A stretch of 61,737 bases of DNA. It comes from an uncultured Acidimicrobiales bacterium. GTDB lineage: Bacteria > Actinomycetota > Acidimicrobiia > Acidimicrobiales > Poriferisodalaceae. Location of the stretch: NCBI GenBank assembly GCA_964350975.1, contig CAYGMW010000001.1, positions 1 through 61,737 on the forward strand. The letters run 5' to 3'. A program made the position numbers and the translations under genes. The notes beneath the pieces were generated by a model, which had not been told where the DNA came from, did not search any database, and saw only the letters and a list, made by a program, of their open reading frames with translations. Positions 1 through 61,737 of this stretch are shown one piece after another. Numbering within the stretch: position 1 is the first letter of the stretch; each line of letters starts with the position of its first letter.

Positions 1-649
1 AGTATCCAGCGCTAGCGAGCCGGAACTCGCGGTTGGCGACGATGGTCCTGAGGTGTCCGATATCGAATGCCGGTGCCGCGCCGCCCCCGTCGGGGCCGTC
101 GGTGCAGGCGAGCTCGGCGAGCAGGCCGCCGGCGACAGTCAAGACCGACACGATGATGAGGGTCAGCTCCCACCGCACTCCACCGACGGCGTTGACCAGA
201 TGGGGGAGTGCCGAACCGACCGTGAGCGCGCCCACCATGACTCCGAGGGCGAACCCCCTACCCTGCCGATACCACGCCGACATGGCCTTCAACGCAGGTG
301 GGTAGACGCCAGCGAGGAACGCACCTGTCATCAGCCGAGCGACGACCGCCGTGCCGAACGAATCGCCGACGACGACCATCACATTGGCCGCGGCCGCACC
401 TGCCGAACCGAGCAGGATGAGGCGACGTGGATTGACCCGGTCGGCCAGATTGGTCACCGACGACACGACAGCGCCGAGCACGAACCCGATCTGGACCACG
501 ATGGTCAGCCAGCTCGCTTCGGTGTTGCTGAGCGACCAAGCATCGCGGACCTGGCCGAGTACTGCGGCGGTCGAGAACCACGGCGACATCGCCAGTACCA
601 AGGCACACGCCAACAGGCTCAGTTCACGGCGTTGGCGAGTGGTGGTCAC
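1..649 (-). CDS. MFS transporter, N-terminal ~216 aa (gene continues past the left edge)
   Basis: Own minus-strand translation from GTG at 649. An in-frame TGA lies 3 codons upstream. Sequence: VTTTRQRRELSLLACALVLAMSPWF...LGSAGAAAANVMVVVGDSFG...ARLMTGAFLAGVYPPALKAMSAWY... It has several hydrophobic helices and an MFS-like pattern. It is not listed in the ORF track. Confidence 0.7.
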   Translation of the reverse strand, partial: MTTTRQRRELSLLACALVLAMSPWFSTAAVLGQVRDAWSLSNTEASWLTIVVQIGFVLGAVVSSVTNLADRVNPRRLILLGSAGAAAANVMVVVGDSFGTAVVARLMTGAFLAGVYPPALKAMSAWYRQGRGFALGVMVGALTVGSALPHLVNAVGGVRWELTLIIVSVLTVAGGLLAELACTDGPDGGGAAPAFDIGHLRTIVANREFRLASAGY

Positions 650-686
650 GTGTCGTCAACCGTAAAGCAGGTCGACGACTTCCGCC

Positions 687-1139
687 CTACGCGTTCGACA
701 GCACCTTTTCGAGCCGCTTCATACCGAACTTGAACCCCGCTGCGCTCATGATGCGGATCGGTGCGGCCAAGAGCTGGGGGACATAGGGCACCACAACGTC
801 CTCGGTCCACACCAATTGAGAGCCTGCACCCTTGGACTCGATGGTGAACGCGGCGCGACCCTTCAGCACTGGGCCAAGCTTGTCGACCTCGCAACGACCC
901 GAACCAGCAGTGTCGTCCCAGTCGCACGCGACGACCCGCATGTGGTCCTTCAAGACCAGGGGCCGAAAACCGGTGTAGGCCGTGAACTCCGAACCGGGAA
1001 CCGTGGAGTCGCCAGCCGGAACCTCCATGCGGGTTGCCGGAATCCAGTTGGCGTGGCGTTCCCAGTCGATCATGTCGTCCCACACCACGCGGGCTGACTG
1101 GGGAAAGGAGTGACGGACATCGAACGTGATCTGGGCCAT
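687..1139 (-). CDS. SRPBCC (START/polyketide cyclase-dehydrase-like) small ligand-binding protein
   Basis: 150-aa ORF. Size and pattern (ARVVWDDMIDWERHANWIP...VDKLGPVLKGRAAFTIE) fit SRPBCC. Family call by eye only. Confidence 0.7.
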   Translation of the reverse strand: MAQITFDVRHSFPQSARVVWDDMIDWERHANWIPATRMEVPAGDSTVPGSEFTAYTGFRPLVLKDHMRVVACDWDDTAGSGRCEVDKLGPVLKGRAAFTIESKGAGSQLVWTEDVVVPYVPQLLAAPIRIMSAAGFKFGMKRLEKVLSNA

Positions 1140-1178
1140 CGGCCGAGCGTACGGACCTCCGCCTCGAGGCGTGCAACC

Positions 1179-1568
1179 TCAGCGGGCGAGTACTGGAGAT
1201 CCGTGATGCAGAACCATCAGCCAGCCGTCGTCGACGCGGCGGAACACGTTCGTGGCCGCAATCGTCCCCTGCGCCTGCTCGTCGAGCAGGTTCTCGTCCA
1301 ACGTGACAATCGCGAGCGTCTCGGTGACGCTCACCGCGACATTGGTGACGACAAACTGGTTGCGGCCAGGACCTCCGAAGATCCCAGCCCAGGATGCCCG
1401 AACATCGTCCCACCCGCGCAAGATCGGCCAACCGGGATGGATGCACACCACATCGTTGGAGTGGGACCAGACCGCGTCCATAGCCTCAAGGCTGCGTTGT
1501 TCGTGGGCGTCGTAGAACGCCTGGTTCGCGGCCACAACTTCAGCGAAGACGGGGTCGCCTAGCGACAC
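1179..1568 (-). CDS. NTF2-like (SnoaL/DUF4440-type) protein
   Basis: Track ORF is 1179..1652. The conserved part is VAANQAFYDAHEQRSLEAMDAVWSHSNDVVCIHPGW...DDGWLMVLHHGSP. Start is set at the in-frame GTG 1568 (GGGTGG a few nt upstream). Start is uncertain. Confidence 0.6.
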   Translation of the reverse strand: MSLGDPVFAEVVAANQAFYDAHEQRSLEAMDAVWSHSNDVVCIHPGWPILRGWDDVRASWAGIFGGPGRNQFVVTNVAVSVTETLAIVTLDENLLDEQAQGTIAATNVFRRVDDGWLMVLHHGSPVLAR

Positions 1569-1764
1569 GGGCCACCCATTTCGAGTGCACACAGCGAACA
1601 GCACGGCAGTTGGGCTGCGTCTCGGCGCGGCTTGGGCAGCCGGTAACCGCACAGCGTCAGCGTGGGGCCGTTGCGAGACTCGTCTTCGGTCCGGGCGTGA
1701 TGGTGCACCCGGTCATCGGGGTCGGCGTCGACAGAGTTCGCTGCGCTGGCAGCCTCGGTGGGCA

Positions 1765-2139
1765 TCACGCGAGTGCGTTGGTGAAGGTGGCCAGATCGAA
1801 ATAGTCGCGCCAGACCTTGATCTTGCCCTCGTGCATCTCGAACACACCCGTGCAGGGCAGGTCGACCTGCTTTGAACCAACCTCGGTGCGGTCCAGGCGC
1901 TCGGCGATCACCACATCGCCGTTGCCCACGATGTGCACCAGGTCCCACTCGGTTGCGGTCCAGTCCGCAGTGAACGCCGCGATCATGTTGCGCACATTGT
2001 CGCGACCGGTCACCGGACCTACCGGAACATTGTGGTAGCAGCCGTCCTCGGCGAAATAGCTCGCCAATTCGTCGGCGTCGAGGCGACTCCATGCCGCGAT
2101 GAACGCGGTAACGATCGCAACATTGTCATGACCGGACAT
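1765..2139 (-). CDS. NTF2-like protein, limonene-1,2-epoxide hydrolase/SnoaL family
   Basis: 124-aa ORF: NVAIVTAFIAAWSRLDADELASYFAEDGCYHNVP...GKIKVWRDYFD. Confidence 0.75.
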   Translation of the reverse strand: MSGHDNVAIVTAFIAAWSRLDADELASYFAEDGCYHNVPVGPVTGRDNVRNMIAAFTADWTATEWDLVHIVGNGDVVIAERLDRTEVGSKQVDLPCTGVFEMHEGKIKVWRDYFDLATFTNALA

Positions 2140-2162
2140 GCCCGCACCGTAGCCGAGGCCAG

Positions 2163-3107
2163 CTATGCGTACGCGGCTGCGCCTCGGTGTTCGCCCACGA
2201 TGGTCTCGATCAGCTCGGCTTCAACACGATCGGCGTCATCGATGTCGATTTGGCAGGTGCCGGCCGCAGCGTGACCGCCGCCACCATAGGAGAGCATGAG
2301 CTCGCCGACGTTCGTCACGCAGCCTCGGTCGATGATCGACTTACCGGTCGCGAACACCCGGTTCTGCTTGTTGAAACCCCACAGCTTGTGAATTGAGATG
2401 TTGCACTGGGGGAACATCGCGTAAATGAGGAATCGGTTCGCGGGCCAGATGGTCTCTTCGTCGAGGAGATTCAGCACCACCAGATTGTCGTGCACCGTTG
2501 CGCAGCGTTCGATCTGGGCGCAGGCATTGGCATCGTGGCGGAAATACAGCTCGGTGCGTTCGACAACATCGGGCAGTTCGAGGATCTCTTCGATGGTGTG
2601 GTTCTTGCACGCCGCGATCAGGTCCATCATGAGCTGATAGTTCGAGATGCGGAAATCGTGGAAGCGACCCAGACCAGTCCGGGGATCCATGATGAAGTTC
2701 AACAGTTCCCAGCCACCTGGGTTCAGAACCTCGTCGATTGAGTACTGAGCACTGTCAGCCTTGTCGACGGCCACCATCATGTCGGTCCATCCCGCAGGGA
2801 AGGTGTCGAGACCACCGTAGAAGTCCCACACCACTCGGGCTGCTGACGGAGCGTCGGGCAAGATGATGTGGTTGTCCCGGGCATCGTTGCGCAGGGTCTC
2901 AGATTCGTGGTGATCGAATGCCAGATGCACGTTTTCGACGTAGGGCAGGTTCGTCGTGATGTCCCGGCCTGTGATCTCGATCTTGCCGTCTTGCATGTCC
3001 TTGGGATGGACGAACTTGATGTCGTCGATCATCTCCAAGTGCTCGAGCAGCACGGCGCACACCAGGCCGTCAAAGTCGCTTCGAGTCACGAGTCGGTACG
3101 TAGACAT
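2163..3107 (-). CDS. DHH/DHHA1 family phosphoesterase
   Basis: 314 aa. It has N-terminal SDFDG, AFDHHES (DHH motif) and C-terminal GGGGHAAAG (DHHA1 GGGH motif). Confidence 0.85.
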   Translation of the reverse strand: MSTYRLVTRSDFDGLVCAVLLEHLEMIDDIKFVHPKDMQDGKIEITGRDITTNLPYVENVHLAFDHHESETLRNDARDNHIILPDAPSAARVVWDFYGGLDTFPAGWTDMMVAVDKADSAQYSIDEVLNPGGWELLNFIMDPRTGLGRFHDFRISNYQLMMDLIAACKNHTIEEILELPDVVERTELYFRHDANACAQIERCATVHDNLVVLNLLDEETIWPANRFLIYAMFPQCNISIHKLWGFNKQNRVFATGKSIIDRGCVTNVGELMLSYGGGGHAAAGTCQIDIDDADRVEAELIETIVGEHRGAAAYA

Positions 3108-3228
3108 AGATGGTTCACTCCGGTGCGTAGACGCAGGTCGATCGACCCGTTCCCATCGGGCGCGACTCCGGCAGGCTTAAGGCTTGGCGGGCTACGGTCT
3201 CGTCAGTCGACCGAAGAACGGGAACAAC

Positions 3229-3627
3229 ATGGCCACTGATGGAGTCCAGGGCATCTACATCGAGACACGCGACTACGGCGCAACTTCGAAGTTCTGGTTG
3301 TCGCTCGGTTTTGCAACGGTGTTCGAGACCGATCACGGCTCGGGCCAGTTTCGACACCCGAGGGGCGGCCCGTACATCTTCATCAGCCAGCAGCTCGACG
3401 GCGAACTCGAAACCCATCCGATCCTGGCCGTGGCCGATTCGACCGACTTCGCCCCCGACCCGGCTCCAGAGTTTGCACGGCAGTTCGAGCCGCAGCACTG
3501 GGACGTTGTCGAGGCCATGCTGCTCGATCCCGATGGCCGCAATGTGAGCCTTCAGGCACCGGTTCCGGCCGGGGTCGAAGCTCCCAACGCCGACGAACAC
3601 CATGGCGACAAGTACGGTTCGCACTAG
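3229..3627 (+). CDS. VOC/glyoxalase-fold protein
   Basis: Track ORF is 3184..3627. Start moved to the internal ATG 3229. GIYIETRDYGATSKFWLSLGF...MLLDPDGRNVSL resembles the glyoxalase/bleomycin-resistance fold. Confidence 0.6.
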   Translation: MATDGVQGIYIETRDYGATSKFWLSLGFATVFETDHGSGQFRHPRGGPYIFISQQLDGELETHPILAVADSTDFAPDPAPEFARQFEPQHWDVVEAMLLDPDGRNVSLQAPVPAGVEAPNADEHHGDKYGSH

Positions 3628-3642
3628 GCACGACCAGTCCGT

Positions 3643-4128
3643 TCACACCATTCGAGCGAACGCAACCTCGGACCCGAGGGCTCGGGACCAACCGACGGGT
3701 TGCCACCCCATGGATCGGTAGAAGCCGTGGCCGCGGTCGTAGTTGGCGGGAGTCCACAGGATTGCTCGATCCCAGTCGGCCGCGAGCTGCTCGGTAGCGC
3801 GCGACATCAATGCAGATCCCACGCCGCGGCGCCAGTGTCCTGGGTTGACAGCGATGGCATGAAGCTCGCCAATGCGCTCGTCGATCGGGTCCCGTGATGC
3901 CCCGACGCCGACGAAGCCAGCGATCTCGCCGTCGACTTCGGCGACCGTCCACCGCACGGCATCGTCCATCAGGTCGGTGCCGACGAGGTCGTGGCGCCAG
4001 CGCTCGGTTCGTTCAGGGTCGTGGTCGCGATAGCCGAGCAGGTGACCAAATCCGTCGTTCCACGAGTCGATATAGATACGACCGACGTCTTCGGCGTCGT
4101 CAGCGCCAGCAGGTCGGAGGGTCAGCAC
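3643..4128 (-). CDS. GNAT family N-acetyltransferase
   Basis: 161 aa with a GTG start. Acetyl-CoA motif is LHAIAVNPGHWRRGVGSALM. Confidence 0.85.
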   Translation of the reverse strand: MLTLRPAGADDAEDVGRIYIDSWNDGFGHLLGYRDHDPERTERWRHDLVGTDLMDDAVRWTVAEVDGEIAGFVGVGASRDPIDERIGELHAIAVNPGHWRRGVGSALMSRATEQLAADWDRAILWTPANYDRGHGFYRSMGWQPVGWSRALGSEVAFARMV

Positions 4129-4196
4129 GGGTCGAATCTAGCTGTGGGGCATGATCTAGCACGGCCCGGCTTGGCGATGTCTGGCAGGCTGGCCCG

Positions 4197-5798
4197 ATGC
4201 CGTCGACAAACGTGTTGCCCCAAGAGGTCAGCGATGCACTTGAGGTCTGGCTCGCTCATCACGACGACACAGCACCTGGCCTGATCACGGGCCTGTACGT
4301 AGTGGGTTCGACTGCTCTGAGCGACTGGCAGACGACGAGTGACATCGACATCGTTGCCCTGATGGACGCCGTCCCGAGCCCGGAACAGGTTGAGCAGTTG
4401 CGGCAGGCCAGCGATGGAGCCCGCGATGCTCTCGCCGGCCGCTGCGTCGACGGTCCTCGCCTCGTATGGAGCGACCTCGCCCACGAGCCCCAGCCGCTCA
4501 TACGAGCGTGGACCCTCGACGGCCAGTTCCACTACGACGACGCCTGCTTCGAGCTCAACCCGGTGGTCTGGTTCACCCTTGCCAGCTACGGAATTGCGGT
4601 GCGGGGGCCCGCCGTGGCCGATGTTGTCATCCATACCGATGCCAACGATCGCGTGGCCTTTGTTTCGGACAACACGAGGACCTATTGGCGGTCGGTGGCG
4701 ACCCAGATTGCGGCCGCTGCGAACGATCCGGCTCGCATGGAGTTCAGCTCTGAAATGACCTCGTGGAGCGTCCTGGGTGTGGCCCGGATGCTTTACACCG
4801 CCCGTACGGGTGATGTGACATCGAAGTCCGGCGCGGGAACCTGGATCGCTGCCGTGCTACCACAGCATCGCGAGTTGGTCGATCACGCGCTCGAAGTCAG
4901 GCGGGCTGCCCTGGTTGGGAGCGATACCCGGGAGGTTGCGGCAGCAACAGTGGTGTACATGGAAGAGGTCATCGGTCTCATCAATGCCGTCGAGACGCCA
5001 CTTGCCGGTGGCTGGCAGACCGATGTGCGACGCCGGGGCGAGGTCGTCTTGCGCAGCTCCGGCCCTCAGAGCCCCACCGTCATTGGGTTGCTCGAACACC
5101 TCAGCGAACGGGGTTTCGATGCTGCACCTCGCCCCGTTGGAGGAGGTTTCGCCCCGGATGGCCGGGAACAGCTGACCTATGTCGAGGGTCGAAGCCCACA
5201 ACCCTTGGCGTGGAGCGACGACGCCGTCTGGAAGATCGGATCCCTCGTTCGAGACCTCCACGCCGCCACCGCAGATTTTGAGCCGGGCCCCGACGCCCAG
5301 TGGCGGCCGTGGTTTGCCAGAGGGTTGGGTGACGGGCCCAAGGTAATCGGACCCAAGGTAATCGGACATTGCGATCTTGGCCCCTGGAACATCCTTGCCA
5401 TCGACGAGATGCCGGTTGCCTTCATCGACTGGGACAACGCTGGGCCCGTCGATCCGATATGGGAGCTGGCCCAAGTGGTATGGCTCAACGCCCAGCTTCA
5501 CGACGACGATGTCGCCGAGCTCAATGACCTCCCTGACGCGCCGACCCGGATCCGCCAGTGCGCCCTGATCCTTGATGGATACAGCCTGTCGCCCGCCGAC
5601 CGGGACGGTTTCGTCGACAAGATGATCGAGTTTGCCCTGCGCAGCGCGCGCGACGAGGCAATCACCCACGACGTCACCGTGGACACTGCGAGCCCCGCAC
5701 CTGACGGCTTTCCGACCCTGTGGGGTGTGACCTGGCGGGCCCGGGCCGCGTGCTGGATGCTCGACCATCGGGCCGAACTCGTCCGATCCATCACCTGA
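4197..5798 (+). CDS. Fusion protein: nucleotidyltransferase (ANT/DUF4111-like) N-half + aminoglycoside-phosphotransferase-like kinase C-half
   Basis: 533 aa. N-half has GLYVVGSTALSDWQTTSDIDIVAL (GS...DxD NTase motif). C-half has HCDLGPWNILA...FIDWDNAG (HxDxxxxN catalytic loop plus metal-binding D of the APH/protein-kinase-like fold). Confidence 0.8.
   Translation: MPSTNVLPQEVSDALEVWLAHHDDTAPGLITGLYVVGSTALSDWQTTSDIDIVALMDAVPSPEQVEQLRQASDGARDALAGRCVDGPRLVWSDLAHEPQPLIRAWTLDGQFHYDDACFELNPVVWFTLASYGIAVRGPAVADVVIHTDANDRVAFVSDNTRTYWRSVATQIAAAANDPARMEFSSEMTSWSVLGVARMLYTARTGDVTSKSGAGTWIAAVLPQHRELVDHALEVRRAALVGSDTREVAAATVVYMEEVIGLINAVETPLAGGWQTDVRRRGEVVLRSSGPQSPTVIGLLEHLSERGFDAAPRPVGGGFAPDGREQLTYVEGRSPQPLAWSDDAVWKIGSLVRDLHAATADFEPGPDAQWRPWFARGLGDGPKVIGPKVIGHCDLGPWNILAIDEMPVAFIDWDNAGPVDPIWELAQVVWLNAQLHDDDVAELNDLPDAPTRIRQCALILDGYSLSPADRDGFVDKMIEFALRSARDEAITHDVTVDTASPAPDGFPTLWGVTWRARAACWMLDHRAELVRSIT
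5337..5366 (+). repeat. Perfect 15-bp x2 in-frame tandem duplication (cccaaggtaatcgga), encoding PKVIG-PKVIG
   Basis: Read directly: 5337..5351 = 5352..5366. It lies immediately upstream of the HCDLGPWN catalytic loop codons. Confidence 0.95.
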
Positions 5799-5823
5799 CC
5801 GCAGCCCCATCGGGCACAGTGGT

Positions 5824-8355
5824 GTGATGCGCGACGCGGGGTTGACCGATCTTCCGGTCGAAGCAGCCATCGGCGAACTCCGTCTCGCGCTGGCCGATCG
5901 TGGTATTGCGGTGTTGTCGGCAAGTCCAGGCGCAGGCAAGACGACCGTCGTCCCATTGCGTTTGTTGCACGAATCCTGGTTGGGCACTCAGCAGATTCTG
6001 ATGCTCGAACCCCGCCGGCTGGCGACGAGGGCTGCAGCCCAGCGGATGGCATCACTTCTGGGCGAGACAGCTGGCGCCACTGTGGGGTATCGCACCAAGA
6101 CCGACCGCGCTGTTGGCCCCACTACCCGTATTGAGGTCGTGACCGAAGGCATCTTGACTCGGCGGCTGCAACGCGATCCTGAGCTGACGGGTGTGGGGCT
6201 CGTCATCTTTGACGAATTCCATGAGCGCAGCCTGCAGGCCGACCTCGGGCTCGCCCTCACCCTCGATGTTCGTGCTGCGCTGCGGCCCGACCTCCGGGTG
6301 TTGGTGATGTCGGCAACCCTCGACATCGACCGGGTTGCTGGACTGCTGGGCGACGATGAGCCAGCTCCTGTCGTCGAGGCGAGTGGTCGTACCTTTGCCG
6401 TCGACGTCGAGTGGGCTCAGAGCTCTCGGGCCGCAACCGGGCAGGCAGGGTCGATCGAATCGGCGGCCGTGGCCCAGACGCTGATGGCACTCGATCGATT
6501 CGACGGTGATGTGCTGGTGTTCATGGCCGGAGCGGCCCAGATTCGCCGAGTCGTGTCGGACTTGCAGAACGCCGTGGCCCGCACCGTCGACATCCGCCCT
6601 CTCTTCGGCGCCTTGTCCGCGGCCGAACAAGATGCGGCGCTGCGTCCGAGCCCATCGGGGCGGCGCAAGGTCGTGGTCGCCACCGATATTGCCGAGTCCA
6701 GCCTCACGGTGGAAGGAGTCCGCACGGTGGTGGACTCGGGACGACGCCGCGTGATGCGCCACGATCCACGCACGGGCATGGGTCGCCTCACCACGACCAA
6801 TACGTCCAAGGCATCAGCCGATCAACGATCTGGTCGCGCCGGCCGAGAAGCACCTGGCCAGGCGATTCGGCTGTGGTCAGTGTCTGAACATGCGAGTCGG
6901 GCCAGCTACGACCGGCCGGAGGTGCAGCTCGCAGACATCGCCGGGTTCGTGCTCGAAGCGGCCTGTTGGGGGGCCGCCGTGGGCGAGCTCGCCCTGCTCG
7001 ATCAGCCCGATGAATCGTCACTCGCAACGGCTCGGACCTTGCTGGTCTCGCTCGGTGCCCTTGACCACGCTGGCCGAATCACGCCCAAGGGTCGAACCAT
7101 GACTGGGTTGCCGTTGCACCCCCGTCTGGCGTCAATGATCGTTGATGCCAACTCGGGCCCCGATGGGTGGTTGGCGTGTGTTGCGGCCGCCATTTTGGAA
7201 GCCGGCGACATCATTCGAGGTCGGCCTGACGACGTTCCTGCCGATCTCGGGTTGCGGATTGCATTGGTGGTCGAGCGCGATCGCCACCATCCCCAAGCCG
7301 CCGGTCACAACATCGCCCAGGTCCGCAACGACGCCCGAGACCTGGCCCGTCGAGCCAAGATCGACCCACAGAGAGGTGGGGTCGACGTGGGTCGGCTCGG
7401 CGCAGTCCTGCTGTCGGCCTACCCAGACCGGGTGGCGCTCAAGCGGTCAGGGCGGGGCCGGTTCCTCATGCGGTCAGGCCAAGGGGCCGCGGTCAGCGAA
7501 CGAGACACGCTGGCGGGCGAAGAGTGTGTCGTGGTTGCCGACCTCGACGGTGCAGGAGGCGACGCCCGAATCCGGCTGGCCGCCGCGGTCGACCTTTCGG
7601 ACGTCCTTGAAACGTTCGGCCACCACATCGAGCGTCGCACGTTGACGGTCTGGGACGACCGGCGCGGCGACGTTGTGTCCAAGGCCGAAGAGGTGCTCGA
7701 TGCTGTGACCTTGAGCTCCGTTGGCCGTCCGGTCGTTGCATCGCCCGCCGTCGCGGCTCTGTTGATCGACGCGGTGCGGGCCAGCGACTTGCAGCTGCTG
7801 CGATGGACCGACGCCGCCCGACGGCTCCAATCTCGCATCGAGCTGGCTCGCTCTGCCGGCCGGCTCGATGTCGCCGCCGTGGACGATGACAACCTCGCCG
7901 CCGAGATCGACGACTGGCTCGGACCCCTGCTGCACAAGGCAACCTCGGTCGCCGATCTCGCCCACGTCGATCTGGTGGGCGCACTGCTTGGCCGGATTGG
8001 ATGGCACCGACGAAGCGAACTTGACCGCCTCGTGCCTGAACAATGGTTGTTGCCCAGCGGTCGGATGGCCACGATCGACTACACCCGCGAGCGGCCAACC
8101 ATCAGCGGGCGGGTGCAGGAGTTCTTCGGAAGCCCGATGACCCCGTCGATCCTCGACGGGGCCGTGCCGTTGACCGTTGAGTTGATGTCGCCTGCCAATC
8201 GACCCGTCCAAATCACCGCCGACCTGGCCGGATTCTGGACCGGGTCGTGGCATGACGTTCGCAAAGACATGGCGGGCCGCTATCCCAAACACCGATGGCC
8301 CGAAGACCCGACGACCGCCGAGCCGGGAGTCTCGACCCGCCGACCCCGGGCCTAG
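5824..8355 (+). CDS. hrpB: ATP-dependent RNA helicase HrpB (DEAH box)
   Basis: 843 aa. It has SPGAGKTT (Walker A), DEFHERS (DEAH-type motif II) and SATL, plus the characteristic HrpB C-terminal domain (...GRYPKHRWPEDP). Confidence 0.92.
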   Translation: MMRDAGLTDLPVEAAIGELRLALADRGIAVLSASPGAGKTTVVPLRLLHESWLGTQQILMLEPRRLATRAAAQRMASLLGETAGATVGYRTKTDRAVGPTTRIEVVTEGILTRRLQRDPELTGVGLVIFDEFHERSLQADLGLALTLDVRAALRPDLRVLVMSATLDIDRVAGLLGDDEPAPVVEASGRTFAVDVEWAQSSRAATGQAGSIESAAVAQTLMALDRFDGDVLVFMAGAAQIRRVVSDLQNAVARTVDIRPLFGALSAAEQDAALRPSPSGRRKVVVATDIAESSLTVEGVRTVVDSGRRRVMRHDPRTGMGRLTTTNTSKASADQRSGRAGREAPGQAIRLWSVSEHASRASYDRPEVQLADIAGFVLEAACWGAAVGELALLDQPDESSLATARTLLVSLGALDHAGRITPKGRTMTGLPLHPRLASMIVDANSGPDGWLACVAAAILEAGDIIRGRPDDVPADLGLRIALVVERDRHHPQAAGHNIAQVRNDARDLARRAKIDPQRGGVDVGRLGAVLLSAYPDRVALKRSGRGRFLMRSGQGAAVSERDTLAGEECVVVADLDGAGGDARIRLAAAVDLSDVLETFGHHIERRTLTVWDDRRGDVVSKAEEVLDAVTLSSVGRPVVASPAVAALLIDAVRASDLQLLRWTDAARRLQSRIELARSAGRLDVAAVDDDNLAAEIDDWLGPLLHKATSVADLAHVDLVGALLGRIGWHRRSELDRLVPEQWLLPSGRMATIDYTRERPTISGRVQEFFGSPMTPSILDGAVPLTVELMSPANRPVQITADLAGFWTGSWHDVRKDMAGRYPKHRWPEDPTTAEPGVSTRRPRA

Positions 8356-9308
8356 TTGACCCGGTCGACCGTTCCGCCGACCGCGATTCCGAAGCGGTCG
8401 AAGTCGTTGGCCAGATCGAGCCCACCGCCATAGTGCTGGCGAACCTCATCGACGAGGGCCGGGATGGTTGGCGGTTCGCCAACGGACGCATGCCGAGCGC
8501 TGAAATGGGTCAGGATCAGGTGACGGGTCGCGTGTCGTTGGGCCGCACGTGCAACCCGGGCACCGGTGCTGTGGCCGTGGTCGTCGCCGATTCGGGCCAC
8601 GTCGGCTTCGGTGAAGGTCGCCTCGTGGACCACAAGATCGACCGGCCCGGTGGTCGCGAGCAGCGACTCAGGGTCGCTGTTGTCGCCCGCGATCACGATG
8701 CGCCGTCCCGGTTGTGGGGGTCCAACCACGGCGTCGGGCTCGACGACGCGACCGTCGGCCAGCGTGACGCTCTGTCCCCGTTTGAGCCGGCCGAAGAGCG
8801 GCCCGGCCCCAACACCAAGCTCGGCGGCCGCGTGCGGGTCGAACACACCTGGCCGCTCGGCTTCGCAGATCAGCCACGCAAAGCTCTGCACCCGATGGGT
8901 GAGTTCGATGGCATCAACGGTCTGGTGCTCGTCAGCATGAACCCTGCGACTGGAGTCGATCTCGATGTAGTCGACCTCATAGGTCAAGAACGTGCTCGAC
9001 GCGTCCAGCACCGTGTTGACCATGTGCTCGATGCCGGGTGGGCCAACAATCGTCAACGGTGTCGCGGCCCGCTCCATCGAACGCGAACCCAGCAATCCGA
9101 ACAGGCCAAAGCAGTGGTCGCCATGGAGGTGCGAGATGAAGATGCGGCGCAACTTCGACAGTGACAACGAGGTTCGCATCAGCTGATGCTGGGTTGCTTC
9201 GCCGCAGTCGAACAGGTCCCACGAGCCGCCATCGCGCAACGCCACTGCGGCGACGTTTCGTTCGTTGGTCGGAGCCCCAGCCGAGGTGCCGAGAAACGTC
9301 AGTTCCAT
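8352..9308 (-). CDS. rnz: Ribonuclease Z
   Basis: 318 aa. MELTFLGTSAGAPTNERNV...FDCGEATQHQL...ISHLHGDHCFGL (HxHxDH metallo-beta-lactamase motif in RNase Z context). Confidence 0.9.
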   Translation of the reverse strand: MELTFLGTSAGAPTNERNVAAVALRDGGSWDLFDCGEATQHQLMRTSLSLSKLRRIFISHLHGDHCFGLFGLLGSRSMERAATPLTIVGPPGIEHMVNTVLDASSTFLTYEVDYIEIDSSRRVHADEHQTVDAIELTHRVQSFAWLICEAERPGVFDPHAAAELGVGAGPLFGRLKRGQSVTLADGRVVEPDAVVGPPQPGRRIVIAGDNSDPESLLATTGPVDLVVHEATFTEADVARIGDDHGHSTGARVARAAQRHATRHLILTHFSARHASVGEPPTIPALVDEVRQHYGGGLDLANDFDRFGIAVGGTVDRVN

Positions 9309-9352
9309 CGGCGCTTCCTATCACGACCAGGCGGGACTGCAAGACTGGGCGG

Positions 9353-10006
9353 GTGCGCGTTCTGGCCCTCGACGTTGACGGTGTCCTGCTCGATCCCAAT
9401 CGAGGTGGTGCTGGCCCCTGGAATACAGACCTCGACGACCGCTTCGGCATCTCGCCAACCGATCTCCAAGCCGCGTTCTTCGCCCGGTCATGGACAGATG
9501 TCATTGTCGGCCGACTCGACGTCGAGACTGCGCTCGGCGATGCACTGACCCGTCTGGGATCGCCTGCGTCCACCGAGGCTGTCTTGGACTGGTGGTTCGA
9601 GGCTGATTTCTGGGTGGTCGAGTCGACGGTCGACCTGGCCAGGCGGGCGATCGACGCCGGGATCGCCGTGGTTCTGGCCACCAATCAGGAGCACCGTCGG
9701 GCGGCCTACCTTCAACATCGATTCGGAGCCATGTTCGCCCTCACCGACGTGTACTACTCGGCGGGGCTGGGATTCCAGAAGCATGAACCGGCGTTCTTCA
9801 CACTCGCGACCCAGCGCTTGGACGTGCCACCGGAGGACATCGTGTTCGTCGACGACCAGCTCCACAATGTTCACGAGGCCCGCCGGGCCGGCTGGTCGGC
9901 CGTTCATGCTGAAACACTGTCTCCCGCTGAAACACTGTCTCCCGCTGAAACACTGTCTCCCGCGAGCCACTGGCAGGCCGACGTCGCCGCACTCCTCGGC
10001 CTGTAG
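9353..10006 (+). CDS. HAD-superfamily hydrolase with C-terminal (AETLSP)x3 repeat
   Basis: Track ORF is 9161..10006. Its first 64 codons overlap rnz antisense. The in-frame GTG 9353 gives VRVLALDVDGVLLD (HAD motif I DxDGV). It also has ...LATNQE... and FVDDQLHNV. Confidence 0.8.
   Translation: MRVLALDVDGVLLDPNRGGAGPWNTDLDDRFGISPTDLQAAFFARSWTDVIVGRLDVETALGDALTRLGSPASTEAVLDWWFEADFWVVESTVDLARRAIDAGIAVVLATNQEHRRAAYLQHRFGAMFALTDVYYSAGLGFQKHEPAFFTLATQRLDVPPEDIVFVDDQLHNVHEARRAGWSAVHAETLSPAETLSPAETLSPASHWQADVAALLGL
9908..9961 (+). repeat. Perfect 18-bp x3 tandem repeat (gctgaaacactgtctccc)
   Basis: Read directly: 9908..9925 = 9926..9943 = 9944..9961. It is in frame and encodes AETLSP AETLSP AETLSP near the HAD C-terminus. 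Confidence 0.97.
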
Positions 10007-10018
10007 CGCAGACGGGGC

Positions 10019-10792
10019 CTATGGGGTGGCCAGGCGGGCGAAACCGCCGTCGGAGTCGATGACCTGGCCGGTCAGCCAGCCGCCCTCGTCGGACAGCAGG
10101 AAGCGAACCAGATTGGCGGCATCGCTCGGGAGCGACACCCGGCCGATCGGCGTGGCGGCCGTGAGCCGAGCGAGTAATTCGGGGCTCATCCATCCCGTAT
10201 CGGTGGGCCCTGGGTTGATGGCGTTGACCGTGATGCCGAGCGGTGCTAGTTCGGCCGCGATCGACAGGGTCATCCAATGCACGGCCCCCTTCGACATGGC
10301 GTAGGCAACCGAACCCGTCAGTGGGGGACCGCTCAGGAAGCTCACGATTCGGCCAGGACCAAGATCAGCTGAGTACCGGGTCGCGAACTGTTGGCACAGC
10401 AGATACGTCGACCGGACATTGATGGCCATGTGACGATCGAGTTCGGGCCCGTCGATGTCGAAGATGCCGCCGCCGGGGTCGTGGGTGTGCACATTGACGA
10501 GGGCTCGTACGGGCCCAAACGCGGCCTCTGCGGCATCGAATACTGTCGCCGCGGCAGCCGGGTCGGCCATATCTGCCTCGATGCCCTGGGCCCCGGTGTC
10601 GGTGAGGAGTTCGGCGACCTCGGTGGGGTTGGAGCCCCAGGTCATCGACTCGTCATAGGGCGTCCACCAGGTGGTGAACACCTTCCAACCAGCGGCGGTC
10701 AGCGACCGTACGACCTCAGACCCGATGCCGATCCGGCGACTCGCACCGGTGACAATAACGACGCCTCGACGATCGGCTGGAGCTGTGGTCAT
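10019..10792 (-). CDS. SDR family oxidoreductase
   Basis: 257 aa. It has VTGASRRIGIG (TGxxxxxG), YAMSK (YxxxK) and NAINPGPTDT. Confidence 0.88.
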   Translation of the reverse strand: MTTAPADRRGVVIVTGASRRIGIGSEVVRSLTAAGWKVFTTWWTPYDESMTWGSNPTEVAELLTDTGAQGIEADMADPAAAATVFDAAEAAFGPVRALVNVHTHDPGGGIFDIDGPELDRHMAINVRSTYLLCQQFATRYSADLGPGRIVSFLSGPPLTGSVAYAMSKGAVHWMTLSIAAELAPLGITVNAINPGPTDTGWMSPELLARLTAATPIGRVSLPSDAANLVRFLLSDEGGWLTGQVIDSDGGFARLATP

Positions 10793-10832
10793 GCAGCGAC
10801 GATAGGTGAACGGCCGTCCCCGGACGTTGGAA

Positions 10833-11891
10833 TTACCGCAGCGCGATGCGCCCGGTGCCTGAGGCGGTGGAACCGACGGCCGCGGCCTGATGTCCGCTGG
10901 CAGCGAGCGACGTGAGCACGGTTGCGGCCTCGCCTGGGTCGACGCCGAAGATCAGTCCGCCCGAGGTCTGAGCATCGGCGAGCAACAGCTTTGTCAGCTC
11001 GCTGTGAGTTCCGACATCGATGCGATCGTCGATCCAGGTCAGGTTGCGCCGCGTGCCGCCCGGGATCATTCCCTCGGTCGCGAGATCGACAGCTCCGGGC
11101 AAGAACGGGATCGCGTCGACCTCGAGGCGAACATCGACCGCCGATTCGAGGGCCATGCGGCCGAGATGCCCGAGCAACCCAAACCCGGTGACGTCGGTGC
11201 AGCCCGTCGCTCCCGCCGCGAGGGCGGCCCGCGAGGCCAGACCGTTCAGGCGGGTCATCGACTCGATCGCGGCCGCCGCGACGTCAGGTGATGCCACATC
11301 GTTCTTGATGGCTGTGGTCACGACCCCAACACCGAGCGGCTTGGTCAAGATGAGGGTCTGACCAGCCAACAGCCCGGCGTTGGTGAGGATGCGGTCCGGG
11401 TGGACTTCGCCAACCACACACATGCCGTATTTGGGCTCGGGGTCGTCGATGGTGTGACCACCAGCAACGATGAAGCCGCCTGCGAGCGCAATGTCGTTTC
11501 CGCCAGCCAGCACCTCGCCCAGCATGTCGGTGGAGAGAGCGTCGGTGTTCCAGCCCACCAGGTTCAGCGCCAGCATGGGCGTGGCACCCATGGCATAGAT
11601 ATCCGACACGCTGTTTGCGGCCGCGACCCGACCCCACGCCCGGGCATCGTCGACCACGGGGGTGATGAAGTCCGCCGTCAGTACGAGGGCGCGCTCGTTC
11701 GACAGCTGCCAGACGGCCGCATCGTCACCAGTGTCGGTGCCGACCAGCAGCTTGGAGCTGGTGCCAGGGGTCAATTGGCGCACCACGTGCGCCAGCTCGC
11801 CGGGAGCGAGCTTGCAGCCTCAACCAGCGCCGTGACTGAACTGGGTCAGCCGGGGCCTGGAGGCATGATTGCTCGCAGTCGATTCGGACAT
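10833..11891 (-). CDS. selD: Selenide, water dikinase (selenophosphate synthetase) with in-frame UGA (Sec24)
   Basis: Track ORF 10833..11786 is SelD-like (GTDTGDDAAV, SDIYAMGATP, etc.). The same frame upstream reads ATG(11891) MSESTASNHASRPRLTQFSHGAG-TGA-GCKLAPGELAHVV. This is the SelD glycine-rich N-terminal loop, with TGA where E. coli has Cys17. An in-frame stop 7 codons upstream of the ATG bounds the start. Confidence 0.88.
11778..11819 (-). promoter_or_regulatory. Candidate bacterial SECIS region (two adjacent hairpins directly 3' of the UGA)
   Basis: The mRNA reads UGA GGCUGCA-AGCUCGC-UCCCG-GCGAGCU-GG. This is a 7-bp perfect stem (11812..11806 pairing with 11800..11794) with a 5-nt loop, starting 7 nt after UGA. 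It is followed by GCGCAC-GUG-GUGCGC, a 6-bp stem at 11792..11778. Confidence 0.4.
11820..11822 (-). other. In-frame UGA, predicted selenocysteine codon of selD
   Basis: Plus-strand tca at 11820..11822 is TGA on the minus strand. It is 23 codons after the ATG at 11891 and in frame with the downstream SelD ORF. Confidence 0.8.
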
Positions 11892-11939
11892 GGCGACGAC
11901 GCTACCGCCTCAGTAGCCGTGGCCAGCAGCGCTGGCCCG

Positions 11940-12908
11940 CTAGCCGACCGTGATCGCAGCCATCTGCTGGTGGACATGCTCCAGCACGGTCACCGGCGGC
12001 CATCGGTGAGGTCCGCCGATCGGCTCAGGAAGCGGCTCGACGACAGCATGCGCGTCGGCCTCCATGAACAGCACGAGCGATAGCCGCTCAGTAGTTGCCT
12101 CTTCAGGTGACGGTGCCAGCACCCGGTGCTTGTTTGACAGATATCGGCCTCCGGTCCAGCGGTGCAGAAGGTCGCCGATGTTGACGGTGAGCGAACCCGG
12201 CACGTAGGGCGCGTCGACCCAGTCGCCAGACGGCGTTTGGACTTGGAGCCCACTGCCGGCTTCGTGGCGATCGAGCACGGTGATGGTTCCGAAGTCGGTG
12301 TGGGGTCCAATGCGGTATTGGCCTGGAGCGGCGGGCCCGGCCTGGTCGCGCGACGGATAGAACGCGACGAGCAGGCTGTAAATGGCGTCGTGGCAGTGCT
12401 TGGTGAACGTGTCGCCTTCGGCGCCGAGCGCGAGCGCTACGAGTTCGAGCAGCTCGATACACAACGCGTAGGACTGGGACATGAACTCCTCAACCGCAGG
12501 CTCAAGGCCTGGAATCTCCGTCGGGAAACGGTTGACGCAAGGGATCAGGCCCGCCGCGCTGATTGTCTGCGCGCCTGGCGTATTCGGGCCGAAGTACAAC
12601 GACTCCTTCAGATCGGGTGGCGATTCCTCACCGCTCGCGTACGCGTTGGCCTCGCCTCCCAGCGGCAGCCACCCCGGAAGACCCGGCGCGCCCACATACC
12701 GGCGCTTGACGGCATCGTCAAGATCAAAAAATGAGCGGCACCGGGTCCTGACGTTGTCGGCCACGACGCCGTCGATGCCGTGACCCACGATCAACATGAA
12801 CCCCGACGTGGTCAGAGCATGATCGACGGCGGCCAGCACATCGGCTCGTTCGCGGGCGGAACCGGACCGCCACAGAGCCAGGTCGATGACGGGAATATCA
12901 GCAGCCAT
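11940..12908 (-). CDS. 2-oxoglutarate/Fe(II)-dependent oxygenase (isopenicillin N synthase-like family)
   Basis: 322 aa. N-terminal IPVIDLALW...GFMLIVGHGI. Predicted metal site in GPHTDFGTITVL (HxD) and NKHRV. Confidence 0.85.
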   Translation of the reverse strand: MAADIPVIDLALWRSGSARERADVLAAVDHALTTSGFMLIVGHGIDGVVADNVRTRCRSFFDLDDAVKRRYVGAPGLPGWLPLGGEANAYASGEESPPDLKESLYFGPNTPGAQTISAAGLIPCVNRFPTEIPGLEPAVEEFMSQSYALCIELLELVALALGAEGDTFTKHCHDAIYSLLVAFYPSRDQAGPAAPGQYRIGPHTDFGTITVLDRHEAGSGLQVQTPSGDWVDAPYVPGSLTVNIGDLLHRWTGGRYLSNKHRVLAPSPEEATTERLSLVLFMEADAHAVVEPLPEPIGGPHRWPPVTVLEHVHQQMAAITVG

Positions 12909-12920
12909 TGCGTCGAGGTC

Positions 12921-14798
12921 CTACTTCGGTGCGGCGAACAGGCACATGGCCAAGGGCGGAACCGTCACGGTGATCGAATGGTCATAGCCATGAGACGCCT
13001 CGTCTTGAGCGCCGACTGCCCGATTGAGCAGCCCGCTTCCGCCGTAGGCCAAGTCGTCGCTGTTGAGCATCTCTAGCCAGGTGCCCGCCCGCGGTATCCC
13101 GATGCGGTAGTCGTGACGGGGTACCGGCGTGAAGTTGCACACGACGAGTACCGAACGCTCGCCGGGCGCATGCCTCATGAATGCCACCACGCTGTTTTCG
13201 GCGTCGTCTCCAATGATCCAGGAGAACCCCGACGGCGACGCATCGACTCGATGCAGGCTGGGCTCTGATCGATACACCCGGTTGAGCGCGCCAACCCAGT
13301 CGAGTACCCCTGAGTGTCCCGAATGCTGCAACAGCCCCCATGGCAACTCGCGTTCGTGGTCCCACTCGTACGGGTCGCCAAACTCCGAACCCATGAACAT
13401 CAGCTTCTTGCCTGGGATGCCGTACTGGTAACCAAACAGGAGCCTGAGGCCTGCGAACTGTTGCCACCGATCGCCCGGCTGACGATCGAGCAGCGAGCCC
13501 TTGCCGTGCACCACCTCGTCGTGGGACAACGGCAACATGAAGTGCTCGTTGAACGCATACACCATCCGGAACGTCAGCTCGTTGTGGTGCCAGCGCCGGT
13601 GGATTGGATCTTCGCTGATGTAGCCCAGGGTGTCGTTCATCCAACCCATGTCCCACTTGAGGCCAAACCCCAGCCCGCCACCATCGGTTGGCTGGGTGAC
13701 GCCTGGCCATGCCGTCGATTCCTCGGCGATGGTCATGGCGTCGGGATGGTGCAGATAGATCCGTCGGTTCAGTTCTTGCAGGAAGCTGATCGCACCAAGA
13801 TTCTCGTTGCTGCCATATTCGTTTGGAATCCACTCGCCTTCGTTGCGGGAGTAGTCGCGATACAGCATCGACGCGACAGCATCGACCCGGATTCCGTCGG
13901 CGTGATAGCGCTCCATCCAGAACCGGGCGCTCGACAACAAGAAGCTGCGGACCTCATGTCGGTCGTAGTTGAAGATGCCGCTTTTCCAGTCTGGGTGGAA
14001 ACCCATACGAGGATCGGCGTGCTCGTAGAGGTGCGAACCGTCGAACTGGGCCAGACCGTGGGCATCGTTGGGGAAGTGGCTGGGTACCCAGTCCAAGATG
14101 ACCCCGTAGCCCCGCTGGTGCAGCAGGTCGATCATGAACATCAGATCCTGCGGCCGGCCGTAGCGGGCCGTAGCGGCGAAGTAGCCGGTGGTTTGATAGC
14201 CCCACGATCCGTAGAACGGATGCTCCATGACGGGTAACAGTTCGACATGGGTGAACTGGGTGCGGTCGAGATAGTCGGCGAGCTGCGCCGCGATCGCGCG
14301 ATAGCCGCCCGGTTCGTATCGCCACGACCCAAGATGGAGCTCATAGACCGAGATTGGCGCGTCCTGGGCGTTGCGGTCGCCACGGCTCGACATCCAAGCC
14401 GAGTCGCCCCATTCATAGGTCAGGTCGGCAATCCGAGAAGCGGTTGCTGGTGGTTCCTCGGTCGAGAACCCGACTGGGTCGGCCTTGTCCAGGACCGCCC
14501 CATCGGCGGTGATGATCCGATATTTGTACCGATCGCCCGCCGATGCTCCTGAGATTCGGCCCGACCAGATGCCAGCGTCAGATCCGGTGAGCGGCGACGC
14601 GTCGCCGTCCCACTCGTTGAAGTCGCCGATCACCGACACCGAGCGAGCCGCAGGCGCCCACACCCGGAACGTGCAGCCGCGTTCGTCGACCTGGGCGCCC
14701 AACAAATGGGACAACCCATCGTGTGTTCCCTCCGAAAACCGCCACAGGTCATTGCCGTTGAGGGGGTCAGCGGGATGAATTTCGGACTCTTTCGGCAT
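12921..14798 (-). CDS. glgB: 1,4-alpha-glucan branching enzyme
   Basis: Track ORF is 12921..14900. Start moved to the internal ATG 14798 ([13 protein letters not shown]...). GH13 motifs are [22 protein letters not shown] and AEESTAWPG. Confidence 0.9.
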
Positions 14799-14827
14799 CG
14801 GGCCACAATATGGGGCAATGTGGGGAG

Positions 14828-16081
14828 ATGCTTGAGGTTGTTTCCCGCCCGAAAGTTCTGAGCATCGTCCTTGCCGGCGGTGAAGGCAAACGGTTGGCAC
14901 CGCTCACGCTCGACCGAGCCAAGCCAGCGGTGCCGTTCGGCGGCCACTATCGCCTCATCGACTTTCCGTTGTCGAACCTTGCCAACGGGGGATATCGCAA
15001 GATTGTGGTGCTCACCCAGTACAAGAGCCACAGCCTCGACGTCCACCTGTCGAGGACGTGGCGGCTGAGCACTCTCCTTGGCAACTATGTGACGTCGGTG
15101 CCTGCCCAGATGCGCCAGGGGCCCCGATGGTTCCTCGGGTCGGCCGACGCCATCTATCAGAACCTCAACCTGCTCGAAGATGAGCGGCCCGACTATGTCT
15201 TTGTGTTTGGTGCCGACCACATCTACCGGATCGATCCACGCCAGATGCTCGACCACCACATCGCCACCGGCGCTGGTGTGACTGTTGCCGGCATTCGGGT
15301 TCGCAAAGACGAGTCCGACCAGTTCGGCATCATCTCGGCCCCCTCCGGAACCAAGATCGACTCCTTCATCGAAAAGCCGGCCCCAGACTCCATCGATGGG
15401 CTCGCTGACAACCCCAACGAGGTCCTGGCCTCGATGGGCAACTATGTGTTCAGCACCAAGGCACTCGTCAACTTGTTGCACGAGAACCAGTCCCGACCCG
15501 GTACTCGCCACGACATCGGCGGCGACCTGATTCCGATGATGGTCGGCAAGGGCGACGCCCACGTCTATGACTTCACGAACAATGTGGTTCCCGGCCAAGA
15601 GACCCAGGAGCACTACTGGCGCGACGTCGGCACCCTTGACAGCTACTACGACGCCCACATGGATCTCATCGACGACTATCCGGCGTTCGACCTCTACAAC
15701 GCTGAATGGCCGATCTACACCTTGGGCCGCACCTCGCCGCCCGCCAAGATCGTCAGCAGCGGGATCCACGGCGAGTCGTCAGTGCGCCGCTCATTGCTCA
15801 GCAATGGCGTCGTCGTGGCCGGAGCCAAGGTGCGCGACTCGGTCCTGTCCCCCGGAGTGCGGGTCGAGGGTGGAGCCAAGGTCGGCAACTCGATCTTGCT
15901 CGACGGAGTTGTCATTGGCGAAGGTGCCCAGGTCCGCCACGCAGTGCTCGACAAGAACGTGGTGGTGCCGCCGGGAGCGCGTATTGGCTACGACGAAGAA
16001 TTCGACCGAGCGAACTACACCGTGTCAGACAACGGTGTCGTGGTGATCGCCAAGGGCGGCCGCGTCAACTGGTCGAGCTGA
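14828..16081 (+). CDS. glgC: Glucose-1-phosphate adenylyltransferase
   Basis: Track ORF is 14810..16081. [30 protein letters not shown] is the canonical GlgC N-terminus. Start is either ATG 14810 or ATG 14828. Confidence 0.9.
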
Positions 16082-17447
16082 TCTGGCGGTACAGGTCGAT
16101 GTGGGTAGAGGCAGGTCCTGCCCAGGACCAGTCAGTGGTCATGCCGCGGGTCTGCATCGCTGCTTTGCGACCGGCGTGGCGCACGCCGCGAACCCCACGA
16201 TGGATGGCATCGACGACGCCTACCGCGTCAACCGTGGACGACACGAAACCGGTGCCGGTCGAGCGGTGCACATCTGCGTCGATCACTGTGTCGTGGAGGC
16301 CGCCAACGTCGGTGACGATTGGCAAACAGCCATAGGCCATGGCTTGCATTTGGGCCAGACCGCACGGCTCAAAACGGCTGGGCATCAAGAACAAATCTGA
16401 TCCGGCGAAGAGCCGATGAGCCAGCGGTTCGTCGTAGCCGTCGTAGAACCAGATCGTGTCGGGATGGGCTGCTGCGGCCGCGGCCAGTTCCTCGCTGAGC
16501 CATGGCGAACCGGCGCCGAGAATGGCCAATCGAGCCGGGACAGTTGGCAAGAATCGGGTGGCTTCCAGGGCAAGGTCGATGCCCTTTTGTTCGACCAGGC
16601 GGCTGACCACCCCGATGATCGGCACATTGTTGTCAGCCCAGCCGATCTCTTCGGCTAGGGCGGTTCGGCACGCCACCCTGCCGGTGCGGTCGTCGGCTGA
16701 AAAGTGGGCTGCGATGTGAGGATCGCTTTCAGGGTTCCACACCGACACATCGATGCCGTTGCGGATGCCCACCAACCGGTCACCCAAGCTGGCCAAGCGG
16801 GCGTGTAACCCCATGCCCGACTCTTGGGTGACGATTTCGGCCGCATAGTTCGGGCTCACTGCCACGACCCGGTCGACCAGTTCGATCGCGCCAGCGAGCG
16901 GATTCGCAGCGTCGTACCACGCAAAGCGGTGGGCATCGCGGGTCACCAGATCGAGCCAGCCCCGGTTCATGACGCCCTGGTAGCCCAAGGTGTGGATCGT
17001 CAACACCGTCGGGATCCGGGTTGTCATCAGGCCCACCGCGGCGGCGGTGTGCCAGTCGTTGAGATGGACGACGTCGGGTGTGGTCGCATCGGCGAGGGCC
17101 GCAACGACGGCCGAGAACGCCATGAACCGGCGGTCGTTGTCGGGCCACCCTTCGCCGTTGTTGTCGACATAGGGATGGGGGCGATCCATGCCAGGGACGT
17201 GCACGAGGATCAGGTCGCCGACGACCTTGTGGTTGCCCCGTCGGATGCGAACGTCGCCGATCCAGGCCGGCGTGTCAACGAGGATCTGGCTCTGGTTGTC
17301 CAGCTCGACGCCGCCGTAATCGGGCAACACAAGGTCGATCTCAAGGCCCTCGGCCCGCAGCGCCTTGACCAGACCCGCCGCGGCCTCGGCGAGACCGCCA
17401 ACGCGTGCCACCGGCGTGAGCTCAGCGGTCGCAAACAGAACCTTCAT
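16065..17447 (-). CDS. glgA: Glycogen synthase (GT5, ADP-glucose type)
   Basis: 460 aa. [30 protein letters not shown] carries the KxGGL-type motif. It overlaps the glgC 3' end convergently by 17 bp. Confidence 0.92.
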
Positions 17448-19552
17448 GCTTCACCTGACTTGAGTCGTCGCAGCAGCACCACCGACCAGGCTCCAATCTC
17501 CCACTTTTCGTTGCTGGAAATCTCAGCGCCGCGATCGTGATCGGTGGACGTGTCGACCTCGACCACCCATTGCGACCCGCCCAGGCCGGTTGGCACGACA
17601 AAGGTGATCGGCTCACGGTGAGCATTGAAGAACGCGAGGAAACTGTCGTCGACAATACGTTCGCCATGCGGGCCGGTGGCAGTAATCGACTCGCCGTTCA
17701 AGAACACAGCCAACGATCGGGCATAGCCAACTGACCAGTCTTCGTCGGTCATCTCCGAGCCGTCAGGTCGGTACCAGCCCATGTCGTGCACTTCGGCACC
17801 GTGGATGGGTCGGCCCTCAAACCACCGGCGGCGGCGAAACACCGGGTGCCTCGCTCGCAGACGAATCAGGCGTCGAACAAACGCGAGCAGTTCGGTGTCA
17901 GCCCCGGCCCAGTCGATCCACGAGACCTCGTTGTCTTGGGCATAGGAGTTGTTGTTGCCACCTTGGGTGCGGCCGAGTTCGTCGCCCGCAAGCAGCATCG
18001 GGACTCCTTGTGACAAGAACAAGGTTGCGAGCATCGAACGACGCCTCGTCGCCCGGACCTCATTGATCTCCGGATCGTCGGTTGGACCCTCGATGCCGGA
18101 GTTCCATGACCGATTGTGAGACTCGCCGTCGCGGTTGTCTTCGTTGTTGGCTTCGTTGTGTTTGTGGTCATATGACACCAGGTCGGTCAGGGTGAAACCG
18201 TCGTGGGCGGTGATGAAATTGATGCTCGCTGATGGGTTGCGGCCCGACCACGCATACAGGTCTGAGCTCCCGGTGAACCGTGACGCAAAGTCGGCCAACG
18301 ACTGGTCCGCGCTGCGCCAGTAGTCCCGCACACCATCTCGGTACTTACCGTTCCACTCCGACCACAAGGGCGGAAAGTTGCCGACCTGATAGCCGCCAGC
18401 GCCGACATCCCACGGTTCGGCGATGAGCTTGACCCCATTGATCACCGGGTCCTGGTGGATGAGGTCAAAAAACGAGGACAAGCGATCGACTTCGTGCAGG
18501 CCACGGGCGAGTGCTGCGGCCAGATCGAACCGGAACCCGTCGACATGCATGTCGAGAATCCAGTACCGCAGGCTGTCCATCATCAGCTGAAGCGTCTGGG
18601 AGTGCCGCATGTTCAAGCTGTTGCCGGTACCGGTGAAGTCGACGTAGTAGCGCTGATCGTCTGGGTTCAGGCGGTAATAGGCCCGGTTGTCGAACCCCTT
18701 GAGCGACAACAACGGCCCGAGGTGATTGCCTTCGGTGGTGTGGTTGTAGACCACATCCAAAATGACCTCGATGCCGACGGAGTGGAAGGCCTTGACCATT
18801 GCCTTGAATTCCGACACTTGCTGGCCCTGATCGCCGCTCGACGAATAGGGCCCGTGGGGCGACAAGAACGCCAGGGTGTTGTAGCCCCAGTAGTTCGTGA
18901 GGCCCCGCTGAACCACGGTGTGTTCGGACAAGAAATGGTGCACCGGCATGAGTTCAATAGCGGTGATGCCGAGATCGACGAGGTGGTCGAGGATTGAGGG
19001 GCATGCCATGCCGGCGTAGGTGCCGCGGAGTTCCTCGGGCACGTCGGGGTGGATGATGGACATACCCCGGACGTGGGCCTCGTAGATGACGCTCTCGTGG
19101 AGGGGAACATTTGGCCGGACGTCGTCGCCCCAGTCGAAGGCAGGATCGATGACGACACATTTGGGCATGAACGGGGCGCTGTCGCGCGTGTCAGGAATGT
19201 CGAGTGCGTCAGGACGGTGCCCGTAGACCTCGTCGCCCCACTGGATCTCGCCCGTCACCGACTTTGCGTAGGGATCGACGAGCAGCTTGGCCGGGTTGCA
19301 CCGATTCCCAGCAGCAGGGTCCCATGGGCCGTGTACCCGAAACCCGTACTTCTGCCCAGCCGTGATGCCCGGAAGGAATCCGTGATGCACGAACGCGGTG
19401 ACCTCAGGCAGGCGAAACCGGGTCTCGATGTTGTTGTCGTCGAACAGGCAGACTTCGATGTAGTCGGCTACTTCTGAATACACCGAGAAGTTCACCCCCT
19501 CGTCGCTGAGCGTGGCGCCGAGGGGGTACATGTTGCCGGGCCAGATGATCAT
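17444..19552 (-). CDS. glgX: Glycogen debranching enzyme
   Basis: 702 aa. It has YNHT, GFRFDLAAAL, AEPWD and FITAHDGFTL (GH13 subfamily 11 motifs). It overlaps the glgA start by 4 bp. Confidence 0.93.
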   Translation of the reverse strand: MIIWPGNMYPLGATLSDEGVNFSVYSEVADYIEVCLFDDNNIETRFRLPEVTAFVHHGFLPGITAGQKYGFRVHGPWDPAAGNRCNPAKLLVDPYAKSVTGEIQWGDEVYGHRPDALDIPDTRDSAPFMPKCVVIDPAFDWGDDVRPNVPLHESVIYEAHVRGMSIIHPDVPEELRGTYAGMACPSILDHLVDLGITAIELMPVHHFLSEHTVVQRGLTNYWGYNTLAFLSPHGPYSSSGDQGQQVSEFKAMVKAFHSVGIEVILDVVYNHTTEGNHLGPLLSLKGFDNRAYYRLNPDDQRYYVDFTGTGNSLNMRHSQTLQLMMDSLRYWILDMHVDGFRFDLAAALARGLHEVDRLSSFFDLIHQDPVINGVKLIAEPWDVGAGGYQVGNFPPLWSEWNGKYRDGVRDYWRSADQSLADFASRFTGSSDLYAWSGRNPSASINFITAHDGFTLTDLVSYDHKHNEANNEDNRDGESHNRSWNSGIEGPTDDPEINEVRATRRRSMLATLFLSQGVPMLLAGDELGRTQGGNNNSYAQDNEVSWIDWAGADTELLAFVRRLIRLRARHPVFRRRRWFEGRPIHGAEVHDMGWYRPDGSEMTDEDWSVGYARSLAVFLNGESITATGPHGERIVDDSFLAFFNAHREPITFVVPTGLGGSQWVVEVDTSTDHDRGAEISSNEKWEIGAWSVVLLRRLKSGEA

Positions 19553-21531
19553 CCGGTGACGTCGTTCAGCGCTGGGCGGTACAGCTCGCGCTCATAGTCG
19601 GCGACCATACGACCAGCAGTGACGAGTGGTCCGAGGCTCCTCCAGTTGTCCCTCATGCGCTCAAGCCATGCCGTCGACCACGGGGTGCCGTCGGCGAAGT
19701 ACTCCGCTGCGATCTTGTTGGTCAAGATATCCAGTGCCGCTGCTGATTCGGCTCGGTCGCGTGTGGCGGGGTCGGTCGAGTCGCTGTCGGGGATGGTCCA
19801 ACCATTGCGGCCGTCGGCCATCTCGTCCCACCATCCATCGCTGATCGAGCAGTTCAGGCCGCCGTTGAGCGCCGACTTCTCGCCGCTGGTTCCGGACGCC
19901 TCGTGGGGTCGGATCGGGTTGTTGAGCCACACATCGCATCCCGCGTACATCGCCTGGGCGACGGCCACGTCGTAGTCGGGGATGAACGTGAAGCGGTCGT
20001 TCGCGGCCGACGTTTTGCCATAGGCCAGCACGTCTGCAAGCACGGCCTTGCCCTCGTTGTCGGCAGGGTGGGCTTTGCCCGCAAAAACGAAATGCACCGG
20101 GCGGTCATCGCTGGCCAACAAGGCGCCAAGCGCCTCGGGGTGCTGGAGCAAAAGGTTTGCCCGCTTGTACGTCGCAAATCGCCGGGCAAAGCCAACGATG
20201 AGGGCGTCGGGGTCAATCGTGTCGCCGGTGCGTTCGGCGACGAGTTCGGCCAGCTCGACGGAACCGGCTCGGCGCAGCGCCCGGATGGTGTCGTCGTCAA
20301 GGGCCGACACATTGGCCCACGCCGCGGCGTCGCCGTTCTCCCAACCAGCTCCGAGCCGCTCGTCGAACGCGTCTTGGAGCCGGGGCATGGTCCAGGTTCT
20401 GGCATGGATCCCGTTGGTAATCGACCCAATCGCATCGGCGCCGTCGACGCCTGCGAACAGGTCGCGGCTGACCTCGCCGTGCAACTTGGACACACCGTTG
20501 GCTCGCTTGGACGCCTTCAAGCACAGGGCGGCCATATTGAACGCGGCGATCGGGTCGGTTGGGTCGGTTCCGAGCTCGAGGACCTCGTCGATGGTCACCC
20601 CCCACCGCTTCGCCCACGGCGCAAGGTGTCCTGCAGCGAGGGCTGGTTCGAAGCGGTCGATACCTGCGGGAACTGGTGTGTGGGTCGTGAAGACCAAGCG
20701 TGGCCTGATGGTCTCGAGGGCTTCAGTGAGCGTGGCACCTGCCGCGATCTCGCGATCGAGCAGGTCGAAGATCAAGAAGCCGGCGTGACCCTCGTTGAGG
20801 TGGCGCACAGGAGCATCCCACCCCATGGCTGCCAGCGCACGGGAGCCGCCAACGCCCAGAATGAGTTCCTGTTCGATGCGGTGTTGGCGATCGCCGCTGT
20901 ACAGGCGATCGGTGATGGCCCGATGCGTCGCGGAGTTCGATGCAACATCGGTGTCGAGCAACAGCAGCGAGATGCGCCCGACATCGAAACGCCACACGTG
21001 GGCCGTGACGTCAGCGTCCGCAATCGGGACGGTCACCTCGATGCCAGTGTCGTAGCAACCAAGGTCGGCTGGTTCGTATGTTTCGTAGCGCTCGCCCTGA
21101 CGTCCGCCGTCGACTGACTGGCGGAAGAACCCGCCTCGGTAGAACAGGCCAACACCGCACAACGAGATGCCAAGGTCGCTCGCTGACTTCATATGGTCGC
21201 CTGCGAGGATGCCGAGACCGCCGGAGTACTGGGGCACGAGCTCGCTCACCCCGAACTCGGGCGAGAAGTACGCCACGTCAGGGTTGTGTGGCCTGCTCGC
21301 GGTGAGTGCGGCGAGGGCTTCCGCGTGGGCCGCGATGCGGTCGCAAAAATCGGCATCATCGGCCAAGGTCTGGACCTCGGCGGCGCTGAGTTCGCGGGCA
21401 AGAGCCGCAGGATGACGTTCGGCGTCGAAGTTCGGCAGCTCGTTGAACAGCGCTCTGGCCGACTCGTTCCAGCTCCACTGATGGTTCGAGGCGAGGGCCC
21501 CGAGCCGTTCGATCATGTCGGAAGGGTTCAC
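19549..21531 (-). CDS. glgP: Alpha-glucan phosphorylase (GT35, short actinobacterial/archaeal type)
   Basis: 660 aa. It has YFSPEFG, GGLGILAGDH, and FARRFATYKR (PLP-lysine region). It overlaps glgX by 4 bp. Confidence 0.88.
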   Translation of the reverse strand: MNPSDMIERLGALASNHQWSWNESARALFNELPNFDAERHPAALARELSAAEVQTLADDADFCDRIAAHAEALAALTASRPHNPDVAYFSPEFGVSELVPQYSGGLGILAGDHMKSASDLGISLCGVGLFYRGGFFRQSVDGGRQGERYETYEPADLGCYDTGIEVTVPIADADVTAHVWRFDVGRISLLLLDTDVASNSATHRAITDRLYSGDRQHRIEQELILGVGGSRALAAMGWDAPVRHLNEGHAGFLIFDLLDREIAAGATLTEALETIRPRLVFTTHTPVPAGIDRFEPALAAGHLAPWAKRWGVTIDEVLELGTDPTDPIAAFNMAALCLKASKRANGVSKLHGEVSRDLFAGVDGADAIGSITNGIHARTWTMPRLQDAFDERLGAGWENGDAAAWANVSALDDDTIRALRRAGSVELAELVAERTGDTIDPDALIVGFARRFATYKRANLLLQHPEALGALLASDDRPVHFVFAGKAHPADNEGKAVLADVLAYGKTSAANDRFTFIPDYDVAVAQAMYAGCDVWLNNPIRPHEASGTSGEKSALNGGLNCSISDGWWDEMADGRNGWTIPDSDSTDPATRDRAESAAALDILTNKIAAEYFADGTPWSTAWLERMRDNWRSLGPLVTAGRMVADYERELYRPALNDVTG

Positions 21532-21616
21532 TTCGTGACCTGCGTATCCATAGACGAAATATCAACTTTACCGTCGAATGGCAGACCGATCGGCGTGTGG
21601 CTGACAGTCTTGGTTC

Positions 21617-22738
21617 ATGACGTTTCAGAAGTCTGTGGCCGCGGCCCAGAGTTGGTCCCAGCAGCACCTTCCGACACGAGCCGAAGCCCGCGCCACGATT
21701 CCCGCGTGGTGCTTTGAGCGACGCCTCGGCCGGTCGTTGTGGTCGGTTGCGTTGTCGGTTGTGTTGACAGCTGCCATCGGCGTCGCTGCGTACGCGTTCA
21801 TTCCCATGACCTGGCAGTGGTTGCCTGCCTGGTTTGTGTACGCGTTCGTCTGTGGAACTGTGGCCACCGGAGTGTGGGTGATTGCCCACGAGTGTGGTCA
21901 CCGGGCGCTGGCTGAGAGCACCAAGGTGCAAGATGCCATTGGTTTCGTGCTGCACTCATCACTGCTTGTGCCGTACTTCTCTTGGCAACGCAGCCACGCG
22001 ATTCACCACGCGAAGACCAACCACCTGTCCGAAGGCGAAACCCATGTGCCGCGCCGCGCCGACAGCGCACCCGGACGCCGCACGACCGCGGTTCGCGCCC
22101 GGCTCGGGCGCCGGCTGTTTGGCGGCTTCACCCTCGTGTCGAGGCTCCTCTTTGGGTGGCCGCTGTACCTGATTGCTGGGCTCACCGGAGGCCCCGAACG
22201 CGGCGTCACCAACCACTTTTGGCCCCAGGCTCCGTTCTCTGGTGCCTTGTTCCCCAAGGCGTGGCGCGGCCGGGTTCGTTGGTCGTCGGTCGGTGTGTTG
22301 GCAGTCGTGGCGCTGCTCGCTTTGTGGGCGTTCGCTGCGGGAAGCGTGTTCCCAGTGCTGGTGTTGTACGTCGGTCCCTATCTCGTCGTCCACGCCTGGG
22401 TGGTCGCCTACACCTGGTTGCAGCACACCGACGTCGACATCCCTCACCATGAGGGCGAAGAGTGGTCGTTCGTCCGAGGCGTGTTCAACACCGTCGACCG
22501 CCCCTATGGTCGGCTCGTCGACTTCTTGCATCACCGTATTGGCACCACCCACGTGGCCCATCACCTCGATGCTCGGATCCCGCATTACAACGCCCGGGCC
22601 GCTACCCGAGCTCTCGCTGCGGCGTTTCCGGATCTGTATCGGTTCGACCCGACGTCGCCCCGTCGTGCGTTGTGGCGGGTTGCCACCGAGTGCCATGTGG
22701 TCGAGCGGGCGCCGGACGGTTGGCGTTACAGCTCGTAA
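21617..22738 (+). CDS. Membrane fatty-acid desaturase (three His boxes, FAD2/DesA-like)
   Basis: 373 aa. His boxes are HECGH, HAIHHAKTNH and HVAHHL, with hydrophobic helices in between. Confidence 0.88.
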   Translation: MTFQKSVAAAQSWSQQHLPTRAEARATIPAWCFERRLGRSLWSVALSVVLTAAIGVAAYAFIPMTWQWLPAWFVYAFVCGTVATGVWVIAHECGHRALAESTKVQDAIGFVLHSSLLVPYFSWQRSHAIHHAKTNHLSEGETHVPRRADSAPGRRTTAVRARLGRRLFGGFTLVSRLLFGWPLYLIAGLTGGPERGVTNHFWPQAPFSGALFPKAWRGRVRWSSVGVLAVVALLALWAFAAGSVFPVLVLYVGPYLVVHAWVVAYTWLQHTDVDIPHHEGEEWSFVRGVFNTVDRPYGRLVDFLHHRIGTTHVAHHLDARIPHYNARAATRALAAAFPDLYRFDPTSPRRALWRVATECHVVERAPDGWRYSS

Positions 22739-22764
22739 TGCAAGAAAATGCGTGATGCACAAAA

Positions 22765-23775
22765 GTGACAGTCATGACTGATCCCGTCGGTTGGGGCGAC
22801 TGCGATCGCAACGACCCCGAAGTCGTTGCTCTGAGGGAGTACCTGCAGGCCAACAATGGGATCAGGGGTCTCGAGATCGTCGATCCGAGCGAGGTCGAAC
22901 GCGCCACCCGGATTTTTCGCCGCGACGGTTTCGTCGTGGTCGCCAACGCCTTGGCCCCGGATCAGCTTGCGGCGCTCAAGGCTGCCTCTGACCGGCTGGT
23001 ACGCGACATCGTCGCCCTCGACCCTGGCTACACCGGCAACCGCGGATCACACCGGTACTCCTTTGGTGCCGCCAGCATCAACAAGAGCCAGATGCACCTG
23101 CCCGAGTGGCAGATGCTCATCGACTTGCCGACCATCACACCGATCTTGACCTCGATCTGGGAATCGGATCAGTACATGCTCCGGTATGGCAGCGGCGACT
23201 TCTGCCTGCCGGGTGCCGTCGGGTACCAGCCTCTGCATTCGGACATGCGCGACACCATCGATGCCCAGACCACGCCGTTCAGTTCGTTCCGTGACACGAG
23301 GGGACATGTCTCGATTCGAGATATCTCCTGTCCGTACATCGCGGTCAACTTCTTGATGGTCGACGCCACTGCGATCAATGGCTCGACCCGCCAGATCCCT
23401 GGCACCCAGAACTCTCGCGAGCCCTTCCCGACCCGTCGAGAAGAGCCCGAATGGATGAAGCTGAGCACCGTGTGTCCGGCTCCCGCAGGGTCGGCCATGA
23501 TTCGCGACGTGCGGGCGTGGCACGGCGGCACGCCGAACCTCTCCGATGAGGTTCGAGCCATCCCTAACGTCGAGTTCTACGCACCGTGGTTCCGCGAACC
23601 CATCGAGCCATGTATTCCATGGGCTGACTACCAAAAACTGTCCGACCACGCCAAGAAGGTCGCCCGGTTCAGCGCCCTTGACTCAAGCGAGATCCTGGTA
23701 ACTGGTCTGCAACTGGGAGCAACCCCGATTGGACACCAAAAGACCTTGGGCCGGCCCGCACCAGTCGATGACTGA
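22765..23775 (+). CDS. Phytanoyl-CoA dioxygenase (PhyH) family Fe(II)/2OG oxygenase
   Basis: 336 aa. It has FRRDGFVVVANAL, LHSDMRD (HxD) and AWHGGTPN (distal His). Confidence 0.78.
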   Translation: MTVMTDPVGWGDCDRNDPEVVALREYLQANNGIRGLEIVDPSEVERATRIFRRDGFVVVANALAPDQLAALKAASDRLVRDIVALDPGYTGNRGSHRYSFGAASINKSQMHLPEWQMLIDLPTITPILTSIWESDQYMLRYGSGDFCLPGAVGYQPLHSDMRDTIDAQTTPFSSFRDTRGHVSIRDISCPYIAVNFLMVDATAINGSTRQIPGTQNSREPFPTRREEPEWMKLSTVCPAPAGSAMIRDVRAWHGGTPNLSDEVRAIPNVEFYAPWFREPIEPCIPWADYQKLSDHAKKVARFSALDSSEILVTGLQLGATPIGHQKTLGRPAPVDD

Positions 23776-23799
23776 CAGCTCACGACTCACGGCCCGCGG

Positions 23800-24765
23800 C
23801 TAGGCCCGAGCGGCCTCGGTGACCCAGTCCCACAGCGCCTGGCGGCGTTCAGGAGTGTCGCTGCGGCTGGTCGTAGGCAATTTGTGGATCGCACGGACCT
23901 TGCGGTCGAGCCAGAACGTGCCGCTCTTGGCCGCCGAGGCGTCATCGGTCGACAACAGCCAGACGAGCGTGTCGACACCTTCGTGTGGCGTGCGAAGCAG
24001 GGGGCCAAGGACCTTGCCGAACGCTGGCAACGACTCTTCGACGCCAGGCGTGTCGGCCCAACCCGGATGCATGGATTGGAATCTCACCCCTTCGGCCTCG
24101 GGGCGCTTCGCCCACATCTCGTTGAGGGTCACCTGGGCTCGCTTCGCCAGCGCGTACTGCTGTGAGCCGTTGTATGTATTGGGTGGCATCTGCAAACCGC
24201 TCACCGACAAACGGGCCGCGTACATTCCCCCCGATGACATGGTGACGACCTGCCCATCTGGCGCGGCCTGAAGCGGACCAAGCAGCGCCGTCGTCAAGAT
24301 GTGTGGAGCAACCACTTGGACGGCAACCGTGAGTTCCATCCCGACGCTGTTCTCGCGCCGATGGTTGAACAGCGAGCCTGCGTTGTGGACGAGAGCATCG
24401 ATGATCGGATGATTCGACGCCACCTCGGAACCAACTGCCCGAACCCGATCGTGATCGCCGAGGTCACACACATATGGGTACATCTGGCCCGATCCGAGGA
24501 CGTCGAGTTCGGCCTCCAGCTCGGTGAGCTTCGATTCGGATCTCGCAATCAAGATGAGCGATGCGTTCATCGACGCGAGTTCGCGAGCCGCCTGGGCCCC
24601 GAGACCCGAGGTAGGGCCAGTGATGGCGATGAGATGGCCCGCGAGGTCGGTGTTGGCGGGGTCGTCCCAGTCGGCGAGTTGTCGCCGGGCGAGATACCCG
24701 AGCTTGGTGAAGCTGGTCACGATCGGGATCTCGATGAGCCGGTCAGCCACGTTCCGCACGGTCAT
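23800..24765 (-). CDS. SDR family oxidoreductase (extended N-terminus)
   Basis: Track ORF is 23800..24843. Start moved to ATG 24765 (MTVRNV...). It has ITGPTSGLG (TGxxxGxG), NAGS and YALAK (YxxxK). Confidence 0.78.
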   Translation of the reverse strand: MTVRNVADRLIEIPIVTSFTKLGYLARRQLADWDDPANTDLAGHLIAITGPTSGLGAQAARELASMNASLILIARSESKLTELEAELDVLGSGQMYPYVCDLGDHDRVRAVGSEVASNHPIIDALVHNAGSLFNHRRENSVGMELTVAVQVVAPHILTTALLGPLQAAPDGQVVTMSSGGMYAARLSVSGLQMPPNTYNGSQQYALAKRAQVTLNEMWAKRPEAEGVRFQSMHPGWADTPGVEESLPAFGKVLGPLLRTPHEGVDTLVWLLSTDDASAAKSGTFWLDRKVRAIHKLPTTSRSDTPERRQALWDWVTEAARA

Positions 24766-24947
24766 GAACGTCTTGGCCTTGTTGTGATGGACATGGCTCC
24801 ACCTCAGCACACCACTGGGTTGAGGGTGCATCCCCATGCTCATGAACTCCTCACATCTTGTTCAAGAACGTCTTACCTATGGGCCTCAGAGTGATCTTCA
24901 TCAACCACCGCACCGGACAGCCCGGGCGGTCACACCAGGAGAACATC

Positions 24948-25736
24948 ATGAACAAGAAGATCCTTGCAGCGCTCAGCATCCCGGGCCTGATCCTCGGGGG
25001 CGCCGCTGTTGCTGGCGCCCAGACCGACGGCACCGCCACCGGCACCGACGCCGACAACACCGCCACTGTCGAAAAAGCACCAGCTGCAGAGCGCGGCCAC
25101 CGAGGTGGTGCCGGCAAGTTTGCAGAGGCACTCGGTATCGACGCTGCTGAACTTCGCACCGCCATCCAATCCGGCTCGACGATCGCTGAGATCGCAGCCG
25201 ACAACGGCATCGACATTGATTCGGTCATCGCTGACATGGTCGCCGAGGCCGACACCCGAGTCGCTGCCAATCCCGACAGCGAACGGGCCCAGAACTTCGA
25301 CGCCGCTGCTCTCACCGAACGACTCACGTCGATGGTGAACGGTGAAATCGACCTCGCTGATCGAGGCCAGCGCGGCGACAAAGCTGGCTTTGGCGAGACC
25401 GTGGCTGAAGCCCTTGGTCTCGAACAGTCCGAGATCCGTGAAGCGGTCCAGTCCGGTCAGACCATCGCCGACCTGGCTGAGGCTCAGGGTGTCGACCTCG
25501 ACGTCATCGTCGACCAGATCGTGGCTGCTGCCCAGGCTCGAGTTGATGCCAAGCTGGCCGAAGATCCCACCGCCGAGCGAGCCTTGGCCTTCGACGCGGC
25601 AGAGCTTGAGCAGAAGGTGACCGATCGTCTCAACGGTGAGGGCGAGCGCTCGGAGCGTGGGGATCGTGGCAGCCAAGGCGGCCGCGGTGGTGCTCGTGGT
25701 GGTGCGCCGGCAGCCGACGCTGAGGCTGCTGCTTGA
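24948..25736 (+). CDS. Secreted acidic protein with two ~80-aa tandem domains separated by Arg/Gly-rich linkers
   Basis: Start at ATG 24948 is preceded by AGGAGA. The signal peptide is MNKKILAALSIPGLILGGAAVAGA/QT. Repeat 1 is ~25122..25346 and repeat 2 is ~25404..25640 (AEALG...QSG.TIA....G.D.D.....V.....RV....ER...FDAA.L......NGE). Confidence 0.7.
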   Translation: MNKKILAALSIPGLILGGAAVAGAQTDGTATGTDADNTATVEKAPAAERGHRGGAGKFAEALGIDAAELRTAIQSGSTIAEIAADNGIDIDSVIADMVAEADTRVAANPDSERAQNFDAAALTERLTSMVNGEIDLADRGQRGDKAGFGETVAEALGLEQSEIREAVQSGQTIADLAEAQGVDLDVIVDQIVAAAQARVDAKLAEDPTAERALAFDAAELEQKVTDRLNGEGERSERGDRGSQGGRGGARGGAPAADAEAAA

Positions 25737-25759
25737 GCCACATATCGCCCAGCCCCGTG

Positions 25760-25792
25760 CCGGTCCTGCTCGATCGTTCGAGCACGGACCGG
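25760..25792. terminator. Imperfect GC-rich hairpin between convergent genes
   Basis: ccggtcctgctcga-tcgt-tcgagcacggaccgg forms a ~14-bp stem with one bulged C. There is no clear U-tract. Confidence 0.4.
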
Positions 25793-25832
25793 CTTGTGGC
25801 CGTTGTGGGCTGAGCGGTCAGGCCACGAGCGG

Positions 25833-26441
25833 TTAGGCCGGTCGAGTGATGTCGAACAGTTCGCTCGACTTGGAATACCAGTTGCCCGCGTGGCGCCCGA
25901 CTGCTTCAAGCAGGTGTTGGTCGACTCTCGTGCCATCCAGCAGGCGATCTGCGCAGTGCACGACGAGTACCTCGCCGATCACGAGGTGGTTGCCGCCGCC
26001 CGGTCGGCCGATGTGGATGATGTCCGTGACTCGGCATTCCATCGATGCGGCACATTCGCCAACGCGAGGAGCGGCGATCGCGACAGATGCCGCCTTGGTG
26101 AGTCCGGCGTGGTCGAACTCGTCCTCGTCAGCGGGAAGGCTCGCCGCGGTGTCGTTCATCTGCACCACTGTGTCCATGGTGACGATGTTGACGGTGAACT
26201 CACCCGACGTGCGTGCATTGTCGAGGGAGTCCTTGCGGCCTCCGCCCGGAGAGAAGATCACGTGAGGTGGGTCGTTGGCCATCAGGTTGAAGAACGAATA
26301 GGGAGCCAGGTTGGCAACTCCGGTCGTCGACACCGTGCCGATCCAGCCAATGGGTCGCGGAACAATGAGCGCGCTGGTGAGCTTGTAGGCATCGCCAGGG
26401 CTGATGTCGCTGACGAGAAACGTGGTGCTTGGTTCGATCAC
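25833..26441 (-). CDS. Flavin reductase family protein (NAD(P)H-flavin oxidoreductase domain)
   Basis: 202 aa. LIVPRPIGWIGTVSTTGVANLAPYSFFN is typical of the flavin reductase-like domain. Confidence 0.88.
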   Translation of the reverse strand: MIEPSTTFLVSDISPGDAYKLTSALIVPRPIGWIGTVSTTGVANLAPYSFFNLMANDPPHVIFSPGGGRKDSLDNARTSGEFTVNIVTMDTVVQMNDTAASLPADEDEFDHAGLTKAASVAIAAPRVGECAASMECRVTDIIHIGRPGGGNHLVIGEVLVVHCADRLLDGTRVDQHLLEAVGRHAGNWYSKSSELFDITRPA

Positions 26442-26523
26442 TCAGACAGCATGCTGCTGGCAGCGGTCACTTCCAACCGCCCGGGCCTCGCCCAGTAGTG
26501 TCGACCCGAACCTGGGGGAACTG

Positions 26524-28170
26524 ATGAAGCCGTTCACGATCTTCACCGCACGACGCGTCGTCACGATGGAGCCTGCCAATCCGGTGGGTGAGGCTGTTGG
26601 CGTCATCGATGGCCGCATCCTCGGTGTTGGTTCTGTCGAGGAGTTGTCGCGCTGGGGCGACCACGTCGTCGACACCACCTTTGCCGATTCGGTGATCTAC
26701 CCCGGGTTTGTCGAAGCCCATTCGCACCAGCTCGAAGGGGGTATGTGGGCCTTCGAATACGTTGGTTTCTTCGATCGCCGCGGCCCCGATGGCGTGGTGC
26801 GGCCCGGTTTGGCGTCGATCGATGCTGTGGTGAAGCGGCTGCGTGATCTGTCCGACGCCATCGAGGACCCCACAGAGCTGATGGTTGTGTGGGGATTCGA
26901 CCCGATCTATCTCGGGGGTGAGCGCATGATGGCGCACCACCTCGATGCGGTGAGCGAGGTCCGCCCGATCTGTGTGTTTCACGCCAGCGGCCATCTCGCC
27001 ACGGTGAATACCGCATTGATGGTTGCCGAGGGGTTCGCCGAGGGCATCGACATGGAGGGTGTTCCTCTCGACGAGGGCGGGCGACCGCTCGGAGAGCTTC
27101 AAGAACCAGCCGCGATGTCGTTGGCGCGCACCGCTATGGGCCGAATCGCGGCCGCCATGAACGACCCTGCTGCCATCGAACGCCTGGGTTTGCTGGCCCG
27201 TCGCGCTGGCTGCACGACCCTGACCGAGCTGGGTGCGGTGAATGTGTCGCGGCCAGATCTGCGCCAGATGTGGCTTGAGGTCGCGTCTCGCGACGATTTC
27301 CCAACCCGGATCGTCATGTTTCACAACGGCAGCCACGGCCGCTATGCAAGCCATGCCGAGCTCGTCGATGCTGTTGTTGCCATGGCGGCCGAGTCGACCG
27401 ATCGGGTCCGGTTCGGTCCGGTCAAGATCGTGCTCGACGGCTCGATCCAAGGGTTCACGGCCCGTCTCAACTGGCCCGGATACCTCGACGATCGACCCAA
27501 CGGGTTGTGGCTGTACACGCCGGAGTCATTCCGAGACCTGGTGCTCGAATGCCACCGCCGCGGGGTACTCCTGCACGTCCACTGCAATGGCGACGAAGCC
27601 GTCGACTTGTTTGTTGAAGTCATGGCCGAAGCCGAGCGCCTGCACCCCCAGCCCGATCACCGCTATACGGTGCAGCACTGCCAGCTGACGACGCCCTCGC
27701 AGTACCGGCAGATGGCCGCGCTGGGCATGAACGCCAACATCTTCGCGAACCACATCTTCTACTGGGGCGACCAGCATCGCGACCTCACCGTGGGTCCTGA
27801 GCGGGCCAAACGGATGGACGCGTGTGCCACGGCTGCTCGTGAGGGTGTTCGATTCTCCATCCACTCCGATGCGTCGGTCACCCCCTTGGGCCACCTCCAC
27901 ACCATGTGGTGCGCAGTCAACCGGCTGACCGCGACCGGTCAGGTCCTTGGCCCTGACGAGCGCATCAGTGTCGATCAGGCGTTGCGCGCCGCGACGATCG
28001 ACGCTGCCTTCCAGCTGCGAATGGACCACGAGATTGGGTCGCTGCACGCTGGCAAGCTCGCCGACATGGTTGCCCTCGACGCCGACCCAGCCGATGTTGA
28101 CCCGGTGACCATCGCCGACATTGGGGTGGTTGGCACCGTTGTTGGTGGTGTTGTCCACCTCAACGCATGA
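26524..28170 (+). CDS. Metal-dependent amidohydrolase (Amidohydro_3/YtcJ-like)
   Basis: Track ORF is 26404..28170. Start moved to ATG 26524 (MKPFTIFTARRVVTME...). It has PGFVEAHSH (HxH metal motif), HVHCNGD and SIHSDASV. Confidence 0.85.
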   Translation: MKPFTIFTARRVVTMEPANPVGEAVGVIDGRILGVGSVEELSRWGDHVVDTTFADSVIYPGFVEAHSHQLEGGMWAFEYVGFFDRRGPDGVVRPGLASIDAVVKRLRDLSDAIEDPTELMVVWGFDPIYLGGERMMAHHLDAVSEVRPICVFHASGHLATVNTALMVAEGFAEGIDMEGVPLDEGGRPLGELQEPAAMSLARTAMGRIAAAMNDPAAIERLGLLARRAGCTTLTELGAVNVSRPDLRQMWLEVASRDDFPTRIVMFHNGSHGRYASHAELVDAVVAMAAESTDRVRFGPVKIVLDGSIQGFTARLNWPGYLDDRPNGLWLYTPESFRDLVLECHRRGVLLHVHCNGDEAVDLFVEVMAEAERLHPQPDHRYTVQHCQLTTPSQYRQMAALGMNANIFANHIFYWGDQHRDLTVGPERAKRMDACATAAREGVRFSIHSDASVTPLGHLHTMWCAVNRLTATGQVLGPDERISVDQALRAATIDAAFQLRMDHEIGSLHAGKLADMVALDADPADVDPVTIADIGVVGTVVGGVVHLNA

Positions 28171-29045
28171 CAACGGCACCGAGTAGCGACCCCGGGCAGG
28201 TGTGGCTGGGAGGTCGGGTGCCGGTGACCTTGCTGGCCGGATACCTCGGGGCGGGCAAGACCACGGTGGTCAACCAACTCCTGGCTTCGACCGAGCGCCG
28301 GCTCGCGATTCTTGTCAACGATGTCGGCCAGATCGCGGTGGATGCCGAGCTGTTGTCACGCCGTACTGACGGTGTGATCGAGCTGACGAACGGTTGTGTG
28401 TGTTGCAGCCTCGCTGGAGGCTTTGTTGACGCCCTCGAAGAGATTCGCAGCCGGCCCCGCCCCGATCATGTGGTGATTGAGTTGTCAGGAGTGGCCGAAC
28501 CGGCCCGGATTGCTCCCTGGGCGTCGACTGCGGGTTTTCGCCTCGACGGGGTCATGACCCTTGTCGATATTGACCAGATCGCCGATCGCCACAACCACCC
28601 CCGAACCCGTGACACGGTCGAACGCCAGATCGGTGCCTCCGACGTCGTCCTGCGGACCAAGATCGACCTGGCATCGCCTGCTGATGCGAGTGCGGCCAAC
28701 AAGCTCATCGCCCGATTGGCCCCATCTGCTCCGGTCGTCGACGTCGTCGATGGGATGATCGACGAAGCGCTGCTACTCGGCGTGCACCGCAACGAACCCG
28801 CGGTCGAAGCCACCCACCCGGTACCGAACCCTCACCATGTCGAGGTGGTCGATCGGCCCTTCAAGGATCGTGATGGCCTCGATGATTGGTTGGCGCAACG
28901 TTCGCCCGAGGTGGTCCGGATCAAGGGCACGGTGTGCTGTGCGGATGGCTCGACGTGGCGGGTCGATGTGGTCGGAGCCCGTCAGCGCGTGGTGGCCGAG
29001 GAGCGCCAAGAATCGAACGGACTCGTCGTCATCAGCGTGGGTTAG
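28167..29045 (+). CDS. COG0523/CobW-family G3E GTPase (putative metallochaperone)
   Basis: 292 aa. It has GYLGAGKTT (P-loop), GCVCCS (CxCC metal motif) and a C-terminal CobW_C-like domain. It has an ATGA overlap with the amidohydrolase. Confidence 0.88.
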   Translation: MTTAPSSDPGQVWLGGRVPVTLLAGYLGAGKTTVVNQLLASTERRLAILVNDVGQIAVDAELLSRRTDGVIELTNGCVCCSLAGGFVDALEEIRSRPRPDHVVIELSGVAEPARIAPWASTAGFRLDGVMTLVDIDQIADRHNHPRTRDTVERQIGASDVVLRTKIDLASPADASAANKLIARLAPSAPVVDVVDGMIDEALLLGVHRNEPAVEATHPVPNPHHVEVVDRPFKDRDGLDDWLAQRSPEVVRIKGTVCCADGSTWRVDVVGARQRVVAEERQESNGLVVISVG

Positions 29046-29641
29046 CCAAACAAGGGACCCGGTTGACCCTCGAGCCGCAGTAGCGCTTGCTTGGTTTCAA
29101 TGCCTCCGGCGAAACCAGTCATCGCGCCGCTTGACCCAAGGACCCGATGGCACGGAACGATGATCGACACCGGGTTGCGGCCGGTCGCAGCACCCACCGC
29201 CCGGCTCGCCGTCGGACGGCCGAGCGAGGTGGCGACCTCGCCATAGGTTGCAGTGGTACCGAACTTGATCGTGCTCAGCTGGGTCCAGACGAGCCGCTGG
29301 AAGTCGGTGCCGGCTGGGTCGAGTTCGATCGAAAAGGTCTGCCGCTCGCCGCCGAAGTAGCCGCCGAGCTGATCGGCAGTCTCACTGATGAGCTGTCGAT
29401 GACGCTGATTGGCAGGCCCAATCTGGTCGAGAACCACGCGACCTGGTCGTTCAACGGGCCACAAGATGGCCGCGAGACCGCGTTCGCTTACGACGATGGT
29501 GAGGTCGCCCACCGGTGACGCATAGGTGGACTGGGCAAGGGTGGTCGAGTGGGACTTCATGATGGCTCCAACGCAGTCTCGCAGGTCGAGGGAGACATCT
29601 TCTCCATCTCCTGGGTCGACGAGTGCGACAGATTCGGACAT
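29042..29641 (-). CDS. ogt: Methylated-DNA--protein-cysteine methyltransferase
   Basis: It has the IIVPCHRVLGSSG active-site PCHR motif. The track starts at TTG 29647. ATG 29641 (MSESVALV...) is preferred. Confidence 0.9.
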   Translation of the reverse strand: MSESVALVDPGDGEDVSLDLRDCVGAIMKSHSTTLAQSTYASPVGDLTIVVSERGLAAILWPVERPGRVVLDQIGPANQRHRQLISETADQLGGYFGGERQTFSIELDPAGTDFQRLVWTQLSTIKFGTTATYGEVATSLGRPTASRAVGAATGRNPVSIIVPCHRVLGSSGAMTGFAGGIETKQALLRLEGQPGPLFG

Positions 29642-29665
29642 AGTCAAGATGTGTCCGAATCTGTC
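29627..29665. promoter_or_regulatory. Perfect 14-bp inverted repeat GACAGATTCGGACA-N11-TGTCCGAATCTGTC between/over the divergent ogt and ada-alkA starts
   Basis: Read directly. The left arm is 29627..29640 and the right arm is 29652..29665, and they are exact reverse complements. The left arm covers ogt codons 1-5. The right arm ends 2 nt before ATG 29668. Confidence 0.5.
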
Positions 29666-29667
29666 CT

Positions 29668-31083
29668 ATGGATCGCGTCGACGATCGTCATGATCAGCCC
29701 ATGGTGAATGTCACTGCGGTCAGAACCACCGGTATCTATTGCCACTCAGGTTGTTCGGCGCGCCCGAACCCGGCGAACACCGAGACGTATCCGTCCCAGG
29801 TTGCTGCCGAAGTTGCGGGGTTTCGGCCCTGCCTGCGCTGCCGCCCCGACCGGTTGACGGGGTCAGAGCTCGACGCCAGCGCACCAGCGCCGTTGCGTCG
29901 GGCGCTCGAACTCATTGGAGCGGGCATGCTCGACCAGCGCACAGAGTCGGACCTCGCGGCGGCAGTTGGGTACAGCGAGCGGCACCTGCGCCGGCTGTTC
30001 GTCGATCATCTCGGAGCGACACCCAACGTCCTCGGGCGGTCGCGTCGAGCTCACTTCGCCCGCCGCCTTCTCGATGAGTCACAGCTGAGCGTGACGGACA
30101 TCTGTTTCGCGTCGGGCTTCAATTCGGTGCGCCAGATGAATCGGGTGGTGCAGCAGACGTTTGCGTTCACCCCGACTGAGCTGCGGCGGCGTCGCCGTCG
30201 AACCCCCGACTTCATCGATGGGGGACTCGGGCTCACCTTGCCGGCGCCAGACCTTGACTGGCAGGCAACCCTTGACCACCTCGGGCCTCGTTGTACGCCC
30301 GGCGTCGAAGCCGTGATCGGCTCGATGTATGCCCGCACCTTCACCCTGTGCGGCCATGTCGGAGTGGTCGAGTTGGGCCAACAAGTGCCCAACGAGCTCC
30401 GAGTGGTTGTCCATCTGCCGGACTTCGCGGGGGTTATCGATGTGGTGCATCGGGTTCGCCGCCTCGTTGGACTCGATCTTCCCAACGCGGGCTCGGTGCC
30501 TGCGCTCGCCCACGACGAACTCCTGGCCCCCCACATTGCGGCTGCCCCATCGACTCGGGTCCCAGGGGCATGGGATCGCTTCGACAGCTTGATCAGGATC
30601 GTGGTCGGACAGCAGATCAGTGTGGTGGGCGCGTCAACCATGACCGGTCGACTGGTGGCAGCGTCCACAGCCCCGATCGAAGGGTTGGGGCGGCTCGGAC
30701 TCGATCGACGGTTCCCGACACCGTCTGAGCTGGCGGACACCGACCTCGAGTCGTGCGGGTTCACCTCGGCGCGTGCCAACACCATTCGCGAGCTTGCCGC
30801 ACGCGTGGCCGACGGCCGGGTGACCTTGGACGCCCCAGCCGACGCGCTCACCGATGCTCTTGTTGACATTCGCGGCATCGGCCCGTGGACTGCCGGCCTC
30901 GTCGCGATGCGGGTGTCGCGCTCGCTCGATGCGTTCGCCCCGAGCGACCTCGGACTACGCGATGGGGTCGGGCGCGTGCTCAACTGCGGACGTGTCGACG
31001 CAAAGACCGTGGCGACGACCGCCGAGCGCTGGTCGCCATTTCGGTCAGTGGCAGCGGCCGTGCTGTGGGGTATCAGGCCCTAA
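29668..31083 (+). CDS. alkA: Ada (Zn/methyl-acceptor + AraC HTH) - AlkA (DNA-3-methyladenine glycosylase II) fusion
   Basis: 471 aa. N-terminal YCHSGCSARP...FRPCLRCRP is the Ada Cys4 domain. The AraC-type HTH is ...YSERHLRRLF...ICFASGFNSVRQMNR. The C-terminal HhH-GPD region is LVDIRGIGPWTA. Confidence 0.9.
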   Translation: MDRVDDRHDQPMVNVTAVRTTGIYCHSGCSARPNPANTETYPSQVAAEVAGFRPCLRCRPDRLTGSELDASAPAPLRRALELIGAGMLDQRTESDLAAAVGYSERHLRRLFVDHLGATPNVLGRSRRAHFARRLLDESQLSVTDICFASGFNSVRQMNRVVQQTFAFTPTELRRRRRRTPDFIDGGLGLTLPAPDLDWQATLDHLGPRCTPGVEAVIGSMYARTFTLCGHVGVVELGQQVPNELRVVVHLPDFAGVIDVVHRVRRLVGLDLPNAGSVPALAHDELLAPHIAAAPSTRVPGAWDRFDSLIRIVVGQQISVVGASTMTGRLVAASTAPIEGLGRLGLDRRFPTPSELADTDLESCGFTSARANTIRELAARVADGRVTLDAPADALTDALVDIRGIGPWTAGLVAMRVSRSLDAFAPSDLGLRDGVGRVLNCGRVDAKTVATTAERWSPFRSVAAAVLWGIRP

Positions 31084-31685
31084 GACGCACGGCCCGTCGG
31101 CGAGGGCTGGCTCATCGTCGATCCGAGGCCCAACCAGAGCATGTCGGCAAGCTGATCGGCGAGCTCGGCTGGGTCGGTGTTCGGTTCGCTCGACAACCAG
31201 TGGCGGCAGGCGCCTTCGGCCATGCCCACAATGGCGTGGGCGAACCGGCCGGTGTCGACTTCGGTGATGCGTGCGTCGACCATCTGGGCGATTGCCCCAG
31301 CCATCGACCTCTCGACATCACGAGCTGAACCGGCGAACTCGTCGGTGGTTTGGGCGCCGCTGCCAAACAGCAGCCTGAACTCGGTGCGGTGGTCCTGCAC
31401 GAAGACGAAATAGGCGAGCAGTCCGGCGCGGACTTGGGCCCGTCCTTGTTCGGCGGCCTGAACCGCGTTCGTGACCACGGCCGCCAGATCGTTGCTGACA
31501 TCGGCCAACAGCTCGCGGTACAAGTCGCCCTTGGACGGGAAGTGTTGGTAGAGCACGGGTTTGGTGACGCCCGCGGCGTCGGCCACGTCGTTCATGGTGG
31601 CGCCGTGGTACCCGTCTCGTGAAAAGACCTTGAGGGCAACCGTCATGAGCTGACGCCGCCGATCGGCTGCGGCCATGCGAGCCAT
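31080..31685 (-). CDS. TetR family transcriptional regulator
   Basis: Track ORF is 31080..31781. Start moved to ATG 31685 (MARMAAADRRRQLM...). The HTH is ATMNDVADAAGVTKPVLYQHFPSKGDLY. Confidence 0.88.
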   Translation of the reverse strand: MARMAAADRRRQLMTVALKVFSRDGYHGATMNDVADAAGVTKPVLYQHFPSKGDLYRELLADVSNDLAAVVTNAVQAAEQGRAQVRAGLLAYFVFVQDHRTEFRLLFGSGAQTTDEFAGSARDVERSMAGAIAQMVDARITEVDTGRFAHAIVGMAEGACRHWLSSEPNTDPAELADQLADMLWLGLGSTMSQPSPTGRAS

Positions 31686-31686
31686 G

Positions 31687-31953
31687 TCAGTGGCCGTCCG
31701 GAAGGCCGAGGTCGTGGCGTTCGGCGGCCTTGATGCCGTAGCCGAACACGATCGCGGGGGCAAGCAGCAGCGAGCCAACAATGAGGCTGGCCGTGATCAG
31801 GGTGGTGATCACGGTGTTGAAGCTGGCGACAAAGCCGACGATGAACAACACGATGGAGGCCAAGAACAACCCATATCCGGCGCGCTGACCAAATGACACC
31901 AGCCGAGCAATCTGGGCTCGCCGGATCAAGATCGGATCGACTGGGTCGTTCAT
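31687..31953 (-). CDS. Small two-helix membrane protein, unknown function
   Basis: 88-aa ORF with two hydrophobic segments (GYGLFLASIVLFIVGFVASF, TLITASLIVGSLLLAPAIVFGYG). Its stop lies 1 nt before the TetR ATG. Confidence 0.6.
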   Translation of the reverse strand: MNDPVDPILIRRAQIARLVSFGQRAGYGLFLASIVLFIVGFVASFNTVITTLITASLIVGSLLLAPAIVFGYGIKAAERHDLGLPDGH

Positions 31954-32013
31954 GACATGCCTTGCGTTCGTTGGTGGCCTACGAGTCGGCGGCGCGGGAT
32001 CAAGGTCACCACG

Positions 32014-32727
32014 TCAGTCCCAGCTGGCAGAACCTTCGACGATCGTAGGACTCGTGTGCGGGTTCGCCACCGGACGAGCCAACCCCTCGGCTCCAGAGGA
32101 GGTCACGAACGCGGGCAATTCTTCGTCGACGGGTTTCGGTTGGGGTTGGGGGCGGTCGCGCAAGTCAAGGATCGGCGCGTTGGCCATCACCGGTTGATCG
32201 TCAGATCCGAGAGGCCGAACGAGCCGAACTCCGACATTGATGAGCCCGAGCAGCACGATGAGGTCGCCGAACGTGAAGACCTCTTTGAGGGGACGTGCCG
32301 GGACGATGGCGCCGAGAGGCTTGAGCAAGTCGTCGGTTTCCTCAAACCGGCGGCCAGTCCCAAGCTCGACGAAGTCGATGGTGTCGCTGGTGGCGATGCC
32401 AGCGCCGATGACCGCACTCTCACGCACCGGCATGTCGCCGTTGAGTAGCACTGGTGTGAGGTTGGCAATGATGCCCACACCAACGACCGCCATGCCGACG
32501 ATATGCAGGTTGGCGAACGCAAAGCCAGCGAACAGCAGCAGGCTGAGCGGCAACAAGAAGCGGGCCATGGGCGGGTCGTCAACGAACGCGACGAGCGCCG
32601 CCGCGGCCAGCGCGGGGATGGCCAGGGGCCACAGCTTGATCGACAGGTCGGGAAGGGTCGCAAAACTGCCACCCATCATGAGGCCGACAAGTAGCCCAAC
32701 GGGAAGTGCCGCAATCAGGATCCACAT
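32014..32727 (-). CDS. Integral membrane protein (possibly DUF5317-like; assignment tentative)
   Basis: 237 aa. It has 4-5 hydrophobic helices, then a Pro-rich hydrophilic tail. It has an FTFGDLIVLLG motif. Confidence 0.6.
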   Translation of the reverse strand: MWILIAALPVGLLVGLMMGGSFATLPDLSIKLWPLAIPALAAAALVAFVDDPPMARFLLPLSLLLFAGFAFANLHIVGMAVVGVGIIANLTPVLLNGDMPVRESAVIGAGIATSDTIDFVELGTGRRFEETDDLLKPLGAIVPARPLKEVFTFGDLIVLLGLINVGVRLVRPLGSDDQPVMANAPILDLRDRPQPQPKPVDEELPAFVTSSGAEGLARPVANPHTSPTIVEGSASWD

Positions 32728-32777
32728 CGAGCGGACACGCTAGTTCAGCGACAGCCGTTCGACCACGTGGTCAACAA

Positions 32778-33947
32778 TTACAGGTTCCAGGCAACAGCTC
32801 GGGAAATGAAATCGAAGAAGAACATCAGCGCAATCAAGAACAGTGGTGCGCCGATGGCATAGGCGAGCCACTTGCGCCATCGGTTGGACGCCAGCCAGAT
32901 CGCGAACCCGATGAACGCGGTGAGCAGGCCGGTGAAGATGGCCGGGAACACCGCATCGGGATCGGCCCCGATTCCGCCGTCGGCGACCTCAGTGATGGTC
33001 TGCGACCGGGCTGGAGTCGACGCTGGCACCGTGGTTGGGGTCGGAGCAACGGGTTCGGGGAGGGCATCGAGGCTCTCGCCCGGCTCGGTCTCAAATGACT
33101 GCCCGTCGTCGGCCAACTCGGCAATCGCAGCACCGTCGACTGCGAGCTGAGTCGGATCAGATGGAGCCGGGTCGCCTAACAACTCAGCCACGATGACGAG
33201 GCGTTCGCGTGCGCTCCAACGCGGGTGGCAGGTGGTGAGCGTCAGGCGGTTGTCCTCGGTCGGGTTGAGCACGAAGACGTCTTTGGGCTTGACGATCACC
33301 TGCTCGACGACGCGGTAGACGAATGATCCTTGGACGGTCGTCACATAGATCAAGTCGTTTTCGGCCAACTCGTCGAGGTTGTGGAACGGCGAGCCGTAGG
33401 TGGTGCGGTGTCCGGCGATCGCCGAGTTGCCGGCCTGTCCCGGCAATGGCGTTCCGGGGTAGTGGCCCGGGCCCTTCTTGAGTTCGTCGACCCCGACACC
33501 TTCCACGATGGTCTTCGTGAGACCGATGCTCGGAATCCGGATCTGGGCGATGCCTTCGCCCTCTTTGGCCGGCGGCGGCGGGGGCCCAACGTCTCGGTTG
33601 ACGACCTCAGCCGGCAGATTCGACAGATCGATCACGTTTGTGGTGCCGAGCTCGCCGGTCTCGACTCGGACGACTGCTGCTTCGGGTGTGTTGTCAATCG
33701 CCGACGCGGACTGCACCGCAGTCGGGTCGAGGCTTTCGGGGAGAGCGACGTCGGCCAAGTCGGCGCGATCGGCGTCTTCGCCGAGTTGTTCTTCGAGGGC
33801 GGCGTTGAAGTCGTCAGCGAGTGCGTCTTGGGCGCGGGCTTCTTGGAGCCCGGTTCCCCACAGTTGGTAGACGACGAACAGCAAGATCAGCGTTCCCGTG
33901 CCGATGAGGGTGCGGCCGATGTTGCCGATGATGCGGCTCCAGTTCAT
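32778..33947 (-). CDS. Class E-like sortase with extra C-terminal two-helix membrane domain
   Basis: Start is ATG 33947 with GAGGTGA upstream. It has an N-terminal TM segment. Catalytic motifs are IAGHRTTYG (His), TLTTCHP (TLxTC Cys) and RERLVIVAEL (Arg). The C-terminal ~60 aa form two hydrophobic helices. Confidence 0.85.
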   Translation of the reverse strand: MNWSRIIGNIGRTLIGTGTLILLFVVYQLWGTGLQEARAQDALADDFNAALEEQLGEDADRADLADVALPESLDPTAVQSASAIDNTPEAAVVRVETGELGTTNVIDLSNLPAEVVNRDVGPPPPPAKEGEGIAQIRIPSIGLTKTIVEGVGVDELKKGPGHYPGTPLPGQAGNSAIAGHRTTYGSPFHNLDELAENDLIYVTTVQGSFVYRVVEQVIVKPKDVFVLNPTEDNRLTLTTCHPRWSARERLVIVAELLGDPAPSDPTQLAVDGAAIAELADDGQSFETEPGESLDALPEPVAPTPTTVPASTPARSQTITEVADGGIGADPDAVFPAIFTGLLTAFIGFAIWLASNRWRKWLAYAIGAPLFLIALMFFFDFISRAVAWNL

Positions 33948-34116
33948 TGGCTCACCTCGGCTTCCTGGTCTCGGGTAGTCATCATGCGGGGAGCCCACAA
34001 CGGTAGGGGCTGGTTGGGGCTTTGTTGGTTCGCTGGGCCGGCATCGGGGTTTCGACGTGGGCCATCACCTCGTTGTCGTCGACCGACATGGCCACGACCC
34101 AACTAGTCTCAGCCGA

Positions 34117-34803
34117 ATGTCGACGGCCATTTCTACGAGCGAGGCCGTCGTGCTACTCGGACGTTTTCCTGCGCTCGCCGGGGCCTCGGCCACGATCGAG
34201 CAGGGCGAGGTGGTGCTGCTCCGAGGGCCAAACGGGGTCGGCAAGACCACTTTTCTTCGGATGTGCGCCGGACTTTTGGCGGTGACATCAGGATCCGTGA
34301 ACGTGCTCGGCCACGACCTCACCCAGGCCCGACGTTCGGTCCGCAAACACGTGGGGCTGCTGGGCCACCAGACCTACCTCTATGACGACCTGACCGTTCG
34401 TGACAATCTCGAGTTCTGGTCGGCAACAGTCGGAGTCGGCAAGGAGTTCGCTGTCGCCGCTGCTCGCCGCGTCGGTATCGAACACCGGCTGATGACCGTC
34501 GAAGTCGAGCGATTATCAGCTGGTCAGCGGCGCCGTGTCGCGCTGGCTGTGCTGGTGGCACGCCGGCCGCGTTTATGGCTCCTCGACGAGCCCCACGCGG
34601 GGCTCGACCAAGATGGTCGCGACATGCTCGATGGGCTGCTTCGAGAAGCGGCCTCGGCTGGCGCCACGGTGGTGTTTGCTAGCCACGAACTGGAGCGAGC
34701 CCACGCGGTTGCTGACCGAGAGCTGCTGTTCGCGGGCGGGTGCATCGTTTCCGATACTCGCCTGGTTCACCGAACGCCTCCTGAGGCATCGAGCCCCGCA
34801 TGA
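34117..34803 (+). CDS. ccmA: Heme exporter ATP-binding protein CcmA
   Basis: Start moved to ATG 34117 (track 34057). It has GPNGVGKTT (Walker A), LSAGQRRRVAL (signature) and LWLLDEP (Walker B). Confidence 0.88.
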   Translation: MSTAISTSEAVVLLGRFPALAGASATIEQGEVVLLRGPNGVGKTTFLRMCAGLLAVTSGSVNVLGHDLTQARRSVRKHVGLLGHQTYLYDDLTVRDNLEFWSATVGVGKEFAVAAARRVGIEHRLMTVEVERLSAGQRRRVALAVLVARRPRLWLLDEPHAGLDQDGRDMLDGLLREAASAGATVVFASHELERAHAVADRELLFAGGCIVSDTRLVHRTPPEASSPA

Positions 34804-35474
34804 GCTGGTGGCGCGCAGCGTGGCTGATTGCACGCAAGGACCTCACGATCGAACTCAGGTCGCGTGGCACGATCAATCAGGTGGCGCCGCTCGGGCTGTT
34901 GATCCTGGTTGTGTTCGCGTTCGCGTTCGACCAGAACGCCCAGCTTCTTGAGCTCGGTAGCCCCGGCTTGTTCTGGGTTGGAGTGCTGTTCAGCGGCATC
35001 TTGACGGTGCAGCGGGCCTTCACCACTGAAGGTTCCGACGGGCTCACCGACGCACTGCGGCTCAGCGGTATTGGTCCCGCATCGATCTATCTCGGCAAGA
35101 CGCTGGCGGTCGCCGTCCAGCTGTTGGCGTTGGAGGTGGTCTTGCTGGCCGGAATCATCGTGCTGTTCGACGGCTCTGTCGACGATTGGCTCCTGCTCGG
35201 CGTTTCGGCCCTGGTCGGCACGGGGGCGTTCGCGGCGGCTGGCTGTATCTATGGGGCGATGTCGCTGGGCTTGCGTGTGCGCGAGACACTGTTGCCGTTG
35301 TTACTCATGCCCGTGGTGGCTCCGCTGCTGCTTGCGGGCAGTCGAGCATTCGAACACGCGCTCGGCGTTGGCGACGAACCTGGGTGGAGTTGGGTTGGAT
35401 TGTCCGGGGTGATGTTCGTTGTTTACCTCGCCCTGGGTACGCTGTCGGCCAGCCCGCTCTTGGAGGATGGTTGA
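34800..35474 (+). CDS. ccmB: Heme exporter permease CcmB
   Basis: 224 aa and polytopic. It has the FTTEGSDGLTDAL CcmB-type motif. It has an ATGA overlap with ccmA. Confidence 0.88.
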   Translation: MSWWRAAWLIARKDLTIELRSRGTINQVAPLGLLILVVFAFAFDQNAQLLELGSPGLFWVGVLFSGILTVQRAFTTEGSDGLTDALRLSGIGPASIYLGKTLAVAVQLLALEVVLLAGIIVLFDGSVDDWLLLGVSALVGTGAFAAAGCIYGAMSLGLRVRETLLPLLLMPVVAPLLLAGSRAFEHALGVGDEPGWSWVGLSGVMFVVYLALGTLSASPLLEDG

Positions 35475-35476
35475 TC

Positions 35477-36259
35477 GTGCGTGCCGCGACCTCGACAGCT
35501 ACTCGTTCGGCAACCGCTTCGATCGCCACCCGCATTTTGGGATGGATGTCCCTCGCGTCACTGAGCGCCGTCGCCTACCTCGGCTTGGTGGTCTCGCCCC
35601 GCGACATCAACCAAGGCGAGGCGGTTCGGTTGATGTACCTACATTTGCCGGTGATCTGGATCGCATATGGCGCGTTCATCACCTCAGCGGTTGCCAGTGC
35701 CTGGCTGTTGTGGCGTGGTCCTCGTCGACCGGACCAGGGCCGCCATCTTGACCGGGTTGCCGGCGCTGCCGCCGAAGTCGGCGTCGTGTTCACGGCCTTG
35801 ACCCTCATCACCGGTGCAATGTGGGGCCGCATCACCTGGGGCGTCTACTGGCAATGGGACGCCCGCCTCACCACCACGGCAATCATGTTCGTGAGCTACC
35901 TCGGTTATCTGGCGTTGCGTCGAATCCCAGCCGACCCCGTGGTGAGATCGCGCCGTGCCGCTATCGCAGCGCTGGTGTCGGCGGCCAACTTGCCCCTTGT
36001 TCACTTCAGCGTCGACTGGTGGGTCACCTTGCACCAAGAAGCCAGCCTGCGCTCGCTGGCCGATCCCGACATCACTGGCGACATGCTCATGGTCTTGTTG
36101 TTCTCAGTTGTTGCGTTCACCATCGTCGGACTGTGGCTCATGACCCACCGCTACCGCGTCATCCGGCTCGAGGAGATCCTCGAAGAAGAGGGCCTCGAGG
36201 CCGCTCTCGCCAGCCGGCGCAGTGAGCGAGCCAGCCGCGTCACCGCGGGGGTGAACTAA
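35477..36259 (+). CDS. ccmC: Heme exporter protein CcmC
   Basis: Track ORF 35186..36259 overlaps ccmB. The in-frame GTG 35477 lies 2 nt after the ccmB stop. The WWD motif is WGVYWQWDARLT. Confidence 0.88.
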   Translation: MRAATSTATRSATASIATRILGWMSLASLSAVAYLGLVVSPRDINQGEAVRLMYLHLPVIWIAYGAFITSAVASAWLLWRGPRRPDQGRHLDRVAGAAAEVGVVFTALTLITGAMWGRITWGVYWQWDARLTTTAIMFVSYLGYLALRRIPADPVVRSRRAAIAALVSAANLPLVHFSVDWWVTLHQEASLRSLADPDITGDMLMVLLFSVVAFTIVGLWLMTHRYRVIRLEEILEEEGLEAALASRRSERASRVTAGVN

Positions 36260-36435
36260 TGGAATCCTGGGGGATGATCATCAGCGGATACGGCGTCGTT
36301 TTTGGTGCCGTTCTCCTATATGCCTTGGTGGTCGTGCGACGCGGCCGCCGTCTTGCAGCAGAACTCGGGCTGGGGACGCCCGACAACGAGGGGGATGCAC
36401 TGGCAGGCGACCAGCACAACCCTCCATGGAACTGA
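36259..36435 (+). CDS. ccmD: Heme exporter protein CcmD (58 aa, absent from ORF track)
   Basis: Own translation: MESWGMIISGYGVVFGAVLLYALVVVRRGRRLAAELGLGTPDNEGDALAGDQHNPPWN*. It has a single TM helix followed by a basic RRGRR patch. It has a TAATG overlap with the ccmC stop. Confidence 0.8.
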   Translation: MESWGMIISGYGVVFGAVLLYALVVVRRGRRLAAELGLGTPDNEGDALAGDQHNPPWN

Positions 36436-36460
36436 TTCTCAACCCCACAAGTGAGTCGAA

Positions 36461-37057
36461 GTGAACGACGATCCCACAGTTGCCGGTTTCGACGATGGGC
36501 TTGATCTCGCCCCGCGAACCGACCTTGACGATGCCCAAGCGCTCCGCCGTGAATTGAGGCAGGGCCAGCGAAAGTGGTTGGTCTTGGCTGGCGTGGTCAT
36601 CGTTGCCGCGCTCGGGTTCTTGGTGCTGCAATTCTTGCGAGACGCCACGGTGTTCTTCCGCAACGTCGATGAAGCCGTCGCCGAGCGCGAAGAACTTGGC
36701 GATCGACGGTTCCGGCTTCAAGGCCGGGTGATCCCCGACTCGGTGCGCGTCGACGGCGACGTGGTGTCGTTCGAGGTCCTGTATGGCTGTGCCACCGCGT
36801 CGGTTCGTCACCTGTCTGACCCACCCGAGCTCTTCGACAACCCGTGGATTCCCGTGGTACTTGAGGGCAACTGGGAGCCCGGCGACGTCGAACTCGTGTC
36901 GGGCCCAGATGACCACGTCTTTGTGTCGGACCGGATGCTCATCAAGCACACCAATGAGTACTCAGCCGATTATGAGGATCGGGTCGAAACCAATCTTCCA
37001 GACGACTTCTTGGTGGGTTGCGATCTGACCCCAGCCGATGTCGGGCTCGAGTTGTGA
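36461..37057 (+). CDS. ccmE: Cytochrome c-type biogenesis heme chaperone CcmE
   Basis: 198 aa with a GTG start. It has an N-terminal TM anchor and an OB-fold core RLQGRV...V.F. The heme-binding motif is KHTNEY (HxxxY). Confidence 0.88.
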   Translation: MNDDPTVAGFDDGLDLAPRTDLDDAQALRRELRQGQRKWLVLAGVVIVAALGFLVLQFLRDATVFFRNVDEAVAEREELGDRRFRLQGRVIPDSVRVDGDVVSFEVLYGCATASVRHLSDPPELFDNPWIPVVLEGNWEPGDVELVSGPDDHVFVSDRMLIKHTNEYSADYEDRVETNLPDDFLVGCDLTPADVGLEL

Positions 37058-39012
37058 GCGCTCTTGGCACTATTGCGCTGATCGCAGGTCTTGTCGGCTC
37101 GGTGATGGGCGCCCTGAACGCTGCAACCGGGTTGGCCCGCAACGATGGCGCCCAGCTCAAGATGTCATTCCGCTGGGCCAGCATCGTGTTCGCATCGGCG
37201 GTAGGGGCGACCATCGTCCTCGAAATCGCCCTCCTGTCGAACGACTTTTCGTTCGAATATGTCGCGGCGAACAGCAATATCGACCTGCCGCTGATGTACA
37301 AGATCTCCGTCTTGTGGGCCTCGCTCGAAGGTTCCTTGGTGTTGTGGGTGCTGGTCCTCACGGGATATGTGTTCGCAACTGCGTTCCGTTTCCGCGACCG
37401 GCTCGACGATCGCCTGCTCGGCTTCACCATGCTCACCTTGTTTGTGGTGGCGGCCTTCTTCTTCGGCCTGCTGGTCGGGCCCGCTGACCCGATGCAGACA
37501 CTCGTCCGGCCCCCGCTCGACGGCAACGGACCGAACCCGCTGCTTCAGAACCATCCCCTGATGGCGATTCATCCGATCATGCTGTATCTCGGCTACGTGG
37601 GGTTCACGGTGCCGTTCGCGTTCGCAATCGGCGCGTTGGCTACCGGACGCGTGGGCGAAGGTTGGCTGTTGCTGACCCGGGCGTGGACCGTGGCGGCTTG
37701 GGGCTTCCTGACTGTTGGCATCATCCTCGGCGGATGGTGGTCCTATGAGGTGCTCGGCTGGGGCGGCTACTGGGCGTGGGACCCAGTCGAGAACGTCTCG
37801 TTCCTACCGTGGCTGACGGCCACCGCGTTCTTGCACTCCGTGGTGGTCCAAGAGCGACGCGGGATGCTCCGAGTCTGGAACCTGTCGCTCATTATCTCGA
37901 CGTTCGCCCTCACTATCTTGGGCACGTTCGTGACCCGCTCCGGTGTTCTCGATTCGGTGCACGAGTTCAGCGAATCATCGATCGGTCCCGTGCTGCTGGC
38001 CTTCTTCGGCGTCATCGTGGTGGTGTCGTTCTGCTTGATTGCGTGGCGCATGGAGCTGCTGCGCACCGTTGGCACCATCGAATCGCCGCTGTCTCGCGAA
38101 GGTTCCTTCGTGGGCAACAACTTGTTGTTCACGGCGTTCGCGTTCGTGGTGCTGCTGGGCACCATGTTCCCGTTGCTTGTCGAAGCCCTGAACAACGACC
38201 AGCTGTCGGTGGGCTCGCCCTACTTCAATCGGCTGACGGCCCCGATCGGGTTGATGATCCTGTTCTTGATGGGTGTGTCGCCCTTGCTGCCGTGGCGATC
38301 GACCGCTCCAGAGTTGTTGCGAGACCGAGCCTTTTGGCCCGCGGTTTTTGCCCTCGTAGTACTCGCGGTGGCCGTGGTCTTTGGCGCTGATTCGTTGTAC
38401 GAAATGCTTGGTTATCTGGCCGCTGGTTTTGCCATGGGTTCGTCAGGTCGCCACTTGATCTTGGCCGGCAAGCGGCAAGGGTGGCGCGGCGTCACCGGCC
38501 GAGCTGGTGGCGGCATGGTCGCTCACCTCGGTCTGGCGATCTTGGCGCTCGGTTTCATTGCCAGCTCCGAACATGGCAGTGAGGTCGAAGCTCGGCTCAA
38601 GGTCGGCGACGTTGTTGAGGTTGCCGGCCACACGGTCGAGTACGTCGAGCGGGTCGACTTCTTCGAGGGCCGCAATGAGGTCACCCAGGTCGCGGTGCTG
38701 ATCGACAACGACGAGGTCCACCGGCCGGCCATCACCCGGTTTGCGACCTTCGGTACCCCTATTGGAACCCCATCGGTCGCCACGGGATGGCGCGACGACG
38801 TCTACGTCAGCGTGCTCGACGTTTCCGACGACGGCAGCACCGCCCTCATTCGTGTCATCGTGCGGCCGCTCATCACGTGGCTGTGGACCGGCGGCCTCTT
38901 GATGGGGTTTGGCGCCTTGCTGGCGATGATCCCGCACGGATCTCGCAAGCGCACCGGCCCGGCGCCAGCCAGCGTTGAGACGAACGACACGGTAGCGACG
39001 GTCGACGCATGA
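37054..39012 (+). CDS. ccmF: Cytochrome c heme lyase subunit CcmF
   Basis: In-frame GTG 37054 overlaps the ccmE stop (GTGA). It is polytopic. The WWD motif is GWGGYWAWDPVEN. Confidence 0.92.
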   Translation: MSALGTIALIAGLVGSVMGALNAATGLARNDGAQLKMSFRWASIVFASAVGATIVLEIALLSNDFSFEYVAANSNIDLPLMYKISVLWASLEGSLVLWVLVLTGYVFATAFRFRDRLDDRLLGFTMLTLFVVAAFFFGLLVGPADPMQTLVRPPLDGNGPNPLLQNHPLMAIHPIMLYLGYVGFTVPFAFAIGALATGRVGEGWLLLTRAWTVAAWGFLTVGIILGGWWSYEVLGWGGYWAWDPVENVSFLPWLTATAFLHSVVVQERRGMLRVWNLSLIISTFALTILGTFVTRSGVLDSVHEFSESSIGPVLLAFFGVIVVVSFCLIAWRMELLRTVGTIESPLSREGSFVGNNLLFTAFAFVVLLGTMFPLLVEALNNDQLSVGSPYFNRLTAPIGLMILFLMGVSPLLPWRSTAPELLRDRAFWPAVFALVVLAVAVVFGADSLYEMLGYLAAGFAMGSSGRHLILAGKRQGWRGVTGRAGGGMVAHLGLAILALGFIASSEHGSEVEARLKVGDVVEVAGHTVEYVERVDFFEGRNEVTQVAVLIDNDEVHRPAITRFATFGTPIGTPSVATGWRDDVYVSVLDVSDDGSTALIRVIVRPLITWLWTGGLLMGFGALLAMIPHGSRKRTGPAPASVETNDTVATVDA

Positions 39013-39614
39013 CCACCAGCGATTACGAGCCCGACTACACCGAGTTCGACGAGTTCGACGACGCTCAACCAGTCCCCGCATGGGTAAAGGTTGGGGTGGC
39101 GGCGGCCGGTCTGGCGCTGGTCATGTTCATTGCTGTGCTTGCCGTCAGCGACGGTAGCGACGGCGAGGGTCAGGTCGATTCGCCGTTGATCGGCCGCGCC
39201 GTTCCGCCGCTGGTCGGCACCACCCTCGACGGCGGCACCTTCGATATCGACTCGGCTCAAGGTCAGTGGGTGTTGCTCAACTTCTTTGCCAGCTGGTGTG
39301 TGCCCTGCCAGGTAGAGCACCCCGAACTTGTCGAGTTCTCGGACCGACATCGCGATGGTTCGGCCACCGTGGTCAGCGTGGTGATGGGCGACACGGTCGA
39401 AAACACCGAGCGCTTTTTCGCCGAGCGCGGCGGCGACTGGCCGGTGTTGATCGATGCCGACAGCGCTCCAGCGCAGTTTGTTGTCGTACAGGTGCCCGAG
39501 TCGTTCCTTGTTGCCCCATCGGGGCTCGTCGTGGCGAAATGGATTGGCGACATCACCGCCGACATGGTCGATGGCGTGATCGACGAACTCACGGCGCCGG
39601 CGGTCCAGCCATGA
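39009..39614 (+). CDS. ccmG: Thiol:disulfide oxidoreductase CcmG/DsbE
   Basis: 201 aa. It has a TM anchor and a thioredoxin fold with FFASWCVPC. It has an ATGA overlap with ccmF. Confidence 0.88.
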   Translation: MTTSDYEPDYTEFDEFDDAQPVPAWVKVGVAAAGLALVMFIAVLAVSDGSDGEGQVDSPLIGRAVPPLVGTTLDGGTFDIDSAQGQWVLLNFFASWCVPCQVEHPELVEFSDRHRDGSATVVSVVMGDTVENTERFFAERGGDWPVLIDADSAPAQFVVVQVPESFLVAPSGLVVAKWIGDITADMVDGVIDELTAPAVQP

Positions 39615-40084
39615 ACCGGCTGACCGAAAAGCAACGCAATATTGCCTGGCTCGCGCTGATGGCGGCCATCGTTGTGGTTGTTTTCGCGGGCATCGCAAAT
39701 GCCAATCACGGACCGAAGTCCGATGACGAGCGGGCCTACGACATCAAGAAGACGATCCTGTGTCCGGCCTGCGATGGCCAGAACATCCTCGAGTCGAACG
39801 CCCCCATCGCTACCTCGTTGCGAGCCCTCGTGGATGACCTGGTGGCTCAAGGCGATTCCGACGACGAGATTCGCGACCAGATCGTGTCGATTTACGACGA
39901 CAGCGTGAATGCGATTCCTCCAGCCACGGGCATTGGCTCACTTGTCTGGGTGATTCCGGTGGCCGGACTGATCGTTGTCATTGGTGGCTTGGTCCTCAGC
40001 TTCAAACGATGGTCAGACGCGGCTGCGGCTGAGGTATCGGCAGCAGATCGTGCCCTCGTCGACCGCGCCCGGGGCCCGTTGTGA
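39611..40084 (+). CDS. ccmH: Cytochrome c-type biogenesis protein CcmH
   Basis: The track ORF 39266..40084 N-part overlaps ccmG. ATG 39611 gives MNRLTEKQRNIAWLALMAAIVVV... It has an LCPACDGQNILES (CxxC) motif and a C-terminal TM segment. It has an ATGA overlap with ccmG. Confidence 0.85.
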   Translation: MNRLTEKQRNIAWLALMAAIVVVVFAGIANANHGPKSDDERAYDIKKTILCPACDGQNILESNAPIATSLRALVDDLVAQGDSDDEIRDQIVSIYDDSVNAIPPATGIGSLVWVIPVAGLIVVIGGLVLSFKRWSDAAAAEVSAADRALVDRARGPL

Positions 40085-40911
40085 GTCGGCGGCCCGACCC
40101 GGCCCGAATTGCCAGGCTCGAAGAGGAACGCGACTCGCTGCTGTCCCAGCTCGACCGACTCGATGCCGAACTTGCGGCTGGCGACATCGATGAGGTCGAT
40201 CATCGCAGCCTGAGCGACGACCTCACCCGTCGGGCAGCACACGTGATCCGACGGCTCGACCGTCAACGCCCACCGCCCGTGCAGAGGCGCAAGGTATCGA
40301 TGAAGCGGCGAGTCCTGACGGCCGTCGCAGTTCTGGCCGTGTCTGTGGCGGCCGGAACGGCGGTAGCCATGTTCTCCGGCACCCGCCTCGAAGGACAGTT
40401 CGGGTCAGGCGAAATCGAGAAGAACTCTCGCGACCTGCTGCTCGATGCCACCTCGGCGCTCAGTAGAGGCGACCTCGACGCCGCCGCAGACACTGCCAAC
40501 GAGGTGCTCGATCTGTTGCCCGGAGACCCCGATGCCTATGTGGTGCTCGGCCAGGTGGCCCAGCAACGCAGCGATCTGTTGGGTGCCATCCAGGCTTATG
40601 ACCAAGCCTTGTTGACTGAACCAAACCATGTTGGGGCCCTGACCTGGAAGGGTTCGATCCTGGTGCGGCTGCCCGACCCCGAACTCGCGGCCGACGGTGT
40701 CGACCTGCTCGATCAGGCTATTGCCGCGGGTGCGTCGACCTTTGAGGCCTATATGTGGCGGGCGGTCGCGGCCTCAGATATCGAGGGCGATCTCGAAGCC
40801 GCCATCGGTTTCTACGAAGAGGTCCTCGCTCGCAACCCGCCGGCACCGATGGTTGGTGTGATCGAAGGAAACATCACCAGCTTGCAAGCCGAGTTGGATC
40901 AGGCTGGTTAG
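40081..40911 (+). CDS. ccmI: CcmI/CycH-like TPR protein
   Basis: 276 aa with a GTG start overlapping the ccmH stop. It has one TM segment (VLTAVAVLAVSVAAGTAVAMF), then TPR-like repeats (AYVVLGQVAQQRSDLLGAIQAYDQAL...). Assignment is by position and architecture. Confidence 0.7.
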   Translation: MSRRPDPARIARLEEERDSLLSQLDRLDAELAAGDIDEVDHRSLSDDLTRRAAHVIRRLDRQRPPPVQRRKVSMKRRVLTAVAVLAVSVAAGTAVAMFSGTRLEGQFGSGEIEKNSRDLLLDATSALSRGDLDAAADTANEVLDLLPGDPDAYVVLGQVAQQRSDLLGAIQAYDQALLTEPNHVGALTWKGSILVRLPDPELAADGVDLLDQAIAAGASTFEAYMWRAVAASDIEGDLEAAIGFYEEVLARNPPAPMVGVIEGNITSLQAELDQAG

Positions 40912-40917
40912 CAGCCC

Positions 40918-41382
40918 TTACCGTGGTGGCGGTCGGTAGCTGGCGTGTGTTGGCGACCCGTCGACGATGTCGAAACTCCACACCGACCCCTTAGCGACCG
41001 CGTTGGGGCCATCGAGGGTCATTCCACGAAGCTGCAACAGCCTGAGTACCTCAGGCAAAAGATCGCCGTGAGCACACAGCACGAGCTGGTCGAACGGGTG
41101 TGTTTCGTCGCACAGCCACGAGGTCATGACCTGGGGGTCTGACCCCTCGGCCAGCCGGTCGTCGAGCACGAGTTCGATGCCAAGTCGCTCGGCCAACGGA
41201 CCCACCGTGGTGACGCAGCGGACTGCGGGGCTCGTCCGGATGTGGGTGGCTGGATCGTCGACGAGGCTGGCGAGCACTTCGGCTTGGCGATGGCCGGTTT
41301 TGGACAGGGGCCGAACTCGGTCCGGCTCTTCCCATTTCCGGCGACCAAGGGCATCTGCATGACGGACCAGGTGGACTCTCAT
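40918..41382 (-). CDS. Histidine phosphatase family protein (SixA-like)
   Basis: 154 aa. MRVHLVRHADA...SKTGHRQA is the RHG-type motif. CAHGD is also present. Confidence 0.8.
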   Translation of the reverse strand: MRVHLVRHADALGRRKWEEPDRVRPLSKTGHRQAEVLASLVDDPATHIRTSPAVRCVTTVGPLAERLGIELVLDDRLAEGSDPQVMTSWLCDETHPFDQLVLCAHGDLLPEVLRLLQLRGMTLDGPNAVAKGSVWSFDIVDGSPTHASYRPPPR

Positions 41383-41441
41383 CGGCCCACGAGACTACTG
41401 CCGGGCGACCGACGCGTGAGCACCCACCAGATCTGGCGGGG

Positions 41442-42149
41442 TCACACCTCGGTGGTGCAGACGGTGTCGCCCATGGGCACTGACCCCGAAATTTGGGGAT
41501 GGCGTTCGCCGTGGAGGCCAGCCAACATCCCGGTGACGAGGCCCCGGTCGATGGCGCACAAGACCGGATGTTCGACCGCGGCGTTGCCGAATGGGCAGTG
41601 TTCAGAGACGATCCGCAGCTCGCCCGCTACCCCTTCGGCTCTCGACTGGAAGCCATGTGAGGTCAACGCGTCGGCCACGGCCCCGACCGCGGCCTGAAGC
41701 GATCGGTGGGCGTCGCCCGGTTCGATCGATGCGGCCAACGCGCGGCCGTACTCTTGGCCAACTTCTTCGGCGAGTGCTTCGGCTTCTGAGCGCGGGAGCC
41801 GTGCCAACGCTCGGCCTAACAGGGTTCCGAGCAGGTCGTCGCGGCGTACGGGAAACGCCAGTTGGATGTCGGCGTGGGCCGCAACGTATCGCTTGGACGG
41901 ACGTCCGGCCCCCGATGCTGGGCGGCCCATCTCGACGTTCAGGTGGCCGGCACTGGCGAGCTTTTCGAGATGGTGCCGAGCAACGTTGGCGTGCAGGTTG
42001 ACCTCGGTGGCTACCTCGCCAGCAGTCATCCCGGCCGGTGACGCTCGGACGAGCAGGTAGATCTCACGTCGGGTTGGGTCTCCGAACGACGACGTGATCG
42101 AGGCAACCGCAGCACTGAACTCGTTGGGGGTGAGTGCTGGTGCGTCCAC
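41442..42149 (-). CDS. ArsR/SufR-like winged-helix transcriptional regulator with C-terminal Cys motif
   Basis: Track ORF is 41442..42221. The wHTH is GDPTRREIYLLV...MTAGEVATEVNLHANVARHHLEKLASAGHL. The C-terminal pattern is CPFGNAAVEHPVLC...C (C-x12-C-x32-C). The alternative in-frame GTG 42149 leaves the 17-bp palindrome intergenic. Start is uncertain. Confidence 0.7.
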   Translation of the reverse strand: MDAPALTPNEFSAAVASITSSFGDPTRREIYLLVRASPAGMTAGEVATEVNLHANVARHHLEKLASAGHLNVEMGRPASGAGRPSKRYVAAHADIQLAFPVRRDDLLGTLLGRALARLPRSEAEALAEEVGQEYGRALAASIEPGDAHRSLQAAVGAVADALTSHGFQSRAEGVAGELRIVSEHCPFGNAAVEHPVLCAIDRGLVTGMLAGLHGERHPQISGSVPMGDTVCTTEV

Positions 42150-42150
42150 G

Positions 42151-42167
42151 TCAGTAGATTCTACTGA
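42151..42167. promoter_or_regulatory. Perfect AT-rich 8-1-8 palindrome TCAGTAGA-T-TCTACTGA (candidate operator with embedded -10-like hexamers)
   Basis: Read directly. It contains TAGATT (plus, 42155..42160) and TAGAAT (minus, 42163..42158), both matching TAnnnT. It lies 66 nt upstream of the mrp ATG and 1 nt upstream of the alternative regulator start GTG 42149. Confidence 0.5.
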
Positions 42168-42232
42168 GCCCCCTGCCCGGCAGTTCGTTTCGTAGTTGGC
42201 TCGCGCTTGCTGCCTTTTCACTGGAGACCGCC

Positions 42233-43372
42233 ATGTCTGTCACCGATTCCCAGCTTGTCGACGCGCTTGGGTCGATCATGGACCCCGAGTTGCGTCGCGG
42301 TATCCATCAGATCGGTATGTTGCGCGGCGCTGCGGTTGTTGGCGAGCGGGCCCATGTGGTCATCGCCATGCCTGCCGAGGATCATCCCACCCGGGCTGCT
42401 CTCGACGCACTCATCAACGAATCCGTGAGCGCGCTCGGGCTGTCTGGCGTCGACATCGACTTCATCGAGATGTCCGAAGACGAACAAGCAGCGCTGCGCT
42501 CCCAGCTCATTGGCGATCCCGGTTCGACGGCTGGTTCGCAAAGCGCCCACGGCCACGCTGAGGGCCGTTCGATCTCCTTCGCAGATGTTGCGAGCAAAAC
42601 CCGCGTGCTGCTGATTGCCTCGGGCAAGGGCGGCGTTGGCAAGTCGTCTGTCACCACCAATGTGGCCATCGCGTTGGCCCAGCGGGGTAAGCGGGTTGCG
42701 GTCATCGACGCCGACGTCTGGGGGTTCTCGATTCCCCGCATGCTTGGCGCCGAACGTGGCCCTGTGGTCATCGACCAGATGGTGGTCCCGGTCGAAGCCA
42801 ACGGTGTGCGCATGATCTCGATGGGGTTCTTCGCCAGAGAGGACCAGCCAGTCATCTGGCGTGGCCCGATGCTGCACAAGGCACTCGAACAGTTCCTCAC
42901 CGACGTGTTCTGGGACGAGCCAGACTTCCTCGTGATCGACCTGCCACCCGGCACCGGCGATATCTCCTTGTCGATCTCGCAGTTCTTGCCGCGCGGCGAG
43001 GTCTATGTGGTCACCACCCCACAGCCCGCGGCCCAAAAGGTCGCTCAGCGGGCCGCATTCATGGCCCAAAAGGTTCGCCTTGAGGTGAAGGGTGTCATCG
43101 AGAACATGAGCTGGTTCACCGGCGATGACGGCAAGAAGTACGACATCTTCGGCTCAGGTGGTGGTCAGGATCTTGCCGATCAGCTCGGCGTACCCATGAT
43201 CGGCCAAGTGCCGTTGGTGACCGCGTTGCGCGAAGGCGGCGATGACGGGCACCCCATCACGGTGGTCGACCCCGACAATGAGGCCTCCGTGTCGTTCCGC
43301 GAGATTGCTCGTGCGATCGACGAGGACCTTCAGCCCACCAAGCGGTTCCACCCCGAGCTCAAGCTCATCTAA
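42233..43372 (+). CDS. mrp: Fe-S cluster carrier ATPase Mrp/ApbC
   Basis: 379 aa. The N-terminal domain is DUF59-like (LGSIMDPELRRGIHQIGML). The P-loop is ASGKGGVGKSS. The CxxC-equivalent region is MSWF. SD GGAGA lies upstream. Confidence 0.92.
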   Translation: MSVTDSQLVDALGSIMDPELRRGIHQIGMLRGAAVVGERAHVVIAMPAEDHPTRAALDALINESVSALGLSGVDIDFIEMSEDEQAALRSQLIGDPGSTAGSQSAHGHAEGRSISFADVASKTRVLLIASGKGGVGKSSVTTNVAIALAQRGKRVAVIDADVWGFSIPRMLGAERGPVVIDQMVVPVEANGVRMISMGFFAREDQPVIWRGPMLHKALEQFLTDVFWDEPDFLVIDLPPGTGDISLSISQFLPRGEVYVVTTPQPAAQKVAQRAAFMAQKVRLEVKGVIENMSWFTGDDGKKYDIFGSGGGQDLADQLGVPMIGQVPLVTALREGGDDGHPITVVDPDNEASVSFREIARAIDEDLQPTKRFHPELKLI

Positions 43373-44807
43373 ATCCCGCTGGTGGGGTGAACCCGCCGAG
43401 TGCCGCTTCGATCATCCGGGCTACCGCCAAGGTGGTGCGGTCTTCGAGGAACGGCCCAACAACCTGGATCCCGACCGGCAGCCCTTCTGCCGTTTGACCA
43501 ACAGGCACTGCTGTCGAGGGCAGGTAGACGACACCGATGATGCCCATCCAGGCCATGAGATCCATATAGGGCCTGGTAACACCATCGACGTCGATGGTTC
43601 GTTGGTTCATGGGGAAGGTGTGGTCGTGTCGGATTGCCGCGACCGGAGCCACGGGCATCAACATGACATCCCACTCTTCGAAGAAGGTGCGCCAACGGGC
43701 CCGCAGCTGAAGTCGGCGTTCGTTGGCACTCAGCCAGGAGCGGTGCCGTTGTGCGGCGTGGGTGACGCCGAGCCCGCCGTCAGGATCGACGCTCGCGGCC
43801 ATCTGTTCGAGTTCGGCCAGCGACCACGAGCCAGCCAACGCAGCGCCGATGAGTTGGTCAAAGACCTGGCGGGACTTACCGAATTCGAGGTTGGGCCGCG
43901 CTGATGTGTCGACCACCGCTCCCGCCGCCTCCAGCGCCGATGCGGCGGCCGAGATCAAGCTCAGAACCTCGGCTGACACCGGGCACGCGGGATCGTCGAG
44001 CCACGCGGCAACCCGCAGTTGGTGTGGATCGGTGGTACGTGCCGGTGGGAGCTCGACGGACCATGCATGGCTGTGCCAGTCGTCGGGTCCGGCCAGCAGA
44101 TCGAGGCCGAGTTCGACGTCGTTCACGGTGCGGGCCATGGGTCCCACCACCGCAATGTCAGCGGCCGTGTAGCTACCAGGCATGCCGGGGATTTGGCCCC
44201 GACCACTGCACAATCCATATGACGGCTTGTGACCGACCACGCCGCACATCGCGGCCGGATTGCGGATCGAGCCGGCAATATCGGAGCCGATTTCGATCGG
44301 GCTAAAGCCGCAGGCGAGCGACGCAGCCGATCCGCCCGACGAACCGCCAGGAGTGCGGGTGAGGTCATAGGGATTCGACGTTGTGCCGTAGACCTCGTTG
44401 AAGCTCTGCACGTCGCCGGCCCAGATGGGCAGATTGGTTTTGCCTAACACCACCGCGCCGGCCTGCCGGTAGCGGGCGACCGGGTCGGCGTCGACCTCGG
44501 GCACGAAGTCGGCGAGCTGCGGTGCGCCGGAGGTTGTGATGAGACCCTTGGTCTGGAACGAATCCTTGATCGTGACCGGGACTCCGTGCAGGGGCCCAAG
44601 ATCGTCACCTCGAGCTACTGCGGCATCGGCGGCGTCAGCGGCCAACACTGCGGCGTCAAGGTCGACCCGAACCACGGCATTGACCTCGGTGTCGCGACGC
44701 GAGATGCGGTCGGCCACCGCGAGAACGAGCTCCCGGCTCGACACCTCGCGCCTGGCAATGAGACCGGCCTGTTCGATGGCACTGAAATAGGCGAATTCGT
44801 CTGACAT
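43365..44807 (-). CDS. Amidase (amidase-signature family)
   Basis: 480 aa. It has the GGSSGGSAAS signature and the KD...S catalytic context. Confidence 0.9.
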   Translation of the reverse strand: MSDEFAYFSAIEQAGLIARREVSSRELVLAVADRISRRDTEVNAVVRVDLDAAVLAADAADAAVARGDDLGPLHGVPVTIKDSFQTKGLITTSGAPQLADFVPEVDADPVARYRQAGAVVLGKTNLPIWAGDVQSFNEVYGTTSNPYDLTRTPGGSSGGSAASLACGFSPIEIGSDIAGSIRNPAAMCGVVGHKPSYGLCSGRGQIPGMPGSYTAADIAVVGPMARTVNDVELGLDLLAGPDDWHSHAWSVELPPARTTDPHQLRVAAWLDDPACPVSAEVLSLISAAASALEAAGAVVDTSARPNLEFGKSRQVFDQLIGAALAGSWSLAELEQMAASVDPDGGLGVTHAAQRHRSWLSANERRLQLRARWRTFFEEWDVMLMPVAPVAAIRHDHTFPMNQRTIDVDGVTRPYMDLMAWMGIIGVVYLPSTAVPVGQTAEGLPVGIQVVGPFLEDRTTLAVARMIEAALGGFTPPAGFR

Positions 44808-44931
44808 GGACGGCCCCCGGGGTGTGAAGACAACAACGATCGCGACGCTACTTGGTCAGGTGGCGTGTCTCGTCAGCGCCGCGGGGGCGTACCATGGTCG
44901 ATTCCAGATCGCTGAGCCGACAGGAGTCGAC

Positions 44932-45162
44932 GTGGACGTCCGCATTGGGGTCACCAACGCACCGCGTGAAATCGCACTTGAGCTTTCCGACGACACCGAT
45001 GTCGTTGCTCTGAAGGCCGACATCGAGGCCGCCTTGTCGAGCGAATCCGTGTTGTGGGTTACCGACAAGACTGATCGTCAGATTGGTATCTCAGGAGCCA
45101 AGATCGCGTACGTCGAGATCGGCACCGCAGCCCGTGGCCGCATGGGTTTTGCCACGGCCTGA
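44932..45162 (+). CDS. DUF3107-like small protein
   Basis: Track ORF is 44806..45162. The in-frame GTG 44932 is preceded by CAGGAG. V DVRIGVTNAPREIALEL...WVTDKTDRQIGISGAKIAYVEIG matches my recollection of the ~75-aa actinobacterial DUF3107 family. Confidence 0.7.
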   Translation: MDVRIGVTNAPREIALELSDDTDVVALKADIEAALSSESVLWVTDKTDRQIGISGAKIAYVEIGTAARGRMGFATA

Positions 45163-45189
45163 TCGCGTCGGGCCCCGACACTGGGGCCG

Positions 45190-46116
45190 ATGCGCATGAA
45201 CTTGCTCGACTATCAGTTCCTCGCCGTGACCGGCAAGGGCGGCGTTGGCACGACGTCGGTGGCGGCGGCGATAGCGATTGCGGCCGCCCGTTCGGGTCGA
45301 TCCGTGCTGCTGTGTGAGGTCGAGCCGGGAGGCGGGGCCGGTCCGGCCGTTGGTGTCGCTGCCGTGAAGTACGACCCTACGCCGAGCCCGGTTCGCGGGG
45401 TATCGGTGATGGCGATGGACACCGAACGATCGGTGCGCGACTTCGTCAAGGTGATGACTCGGGTACCTTTGCCCGTCGACACTGGGCCCCTTGCCCGTAT
45501 CTTGGATTTTGTGGCCTCAGCCGCTCCTGGCGTGCGTGAGATCTTGACTGTCGGCAAGCTGGCCCACGAGGTGCGCGAACGCACCTATGACCTCGTCATT
45601 ATGGACGGCCCTCCCACCGGCCACATTGTTGGTCACCTCGCCGCGACCGAGGGTGTCGTCGAGATCGCAGGTGGCGGATTGCTTGGCCGCCAAGCGTCGT
45701 GGATGCGCGAGATCCTCCACGACCCCGCACGTACCGCCGCCGTCATCTGCGCCACTCCAGAGGAGCTGCCAGTGGCCGAGGCCATCGATCTGAGATCGCG
45801 GATCGCCGATGGCACCGGCGTGGCCGTCGCGGGATATGTGTTGAATTCAGTGAGGCCGCCGGCGCTCCCGCCTGATGTTGAGGCCGCCGTCGCCGCGCTC
45901 GCCACGGGCCATGCCCAAGCCGAGCCCTACAGCCGAGCCCTCGATGCTGCGGTTCTGGCCGGCAGCTTGCGTCACGCCGGAGCCCGGTCGGCGGCCAGGC
46001 TTCGGGCCGCGGCCGACGTGCCCGTGTGGTCGTTGCCGCTGGTGACCGACGCGTTCACCGACGCCGCCGTGGTGCTCAAGCTGGCCGAGGCCCTGGTTGC
46101 GGAGCTTGACCTATGA
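45190..46116 (+). CDS. ArsA/Get3-like P-loop ATPase (subunit 1)
   Basis: 308 aa. It has a deviant Walker A VTGKGGVGTTSV, and DGPPTGH. Confidence 0.85.
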   Translation: MRMNLLDYQFLAVTGKGGVGTTSVAAAIAIAAARSGRSVLLCEVEPGGGAGPAVGVAAVKYDPTPSPVRGVSVMAMDTERSVRDFVKVMTRVPLPVDTGPLARILDFVASAAPGVREILTVGKLAHEVRERTYDLVIMDGPPTGHIVGHLAATEGVVEIAGGGLLGRQASWMREILHDPARTAAVICATPEELPVAEAIDLRSRIADGTGVAVAGYVLNSVRPPALPPDVEAAVAALATGHAQAEPYSRALDAAVLAGSLRHAGARSAARLRAAADVPVWSLPLVTDAFTDAAVVLKLAEALVAELDL

Positions 46117-47237
46117 ACCCCGCGACCAGCCCCGACGCGGCGAACATGGCGTCGATCATCCGCACCGCGGAGGTCATCTTGACGTGTGGTGCTGGGGGAG
46201 TCGGCAAGACCACCGTTGCCGCAGCGATTGCCCGTGCTGCGGCCAGCGACGGCCGCCGGGTAGCGCTCGTGACGGTCGACCCGGCCCAGCGGCTCGCGGA
46301 CGCAATGGGTATCGATCTGGGCGACGACCTCACCGAGATCGACATCGATGGCCCTGGCCGATTGTTCGCGTCGATGATCGATACCTCGGCGGCATGGGAT
46401 CGACTCATCGTCAACCGGGCTCCGAACCCCGACATTGCCCAGCGGCTGCTGGTGAACCCGATCTACCGCAATATCACTGCTCGCTTCATCCAGAGCCACG
46501 AGTACATCGCGATCGAACGTTTACACGAGCTGCGGAATCATCCCGATGTCGATCTGCTGGTGGTCGATACTCCGCCATCAGGGCATGCTGCTGATCTGCT
46601 CGATGCGCCGGAACGTATGGTCGACTTCTTCAACGGCAATCTGTTGAACTGGCTCACCATGCCCACCCGAAACCGGTTTGCGGCCGTGGCGTCCAAGCCG
46701 TTTTTCGCGGCGGTTGACCTTTTGCTTGGCAAGGCGTTCGTCAGCGATCTGAGCCAGTTCTTCGGCGTGTTGCGCGAGCTTGGCCCAGGGTTCACCGAGC
46801 GAGCCCAACAGGTCGAAGCAACCCTGCATGAGGAGGCGACGAACTTTGTCATCGTCACCTCACCATCGCCGCGGCCATGCCGCGAGGCGGTGGCGTTTGG
46901 CGAACAGTTGGTCCAACGCAAGCTGGCCGCAACGGCGATCGTGTTTAACCGGGTACTGCCCCGATGGCTCGACGATGATGCCGTAGCGACCCAAGCCGAT
47001 GCTCTGAGGCTGGCCGCCGATGGCGTGGCTGCTCAGAGCCCCCTCGTTGAGCCGCGACACCTGGCCGCAGCTGCTGATCGAGCCGGAGAGCTCCACCGAG
47101 TTGCCGTGGCTGAGCGGCAGCGCCTCGATGGATTGCCTGTCGACGGTTTGGTCGTCGAACTGCCCCTGATCGTCGATCGGGCCGAACTGGAGATGGTCGA
47201 CGAGCTGGCCGCGGTTCTGATGGGCAATACCCGGTAG
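46113..47237 (+). CDS. ArsA/Get3-like P-loop ATPase (subunit 2)
   Basis: 374 aa. It has CGAGGVGKTTVA and DTPPSGH. It has an ATGA overlap with the preceding gene. Confidence 0.85.
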   Translation: MNPATSPDAANMASIIRTAEVILTCGAGGVGKTTVAAAIARAAASDGRRVALVTVDPAQRLADAMGIDLGDDLTEIDIDGPGRLFASMIDTSAAWDRLIVNRAPNPDIAQRLLVNPIYRNITARFIQSHEYIAIERLHELRNHPDVDLLVVDTPPSGHAADLLDAPERMVDFFNGNLLNWLTMPTRNRFAAVASKPFFAAVDLLLGKAFVSDLSQFFGVLRELGPGFTERAQQVEATLHEEATNFVIVTSPSPRPCREAVAFGEQLVQRKLAATAIVFNRVLPRWLDDDAVATQADALRLAADGVAAQSPLVEPRHLAAAADRAGELHRVAVAERQRLDGLPVDGLVVELPLIVDRAELEMVDELAAVLMGNTR

Positions 47238-47256
47238 GACAGGTACCGTCTCGCCT

Positions 47257-48732
47257 GTGGCAAGCATCTCGGAAATGGCCAGGCTCGGTGCCAATGTAAC
47301 CGCTCCTCAGCTCACACACCTCCAACGCATCGTTCAGTGGTGGGTGATGCTCGCCGATATCTCCTTTGCGGACCTGCTGCTGTTTGCGCCCGAGCGCGAC
47401 GGCCGCTTCGTGGTGGTTGGCCAGATCCGTCCTTCGACGGCTCAGACGATGTATCACGATGACGAGGTCGGCCGCATCGTCGACGAGGTCGACCGCCCGT
47501 TGGTGGCTCGGGCATTTCGGTTAGGCCAGATCGTCGACGGTGAGATCAACCTCACCGCGAGCTATGGGTCGCGGGCCCAAGTTCAAGGCATCCCTGTGCG
47601 TCACCAAGGCGAAATCATTGGTGTCATCACCCGCGAAACCCGGCCTGACCTCGAAAAGGTCCGCCAGTTTGGCCAGTTGGAGCTGAGCTATCTCGACATC
47701 TTCGGGCGGTTCAGTCGCATGATCGAACGGGGCGAGTTCCCCTTCGACGAAAGCGACGTCGACCCCGAAGACCTGCCCCGCGTTGGGGATGGTGCTCTTG
47801 TCCTCGACGATGAGGCTCGCATCATTTTCGCGTCGCCAAACGGGCTGTCGACCCTGCACCGCATCGGTTTTGCTGGCGCGTTGGTTGGCCGCCGAATGAG
47901 CGATCTCGGCTTGGCTCAGAGCATGGTGCGCGATGCCCTGACGATGGTGCGGCCCATGGCTGCCGAAGTCGAGCGCGGTGGCCTCACGATCCAGGTGGTG
48001 GCGGTGCCTCTGTCTGGGCCGGCTGACCAACGAGGCGCTCTTGTGATGATGCGCGACGTCACTGAGTTGCGCCGCCGTGACCGGCTGCTGATGTCGAAAG
48101 ATGCAACAATTCGTGAGATCCATCACCGGGTAAAGAACAATCTTCAGACGATCTCGTCGCTGCTTCGCTTGCAGGGCCGCCGAGTTGAATCAGCCGAAGC
48201 CAAGCAGGCCATTGATGACTCAGTGCGGCGGATTCGGGCGATTTCGCTGGTCCATGAAACCCTCGCCCAGGAGTCTGGCGAGGACATTTCTCTGCGCGAG
48301 ATCGTCGACCAGCTGAGTCGTTTCGTCGAGTCGAGCCTCGTCGACGAAGGTCGGCGCATCCAACTGTCCGTACATGGTGACGTTGGTACCGCTCCCGCCG
48401 AAGTGGTCACACCGCTCGCGGTCGTGATCAACGAACTCCTGCAAAATGTGGTCGATCACGCCTATCCGGCCGGCACTGAGGTCGTCGACGGTGTGGTTGG
48501 CCATGTGGCGATCCAGCTCCACGGTTCGGCTCGGGCTGGCTTGAACATCGAGCTGACCGACGACGGAGCGGGGCTGCCGATCGCGTTCGACCCCGACCGT
48601 TCCGGAGGTCTCGGAACCTCGATTGTTCGGACCTTGGTCACCAGCGAGCTGGGCGGCGTCTTGACGATGGACAACCGTCCCATGGGTGGCACCATCGTGA
48701 CCATCACGATCCCGCCGATTCGCCCGGCCTAG
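47257..48732 (+). CDS. pdtaS: PdtaS-type sensor histidine kinase (GAF-PAS-HisKA_2-HATPase)
   Basis: 491 aa and cytoplasmic (no TM segment). It has the EIHHRVKNNLQTISSLLRLQ H-box and ...ELTDDGAGLP...GLGTSIV ATPase motifs. Confidence 0.8.
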   Translation: MASISEMARLGANVTAPQLTHLQRIVQWWVMLADISFADLLLFAPERDGRFVVVGQIRPSTAQTMYHDDEVGRIVDEVDRPLVARAFRLGQIVDGEINLTASYGSRAQVQGIPVRHQGEIIGVITRETRPDLEKVRQFGQLELSYLDIFGRFSRMIERGEFPFDESDVDPEDLPRVGDGALVLDDEARIIFASPNGLSTLHRIGFAGALVGRRMSDLGLAQSMVRDALTMVRPMAAEVERGGLTIQVVAVPLSGPADQRGALVMMRDVTELRRRDRLLMSKDATIREIHHRVKNNLQTISSLLRLQGRRVESAEAKQAIDDSVRRIRAISLVHETLAQESGEDISLREIVDQLSRFVESSLVDEGRRIQLSVHGDVGTAPAEVVTPLAVVINELLQNVVDHAYPAGTEVVDGVVGHVAIQLHGSARAGLNIELTDDGAGLPIAFDPDRSGGLGTSIVRTLVTSELGGVLTMDNRPMGGTIVTITIPPIRPA

Positions 48733-48747
48733 GCCACGGCACAAGGA

Positions 48748-49704
48748 TTAGACGGCGAGTTTGGCCATCATCGAAAACAGGCCAGCGACGTCGGTTCGGG
48801 GTCGCTGGGGGTCAAGCTCGCGGTACACAGTGTCGACATTGACGGCGATACGTTCGCGGTCGATCCAGTCAGAGAACTGGCCGAGTGAGATGTCCGCCGC
48901 AGCTTCGCCAGCGGTCATCCCCGCCGCGTGGCGGGCCCGAGCTTCGGCATCGACAAAGGTGAGGTAGTCGCGCACTCGGCGCACGCCGTCGGCATCGGTG
49001 AGCGGGCCGTGGCCAGGGACAATGCAGGTGGCATCGAGGCTGACGATCAGATCGCAGGCCGCAATCCAGTTCGAGATCGGCCCGGCCCACATCAGCGGTG
49101 TGCCTTCGATGAACAAGATGTCGCCGGTGTAGACCACCCCGGTTTCGGGCACGTAGGCAATGACGTCACCTTCGGTGTGTGCGGGGCCAACCTCGTGGAG
49201 CTCGACGGTGAGGTCGCCAACAGTGACGTCGAGGCGACGTTCGAAGGTGACCGTCGGCGGAGTCATGGTGATGCCTTCGAAATCGAAAGCGCTGAAACAC
49301 TCGACGAGGTAGGTGCCCAAGTCGCCGAGGTTCGGGGCGGCCTTCATGAAGGCATCGAGCACAGCCGGCGGAGTCTGCACCATCTCGGCTGCGCACGCTG
49401 ATGAGGCAATGATGTCAGCGCCGACCACCAGCTCGTTTCCGTAACAGTGGTCGCCGTTGGCATGGGTGTTGACGAGCTGACGGATGGGAGCCGCCGCGGT
49501 GATCGAGCTCATTGAGTCGAGCATGTCGCGGGTCAGTCGCAGGTCGAACAAGGTGTCGACGAGCAGTGATTCGCCGCCGTTGGTCACCAACCCGGCGTTG
49601 CTCCAGCCCCAACCGCCGTCGGGTTGGAGGTAAGCGAACGACCCGTTCGCGACCTCGATGAGCCCGTGTGAGTAGGACGCGGCGCGTCCACCATTCGACG
49701 ACAT
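48748..49704 (-). CDS. MBL-fold metallo-hydrolase
   Basis: 318 aa. It has the NTHANGDHCYGN (HxHxDH variant) motif and downstream PGHG. Confidence 0.85.
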   Translation of the reverse strand: MSSNGGRAASYSHGLIEVANGSFAYLQPDGGWGWSNAGLVTNGGESLLVDTLFDLRLTRDMLDSMSSITAAAPIRQLVNTHANGDHCYGNELVVGADIIASSACAAEMVQTPPAVLDAFMKAAPNLGDLGTYLVECFSAFDFEGITMTPPTVTFERRLDVTVGDLTVELHEVGPAHTEGDVIAYVPETGVVYTGDILFIEGTPLMWAGPISNWIAACDLIVSLDATCIVPGHGPLTDADGVRRVRDYLTFVDAEARARHAAGMTAGEAAADISLGQFSDWIDRERIAVNVDTVYRELDPQRPRTDVAGLFSMMAKLAV

Positions 49705-49720
49705 GCGATCAACCCCTCGC

Positions 49721-49739
49721 TTGCCGCACCACGCGGCAA
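49721..49739 (-). terminator. Short hairpin between whiB and the downstream MBL gene (attenuator/terminator candidate)
   Basis: ttgccgc-accac-gcggcaa forms a 7-bp perfect stem. There is no U-tract. It is followed by GAGGGG (SD) and the MBL ATG. Confidence 0.3.
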
Positions 49740-49750
49740 CGTGAACAGTT

Positions 49751-50041
49751 CTAGCTGGCGCGAGCTGCAGCTGCGGCGCGTCGACGTGCTCGCCGGATGT
49801 CGCGTCGCTCTTCTTCTGAGGTTCCGCCCCAAACGCCAGCGTCTTGGTTGGTGATCAGAGCGAACTCCAAGCACAACTCACGGGCGTTGCACTGGTTGCA
49901 CACCTCCTTGGCTGCCTCGATCTGGTCGATTGCCAGGCCGGTGGTGCCGACCGGAAAAAACAGCGCCGGATCGGTGCTACGACACGCTGCCTGATCCCGC
50001 CAGGTAGCGCTGTCAAGCAACAAGCTTGCGTGAACCGCCAT
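49751..50041 (-). CDS. whiB: WhiB-family [4Fe-4S] transcription factor (WhiB1-like)
   Basis: 96 aa. It has four Cys (C...C-x2-C-x5-C: AACRSTDPALFFP...VCNQCNARELC), a GVWGG turn and a basic C-terminal tail RRDIRRARRR. Confidence 0.9.
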   Translation of the reverse strand: MAVHASLLLDSATWRDQAACRSTDPALFFPVGTTGLAIDQIEAAKEVCNQCNARELCLEFALITNQDAGVWGGTSEEERRDIRRARRRAAAAARAS

Positions 50042-50275
50042 TCCTACGTCCTCTCCCCCCGCACTGGTGCGCCAGTGCGTCTCTTACGTGTCAGGTCAGC
50101 CCGTCAGGGAACGGGTCAAATGTTCCTGCACGATGCGTGCAGATTAGTCAGGTCGATCCATTGTCACAAGGACTGAAACTAGTTGTGAGCGAAAATGTTT
50201 CTTCTGTTCGCCTGTGCCGGATCTGAAGTGCTGCCGCATCAGCAAACCGGTCGGTCCGTGTGATGAGCTGGTGGG

Positions 50276-50965
50276 ATGTCGACCCCCTTGGTAATTGCCC
50301 ACCGCGGAGCTTCCGCAGCCTTCGTGGAAAACACCATCGACGCGTTCGTTGGCGCGGTTGAGATGAAATCCGATGCTGTCGAGCTCGATGTTCGTCGCTC
50401 GCTCGACGGAGTCTTGGTTGTTCATCACGACGCCCATCTGCCCGATGGGGCCGCGATCTGTGATGTCGTCTTCGGTGACCTCCCACCCCACGTCCCGACC
50501 CTCGAGGCCGCTCTCGATGCGTGCGGAGCCCTCGTCGTCAATATCGAGATCAAGAACACCGAGACCGATCCAGGCTTCGAGCCCAACCGAGCGATCGCTG
50601 ACGATGTGGTGCAGATCGTGCAGGCCCGAACAATGGGTGCTTCCGCGCTCATCTCGTCGTTCGACCTGCCAACAATCGACCGGGTTCGACACCTCGATGC
50701 GTCGATTGCGACTGCGTTTCTCATCTACCGAGGTGACGCTCAAGCCGCAATTGAGCTGTGTGTGGCGAGGGGCCACGGCACCATCCATCCACACGATCGG
50801 CAAGTCGACGATGAGTTCATGCGTCTTGCTCGACTGCACGAGCTCACGGTGAACGTCTGGACCATCGACGACCCCAAACGAATGGTGGAGCTCGCAGCCT
50901 TGGGCGTCGACGGCATCGTGACCAATGTGCCCGACGTGGCGTCGGCGACGCTCGCCGCTCTTTGA
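50276..50965 (+). CDS. Glycerophosphodiester phosphodiesterase
   Basis: 229 aa. It has VIAHRGASAAFVENT, ELDVRRSLDGVLVVHHD and VWTID. Confidence 0.88.
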   Translation: MSTPLVIAHRGASAAFVENTIDAFVGAVEMKSDAVELDVRRSLDGVLVVHHDAHLPDGAAICDVVFGDLPPHVPTLEAALDACGALVVNIEIKNTETDPGFEPNRAIADDVVQIVQARTMGASALISSFDLPTIDRVRHLDASIATAFLIYRGDAQAAIELCVARGHGTIHPHDRQVDDEFMRLARLHELTVNVWTIDDPKRMVELAALGVDGIVTNVPDVASATLAAL

Positions 50966-50984
50966 GGTCAGCGAGACGTTCTGG

Positions 50985-51932
50985 TCAGCGAGCGAGCGGG
51001 GCCCCGAGCACCGGAACCACCAGCGACATTCGGTCCGGACGCCACTGGAACACCAGCCGATCGGTCTCACCGAGATGGTCCCCGTCGACCTGGTACGGGA
51101 ATGGCCCGTGGCCGGTCACCGTCACATCGGTCACCCCGGATCGATGGGCAACGTGGGGGTTCGTCGACACGCTGGCGTCGCCCTTGATGAGCTGGCTGAC
51201 CAAGCCAAGCATGGGCATGAGCTTCATGGTCTTCACCCCGATGGTGGACAGGGGCGAATCAATCGTTGCGGTGGGGTCGATCGATAGCGGCTTGCTTCCG
51301 AGGTAGGTGTATGGATCGGTGTTCAACACAATCGAGAGATGGACGCCATCGACGACAGTGCCGTCGGCGAACTCGAACATCATTCGCGGCCGGCTGCGGT
51401 CATAGTGGCGGAACCAGGTGGTGAACCCGGCCCAGATGAACAACGGATGGCCCGCGTAGCGCTTGAGCCCCGAACGTTTCTCAACCTGTTCGACCACCGC
51501 GGCATCAAATCCGAGGCCGGCATGAAAGAGGAAATACCGACCGTTCACCGACGGCAAGCCAATACGTCTGATCGACCCTCGCCTCACCGCGTCGAGGATG
51601 ACCTCGGTGGCATCCACTGGATCATCGGGCGTGTGCAGCGTGCGCGAAAACACGTTCGTGCTGCCGCCTGGCAACGCCGCGAGCGCGCAGTTCGTGCCGA
51701 CAAGACCGTTCGCCGCTTCGTTGACAGTGCCATCACCTCCGAGCACGACGACGAGATCGACGCCAGCGGCGGCGGCTCCTTGCGCCAAGCGGCTGGCATG
51801 GCCGCGGCGACTCGTCTCGGCAACCGTGACCTCGTGCTCGCGAGCCAGCGCCTTGCCGATGATGACGCGCGTGCGTGCGGTCACCGATGACGCAGAGCCA
51901 TTAACGAGCAGCAGGACCTTCACGGCGTGCAT
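50985..51932 (-). CDS. Diacylglycerol/lipid kinase family protein (YegS/BmrU type)
   Basis: Track ORF is 50985..51980. Start moved to ATG 51932 (MHAVKVLLLVNGSA...). It has the GGDGTVNEAANGL motif. Confidence 0.85.
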   Translation of the reverse strand: MHAVKVLLLVNGSASSVTARTRVIIGKALAREHEVTVAETSRRGHASRLAQGAAAAGVDLVVVLGGDGTVNEAANGLVGTNCALAALPGGSTNVFSRTLHTPDDPVDATEVILDAVRRGSIRRIGLPSVNGRYFLFHAGLGFDAAVVEQVEKRSGLKRYAGHPLFIWAGFTTWFRHYDRSRPRMMFEFADGTVVDGVHLSIVLNTDPYTYLGSKPLSIDPTATIDSPLSTIGVKTMKLMPMLGLVSQLIKGDASVSTNPHVAHRSGVTDVTVTGHGPFPYQVDGDHLGETDRLVFQWRPDRMSLVVPVLGAPLAR

Positions 51933-51963
51933 TGTCGCAGGAATCCCGAGCGGGCGATCACCG

Positions 51964-51979
51964 TGTGCAACATCGCACA
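51964..51979. promoter_or_regulatory. CRP/FNR-like palindrome TGTGC-N6-GCACA in the lipid-kinase/etfB divergent region
   Basis: Read directly: tgtgc aacatc gcaca. It lies 32 nt upstream of ATG 51932 (minus) and 107 nt upstream of the etfB ATG 52086. Confidence 0.3.
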
Positions 51980-52085
51980 TCGCACCGTTGTTCGTGGCCC
52001 AAAAACTGGTCCGCCAAAATTGAACCTGAGTAATTGAGCCCGAGTATTTGCTGATGGCGTGCAGATTGGCCAGACTCTTACCCCT

Positions 52086-52865
52086 ATGAAGGTCGCCGTT
52101 TGCGTCAAGCAGATCCCTGACCCGGCAGTGCCGGGCAAGTTGGATCCCTCAACCAACACACTCAACCGCTCAGACAAGCCCATCCTCGACGAGTCCGACT
52201 CCTATGGGGTCGAGCTTGCGTTGCAGCTTGTCGAGGCCGCCGGTGGTGGCTCGGTCACCCTGGTGTCGATGGCCCCAAACAGCGAGATGTCCGGTATTCG
52301 TACCGCGCTCGCCATGGGCGCCGACGATGCCATCCTCGTGAGCGACCCTGCGCTTGCTGGTAGCGACGCGCTGGGTACGGCAAAGGTCTTGGCTGCGGCC
52401 ATCGCCCGCTGCAACCCAGACCTCGTGCTGGCTGGTGTGGAATCATCCGATGGCTACACCGGCACGGTTCCTGAGCAAATCGCTGCCGCAATGGGAATTG
52501 CGTCGGTCACTTTTGCCAAGAAGATCGAGGTCGCTGATGGTGGCCTCAAGATCGAACGCCAGACCGACAACGGCTATGACGATGTCACCTGCCCGATGCC
52601 CGCGTTGGTGTCGGTGACCGGTGGTGTCGTCGAGCCCCGCTATCCGTCCTTCAAGGGCATCATGGCGGCCAAGAAGAAGCCAGTCGACGAGGTCACCATT
52701 GCCGACCTTGGCATCGATGCCAGCACCGTTGGCAAGTCGGGGGCGCGCCAAGAAACTGTTGCCGTTGTCGACGCCGAAGCTCGCCAAGCTGGCGAGATCG
52801 TGGTTGACGAGGGCGAAGCCTTCCAGCGCATTGTCCAGTACCTGACCGATCTCAAGGTCATCTGA
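52086..52865 (+). CDS. etfB: Electron transfer flavoprotein beta subunit
   Basis: Start moved to ATG 52086 (MKVAVCVKQIPD...). This is a typical EtfB N-terminus, with ...DESDSYGVELAL... Confidence 0.92.
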   Translation: MKVAVCVKQIPDPAVPGKLDPSTNTLNRSDKPILDESDSYGVELALQLVEAAGGGSVTLVSMAPNSEMSGIRTALAMGADDAILVSDPALAGSDALGTAKVLAAAIARCNPDLVLAGVESSDGYTGTVPEQIAAAMGIASVTFAKKIEVADGGLKIERQTDNGYDDVTCPMPALVSVTGGVVEPRYPSFKGIMAAKKKPVDEVTIADLGIDASTVGKSGARQETVAVVDAEARQAGEIVVDEGEAFQRIVQYLTDLKVI

Positions 52866-52875
52866 GGAGCCTGCT

Positions 52876-53832
52876 GTGTCTATCAACACCATTTGGGTCT
52901 ATGCCGAAGGCACCGACGCTCCGTCGACGCTGACGCTCGAACTGCTCACCAAGGCCCGTGAGCTGGCATCCAACGTCGCCGCAGTCGTTGCGGGAGACGG
53001 TTCCGCATTCGCCGCAGCCCTTGGCGCCCACGGCGCAACCAAGGTGTACGCCACTGGCGACCTTGCTGGCGCCCTGCCGTCCATTCCTGCCGCGTCGGCG
53101 ATTGCGGCCCAGGTAGCGGCGGGCAACGGCCCAGACGCCATCTTCTTTGGCCAGACCTATGAGGGCCGCGACGTCGCTGCCCGCTTGTCGGTCATGCTCG
53201 ACCAGCCAGTTGTGACCAACAATGTCGACGTGCGCGTCGACGGCGACACCCTCGTGTGTGACGAGCCGGTGTTCGGTGGCGTTCAGACCTTGTCGACTGC
53301 CTTCCGAAACGACGGGGTCAAGATCGCCTTGTTCCGCCCGAAGTCTTTCGAGGCGTCGCAGAGCGGTGGCGGAGCTGCAGAAGTTGTGGCCATCGAGGCC
53401 ACCGATCACGGCACGGCTCGCATTGTCGAGCGCCACGTCGAAGAACTCGAGGGTCCCCAGCTCGACGATGCAGCCATCGTGGTGGCTGGCGGTCGTGGCA
53501 TGGGCGACGCCGACAACTACCAGCTGGTCGAAACCCTGGCCAAGAAGCTTGGCGCCGCTCCAGGCGCATCGCGAGCCATTGTCGACGCCGGTTGGGTGCC
53601 CTATGCCTACCAGGTTGGACAGACCGGCAAGGTCGTCAAGCCCAGCGTGTACATCGCCTGTGGCATCTCGGGCGCAACCCAGCATCTTGTTGGTATGAAG
53701 GGCTCCAAGACCATCATCGCGATCAACAAGGACCAGGAAGCCCCGATCTTCGGTGTTGCCGACCTCGGAATTGTTGGCGATGTCAACAAGGTCATGCCTG
53801 CCCTCATTGAGGCGCTGAACAGCAAGGGCTGA
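52876..53832 (+). CDS. etfA: Electron transfer flavoprotein alpha subunit
   Basis: 318 aa with GTG start 52876 and GAGGAG upstream. The C-terminal FAD motif is [16 protein letters not shown]. Confidence 0.92.
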
Positions 53833-53871
53833 CAGCTAGGCGCATGGGCGCCGCTGTTGTCATGAACGATT

Positions 53872-53897
53872 CTGGGCCGCTCTTCGGAGCGGCCCAG
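53872..53897. terminator. Perfect 11-bp stem / TTCG tetraloop hairpin between convergent etfA and the SCO1664-family gene
   Basis: ctgggccgctc-ttcg-gagcggcccag, read directly. It has no strong U-tract on either side. It may be a bidirectional, I-shaped terminator. Confidence 0.55.
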
Positions 53898-53902
53898 CGT
53901 CG

Positions 53903-54643
53903 TTAGACGAGGGGCCAGGGATACCGACGGCCGGTGTGGTCGATCGGAAACATGCCAGTTTCGGCCACGTCGACAGCCCGATGCCAAAGCGCCGCGGTTT
54001 CGTCACGGGCCAGCAGATCGATCAGCGAATCGGGGACGCCCTCTTCTGCGAGGCGCTGAATTGGCGCCATGAGGGCTTCGCTGATTGGCTCGCCTCCGAA
54101 TTCCCAGATCACGGTGCGTAGCTTGAAGTCGGCTGCAAAGCACAACCCGTGGTCGATACCCCACACATGTCCGGCGACGTCGTCGGTGGCTCCCGCAACG
54201 AGCACGTGTCCGCTCTTGCGGTCGGTGTTGTTGGCCAACAGATCGAACGCACACATTCGCTGAAGCTGCTCGTGATAGGCCGGATCCTCGACCAAGGTGA
54301 AGTGGTGCTGGCTGAAGTCAGCATCGACGAACAGCTGCACCGAGCCAACACCGAACGTGCCGTCACGTTCGACGGTTGGGGGCACCATCTCCCACCCGAG
54401 AGCGTCTGCGAGCTCGTACGCCGCGACCTCTCGGCGATACAAACCCTCGGGAAAATCCCACAGTGGGCGCTCACCTTTGGCCGGTTTGTAGATCGCGGTC
54501 TCGGTGCGACCCCCATGGTGAATCTTGACAAGGAACGTGGCGTTGGACGAATAGGGCATCCGTCCTTCCACCTCCATCTCGCCCAGCCGCAGGACCTCGA
54601 GCGGTGAGCTGACTTCAATGCCGTGATCGTGGTCGCTGGTCAC
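53903..54643 (-). CDS. SCO1664-family protein (PI3/4-kinase-like fold, function unknown)
   Basis: 246 aa. [22 protein letters not shown]...[16 protein letters not shown]...[11 protein letters not shown] matches my recollection of this actinobacterial family. Confidence 0.78.
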
Positions 54644-54648
54644 GGGTG

Positions 54649-55113
54649 TCAGTGAGGCCGATGGCCGTTCTGGCGACCAAAATCGCGCCCGAAATCAATG
54701 AGCGCCAGCGCGTGGGCCACGAACCCGCGGGCTGCTTCATACGACAGATGGAACTGGGCCTGTGCTGGGTCGGAGTCCGGCTGGTCATCATCAAAGTCGT
54801 CAGTGAGCTCCTCAGCAATGATCACCATGCGCTCGTGCTCGGCGTCGATTGCGATGCCCAGTCCAGCGATGGTCCAGGCTGCGATCACCGGCTCGATCAT
54901 CTCGGTCGGACGCTTCGGTGTGCTGTGATCGCCCAGCTGATCCAACACTTCTGCCATTGCGCTCGCGACGGCTTGGATCTGAGCCTTTTCGAGCTTCAGC
55001 GTCACGAGGGTCGTGGCGTCGTGGGCCTGGATGAAGAAGATCCGCTGCCCAGGGTCGCCGATGGTGCCGGCGACAACATTGATCGGCTCGAGCAGGTCGA
55101 ACGATTCACTCAC
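54649..55113 (-). CDS. DUF3090-family protein
   Basis: 154 aa. VVAGTIGDPGQRIFFIQAHDATTLVTLKLEKAQIQAVA matches my recollection of the family. Confidence 0.78.
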   Translation of the reverse strand: MSESFDLLEPINVVAGTIGDPGQRIFFIQAHDATTLVTLKLEKAQIQAVASAMAEVLDQLGDHSTPKRPTEMIEPVIAAWTIAGLGIAIDAEHERMVIIAEELTDDFDDDQPDSDPAQAQFHLSYEAARGFVAHALALIDFGRDFGRQNGHRPH

Positions 55114-55166
55114 TGGTTAGCTCCTGTCGGGGATGTATCGGGGAAGGTTGTGGGCCCAACGCCCGC

Positions 55167-55835
55167 TCACGCAGGAGCGAGCTCGGTGAGTGGGCCGCCA
55201 ATGGAGTTGACCGTGAGCACGGTTGGCCCGTCTTGGCTGTACAACACCGCTGAGATCGAACACGGCGAGACGACGATTCGTTGGAAGAGATCGAGATGGG
55301 TTCCCATCGCCGAAGCGACGAGAGCTCGGATTGGATCTGCGTGGGACACACAGACGATGGTGTCACCAGGATGGGCCTGCACCAAGGCGTTGACCGTGTC
55401 GTTGATACGGGTCTGCATTGCCGAAAACGACTCACCACCAGGGAAGGTGAACCCGCTCGGGAACTTCTGCACTGTCTTCCATTCCGGCAGCTTGTAGAGA
55501 TCTCTGAGCTTGCGGCCGGTCCAGTCGCCGACGTTCAGTTCGAGCAGTCCGTCGTGGGCTACGACCTCAAGATCGAGCGCGGCCGCGATCGGCGCCGCCG
55601 TTTCTTGGGTGCGTTCGAGCGGTGATGCATACACAGCAGCGACCTTGCGCCCGAGCGCCGAGATTCGTTCGGCGGCGGTGTCGGCCTGTTGTTGGCCGAC
55701 TTCGCCTAGGTGGAGACCAGGACTCCGACCGGGAAGCTCGTCGCCGGTTGTTGGTGTCTTTCCGTGGCGGACAAAGATCACCAACGTCGGCTTTGGGGCG
55801 GATTCCGGGCTCGGCGAGGCTGCTTCTTCAGACAT
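55167..55835 (-). CDS. Histidine-phosphatase (phosphoglycerate-mutase-like) protein, MSMEG_4193-type
   Basis: 222 aa. LVIFVRHGKT is the RHG motif. It also has SPLERTQETA and VSHADPIR. Confidence 0.85.
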   Translation of the reverse strand: MSEEAASPSPESAPKPTLVIFVRHGKTPTTGDELPGRSPGLHLGEVGQQQADTAAERISALGRKVAAVYASPLERTQETAAPIAAALDLEVVAHDGLLELNVGDWTGRKLRDLYKLPEWKTVQKFPSGFTFPGGESFSAMQTRINDTVNALVQAHPGDTIVCVSHADPIRALVASAMGTHLDLFQRIVVSPCSISAVLYSQDGPTVLTVNSIGGPLTELAPA

Positions 55836-55878
55836 CAGCTGGCAAACCTAGCGTCACCCTGGCGCTACCGTGCGAGCT

Positions 55879-56541
55879 ATGAGCACCCTCGATGTATTGG
55901 CCGAGGAGATTTCGTCGTGTCGTCAGTGTCCGCGTCTGGTGTCGTGGCGAGAACAGGTCGCAGCCGACAAACGAGCGTCGTTTCGAGATGAGACGTACTG
56001 GGGCCGACCCGTCCCCGGATTTGGCGATCCCCAGGCGTCAGTGTTGGTGGTTGGCCTGGCACCAGCAGCTCATGGTGCGAATCGAACCGGTCGCGTCTTT
56101 ACGGGTGACCGGTCGGGCGACTTCTTGTTTGCGTCGATGTTTCGGACGGGTTTTGCGAGCCAGCCTGAAGCCACCCACCTTGGGGACGGACTCACGCTGA
56201 CCGGAGCTTGGGTCACTGCTGCGGTTCGTTGTGCCCCGCCCGCCAATAAGCCCACGACGGATGAGCGCGACATGTGTCGTCCCTTCATCGAACGAGAACT
56301 TGCCCTGCTCACGAACGTGTCGGTGATCGTCGCTCTTGGTCAATTTGGGTACGGGGTGGCGGCCAGCCTCGTTGGCGTGAGCCCTCGACCGAAGTTCGGC
56401 CATGGTGTCGAGGCCACATGGGGGGACGGCCGTACCATGATCTGTTCGTTCCATCCAAGCCAGCAGAACACCTTCACGGGCCGGCTGACCACCGACATGC
56501 TCGACGCCGTTTTCGGGCGGGCTGCGGAGTTGAGCCAGTAG
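55879..56541 (+). CDS. Uracil-DNA glycosylase, family 5 (UdgB-like)
   Basis: It has SCRQCPRL (Fe-S Cys), the GLAPAAHGANRTGRVFTGD family-5 motif and HPSQQN. Start is ATG 55879 or GTG 55870. Confidence 0.85.
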   Translation: MSTLDVLAEEISSCRQCPRLVSWREQVAADKRASFRDETYWGRPVPGFGDPQASVLVVGLAPAAHGANRTGRVFTGDRSGDFLFASMFRTGFASQPEATHLGDGLTLTGAWVTAAVRCAPPANKPTTDERDMCRPFIERELALLTNVSVIVALGQFGYGVAASLVGVSPRPKFGHGVEATWGDGRTMICSFHPSQQNTFTGRLTTDMLDAVFGRAAELSQ

Positions 56542-56553
56542 GCCAGCAGCTCG

Positions 56554-57033
56554 GTGCATACTGAGCCAATGACTCGCCGACCAGAACCGCTGCTTGTTGG
56601 ATGGCGTGAATGGGTTGCGTTGCCGGTCCTTACCGAACGGGCCATTGTCAAAGCCAAGATCGATACGGGTGCGTTGACTTCAGCGCTGCACGCGCCACGG
56701 TTGTCCATCACGACGACCGCCGAGGGTTCGGTCGCTCGGTTCTTGCTGCATCCGGCCCAACGAACCTCCGCGTCCTCGGTGTGGGTTGAGCTGCCCGTTC
56801 ATGAGTTCCGCACGGTGCGATCTTCTAACGGCCATCAACAACGCCGACCGGTAGTGGTGTGCGACATCGTGTTAGGTTCGAACCGCTTCCCCGTCGAATT
56901 CACCCTCGCTGACCGCAGCTCGATGGGTTTTCGAATGCTCTTGGGACGCTCAGCGCTCCGTCGGCGCTTCTACGTCGATCCCGGCCATTCGTACCTGCTC
57001 GGTCAGCCTGCCGATCCGAAAGACGCTCGATGA
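56554..57033 (+). CDS. Retropepsin-like aspartic protease (DUF785, annotated 'ATP-dependent zinc protease', RimB-like)
   Basis: 159 aa. VGWREWVALP...KAKIDTGALTSALHA carries the D-T-G-A aspartic-protease signature. It has an ATGA overlap with rimK. Confidence 0.8.
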   Translation: MHTEPMTRRPEPLLVGWREWVALPVLTERAIVKAKIDTGALTSALHAPRLSITTTAEGSVARFLLHPAQRTSASSVWVELPVHEFRTVRSSNGHQQRRPVVVCDIVLGSNRFPVEFTLADRSSMGFRMLLGRSALRRRFYVDPGHSYLLGQPADPKDAR

Positions 57034-58250
57034 AGCTCGGAATCTTGTCTCGTGCCCCGAAGGCCTACAGCACCCAACGTCTCGTGCAGGCCGCAACCGA
57101 CCGGGGCCACGACGTTCGCGTGCTGAACACCCTGCGTTTTGCGATCGATCTGTCCGGCGACGAACCGGACCTCCAGTACCGTGGCCGCCCGCTTGCCGAC
57201 CTCGACGCGGTGTTGCCGCGCATCGGCGCATCGATCACCTTCTTCGGCACTGCTGTGGTGCGCCAGTTCGAGCAGATGGACGTGTACACGCCAACTCCTT
57301 CGAACGGCATCTCCAACAGCCGCGACAAGCTCCGCTCAATGCAGTTGTTGTCTCGCCACGGCGTTGGTATTCCGGCTACCACGTTCGTACGCGATCGGGC
57401 CGACGTGCTGCCGGCGATCGAGCGGGTCGGCGGCGCTCCTGTGGTCATCAAATTGCTCGAAGGCACCCAAGGTATTGGGGTCATCCTGGCTCCGGACACC
57501 AAGGTGGCCGAGGCCGTGATTGAGACCCTCCAGAGCACGAAACAAAACGTCTTGATCCAAGCGTTCGTCGCCGAGAGCAAGGGACGCGACATTCGGGCCT
57601 TGGTCGTCGGCGACCAGGTGGTGGCGGCGATGCGGCGGGTCGCACAAGGCGACGAGTTCCGCTCCAACGTCCATCGCGGTGGCATTGCCGAGGTAGTGAA
57701 GCTGAGCGACGAATATGTCGACGTTGCCCTGCGCGCTGCCCAAGTGATGGGGTTACGTGTTGCGGGCGTCGACATGCTCGAGGGAAATGACGGCCCCCAA
57801 GTGATGGAGGTCAACTCTTCCCCAGGACTTGAAGGCATCGAAACCGCCACCGGTCTCGATGTGGCTGGAGCCATTGTCGATCACGTCGCGACCCAGGTGC
57901 GATTCCCTGAGCTCGACGTTCGCCAGAGGCTGTCCGTGAGCGCCGGATACGGAGTGGCCGAGTTGGTGCTGCACGAACAGGCCGACCTGATTGGCGCCAG
58001 CATCAAGGAGTCCGGCTTGCGCGAACGAGACATCAGCGTCTTGACCCTGACTCGCAACGGCAAGGTCATCCCGAACCCACGCATCGACCGAGTGCTCGAA
58101 GAGGCAGACAAGCTCTTGGTGTTCGGCAAGCTCGAATCCATGCGCGATCTTGTCCCCGAGCGCCGACGCCGTCGAGCTCGGACCAAGGTTCGGCCCTTGC
58201 CTGAGACCTTGGTGACCGACCTGCCGGACCCGGCTGGCGAGTCGGGATAG
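57030..58250 (+). CDS. rimK: RimK-family ATP-grasp alpha-L-glutamate ligase fused to a C-terminal TrkA_C/RCK_C-like domain
   Basis: 406 aa. MKLGILSRAPKAYSTQRL... and ...VVIKLLEGTQGIGV...EVNSSPGLEGIE are the ATP-grasp core. The last ~110 aa (GVAELVLHEQADLIGASIKESGLRERDISVLTLTRNGKVIPNP...LLVFG) resemble RCK_C. Confidence 0.85.
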   Translation: MKLGILSRAPKAYSTQRLVQAATDRGHDVRVLNTLRFAIDLSGDEPDLQYRGRPLADLDAVLPRIGASITFFGTAVVRQFEQMDVYTPTPSNGISNSRDKLRSMQLLSRHGVGIPATTFVRDRADVLPAIERVGGAPVVIKLLEGTQGIGVILAPDTKVAEAVIETLQSTKQNVLIQAFVAESKGRDIRALVVGDQVVAAMRRVAQGDEFRSNVHRGGIAEVVKLSDEYVDVALRAAQVMGLRVAGVDMLEGNDGPQVMEVNSSPGLEGIETATGLDVAGAIVDHVATQVRFPELDVRQRLSVSAGYGVAELVLHEQADLIGASIKESGLRERDISVLTLTRNGKVIPNPRIDRVLEEADKLLVFGKLESMRDLVPERRRRRARTKVRPLPETLVTDLPDPAGESG

Positions 58251-58258
58251 GAAGCTCC

Positions 58259-59218
58259 ATGTCACGATCAAGCCAGCGGGCTCGGTTTCGTATTCGCGAC
58301 ACGGTCGTGCTTCCAGGACGGCGAGCCCAGCTCGAACTTCCGATCGGTCGCCTGATTTCGGGCACCGAGATTGCGCTGCCAGTGATTGTTGTCCATGGCG
58401 CAACAGACGGCCCCACGATTGCCTTCAGCGCAGCGTTGCATGGAGATGAGCTGTGCGGCGTTGAGATTATTCGCCGAGTGTTGGCCGCGGTCGATCCAAA
58501 AACCCTGTCGGGCACCATCATCGCGACACCGGTCGTGAACGTTCACGGATTCAACACCGGCGATCGGTACTTGCCGGACCGGCGCGACCTCAACCGCTCG
58601 TTCCCTGGTTCGGACAAGGGGTCGATGGCGGCTCGGATTGCCAACCTGATGATGACCGAGGTGATCGAGCGGGCGTCGGTCGCAATCGATTTCCACACTG
58701 GGTCTGATCACCGCACGAATCTGCCCCAGATCCGATGCGACCTACAAGATGCCGCCACCCGGACGTTGGCGGAGGTGTTTGGCGCCCCACTCATGATGCA
58801 TAGCGCCACCCGAGACGGATCGATGCGCGCTGCGGCTGCTGCGGTCGACACCACGATGTTGTTGTTTGAGGGCGGCGAAGCCTTGCGCTTCGACGAGCAC
58901 GCGATTCGGGTGGCGACTGCCGGCACGAGGCGGGTGCTGCATCATCTCGGTATGGTGGCGGACGCCCCGGCGCAGACCCAGCCAAGCGCAGTAGCGATGT
59001 CGTCTCGTTGGAGTCGGACCAGTCGCAGCGGCCTGCTCCATCTCGAAGTCGAACTTGGTGATCGAGTCGAAGCCCGTCAGCTGGTCGGGTCGGTCTATGA
59101 CCCGTTCGGAAAACGACTGGCCCGAATCTCCAGCCGGTCTGCAGGCGTCGTGATCGGGGCGACCCTGCAGCCCATTGTCAATCGCGGCGATGCGGTCATC
59201 CACGTCGCCGAGGTCTGA
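58259..59218 (+). CDS. Succinylglutamate desuccinylase/aspartoacylase (AstE/AspA) family zinc deacylase
   Basis: 319 aa. It has SAALHGDELCGVEI (HxxE Zn site), DLNRSFPGS and DFHTG. Confidence 0.85.
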   Translation: MSRSSQRARFRIRDTVVLPGRRAQLELPIGRLISGTEIALPVIVVHGATDGPTIAFSAALHGDELCGVEIIRRVLAAVDPKTLSGTIIATPVVNVHGFNTGDRYLPDRRDLNRSFPGSDKGSMAARIANLMMTEVIERASVAIDFHTGSDHRTNLPQIRCDLQDAATRTLAEVFGAPLMMHSATRDGSMRAAAAAVDTTMLLFEGGEALRFDEHAIRVATAGTRRVLHHLGMVADAPAQTQPSAVAMSSRWSRTSRSGLLHLEVELGDRVEARQLVGSVYDPFGKRLARISSRSAGVVIGATLQPIVNRGDAVIHVAEV

Positions 59219-59229
59219 AGTAGCCGGGT

Positions 59230-60732
59230 CTAGCCAAAAGAATCTGCGAGCCAGCTTCGTAAGGCCTGCTTTTGGACCTTGCCCATCGCGTTGCGAGGCA
59301 GGACGTCGACGAACTCGATGCGGCGCGGGTGTTTGAACCGGGCCAGGTGTTCGCTGAGAACTTCCATGAGCTGAGCTGCGGTGACGTCTCCTACCACCAC
59401 GGCAACGATGCCCTCGCCGAAGTCAGGGTGGGGAACGCCGATGACCGCAGACTCCACCACCCCGTCGACTGCGTCAAGTAGCAGCTCGATCTCTTTGGGG
59501 TAGACGTTGTAGCCACCCGAGATGATCATGTCTCCAGCGCGGCCTTCCAGGGTGAGCCGACCCTCGTGGTCGAGGCTGCCCACATCGCCAGTCACGAACC
59601 AGCCGCCGTCGCGCATTTCTGATGCGGTGGCATCGGGTCGGTTCCAGTAGCCAACCATGAGTCCCGGCCCTCGCATCTCGACCATTCCGGTCTCGTTTGG
59701 GGCACCATCGCGTTCATCGTTGATGCGCACCCTGACCTCGGTCGCGGGGAGTGCCATCCCTACAGTGCCAGCGATTCGGTCGCCTCGGTACGGATTTGAG
59801 GTGATGATCCCGCACTCGGTCATCCCGTAGCGTTCGACGATCTGGTGTCCCGTGCGCTGCTCGAACTCCGAGTGAACGGCTTCGGTCATGGGTGCTGACC
59901 CAGAAGTGAACAGCCGCATCGATCTGCAGGCGGTCCGATCGAAGCGCGGGTGACTGAGTAGACGGGTGTAGTGCGTCGGGACCCCCATCATGGTCGTGCA
60001 GCCAGGGAGCAGGTCGACGACCTGGTCTGCGTCGAAGCGTTCAGGGAAGTAGACCGAGCACCCGGACAACAACGCACAGTGCAGGGCAACGAACAGGCCG
60101 TGGACATGGAAAATCGGCAAGATGTGCAACAGCACATCATCGCGGTCAAACTCCCACAGCCCAGCGAGCCCTCGGGCGTTGGCGATGAGGGCGTCATGGG
60201 ACAACATGGCGCCTTTCGACCTGCCCGTTGTGCCCGAGGTATAGAGCATCATCGCCACATCTGACCCACGACGGGAGGTGATGCCTGTCGCCGGTTCGGC
60301 TTCGTCAGCATCAGCGGCGAGCGCGCTGAGCGTCACCGAAGTTGCGCCGTCGACGCTGGTTGGTTCGTCCGTCACGACAAGTGTTGGTGCCGCGTCGCCG
60401 ACGAAATAGGCCAACTCGGCGTGGGTGTAGGCCGTGTTGAGCGGCACCTCGATGGCGCCCAGTTGCAGGCAGGCCAGATACAACGCGGCGGCGTCGACGC
60501 TCTTCGTTACCTGGGCAATCAACCGATCGCCCGGCTCGACACCTCGCTGCGCCAAGACGGTGACAAGCGACGCGGCGCGAGTAAACACCTGGCTATAGCT
60601 CATGGTGCTGGTTGCTGCTGTGGCGGACCCAGGCACAACGAAGAGGGACCGGTCGTTGTGGCCCATTGGGTCGGCATCGCGGTGCAGACCCGAGTGAGCC
60701 AGCACCTGAAACAGGTTCGGTGCGAAGTTCAT
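59230..60732 (-). CDS. matB: AMP-binding acyl-CoA ligase, malonyl-CoA synthetase (MatB)-like
   Basis: 500 aa. It has LYTSGTTGRSKGAM (AMP motif). N-terminal NLF...VTKSVDAAALYLACLQLGAIEVPLNTAYTHAELAYFVGDAAPTLVV closely resembles my memory of rhizobial MatB. Confidence 0.78.
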   Translation of the reverse strand: MNFAPNLFQVLAHSGLHRDADPMGHNDRSLFVVPGSATAATSTMSYSQVFTRAASLVTVLAQRGVEPGDRLIAQVTKSVDAAALYLACLQLGAIEVPLNTAYTHAELAYFVGDAAPTLVVTDEPTSVDGATSVTLSALAADADEAEPATGITSRRGSDVAMMLYTSGTTGRSKGAMLSHDALIANARGLAGLWEFDRDDVLLHILPIFHVHGLFVALHCALLSGCSVYFPERFDADQVVDLLPGCTTMMGVPTHYTRLLSHPRFDRTACRSMRLFTSGSAPMTEAVHSEFEQRTGHQIVERYGMTECGIITSNPYRGDRIAGTVGMALPATEVRVRINDERDGAPNETGMVEMRGPGLMVGYWNRPDATASEMRDGGWFVTGDVGSLDHEGRLTLEGRAGDMIISGGYNVYPKEIELLLDAVDGVVESAVIGVPHPDFGEGIVAVVVGDVTAAQLMEVLSEHLARFKHPRRIEFVDVLPRNAMGKVQKQALRSWLADSFG

Positions 60733-61737
60733 CGATGGGTTCCGTCGAATCCTGAAACGATGCGCTGCATGACGTCGATCAGCACCTCGGGACGGTCCTC
60801 AGGTCGCGATCCGAGACGGATCGTGACAAGGTCGAGCGTCGGGTTCATCCAGATGTATTGACCGTCATAGCCATGGCATCCAAAGGTGCCGTAGCGATCC
60901 TCGTGGCACCAGAAGTGGGCCCCGTGGGTAAATCGATCGACGCCTCGCGAGGCCTCCGTTGGGGTCCGACAGGTGTCGATCCAGGCTTCGGCAACGACCT
61001 GTTCGCCGTTCCACTGTCCACCTCTCAGGCAGAACAGACCAAAGCGGGCAAAGTCGAGAGCTGTGGCGTAGACAAACGACGAGCCAATGAAGGTGCCGGC
61101 GTTGTCGAACTTTGGTATTGCCGATGTCATTGCAAGTGGTTCGAACAAGCTCCGGCCTATGGCGTCGGCGGGGCTTGTTCCGGTGGTTGCGCCCAGCTGT
61201 TCGCCGACGAACCGGCTGACAATATTGGTCGTGCCGCTGCTGTACAGGTAGCTGGTGCCCGGTTCGTGGGCCAGCGGCTTCGATGCAGCGAACCCCGCCG
61301 TGTCGCTCTTGGCGTCACCGAAGAGCATCTCGACCACATCGCTTGGTTCGTCGGGGGAGTACACCTCAGTCCACTCCAGACCCGAGGTCATCGTCAGCAG
61401 GTCGCGAGCGGTGATCGCTGCCCGAGGGTCACCAGGAGAACTCCATTCAGGTACGGGTGCCGGCGCCATGAGTTCGAGGTCGGTCATGGCGAACAGCACC
61501 GCGGTCATCGACTTTGCCATCGACCATGAGATCAGGGTTGATGCGGCGTCGATGTCATCGCCATAGCGCTCGATCACGACGCGCCCGCCTTGGACTACAA
61601 CAAAGGCGTCGGTTCGGCCAAGGTCGGGGTTGGCCCCGTCAAACAAGCTGTCGACGAGACCGTCGATCAGCGGCCCATCCGCCAGCTGTGGCTCGCCGCG
61701 ACTCCACTCTTGGGTGGGCCACGAAACGTCGGAGGGT
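60729..61737 (-). CDS. Serine hydrolase, beta-lactamase/transpeptidase-like (5' end beyond the right edge)
   Basis: It has SWSMAKS (SxxK). The track starts at TTG 61646, but the frame stays open to the window end (…WPTQEWSRGEPQLADGPLIDGLVDSLFDG…). It overlaps the matB-like start by 4 bp. Confidence 0.8.
   Translation of the reverse strand, partial: PSDVSWPTQEWSRGEPQLADGPLIDGLVDSLFDGANPDLGRTDAFVVVQGGRVVIERYGDDIDAASTLISWSMAKSMTAVLFAMTDLELMAPAPVPEWSSPGDPRAAITARDLLTMTSGLEWTEVYSPDEPSDVVEMLFGDAKSDTAGFAASKPLAHEPGTSYLYSSGTTNIVSRFVGEQLGATTGTSPADAIGRSLFEPLAMTSAIPKFDNAGTFIGSSFVYATALDFARFGLFCLRGGQWNGEQVVAEAWIDTCRTPTEASRGVDRFTHGAHFWCHEDRYGTFGCHGYDGQYIWMNPTLDLVTIRLGSRPEDRPEVLIDVMQRIVSGFDGTHR

Follow-up and report, generated by a model that had tools for sequence, protein, structure and literature searches.

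Sec-type SelD, the selenocysteine (Sec) containing form of selenophosphate synthetase (selenide, water dikinase), represents the second most widespread selenoprotein family in prokaryotes (PMC13188914, PMC1794560). Among bacterial selenoproteins, none were found to be more widespread than FdhA and SelD (PMC1794560). In the account given by a preprint (bioRxiv 10.64898/2026.04.03.716425), which cites Guimaraes et al. (1996), a Sec-containing SelD was first described in 1996 for Haemophilus influenzae. The Sec-type enzymes of H. influenzae, Aquifex aeolicus (PDB 2YYE/2ZOD) and Actinomarina belong to the same family as the protein described here and have the same catalytic position for Sec. In the known Sec-type selD genes the UGA is followed directly by a stem-loop within the coding sequence, and gene callers cut the 5' end of these genes; both hold for the gene described here as well. 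For Actinomarina, a member of the same class Acidimicrobiia, selA, selB, selC and selD were reported for 84 of 84 complete genomes, while about half of the genomes encode a Sec-type SelD (preprint, bioRxiv 10.64898/2026.04.03.716425). The senA-senB-senC cluster for selenoneine includes a SelD homologue termed SenC (Kayrouz and Seyedsayamdost, bioRxiv 10.1101/2022.04.13.486033).

Here, we analyzed a 61.7-kb stretch of DNA from an uncultured Acidimicrobiales bacterium, called the window throughout the text. It contains a gene which very probably encodes a functional selenocysteine-type SelD. Compared to the known Sec-type SelD proteins and their genes, three differences became visible, namely the lineage (uncultured Acidimicrobiales), the presence of two hairpins instead of one downstream of the UGA, and a position in the 61.7-kb window that does not adjoin selA, selB or selC. 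The searchable literature yielded no specific report of a Sec-type SelD in uncultured Acidimicrobiales. Sec-type SelD as a kind is already known, and the current understanding of it is unchanged. The additions made by this locus and its relatives are modest and comprise the clade-wide occurrence in uncultured Acidimicrobiales, a strongly covarying two-hairpin candidate SECIS and an association with sen genes in some relatives.

Gene structure and protein identity

The features of the gene on the window are the following.

10833..11891, minus strand: full-length coding sequence of selD, 352 codons with selenocysteine predicted at codon 24 (from the translation, NCBIfam models and the alignment with E. 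coli SelD)
11889..11891, minus strand: ATG start of selD, with no other start codon from the upstream stop as far as the UGA
11820..11822, minus strand: UGA, predicted Sec codon 24, corresponding to Cys17 of E. coli SelD
11910..11912, minus strand: upstream bounding stop TGA, in frame, seventh codon before ATG 11891
11784..11786, minus strand: false GTG start used by ORF finders and public gene calls, leading to 317 aa with the catalytic loop missing
11899..11904, minus strand: TAGCGT, a -10-like TANNNT hexamer ending 7 nt 5' of the selD ATG

Re-reading the sequence, the coordinates given in the original prediction for the ATG, the in-frame TGA, the upstream stop and the length of the frame were all found to be correct. 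The translation it had given for either side of the TGA was reproduced, with MSESTASNHASRPRLTQFSHGAG leading up to the TGA at codon 24 and GCKLAPGELAHVV continuing behind it, and the in-frame stop that it had placed seven codons 5' of the ATG is present as TGA 11912..11910. The frame of 352 codons terminates with TAA 10835..10833 and is interrupted solely by TGA 11822..11820. Between TGA 11912..11910 and ATG 11891 no ATG, GTG or TTG was found in frame.

Scanning the surroundings of selD for E. coli-type promoters and terminators yielded no match. A TANNNT motif shortly before the start codon is typical of actinobacterial leaderless transcripts. All related loci possess an in-frame start 13-25 codons ahead of the UGA. 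In the majority of them a TANNNT hexamer ends a few nucleotides (mostly 6-9) before this start, and the remaining loci show a GGAGG-like Shine-Dalgarno sequence in its place. With the E. coli-type promoter scan negative, the position of the hexamer before the ATG suggests that the selD mRNA is leaderless and that its transcription would begin upstream of the UGA.

With C in place of U, the 352-aa translation scored 364.2 bits for TIGR00476 (cut-off 125) and 351.9 bits for NF002098 (cut-off 299). The match to TIGR00476 begins at residue 14, i.e., 5' of the TGA. For the truncated product of the window and its relatives, precomputed assignments to PF00586 and PF02769 (PurM-like AIRS, AIRS_C) were available. 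The closest protein among the solved structures was E. coli SelD (PDB 3U0O), which aligned with residues 13-347 of the query at 262 bits. In this alignment, RLTQFSHGAG-U-GCK of the window protein is found over RLTQYSHGAG-C-GCK, with U24 on Cys17 and K27 on Lys20. The original prediction had equated the TGA with the Cys17/Sec position of the N-terminal loop of SelD, an assignment borne out by this comparison of the 352-aa conceptual protein with a Cys-type SelD. The loop formed around the essential Cys17 and Lys20 in the E. coli enzyme is required for catalysis. Further residues of E. coli SelD kept in the window protein are Asp51, Asp68, Asn87 and Asp91, which we take to belong to the ATP/metal site. 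E. coli SelD thus resembles the window protein in the SHGAG-C/U-GCK loop, Lys20 and these four residues; it differs by Cys17 (UGC) in a gene without SECIS, and the window protein is longer by 7 N-terminal residues.

The mechanical ORF list has selD starting from GTG 11786 with a length of 317 aa. Of the 120 closest proteins in the database, nearly all have a length of 316-317 aa as a result of truncation at the same position by gene callers. The database protein P0001 and the truncated product of the window itself (P0241, a member of a 90% cluster) start with MVRQL. That gene callers would truncate selD at its 5' end had been part of the original prediction and was found to be the case for the public calls of this gene and its relatives. 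That gene callers truncate selenoprotein genes is well recognised as a problem. The public collections contain the gene, along with over 100 close relatives, as products of 316-317 aa without the catalytic loop, and trees, structure predictions or expression experiments starting from these entries would make use of an inactive fragment.

Conservation of the TGA and RNA structure downstream

Scanning one genome per GTDB species, a total of 80 loci was returned. The 17 nearest loci came from Acidimicrobiales/Acidimicrobiia/Actinomycetota MAGs with 61-73% identity, and all of them (17/17) showed a TGA at the codon. The TGA was also found in three Mb-scale MAG contigs (L086-L088) and in 20 metagenome contigs (L090-L108, L113) of the same clade. 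Every orthologue of the Acidimicrobiales-like clade examined, about 40 loci, carries the TGA, and TGC or TGT takes its place in Pseudonocardia, Streptomyces, Geodermatophilus and other more distant actinomycetes. Among about 155 loci, TGA was present in roughly half and TGC/TGT in the other half at the same codon, with the flanking motifs kept. TGA was further observed at this SelD codon in loci with the labels Gemmatimonadota, Gaiellales and 'delta proteobacterium'.

In the ten codons 5' of the TGA (RLTQFSHGAG) the amino acids are kept and the synonymous sites vary, with a codon entropy of 1.15 compared to 1.21 in the remainder of the gene. The eleven codons from the TGA to GTG 11786, which include the Lys20 equivalent, are kept as protein in the relatives. 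Conservation on both sides of the TGA, as claimed from the single sequence, consequently extends across many species. A conserved peptide on both sides is not explained by a product starting at 11786, and the pattern of substitutions indicates that the region 5' of the TGA is under selection at the protein level.

Directly downstream of the UGA two adjoining hairpins were found.

11794..11812, minus strand: hairpin 1 (H1), AGCUCGCU-CCC-GGCGAGCU, 8 bp, beginning 8 nt past the UGA, MFE -11.5 kcal/mol
11777..11793, minus strand: hairpin 2 (H2), GGCGCAC-GUG-GUGCGCC, 7 bp, MFE -11.4 kcal/mol

Both H1 and H2 were predicted by RNAalifold from 28 Sec-type sequences with no structure supplied. Over the two hairpins, 93.5% of the cells were paired in a set of 75 distinct Sec-type sequences (91% for H1, 96.4% for H2). 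Compensatory changes were observed for 10 of the 15 pairs (5/8 in H1, 5/7 in H2) and amounted to 121 cells. Not one of 500 shuffles matched any of the pairing measures of the Sec set, and with the 3' partner shifted by 1-3 columns the pairing fell to 31-41%. Imposing the same structure on the Cys-type homologues (n = 48), 55.8% were paired, which corresponds to the shuffle level. Synonymous variation over the hairpin codons was lowered in the Sec set (0.71 versus 1.21 in the rest of the gene), but not in the Cys set (0.90 versus 0.96). The fold of the entire 46-nt stretch was modestly better than that of shuffles, with a z of only -1.65, and the case for a SECIS is therefore based on covariation and not on energy.

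[quoted passage not shown] H2 agrees with the model in all four respects (loop GUG, 7 bp, 33 nt from UGA to loop, -11.4 kcal/mol), and the first two bases of its loop, G and U, were invariant in 75/75 Sec-type sequences. H1 lies within the model for its 8-bp stem and its MFE of -11.5 kcal/mol and outside of it for the other two, as its loop is without G and is found 15 nt from the UGA. As H2 conforms to the model in full and H1 deviates twice, H2 is taken as the candidate for the SECIS core and probably binds SelB. H1 is a conserved accessory stem, which may set the spacing or may be the part melted by the ribosome. Checking the proposed recoding for a SECIS hence revealed a covarying stem-loop in agreement with the bacterial model, present only in TGA-type genes.

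The fdhF SECIS of E. coli and the bSECISearch consensus share with H2 the small apical G-U loop and the 7-bp GC-rich stem. Compared to the bSECIS consensus, selD adds a second covarying hairpin, conserved to an equal degree and with the loop CCN, between the UGA and the model-conforming hairpin. With E values of up to 10 allowed, the 5' region of selD matched no SECIS or tRNA-Sec family in Rfam, and the whole window at the gathering threshold matched no family, including SECIS and tRNA-Sec. For bacterial SECIS elements the absence of an Rfam match is expected. Loci in which the two-hairpin element was observed carry the labels Acidimicrobiales, Gemmatimonadota, Gaiellales and 'delta proteobacterium'.

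Predicted recoding and alternative readings

According to the mechanism we propose, translation of a probably leaderless mRNA would initiate at ATG 11891, and the ribosome would meet the UGA 11822..11820 at codon 24, where it would be decoded as Sec and not as stop. The recoding signal would be a SECIS located inside the coding sequence and composed of the two adjoining hairpins (11812..11777). The G-U-N apical loop of H2, 33 nt past the UGA, is the likely site for SelB with Sec-tRNA(Sec). From the conserved UGA, its position in the protein and the covarying RNA structure we infer that Sec is inserted at codon 24. The predicted product would carry it in the glycine-rich N-terminal loop SHGAG-U-GCK, beside the Lys20 equivalent. 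As selenophosphate, the product of SelD, is needed for Sec-tRNA(Sec), the synthesis of SelD would depend on its own product and on the selenium supply. A Sec-type SelD would thereby render selenium metabolism self-dependent and sensitive to the availability of selenium.

Three other readings of the TGA were weighed against this mechanism. If it were a true stop, the locus would represent a pseudogene without product or would encode an N-terminally truncated protein of 317 aa from GTG 11786, which is precisely the product given by the gene callers, and there is no Sec machinery within the window. We regard this reading as very improbable, since the TGA is kept in about 40 orthologues with SelD identities down to about 60%, the 10 codons before the TGA and the 11 between TGA and GTG are conserved including the Lys20 equivalent, and a covarying RNA structure is coupled to the TGA state. 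Judged by what is established for E. coli SelD, a protein initiated at 11786 would moreover be without the Cys17/Lys20 loop. An error in sequencing or assembly, with TGA standing for TGC or TGT, might be considered for a metagenome-assembled contig. However, the identical TGA and context were found in five more assemblies of the same species from separate runs (L001-L004, L089), and the TGA is also present in dozens of related species, which leaves such an error with a negligible probability.

The UGA might also be read as an amino acid other than Sec, as Cys or Trp via near-cognate or suppressor decoding, or by an altered code. Low-level read-through of UGA with Trp or Cys is known in bacteria, and the insertion of Sec is predicted from the sequence. 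Nevertheless, TGA serves as the ordinary stop for 31 of the 59 predicted genes in the window and is the commonest stop codon there, so that the genetic code is standard and recoding is confined to the selD site. The codon furthermore sits on the catalytic Cys/Sec position, and it is accompanied by a SECIS-fitting hairpin with an invariant loop G-U, for which a leaky stop would not select. Decoding as another amino acid is accordingly judged to be highly unlikely.

Turning to the genes that would serve decoding of the UGA as Sec, ARAGORN detected no tRNA on the 61.7-kb window and no tRNA-Sec on 41 related loci. A 'tRNA-Arg' call in one relative (L091) was false, as it falls on the SECIS hairpins. 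Using E. coli SelA and SelB in tblastn searches, neither the window nor any of the Sec-type loci yielded a match; a SelB-like match in locus L108 was rejected because it represents TypA. Within 10 kb of selD, no selA, selB or tRNA-Sec was present in about 40 Sec-type relatives, and many Cys-type actinomycete loci have selA-selB directly beside selD. A protein search for an Acidimicrobiales SelA with the SelA of locus L020 returned only Pseudonocardia-like proteins. The nearest sister SelA clade, approached by representative search, NJ tree and profile search, belonged to the Nitriliruptoria and not to the Acidimicrobiales, and was dismissed as a candidate. Because UGA and SECIS have long been conserved, and with Actinomarina as precedent, selA, selB and selC are presumably present elsewhere in the genome, as the original prediction had implied. 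With a Sec-type SelD, these uncultured Acidimicrobiales would count among the organisms that use the 21st amino acid.

Scanning the window for a second selenoprotein gene via codon-position GC and ORF extension, only selD qualified. The TGA 1181..1179 was rejected as Sec codon, as it divides two independent genes. Almost all predicted genes of the window were surveyed with Pfam, and no other selenium-related gene was revealed.

Genomic neighbourhood and sen genes

In the window, one neighbour of selD encodes a 2OG-Fe(II) oxygenase and is located on the same strand at a distance of 48 nt; an SDR gene lies on the other side, and a glycogen cluster adjoins. Conservation of the neighbouring genes (2OG oxygenase, SDR, RNase Z, GlgB) was limited to the species, and they provide no functional linkage to selD. 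Using senA and a senB fragment in tblastn searches, no match was found anywhere in the 61.7-kb window. An assignment of the window selD as senC was rejected, because neither senA (EgtB-like) nor senB (TIGR04348 glycosyltransferase) adjoins it.

In six Sec-type relatives (L005, L086-L088, L090, L091) senA was found adjoining selD, in five of the six with a senB-like gene alongside. Two further ideas, considered jointly, appear rather doubtful to us: the two-hairpin element might constitute a distinct SECIS architecture specific for selD, or the Sec trait of Acidimicrobiales might be kept largely for a Sec-type SelD that feeds selenoneine synthesis. If the latter were true, a selenoprotein would be the entry enzyme of selenoneine synthesis. 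For builders of selenoprotein finders, the two-hairpin candidate SECIS and the link to sen genes in some relatives may provide small aids. In the four loci in which the orientation was examined, senA and selD are divergent; the sen genes of the Sec-type relatives thus differ from the SenC system in that they are divergent from selD and not overlapping. The SenB of locus L005 reached 314.6 bits with TIGR04348 (cut-off 300), and its SenA reached 416 bits with NF041186, just under the cut-off of 420.

Start region and neighbourhood of selD

Immediately ahead of the selD start codon a short promoter-like motif was found:

11899-11904: TANNNT hexamer (−10-like), ending a few nucleotides (mostly 6-9 among the loci) before the selD start codon

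The majority of the related loci carry TANNNT at the equivalent spot, mostly 6-9 nt before the selD start, and in the remaining relatives it is replaced by a GGAGG-like Shine-Dalgarno sequence. Judged by its position in the window and in most related loci, this hexamer suggests that the selD mRNAs may be leaderless.

For the genes around selD, loci of relatives with a cysteine codon at the catalytic position (Cys-type; L020, L023-L026, L034, L045-L084) were compared with those carrying TGA there (Sec-type; L005-L022, L086-L108). In most of the Cys-type actinomycete loci selA-selB directly adjoin selD, whereas selA, selB and tRNA-Sec were found in none of the approximately 40 Sec-type Acidimicrobiales-like loci when searched within 10 kb of selD.

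Selenoneine genes in Sec-type relatives

The window contains neither senA nor senB. In six Sec-type relatives senA adjoins selD, namely in L005 (5686-8027), L086-L088, L090 and L091 (upstream of selD), with divergent orientation of the two genes where this was checked. A senB-like gene was found beside selD/senA in five of the six. As senA and senB belong to the selenoneine cluster, the entry enzyme of selenoneine synthesis in these sen-bearing relatives would be a selenoprotein.

False calls and further genes

ARAGORN reported a tRNA-Arg (cct) at 10019-10106 of L091. The call is spurious: it falls exactly on the UGA of selD and the pair of SECIS hairpins that follows, whose tandem stem-loops gave rise to it. 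Two minus-strand regions carry ORFs in frame with a TGA:

687-1652, minus strand: two same-frame ORFs split by TGA 1181..1179
31782-32013, minus strand: unannotated small ORF inside a 232-nt gap

A selenoprotein reading of the former was ruled out, since the upstream ORF encodes a complete SnoaL/NTF2-like protein and the downstream ORF has its own ATG start; these are adjacent genes. The small ORF lies downstream of the TGA stop of the DUF5317 gene in the same frame; it encodes a hydrophobic peptide (MNDPVDPILIRRAQ..., about 88 aa), probably a small membrane protein in its own right.

Other gene groups of the window comprise:

12921-21531: glycogen metabolism cluster adjoining selD (branching enzyme, ADP-glucose pyrophosphorylase, glycogen synthase, debranching-type enzyme, DUF3417 phosphorylase)
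14810-16081, plus strand: ADP-glucose pyrophosphorylase of this cluster
29042-31083: divergent pair of an Ada/AlkA fusion (Zn-binding Ada domain, AraC HTH, AlkA glycosylase) and an O6-methylguanine methyltransferase gene
34057-40911: complete System I cytochrome c maturation cluster (ccmA, B, C, E, F, thioredoxin-like ccmG, ccmH, TPR protein)

What the first reader, a model, noticed from the sequence alone, without database searches (positions are those of the whole stretch)
34117..40911. Complete, translationally coupled System I (ccmABCDEFGHI) cytochrome c maturation operon in an actinobacterial genomic context
Nine co-directional genes are linked by ATGA/GTGA/TAATG overlaps or gaps of 25 nt or less. 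Diagnostic motifs are all present:
- CcmC WWD motif (WGVYWQWDARLT)
- CcmF WWD motif (WGGYWAWDPVEN)
- CcmE heme-binding HxxxY (HTNEY)
- CcmG WCVPC
- CcmH CPAC
- TPR-containing CcmI

The flanks carry actinobacterial markers (WhiB, class E sortase, PdtaS, ArsA-pair, SCO1664 triad). As far as I know, model Actinobacteria (Mycobacterium, Corynebacterium, Streptomyces) use System II (ResB/ResC-CcsBA with CcdA/ResA). System I is associated with alpha/gamma-proteobacteria, Deinococcus, some archaea and plant mitochondria. GC and codon style look native, so this is not an obviously recent transfer. This may be a lineage-specific replacement of the maturation system in a monoderm-type cell.
Basis: partly seen in the sequence, partly recalled or inferred. 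Interest (0 to 1): 0.65.

Follow-up and report, generated by a model that had tools for sequence, protein, structure and literature searches.

The report
Ordinary cytochrome c maturation operon, Acidimicrobiia
This is a complete, canonical nine-gene System I (ccmABCDEFGHI) operon for attaching heme to c-type cytochromes in an uncultured Acidimicrobiia bacterium; the same operon sits at the same chromosomal place throughout that class and is already annotated there, so it is ordinary rather than a lineage-specific oddity.

Summary
Nine co-directional genes at 34117-40911 encode CcmA to CcmI. The flanks are actinobacterial: class E sortase, BagA/BagB-like ArsA pair, PdtaS, WhiB and the SCO1664 triad. 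Base composition is uniform.

The closest CcmF relatives (49-78% identity) are all Acidimicrobiia. In a rough tree, 38 species-representative genomes form one CcmF clade with the window. Twenty-three of the 80 loci show the same A-B-C-E-F-G-H-I order, a small CcmD ORF lies between ccmC and ccmE in nearly all, and the flanking genes are syntenic too. NCBI and JGI already name these proteins CcmF. A published KO table for seven cultured Acidimicrobiia strains lists ccmA, ccmB, ccmC and ccmF in all seven and no System II genes.

So System I is the class-wide, vertically inherited state, and it also occurs in some Actinomycetes. Reviews still assign System II to "Gram-positives", so the distribution is under-discussed, but the operon is mechanistically standard. 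Whether System I replaced System II or is ancestral was not resolved. Interest is low.

The parts
33999..34116 (.). 118-bp divergent intergenic region between the class E sortase gene and ccmA. This is the presumed promoter region of the operon (inferred, not shown).
   Evidence: The sigma-70 consensus scan found nothing here, which is uninformative for a high-GC actinobacterium.
34117..34803 (+). ccmA, the ABC ATPase of the heme-handling CcmAB(CD) release complex (228 aa). Walker A GPNGVGKT, signature LSAGQ, Walker B LLDEP.
   Evidence: TIGR01189 scores 149.1 bits against a cut-off of 131.6. PF00005 E 6e-30. Motifs. The ATG at 34117 gives near full-length profile coverage. An alternative GTG at 34057 is not excluded.
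34800..35474 (+). ccmB, the membrane subunit of the ABC complex (224 aa, about 6 hydrophobic segments).
   Evidence: PF03379 CcmB E 6e-28. ATGA overlap with ccmA. Hydrophobic segments.
35471..36259 (+). ccmC, the WWD heme-handling protein that loads heme onto CcmE. The start is TTG 35471 (TTGA overlap with ccmB) or GTG 35477. WWD motif at 35837-35872. The two periplasmic His residues lie in YLH56LP and LVH176F.
   Evidence: PF01578 E 2e-30 and TIGR01191 E 2e-48. It aligns to E. coli CcmC 7F02_C, E 1e-28, with both His residues and the WWD motif conserved. Coordinates.
36259..36435 (+). ccmD, a 58-aa single-pass membrane protein and partner of CcmC. It overlaps the ccmC stop codon (TAATG).
   Evidence: A positional orthologue of 37-67 aa overlaps or abuts the ccmC stop in nearly all 60+ loci examined. 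Consensus: MxxxGYVxAGYxxxxxxLxxYAxxLxRRGRxL. PF04995 CcmD: window copy E 0.02; 17 of 28 orthologues hit, best 3.5e-6.
36461..37057 (+). ccmE, the membrane-anchored heme chaperone (198 aa). It has a TM segment at about residues 40-58. The covalent heme-binding His163 lies in HTNEY (36947-36961). It has a cytoplasmic N-terminal extension of about 38 aa.
   Evidence: PF03100 E 5e-12. NF009727 E 1e-13. Motif and TM segment.
37054..39012 (+). ccmF, the holocytochrome c synthase core (652 aa). WWD motif at 37759-37794. P-His1 is H173, TM-His1 is H261, P-His2 is H303 and TM-His2 is H491.
   Evidence: PF01578 plus PF16327. TIGR00353 E 1.5e-128. It aligns over residues 4-630 to Thermus thermophilus CcmF 6ZMQ, E 3e-128, with all four His residues aligned. 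Coordinates. GTGA overlap with ccmE.
39009..39614 (+). ccmG (DsbE-type), a membrane-anchored thioredoxin-like apocytochrome/CcmH reductase (201 aa). WCVPC at 39294-39308. The PESF loop corresponds to the GxPETF motif.
   Evidence: Redoxin and AhpC-TSA hits. DsbE TIGR00385 E 5e-18 and ResA-like E 7e-19. Motifs.
39611..40084 (+). ccmH, the thiol-redox partner of CcmF (157 aa). It has an N-terminal signal/anchor, CPAC at 39761-39772 and a C-terminal TM segment.
   Evidence: PF03918 E 3e-25. TIGR03147 NrfF-type E 1e-20. Motifs and hydrophobic segments.
40081..40911 (+). ccmI-like TPR protein (276 aa). It has a cytoplasmic coiled N-terminus, one TM segment (about 78-96) and an external TPR domain. 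It is the presumed apocytochrome chaperone. Together with CcmH it resembles E. coli CcmH split in its cytoplasmic loop.
   Evidence: TPR_16 E 1.5e-12. PF23914 TPR_CcmH_CycH E 4e-9, 37 bits, below its cut-off of 42. A 271-275 aa TPR protein occupies the same position in close relatives and in 23 species loci. GTGA overlap with ccmH.

Best explanation
The region is a canonical, complete System I (Ccm) cytochrome c maturation operon. It is native to an uncultured member of class Acidimicrobiia (phylum Actinomycetota) from a biofilm metagenome, and it has been inherited vertically at a conserved chromosomal site.

The mechanism below is inferred from homology to the E. coli, Thermus and Rhodobacter systems. 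None of it was shown for this organism.
1. CcmC with CcmD binds heme at its external WWD/His56/His176 site, and His163 of membrane-anchored CcmE bonds covalently to it.
2. ATP hydrolysis by CcmA/CcmB releases holo-CcmE.
3. Holo-CcmE delivers heme to the WWD/H173/H303 site of CcmF. The stable b-heme of CcmF, ligated by H261 and H491, reduces the incoming heme iron.
4. CcmG (CVPC) and CcmH (CPAC) keep the CXXCH cysteines of Sec-exported apocytochromes reduced, and the TPR domain of CcmI holds the apocytochrome.
5. CcmF/H forms the two thioether bonds on the outer face of the cytoplasmic membrane.

Likely clients are membrane-anchored cytochromes such as the actinobacterial QcrC subunit. The tight overlaps imply a single transcript with coupled translation.

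The shown steps are gene content, motifs, order, synteny and distribution across the class. The inferred steps are biochemistry, clients, transcription and the source of reductant. No CcdA or DsbD gene lies in the window.
For: Family and structure matches exist for eight of the nine proteins, and all catalytic residues are present. CcmD is supported by position and by a weak profile match.

Class assignment and spread:
- The CcmF relatives at 49-57% identity in species-representative genomes are Acidimicrobiia or Acidimicrobiales.
- Relatives at 61-78% identity that carry a name are called Acidimicrobiales bacterium.
- In a rough tree, the window sits beside Poriferisodalaceae inside a clade of 38 species.
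- The same A-B-C-E-F-G-H-I order is found in 23 of the 80 loci. Most of the rest are cut by contig ends.

Synteny and composition:
- The flanks are syntenic: sortase upstream, then His-phosphatase, HTH, Mrp and ArsA downstream.
- Two relatives at 70-75% CcmF identity have a near-identical neighbourhood of about 20 kb.
- G+C and GC3 are uniform.

Cultured strains:
- Seven Acidimicrobiia type strains carry ccmA, ccmB, ccmC and ccmF (7 of 7). ccmE and ccmH are each in 6 of 7.
- None has a resB, ccsB, ccsA, resC or ccs1 row (PMC12263773 Table S1).
- qcrC is present in 4 of 7.
Against: - There is no functional data for any Acidimicrobiia Ccm protein.
- The window contains no c-type cytochrome gene. 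No CXXCH motif occurs in any predicted gene.
- The window contains no CcdA or DsbD. The cultured-strain KO table lists ccdA in only 1 of 7 genomes and no dsbD, so the reductant route is unknown.
- The CcmI assignment rests on TPR content and position. PF23914 scores below its cut-off.
- The CcmD sequence match is weak.
- The tree is a quick neighbour-joining tree without support values.
Confidence: 0.9

Rival explanations
1. The whole pathway was acquired recently by horizontal transfer from a Gram-negative donor, as a lineage-specific replacement peculiar to this organism.
For: System I and II have a mosaic, 'unpredictable' distribution, and whole-pathway transfer has been proposed before (the Goldman & Kranz 1998 title cited). 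The CcmF clades nearest to the Acidimicrobiia clade include Gemmatimonadota, Chloroflexota, Deinococcales and Myxococcota.
Against: - G+C and GC3 do not step at the operon borders.
- No mobile-element genes lie in the flanks.
- The operon and its flanks are syntenic across dozens of Acidimicrobiia species, down to about 50% CcmF identity.
- The class forms one CcmF clade.

Any transfer would have to predate the diversification of the class.
Confidence: 0.03
2. The contig is an assembly or binning chimera that joins a Gram-negative ccm operon to actinobacterial flanks.
For: The window comes from a metagenome.
Against: - The same junctions (sortase|ccmA and ccmI|His-phosphatase) recur in independent assemblies. 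These include closed or near-closed chromosomes: OZ252012.1, NZ_OZ244925.1, OY730477.1 and a 4.3-Mb ENA contig.
- Cultured strains carry the genes.
- Four runs hold 78-97% of the operon's words.
Confidence: 0.01
3. The CcmF/H/I part is a dedicated NrfEFG-type lyase for a special heme motif (CXXCK), not the general synthase. Alternatively, CcmABC serves only as a heme-detoxifying exporter, as the text of PMC12263773 suggests.
For: NCBIfam NrfE and NrfF models score almost as well as the CcmF model. PMC12263773 describes CcmABC as a heme exporter acting against heme toxicity.
Against: - The NrfE and NrfF scores lie far below their cut-offs (427 against 927; 73 against 159), and the window has no nrfA.
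- All nine genes are coupled in one unit with a His-type CcmE.
- It is the only recognisable maturation system in the seven cultured relatives, several of which have qcrC.
Confidence: 0.04

Closest known systems
Orthologous ccmABCDEFGHI operons of other Acidimicrobiia. Examples: MAG GCA_964569385.1 contig CAZMUM010000016.1 (L081), ENA ERZ28763718 ctg125528 (L082), Candidatus Poriferisodalis (L016, L023) and Iamia sp. (L010). Cultured Iamia majanohamensis and Actinomarinicola tropica are covered by the KO table.
   Same: - Gene content and order are the same, including the 58-59 aa CcmD and the TPR CcmI.
- The flanking genes are the same: Ogt, Ada, TetR, DUF5317, sortase | ccm | His-phosphatase, HTH, Mrp, amidase, DUF3107, ArsA x2, PdtaS, MBL, WhiB.
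- CcmF identity is 49-78%.
   Different: Only sequence divergence and small differences in the flanks. For example, L081 has an unannotated 115-aa ORF where the window has the His-phosphatase gene, and L082 lacks the ArsA pair.
E. coli CcmABCDEFGH (System I prototype; CcmABCD structures 7F02 and related)
   Same: - All functional modules are present.
- CcmC has the WWD motif and both His ligands.
- CcmE has HxxxY, CcmG and CcmH have CXXC, and the CcmF His residues fall at the same residue numbers as those I recall for E. coli (173, 261, 303, 491; the E. coli numbering is from memory, not checked here).
- It is a single operon with overlapping genes.
   Different: - E. coli CcmH is one polypeptide. 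Here it is split into CcmH and a TPR CcmI, as in Rhodobacter and Pseudomonas.
- CcmE, CcmG and CcmI carry longer cytoplasmic N-termini.
- The host is presumably monoderm, so there is no true periplasm.
- DsbD is not linked to the operon.
Thermus thermophilus CcmF (PDB 6ZMQ)
   Same: The alignment is full length (query residues 4-630, E 3e-128). The WWD motif and all four His residues are conserved.
   Different: The hosts belong to different phyla. Identity across the species-representative genomes ranged from 39% to 57%; the value against Thermus itself was not computed.
System I* (archaea, Desulfovibrio)
   Same: It shares the CcmABCEF core.
   Different: System I* has CxxxY in CcmE and lacks CcmH. 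The window has HTNEY and a CcmH, so it is not the variant.
System II (ResA/CcdA/ResB/ResC) of Mycobacterium, Corynebacterium, Streptomyces and Bacillus
   Same: It has the same end product. CcmC, CcmF and ResC share the WWD heme-handling fold. CcmG resembles ResA.
   Different: There is no ResB and no CcsA-type protein in the window or in any of the 83 loci. The chaperone-based pathway (CcmE) is absent from System II.

Membership tests
System I (Ccm) cytochrome c maturation | CcmA ABC ATPase and CcmB permease | tested here: met
   CcmA TIGR01189 scores 149 bits against a cut-off of 131.6. Walker A, Walker B and signature motifs are present. CcmB PF03379 E 6e-28.
System I (Ccm) cytochrome c maturation | CcmC with an external WWD motif flanked by two His ligands | tested here: met
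   WGVYWQWDARLT, H56 and H176 align to E. coli CcmC 7F02_C.
System I (Ccm) cytochrome c maturation | CcmD, a small single-pass partner encoded after ccmC | tested here: inconclusive
   A 58-aa one-TM ORF overlaps the ccmC stop and is conserved in position and pattern across loci. The PF04995 match is only E 0.02 for the window copy; 17 of 28 orthologues hit, best 3.5e-6.
System I (Ccm) cytochrome c maturation | CcmE heme chaperone with a membrane anchor and an HxxxY heme-binding motif | tested here: met
   PF03100 E 5e-12. TM segment at about 40-58. H163-T-N-E-Y167.
System I (Ccm) cytochrome c maturation | CcmF with WWD, two periplasmic His, two transmembrane His (b-heme ligands) and the CcmF_C domain | tested here: met
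   PF01578 plus PF16327. H173, H261, H303 and H491 all align to His residues in 6ZMQ.
System I (Ccm) cytochrome c maturation | Thio-reduction module: membrane-anchored CcmG (CXXC thioredoxin fold) and CcmH (CXXC) | tested here: met
   CcmG has WCVPC and DsbE/Redoxin hits. CcmH has PF03918 E 3e-25 with CPAC.
System I (Ccm) cytochrome c maturation | CcmI, or a C-terminal CcmH TPR domain, as apocytochrome chaperone | tested here: inconclusive
   TPR repeats are clear (TPR_16 E 1.5e-12) and the position is conserved. The specific model PF23914 scores 37 bits, below its cut-off of 42.
System I (Ccm) cytochrome c maturation | Transmembrane reductant supplier (DsbD or CcdA) somewhere in the genome | not testable with these tools
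   None lies in the 61.7-kb window. The whole genome is not available. In seven cultured relatives, ccdA is listed in 1 of 7 and dsbD in none.
System I (Ccm) cytochrome c maturation | Covalent heme attachment to CXXCH apocytochromes depends on these genes | not testable with these tools
   This needs genetics or heterologous complementation with heme staining.
System I* variant (archaea, Desulfovibrio) | CcmE with CxxxY in place of HxxxY, and no CcmH | tested here: not met
   HTNEY is present and CcmH is present. The definition is taken from PMC3601427.
NrfEFG dedicated heme lyase | nrfE/F/G linked to nrfA (CXCCK heme), with scores above the NrfE and NrfF model cut-offs | tested here: not met
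   TIGR03145 scores 427 against a cut-off of 927. TIGR03147 scores 73 against 159. There is no NrfA or other multiheme gene in the window.
System II (Ccs/Res) | ResB/CcsB (PF05140) with CcsA/ResC | tested here: not met
   No such gene lies in the window. The only WWD proteins in the 83 related loci are of CcmC or CcmF type. The whole genome was not testable.

The most novel reading that the evidence does not exclude
System I may be the sole cytochrome c maturation pathway of the whole class Acidimicrobiia, and possibly the ancestral state of Actinomycetota, with System II in the model Actinomycetes being secondary. It would work on the outer face of a monoderm membrane. In most cultured members it would work without a recognisable CcdA or DsbD, which implies an undescribed route for delivering reductant to CcmG and CcmH.
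Probability: 0.3. Interest if true: 0.4.

Novelty: already known. Interest (0 to 1): 0.18.

Why it matters
The practical value is as a correction. The review-level rule that Gram-positives use System II does not hold for Acidimicrobiia, a large, environmentally abundant class of Actinomycetota, nor for some Actinomycetes. The data for this already sit in public annotation.

At least one genome paper read CcmABC as a heme-detoxifying exporter rather than as part of cytochrome c maturation. A clear statement of the class-wide System I operon would help annotators.

The point could also feed an evolutionary question: which system is ancestral in Actinomycetota, and whether System I, said to be preferred when little heme is available, suits oligotrophic lifestyles. 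Mechanistically nothing here is new.

Tried and rejected
- Rfam and tRNA scans of the window found nothing that would identify the organism.
- Literature searches for ccmF or System I together with Acidimicrobiia or Actinobacteria found no paper on the topic. The Kranz 2009 review, which has a distribution figure, is not held.
- A search for the KO number K07399 in main texts found nothing. That K07399 means resB therefore rests on my memory. The term searches for resB, ccsB, ccsA, resC and ccs1 in the KO table do not depend on it.
- The Salinilacustristhrix supplements held no ccm or res terms.
- I wanted to test directly whether System II genes co-occur in Acidimicrobiia genomes. I dropped this and used the published KO table instead.
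- My first script for finding CcmD picked internal starts inside ccmC. It was replaced.
- The promoter and terminator consensus scan inside the operon was no better than shuffled sequence.
- Recent transfer, a chimera and an Nrf-type dedicated lyase were considered and rejected (see the rival explanations).

Full report
**1. The observation**

ORF listing and junction reading show nine + strand genes filling 34117-40911.

| Gene | Coordinates | Note |
|---|---|---|
| ccmA | 34117-34803 | |
| ccmB | 34800-35474 | |
| ccmC | 35471 or 35477-36259 | start ambiguous |
| ccmD | 36259-36435 | 58 aa |
| ccmE | 36461-37057 | |
| ccmF | 37054-39012 | |
| ccmG | 39009-39614 | |
| ccmH | 39611-40084 | |
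| ccmI | 40081-40911 | |

The junctions, in order, are ATGA, TTGA (or a GTG start 3 nt after the stop), TAATG, a 25-nt gap, GTGA, ATGA, ATGA and GTGA.

Pfam and NCBIfam give specific hits for eight of the nine proteins. CcmA exceeds the curated cut-off of the CcmA equivalog (149 bits against 131.6). CcmF carries both PF01578 and the CcmF-specific C-terminal domain PF16327 (E 3e-56).

The small ORF has no hit at E <= 0.001. However, an ORF of 37-67 aa with one hydrophobic helix followed by a basic patch overlaps or abuts the ccmC stop in almost every related locus. Seventeen of 28 such ORFs hit PF04995 CcmD (best 3.5e-6); the window copy scores E 0.02.

The two CcmC His ligands align with E. 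coli CcmC in 7F02. The four CcmF His residues, at positions 173, 261, 303 and 491, align with His residues in the Thermus thermophilus CcmF structure 6ZMQ over a full-length alignment, E 3e-128. The role of these residues is described in PMC10663686.

CcmH plus CcmI together look like E. coli CcmH split in its cytoplasmic loop. The order is a CXXC domain, a TM segment and a cytoplasmic tail, then (in CcmI) a cytoplasmic coil, a TM segment and a TPR domain.

**2. The context**

- A class E sortase lies divergent from ccmA (NF033747 above its cut-off).
- A BagA/BagB-like ArsA pair, PdtaS and a WhiB-type protein are present.
- The triad TIGR03843, TIGR03847 and TIGR03848 is present.

G+C is flat at 0.62-0.65. 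GC3 of the ccm genes matches their neighbours.

The window has no tRNA, no Rfam hit, no c-type cytochrome gene, no ResB or CcsA, and no CcdA or DsbD. The DNA is held by four runs labelled biofilm metagenome.

**3. Whose operon it is and how common it is**

A scan of one genome per GTDB species with CcmF returned 598 relatives. Of the 80 kept, those at 49-57% identity are labelled Acidimicrobiia, Acidimicrobiales, Acidimicrobiaceae, Iamia, Iamiaceae, Poriferisodalaceae or Aldehydirespirator, or more loosely Actinomycetota. Closer proteins (61-78% identity) in the large protein collection that carry a name are [quoted passage not shown] (NCBI). [quoted passage not shown]

A neighbour-joining tree of 81 CcmF sequences puts the window next to Poriferisodalaceae inside one clade of 38 species representatives. 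The tree has no support values and should be treated as rough.

tblastn with the window's nine proteins shows the same order and strand in the related loci. A, B, C, E, F, G, H and I are all detected in 23 of the 80 loci. Most of the others are cut by contig ends.

The flanks are conserved too. The sortase lies directly upstream in at least 17 loci. The His-phosphatase, HTH_20 regulator and Mrp/ApbC lie downstream in many. Two relatives at 75% and 70% CcmF identity, one on a 4.3-Mb contig, have a near-identical neighbourhood of about 20 kb, running from Ogt/Ada on one side to PdtaS (L081) or PdtaS/WhiB (L082) on the other.

This pattern is what long vertical inheritance at a stable locus looks like. 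It excludes recent transfer and assembly chimerism.

**4. Is System II also there?**

I could not scan whole genomes. A published eggNOG KO table covers seven cultured strains: Actinospongicola halichondriae, Iamia majanohamensis, Aquihabitans daechungensis, two Rhabdothermincola species, Actinomarinicola tropica and Dermatobacter hominis (PMC12263773, Table S1).

| KO | Genomes with it |
|---|---|
| ccmA, ccmB, ccmC, ccmF | 7 of 7 |
| ccmE | 6 of 7 |
| ccmH | 6 of 7 |
| ccmG | 4 of 7 |
| ccdA | 1 of 7 |
| qcrC | 4 of 7 |
| dsbD | none listed |

The table contains no row for resB, ccsB, ccsA, resC or ccs1. The only "cytochrome c(-type) biogenesis" rows are ccmE, ccmF, ccmG, ccmH and ccdA. The table is held at least up to K19xxx. 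Rows jump from K07395 to K07400; K07399 is resB from my memory of KEGG.

So, as far as annotation goes, System I is the only maturation system in these cultured Acidimicrobiia. The text of that paper mentions only "a heme exporter system CcmABC" as protection against heme toxicity, which probably misreads the operon.

**5. What the literature says**

[quoted passage not shown] They place System II in Gram-positive bacteria, cyanobacteria and others (PMC3601427; PMC3884852). They also call the distribution complex and unpredictable (PMC4222556).

I found no open paper that discusses ccm genes in Acidimicrobiia.

CcmF also occurs in two further actinobacterial clades. These include cultured Actinomycetes (Tersicoccus phoenicis, Haloechinothrix sp.) and Microthrixaceae, and they use a different gene order, F-H-x-G.

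**6. Mechanism**

I commit to the standard System I mechanism, inferred by homology.
1. CcmCD loads heme onto His163 of CcmE.
2. CcmAB uses ATP to release holo-CcmE.
3. CcmF/H accepts the heme at its WWD/H173/H303 site and reduces it through the b-heme ligated by H261 and H491.
4. CcmG and CcmH reduce the apocytochrome CXXCH, and the CcmI TPR domain holds the apocytochrome.
5. Thioether bonds form on the outer face of the membrane.

Clients are probably membrane-anchored cytochromes such as QcrC. The reductant supplier is not identified.

**7. Verdict**

The identity of the operon, its context and its native status are right.
- Novelty: already known in kind and already annotated across the class.
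- Interest is low, at about 0.18. The residual value is the under-discussed class-level distribution and the open question of the reductant route.

Noticed in passing
window 32778-33998 (-): A class E sortase gene lies divergent from ccmA, 118 bp away. This adjacency is conserved in at least 17 Acidimicrobiia species loci. No functional link to cytochrome maturation is known. It could simply be conserved synteny.
   Followed up: partly
window 40918-41382 (-): A short (154 aa) histidine-phosphatase-family gene converges on ccmI with only 6 nt between the stop codons, and it recurs downstream of ccm in many relatives. From memory, a PGAM-family gene also sits beside the System II genes of Mycobacterium (Rv0525). 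This may be coincidence.
   Followed up: no
loci L044, L053, L063-L066, L071 and L060, L070, L075: There are two further actinobacterial CcmF clades. They include cultured Actinomycetes (Tersicoccus phoenicis L065, Haloechinothrix sp. L071), a Nocardioidaceae MAG and Microthrixaceae. Several have the order F-H-x-G in place of F-G-H. So System I is not confined to Acidimicrobiia within the phylum.
   Followed up: partly
PMC12263773 Table S1 (seven cultured Acidimicrobiia strains): ccdA is listed in only 1 of 7 genomes and dsbD in none, although all have System I with CcmG and CcmH. The route that brings reductant across the membrane is therefore unidentified. It may also be an annotation gap.
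   Followed up: no
window 9908-9963: A perfect 18-nt tandem repeat of 3.1 copies encodes AETLSP x3 near the C-terminus of a HAD-family hydrolase ORF (9161-10006).
   Followed up: no
window 12921-21531: A glycogen metabolism cluster. It holds a branching-enzyme-like gene (12921-14900), glgC (14810-16081, + strand), glgA-like starch synthase (16065-17447), a debranching-type amylase (17444-19552) and an alpha-glucan phosphorylase with DUF3417 (19549-21531).
   Followed up: no
window 45190-50041: A conserved actinobacterial block: a BagA/BagB-like ArsA pair, PdtaS sensor kinase, metallo-beta-lactamase-fold protein and WhiB. Its genes recur in relatives L081 and L082, each of which shows only part of the block (L082 lacks the ArsA pair; L081 ends before WhiB).
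   Followed up: partly
Its function is unknown.
   Followed up: partly
window 4197-5798 (+): A 533-aa protein combines an AadA_C nucleotidyltransferase-associated domain with an APH-type phosphotransferase segment. This is an unusual fusion and I did not examine it.
   Followed up: no
window 57030-59218 (+): A RimK-type ATP-grasp ligase carrying a TrkA_C domain is followed by a succinylglutamate desuccinylase/aspartoacylase-family gene.
   Followed up: no
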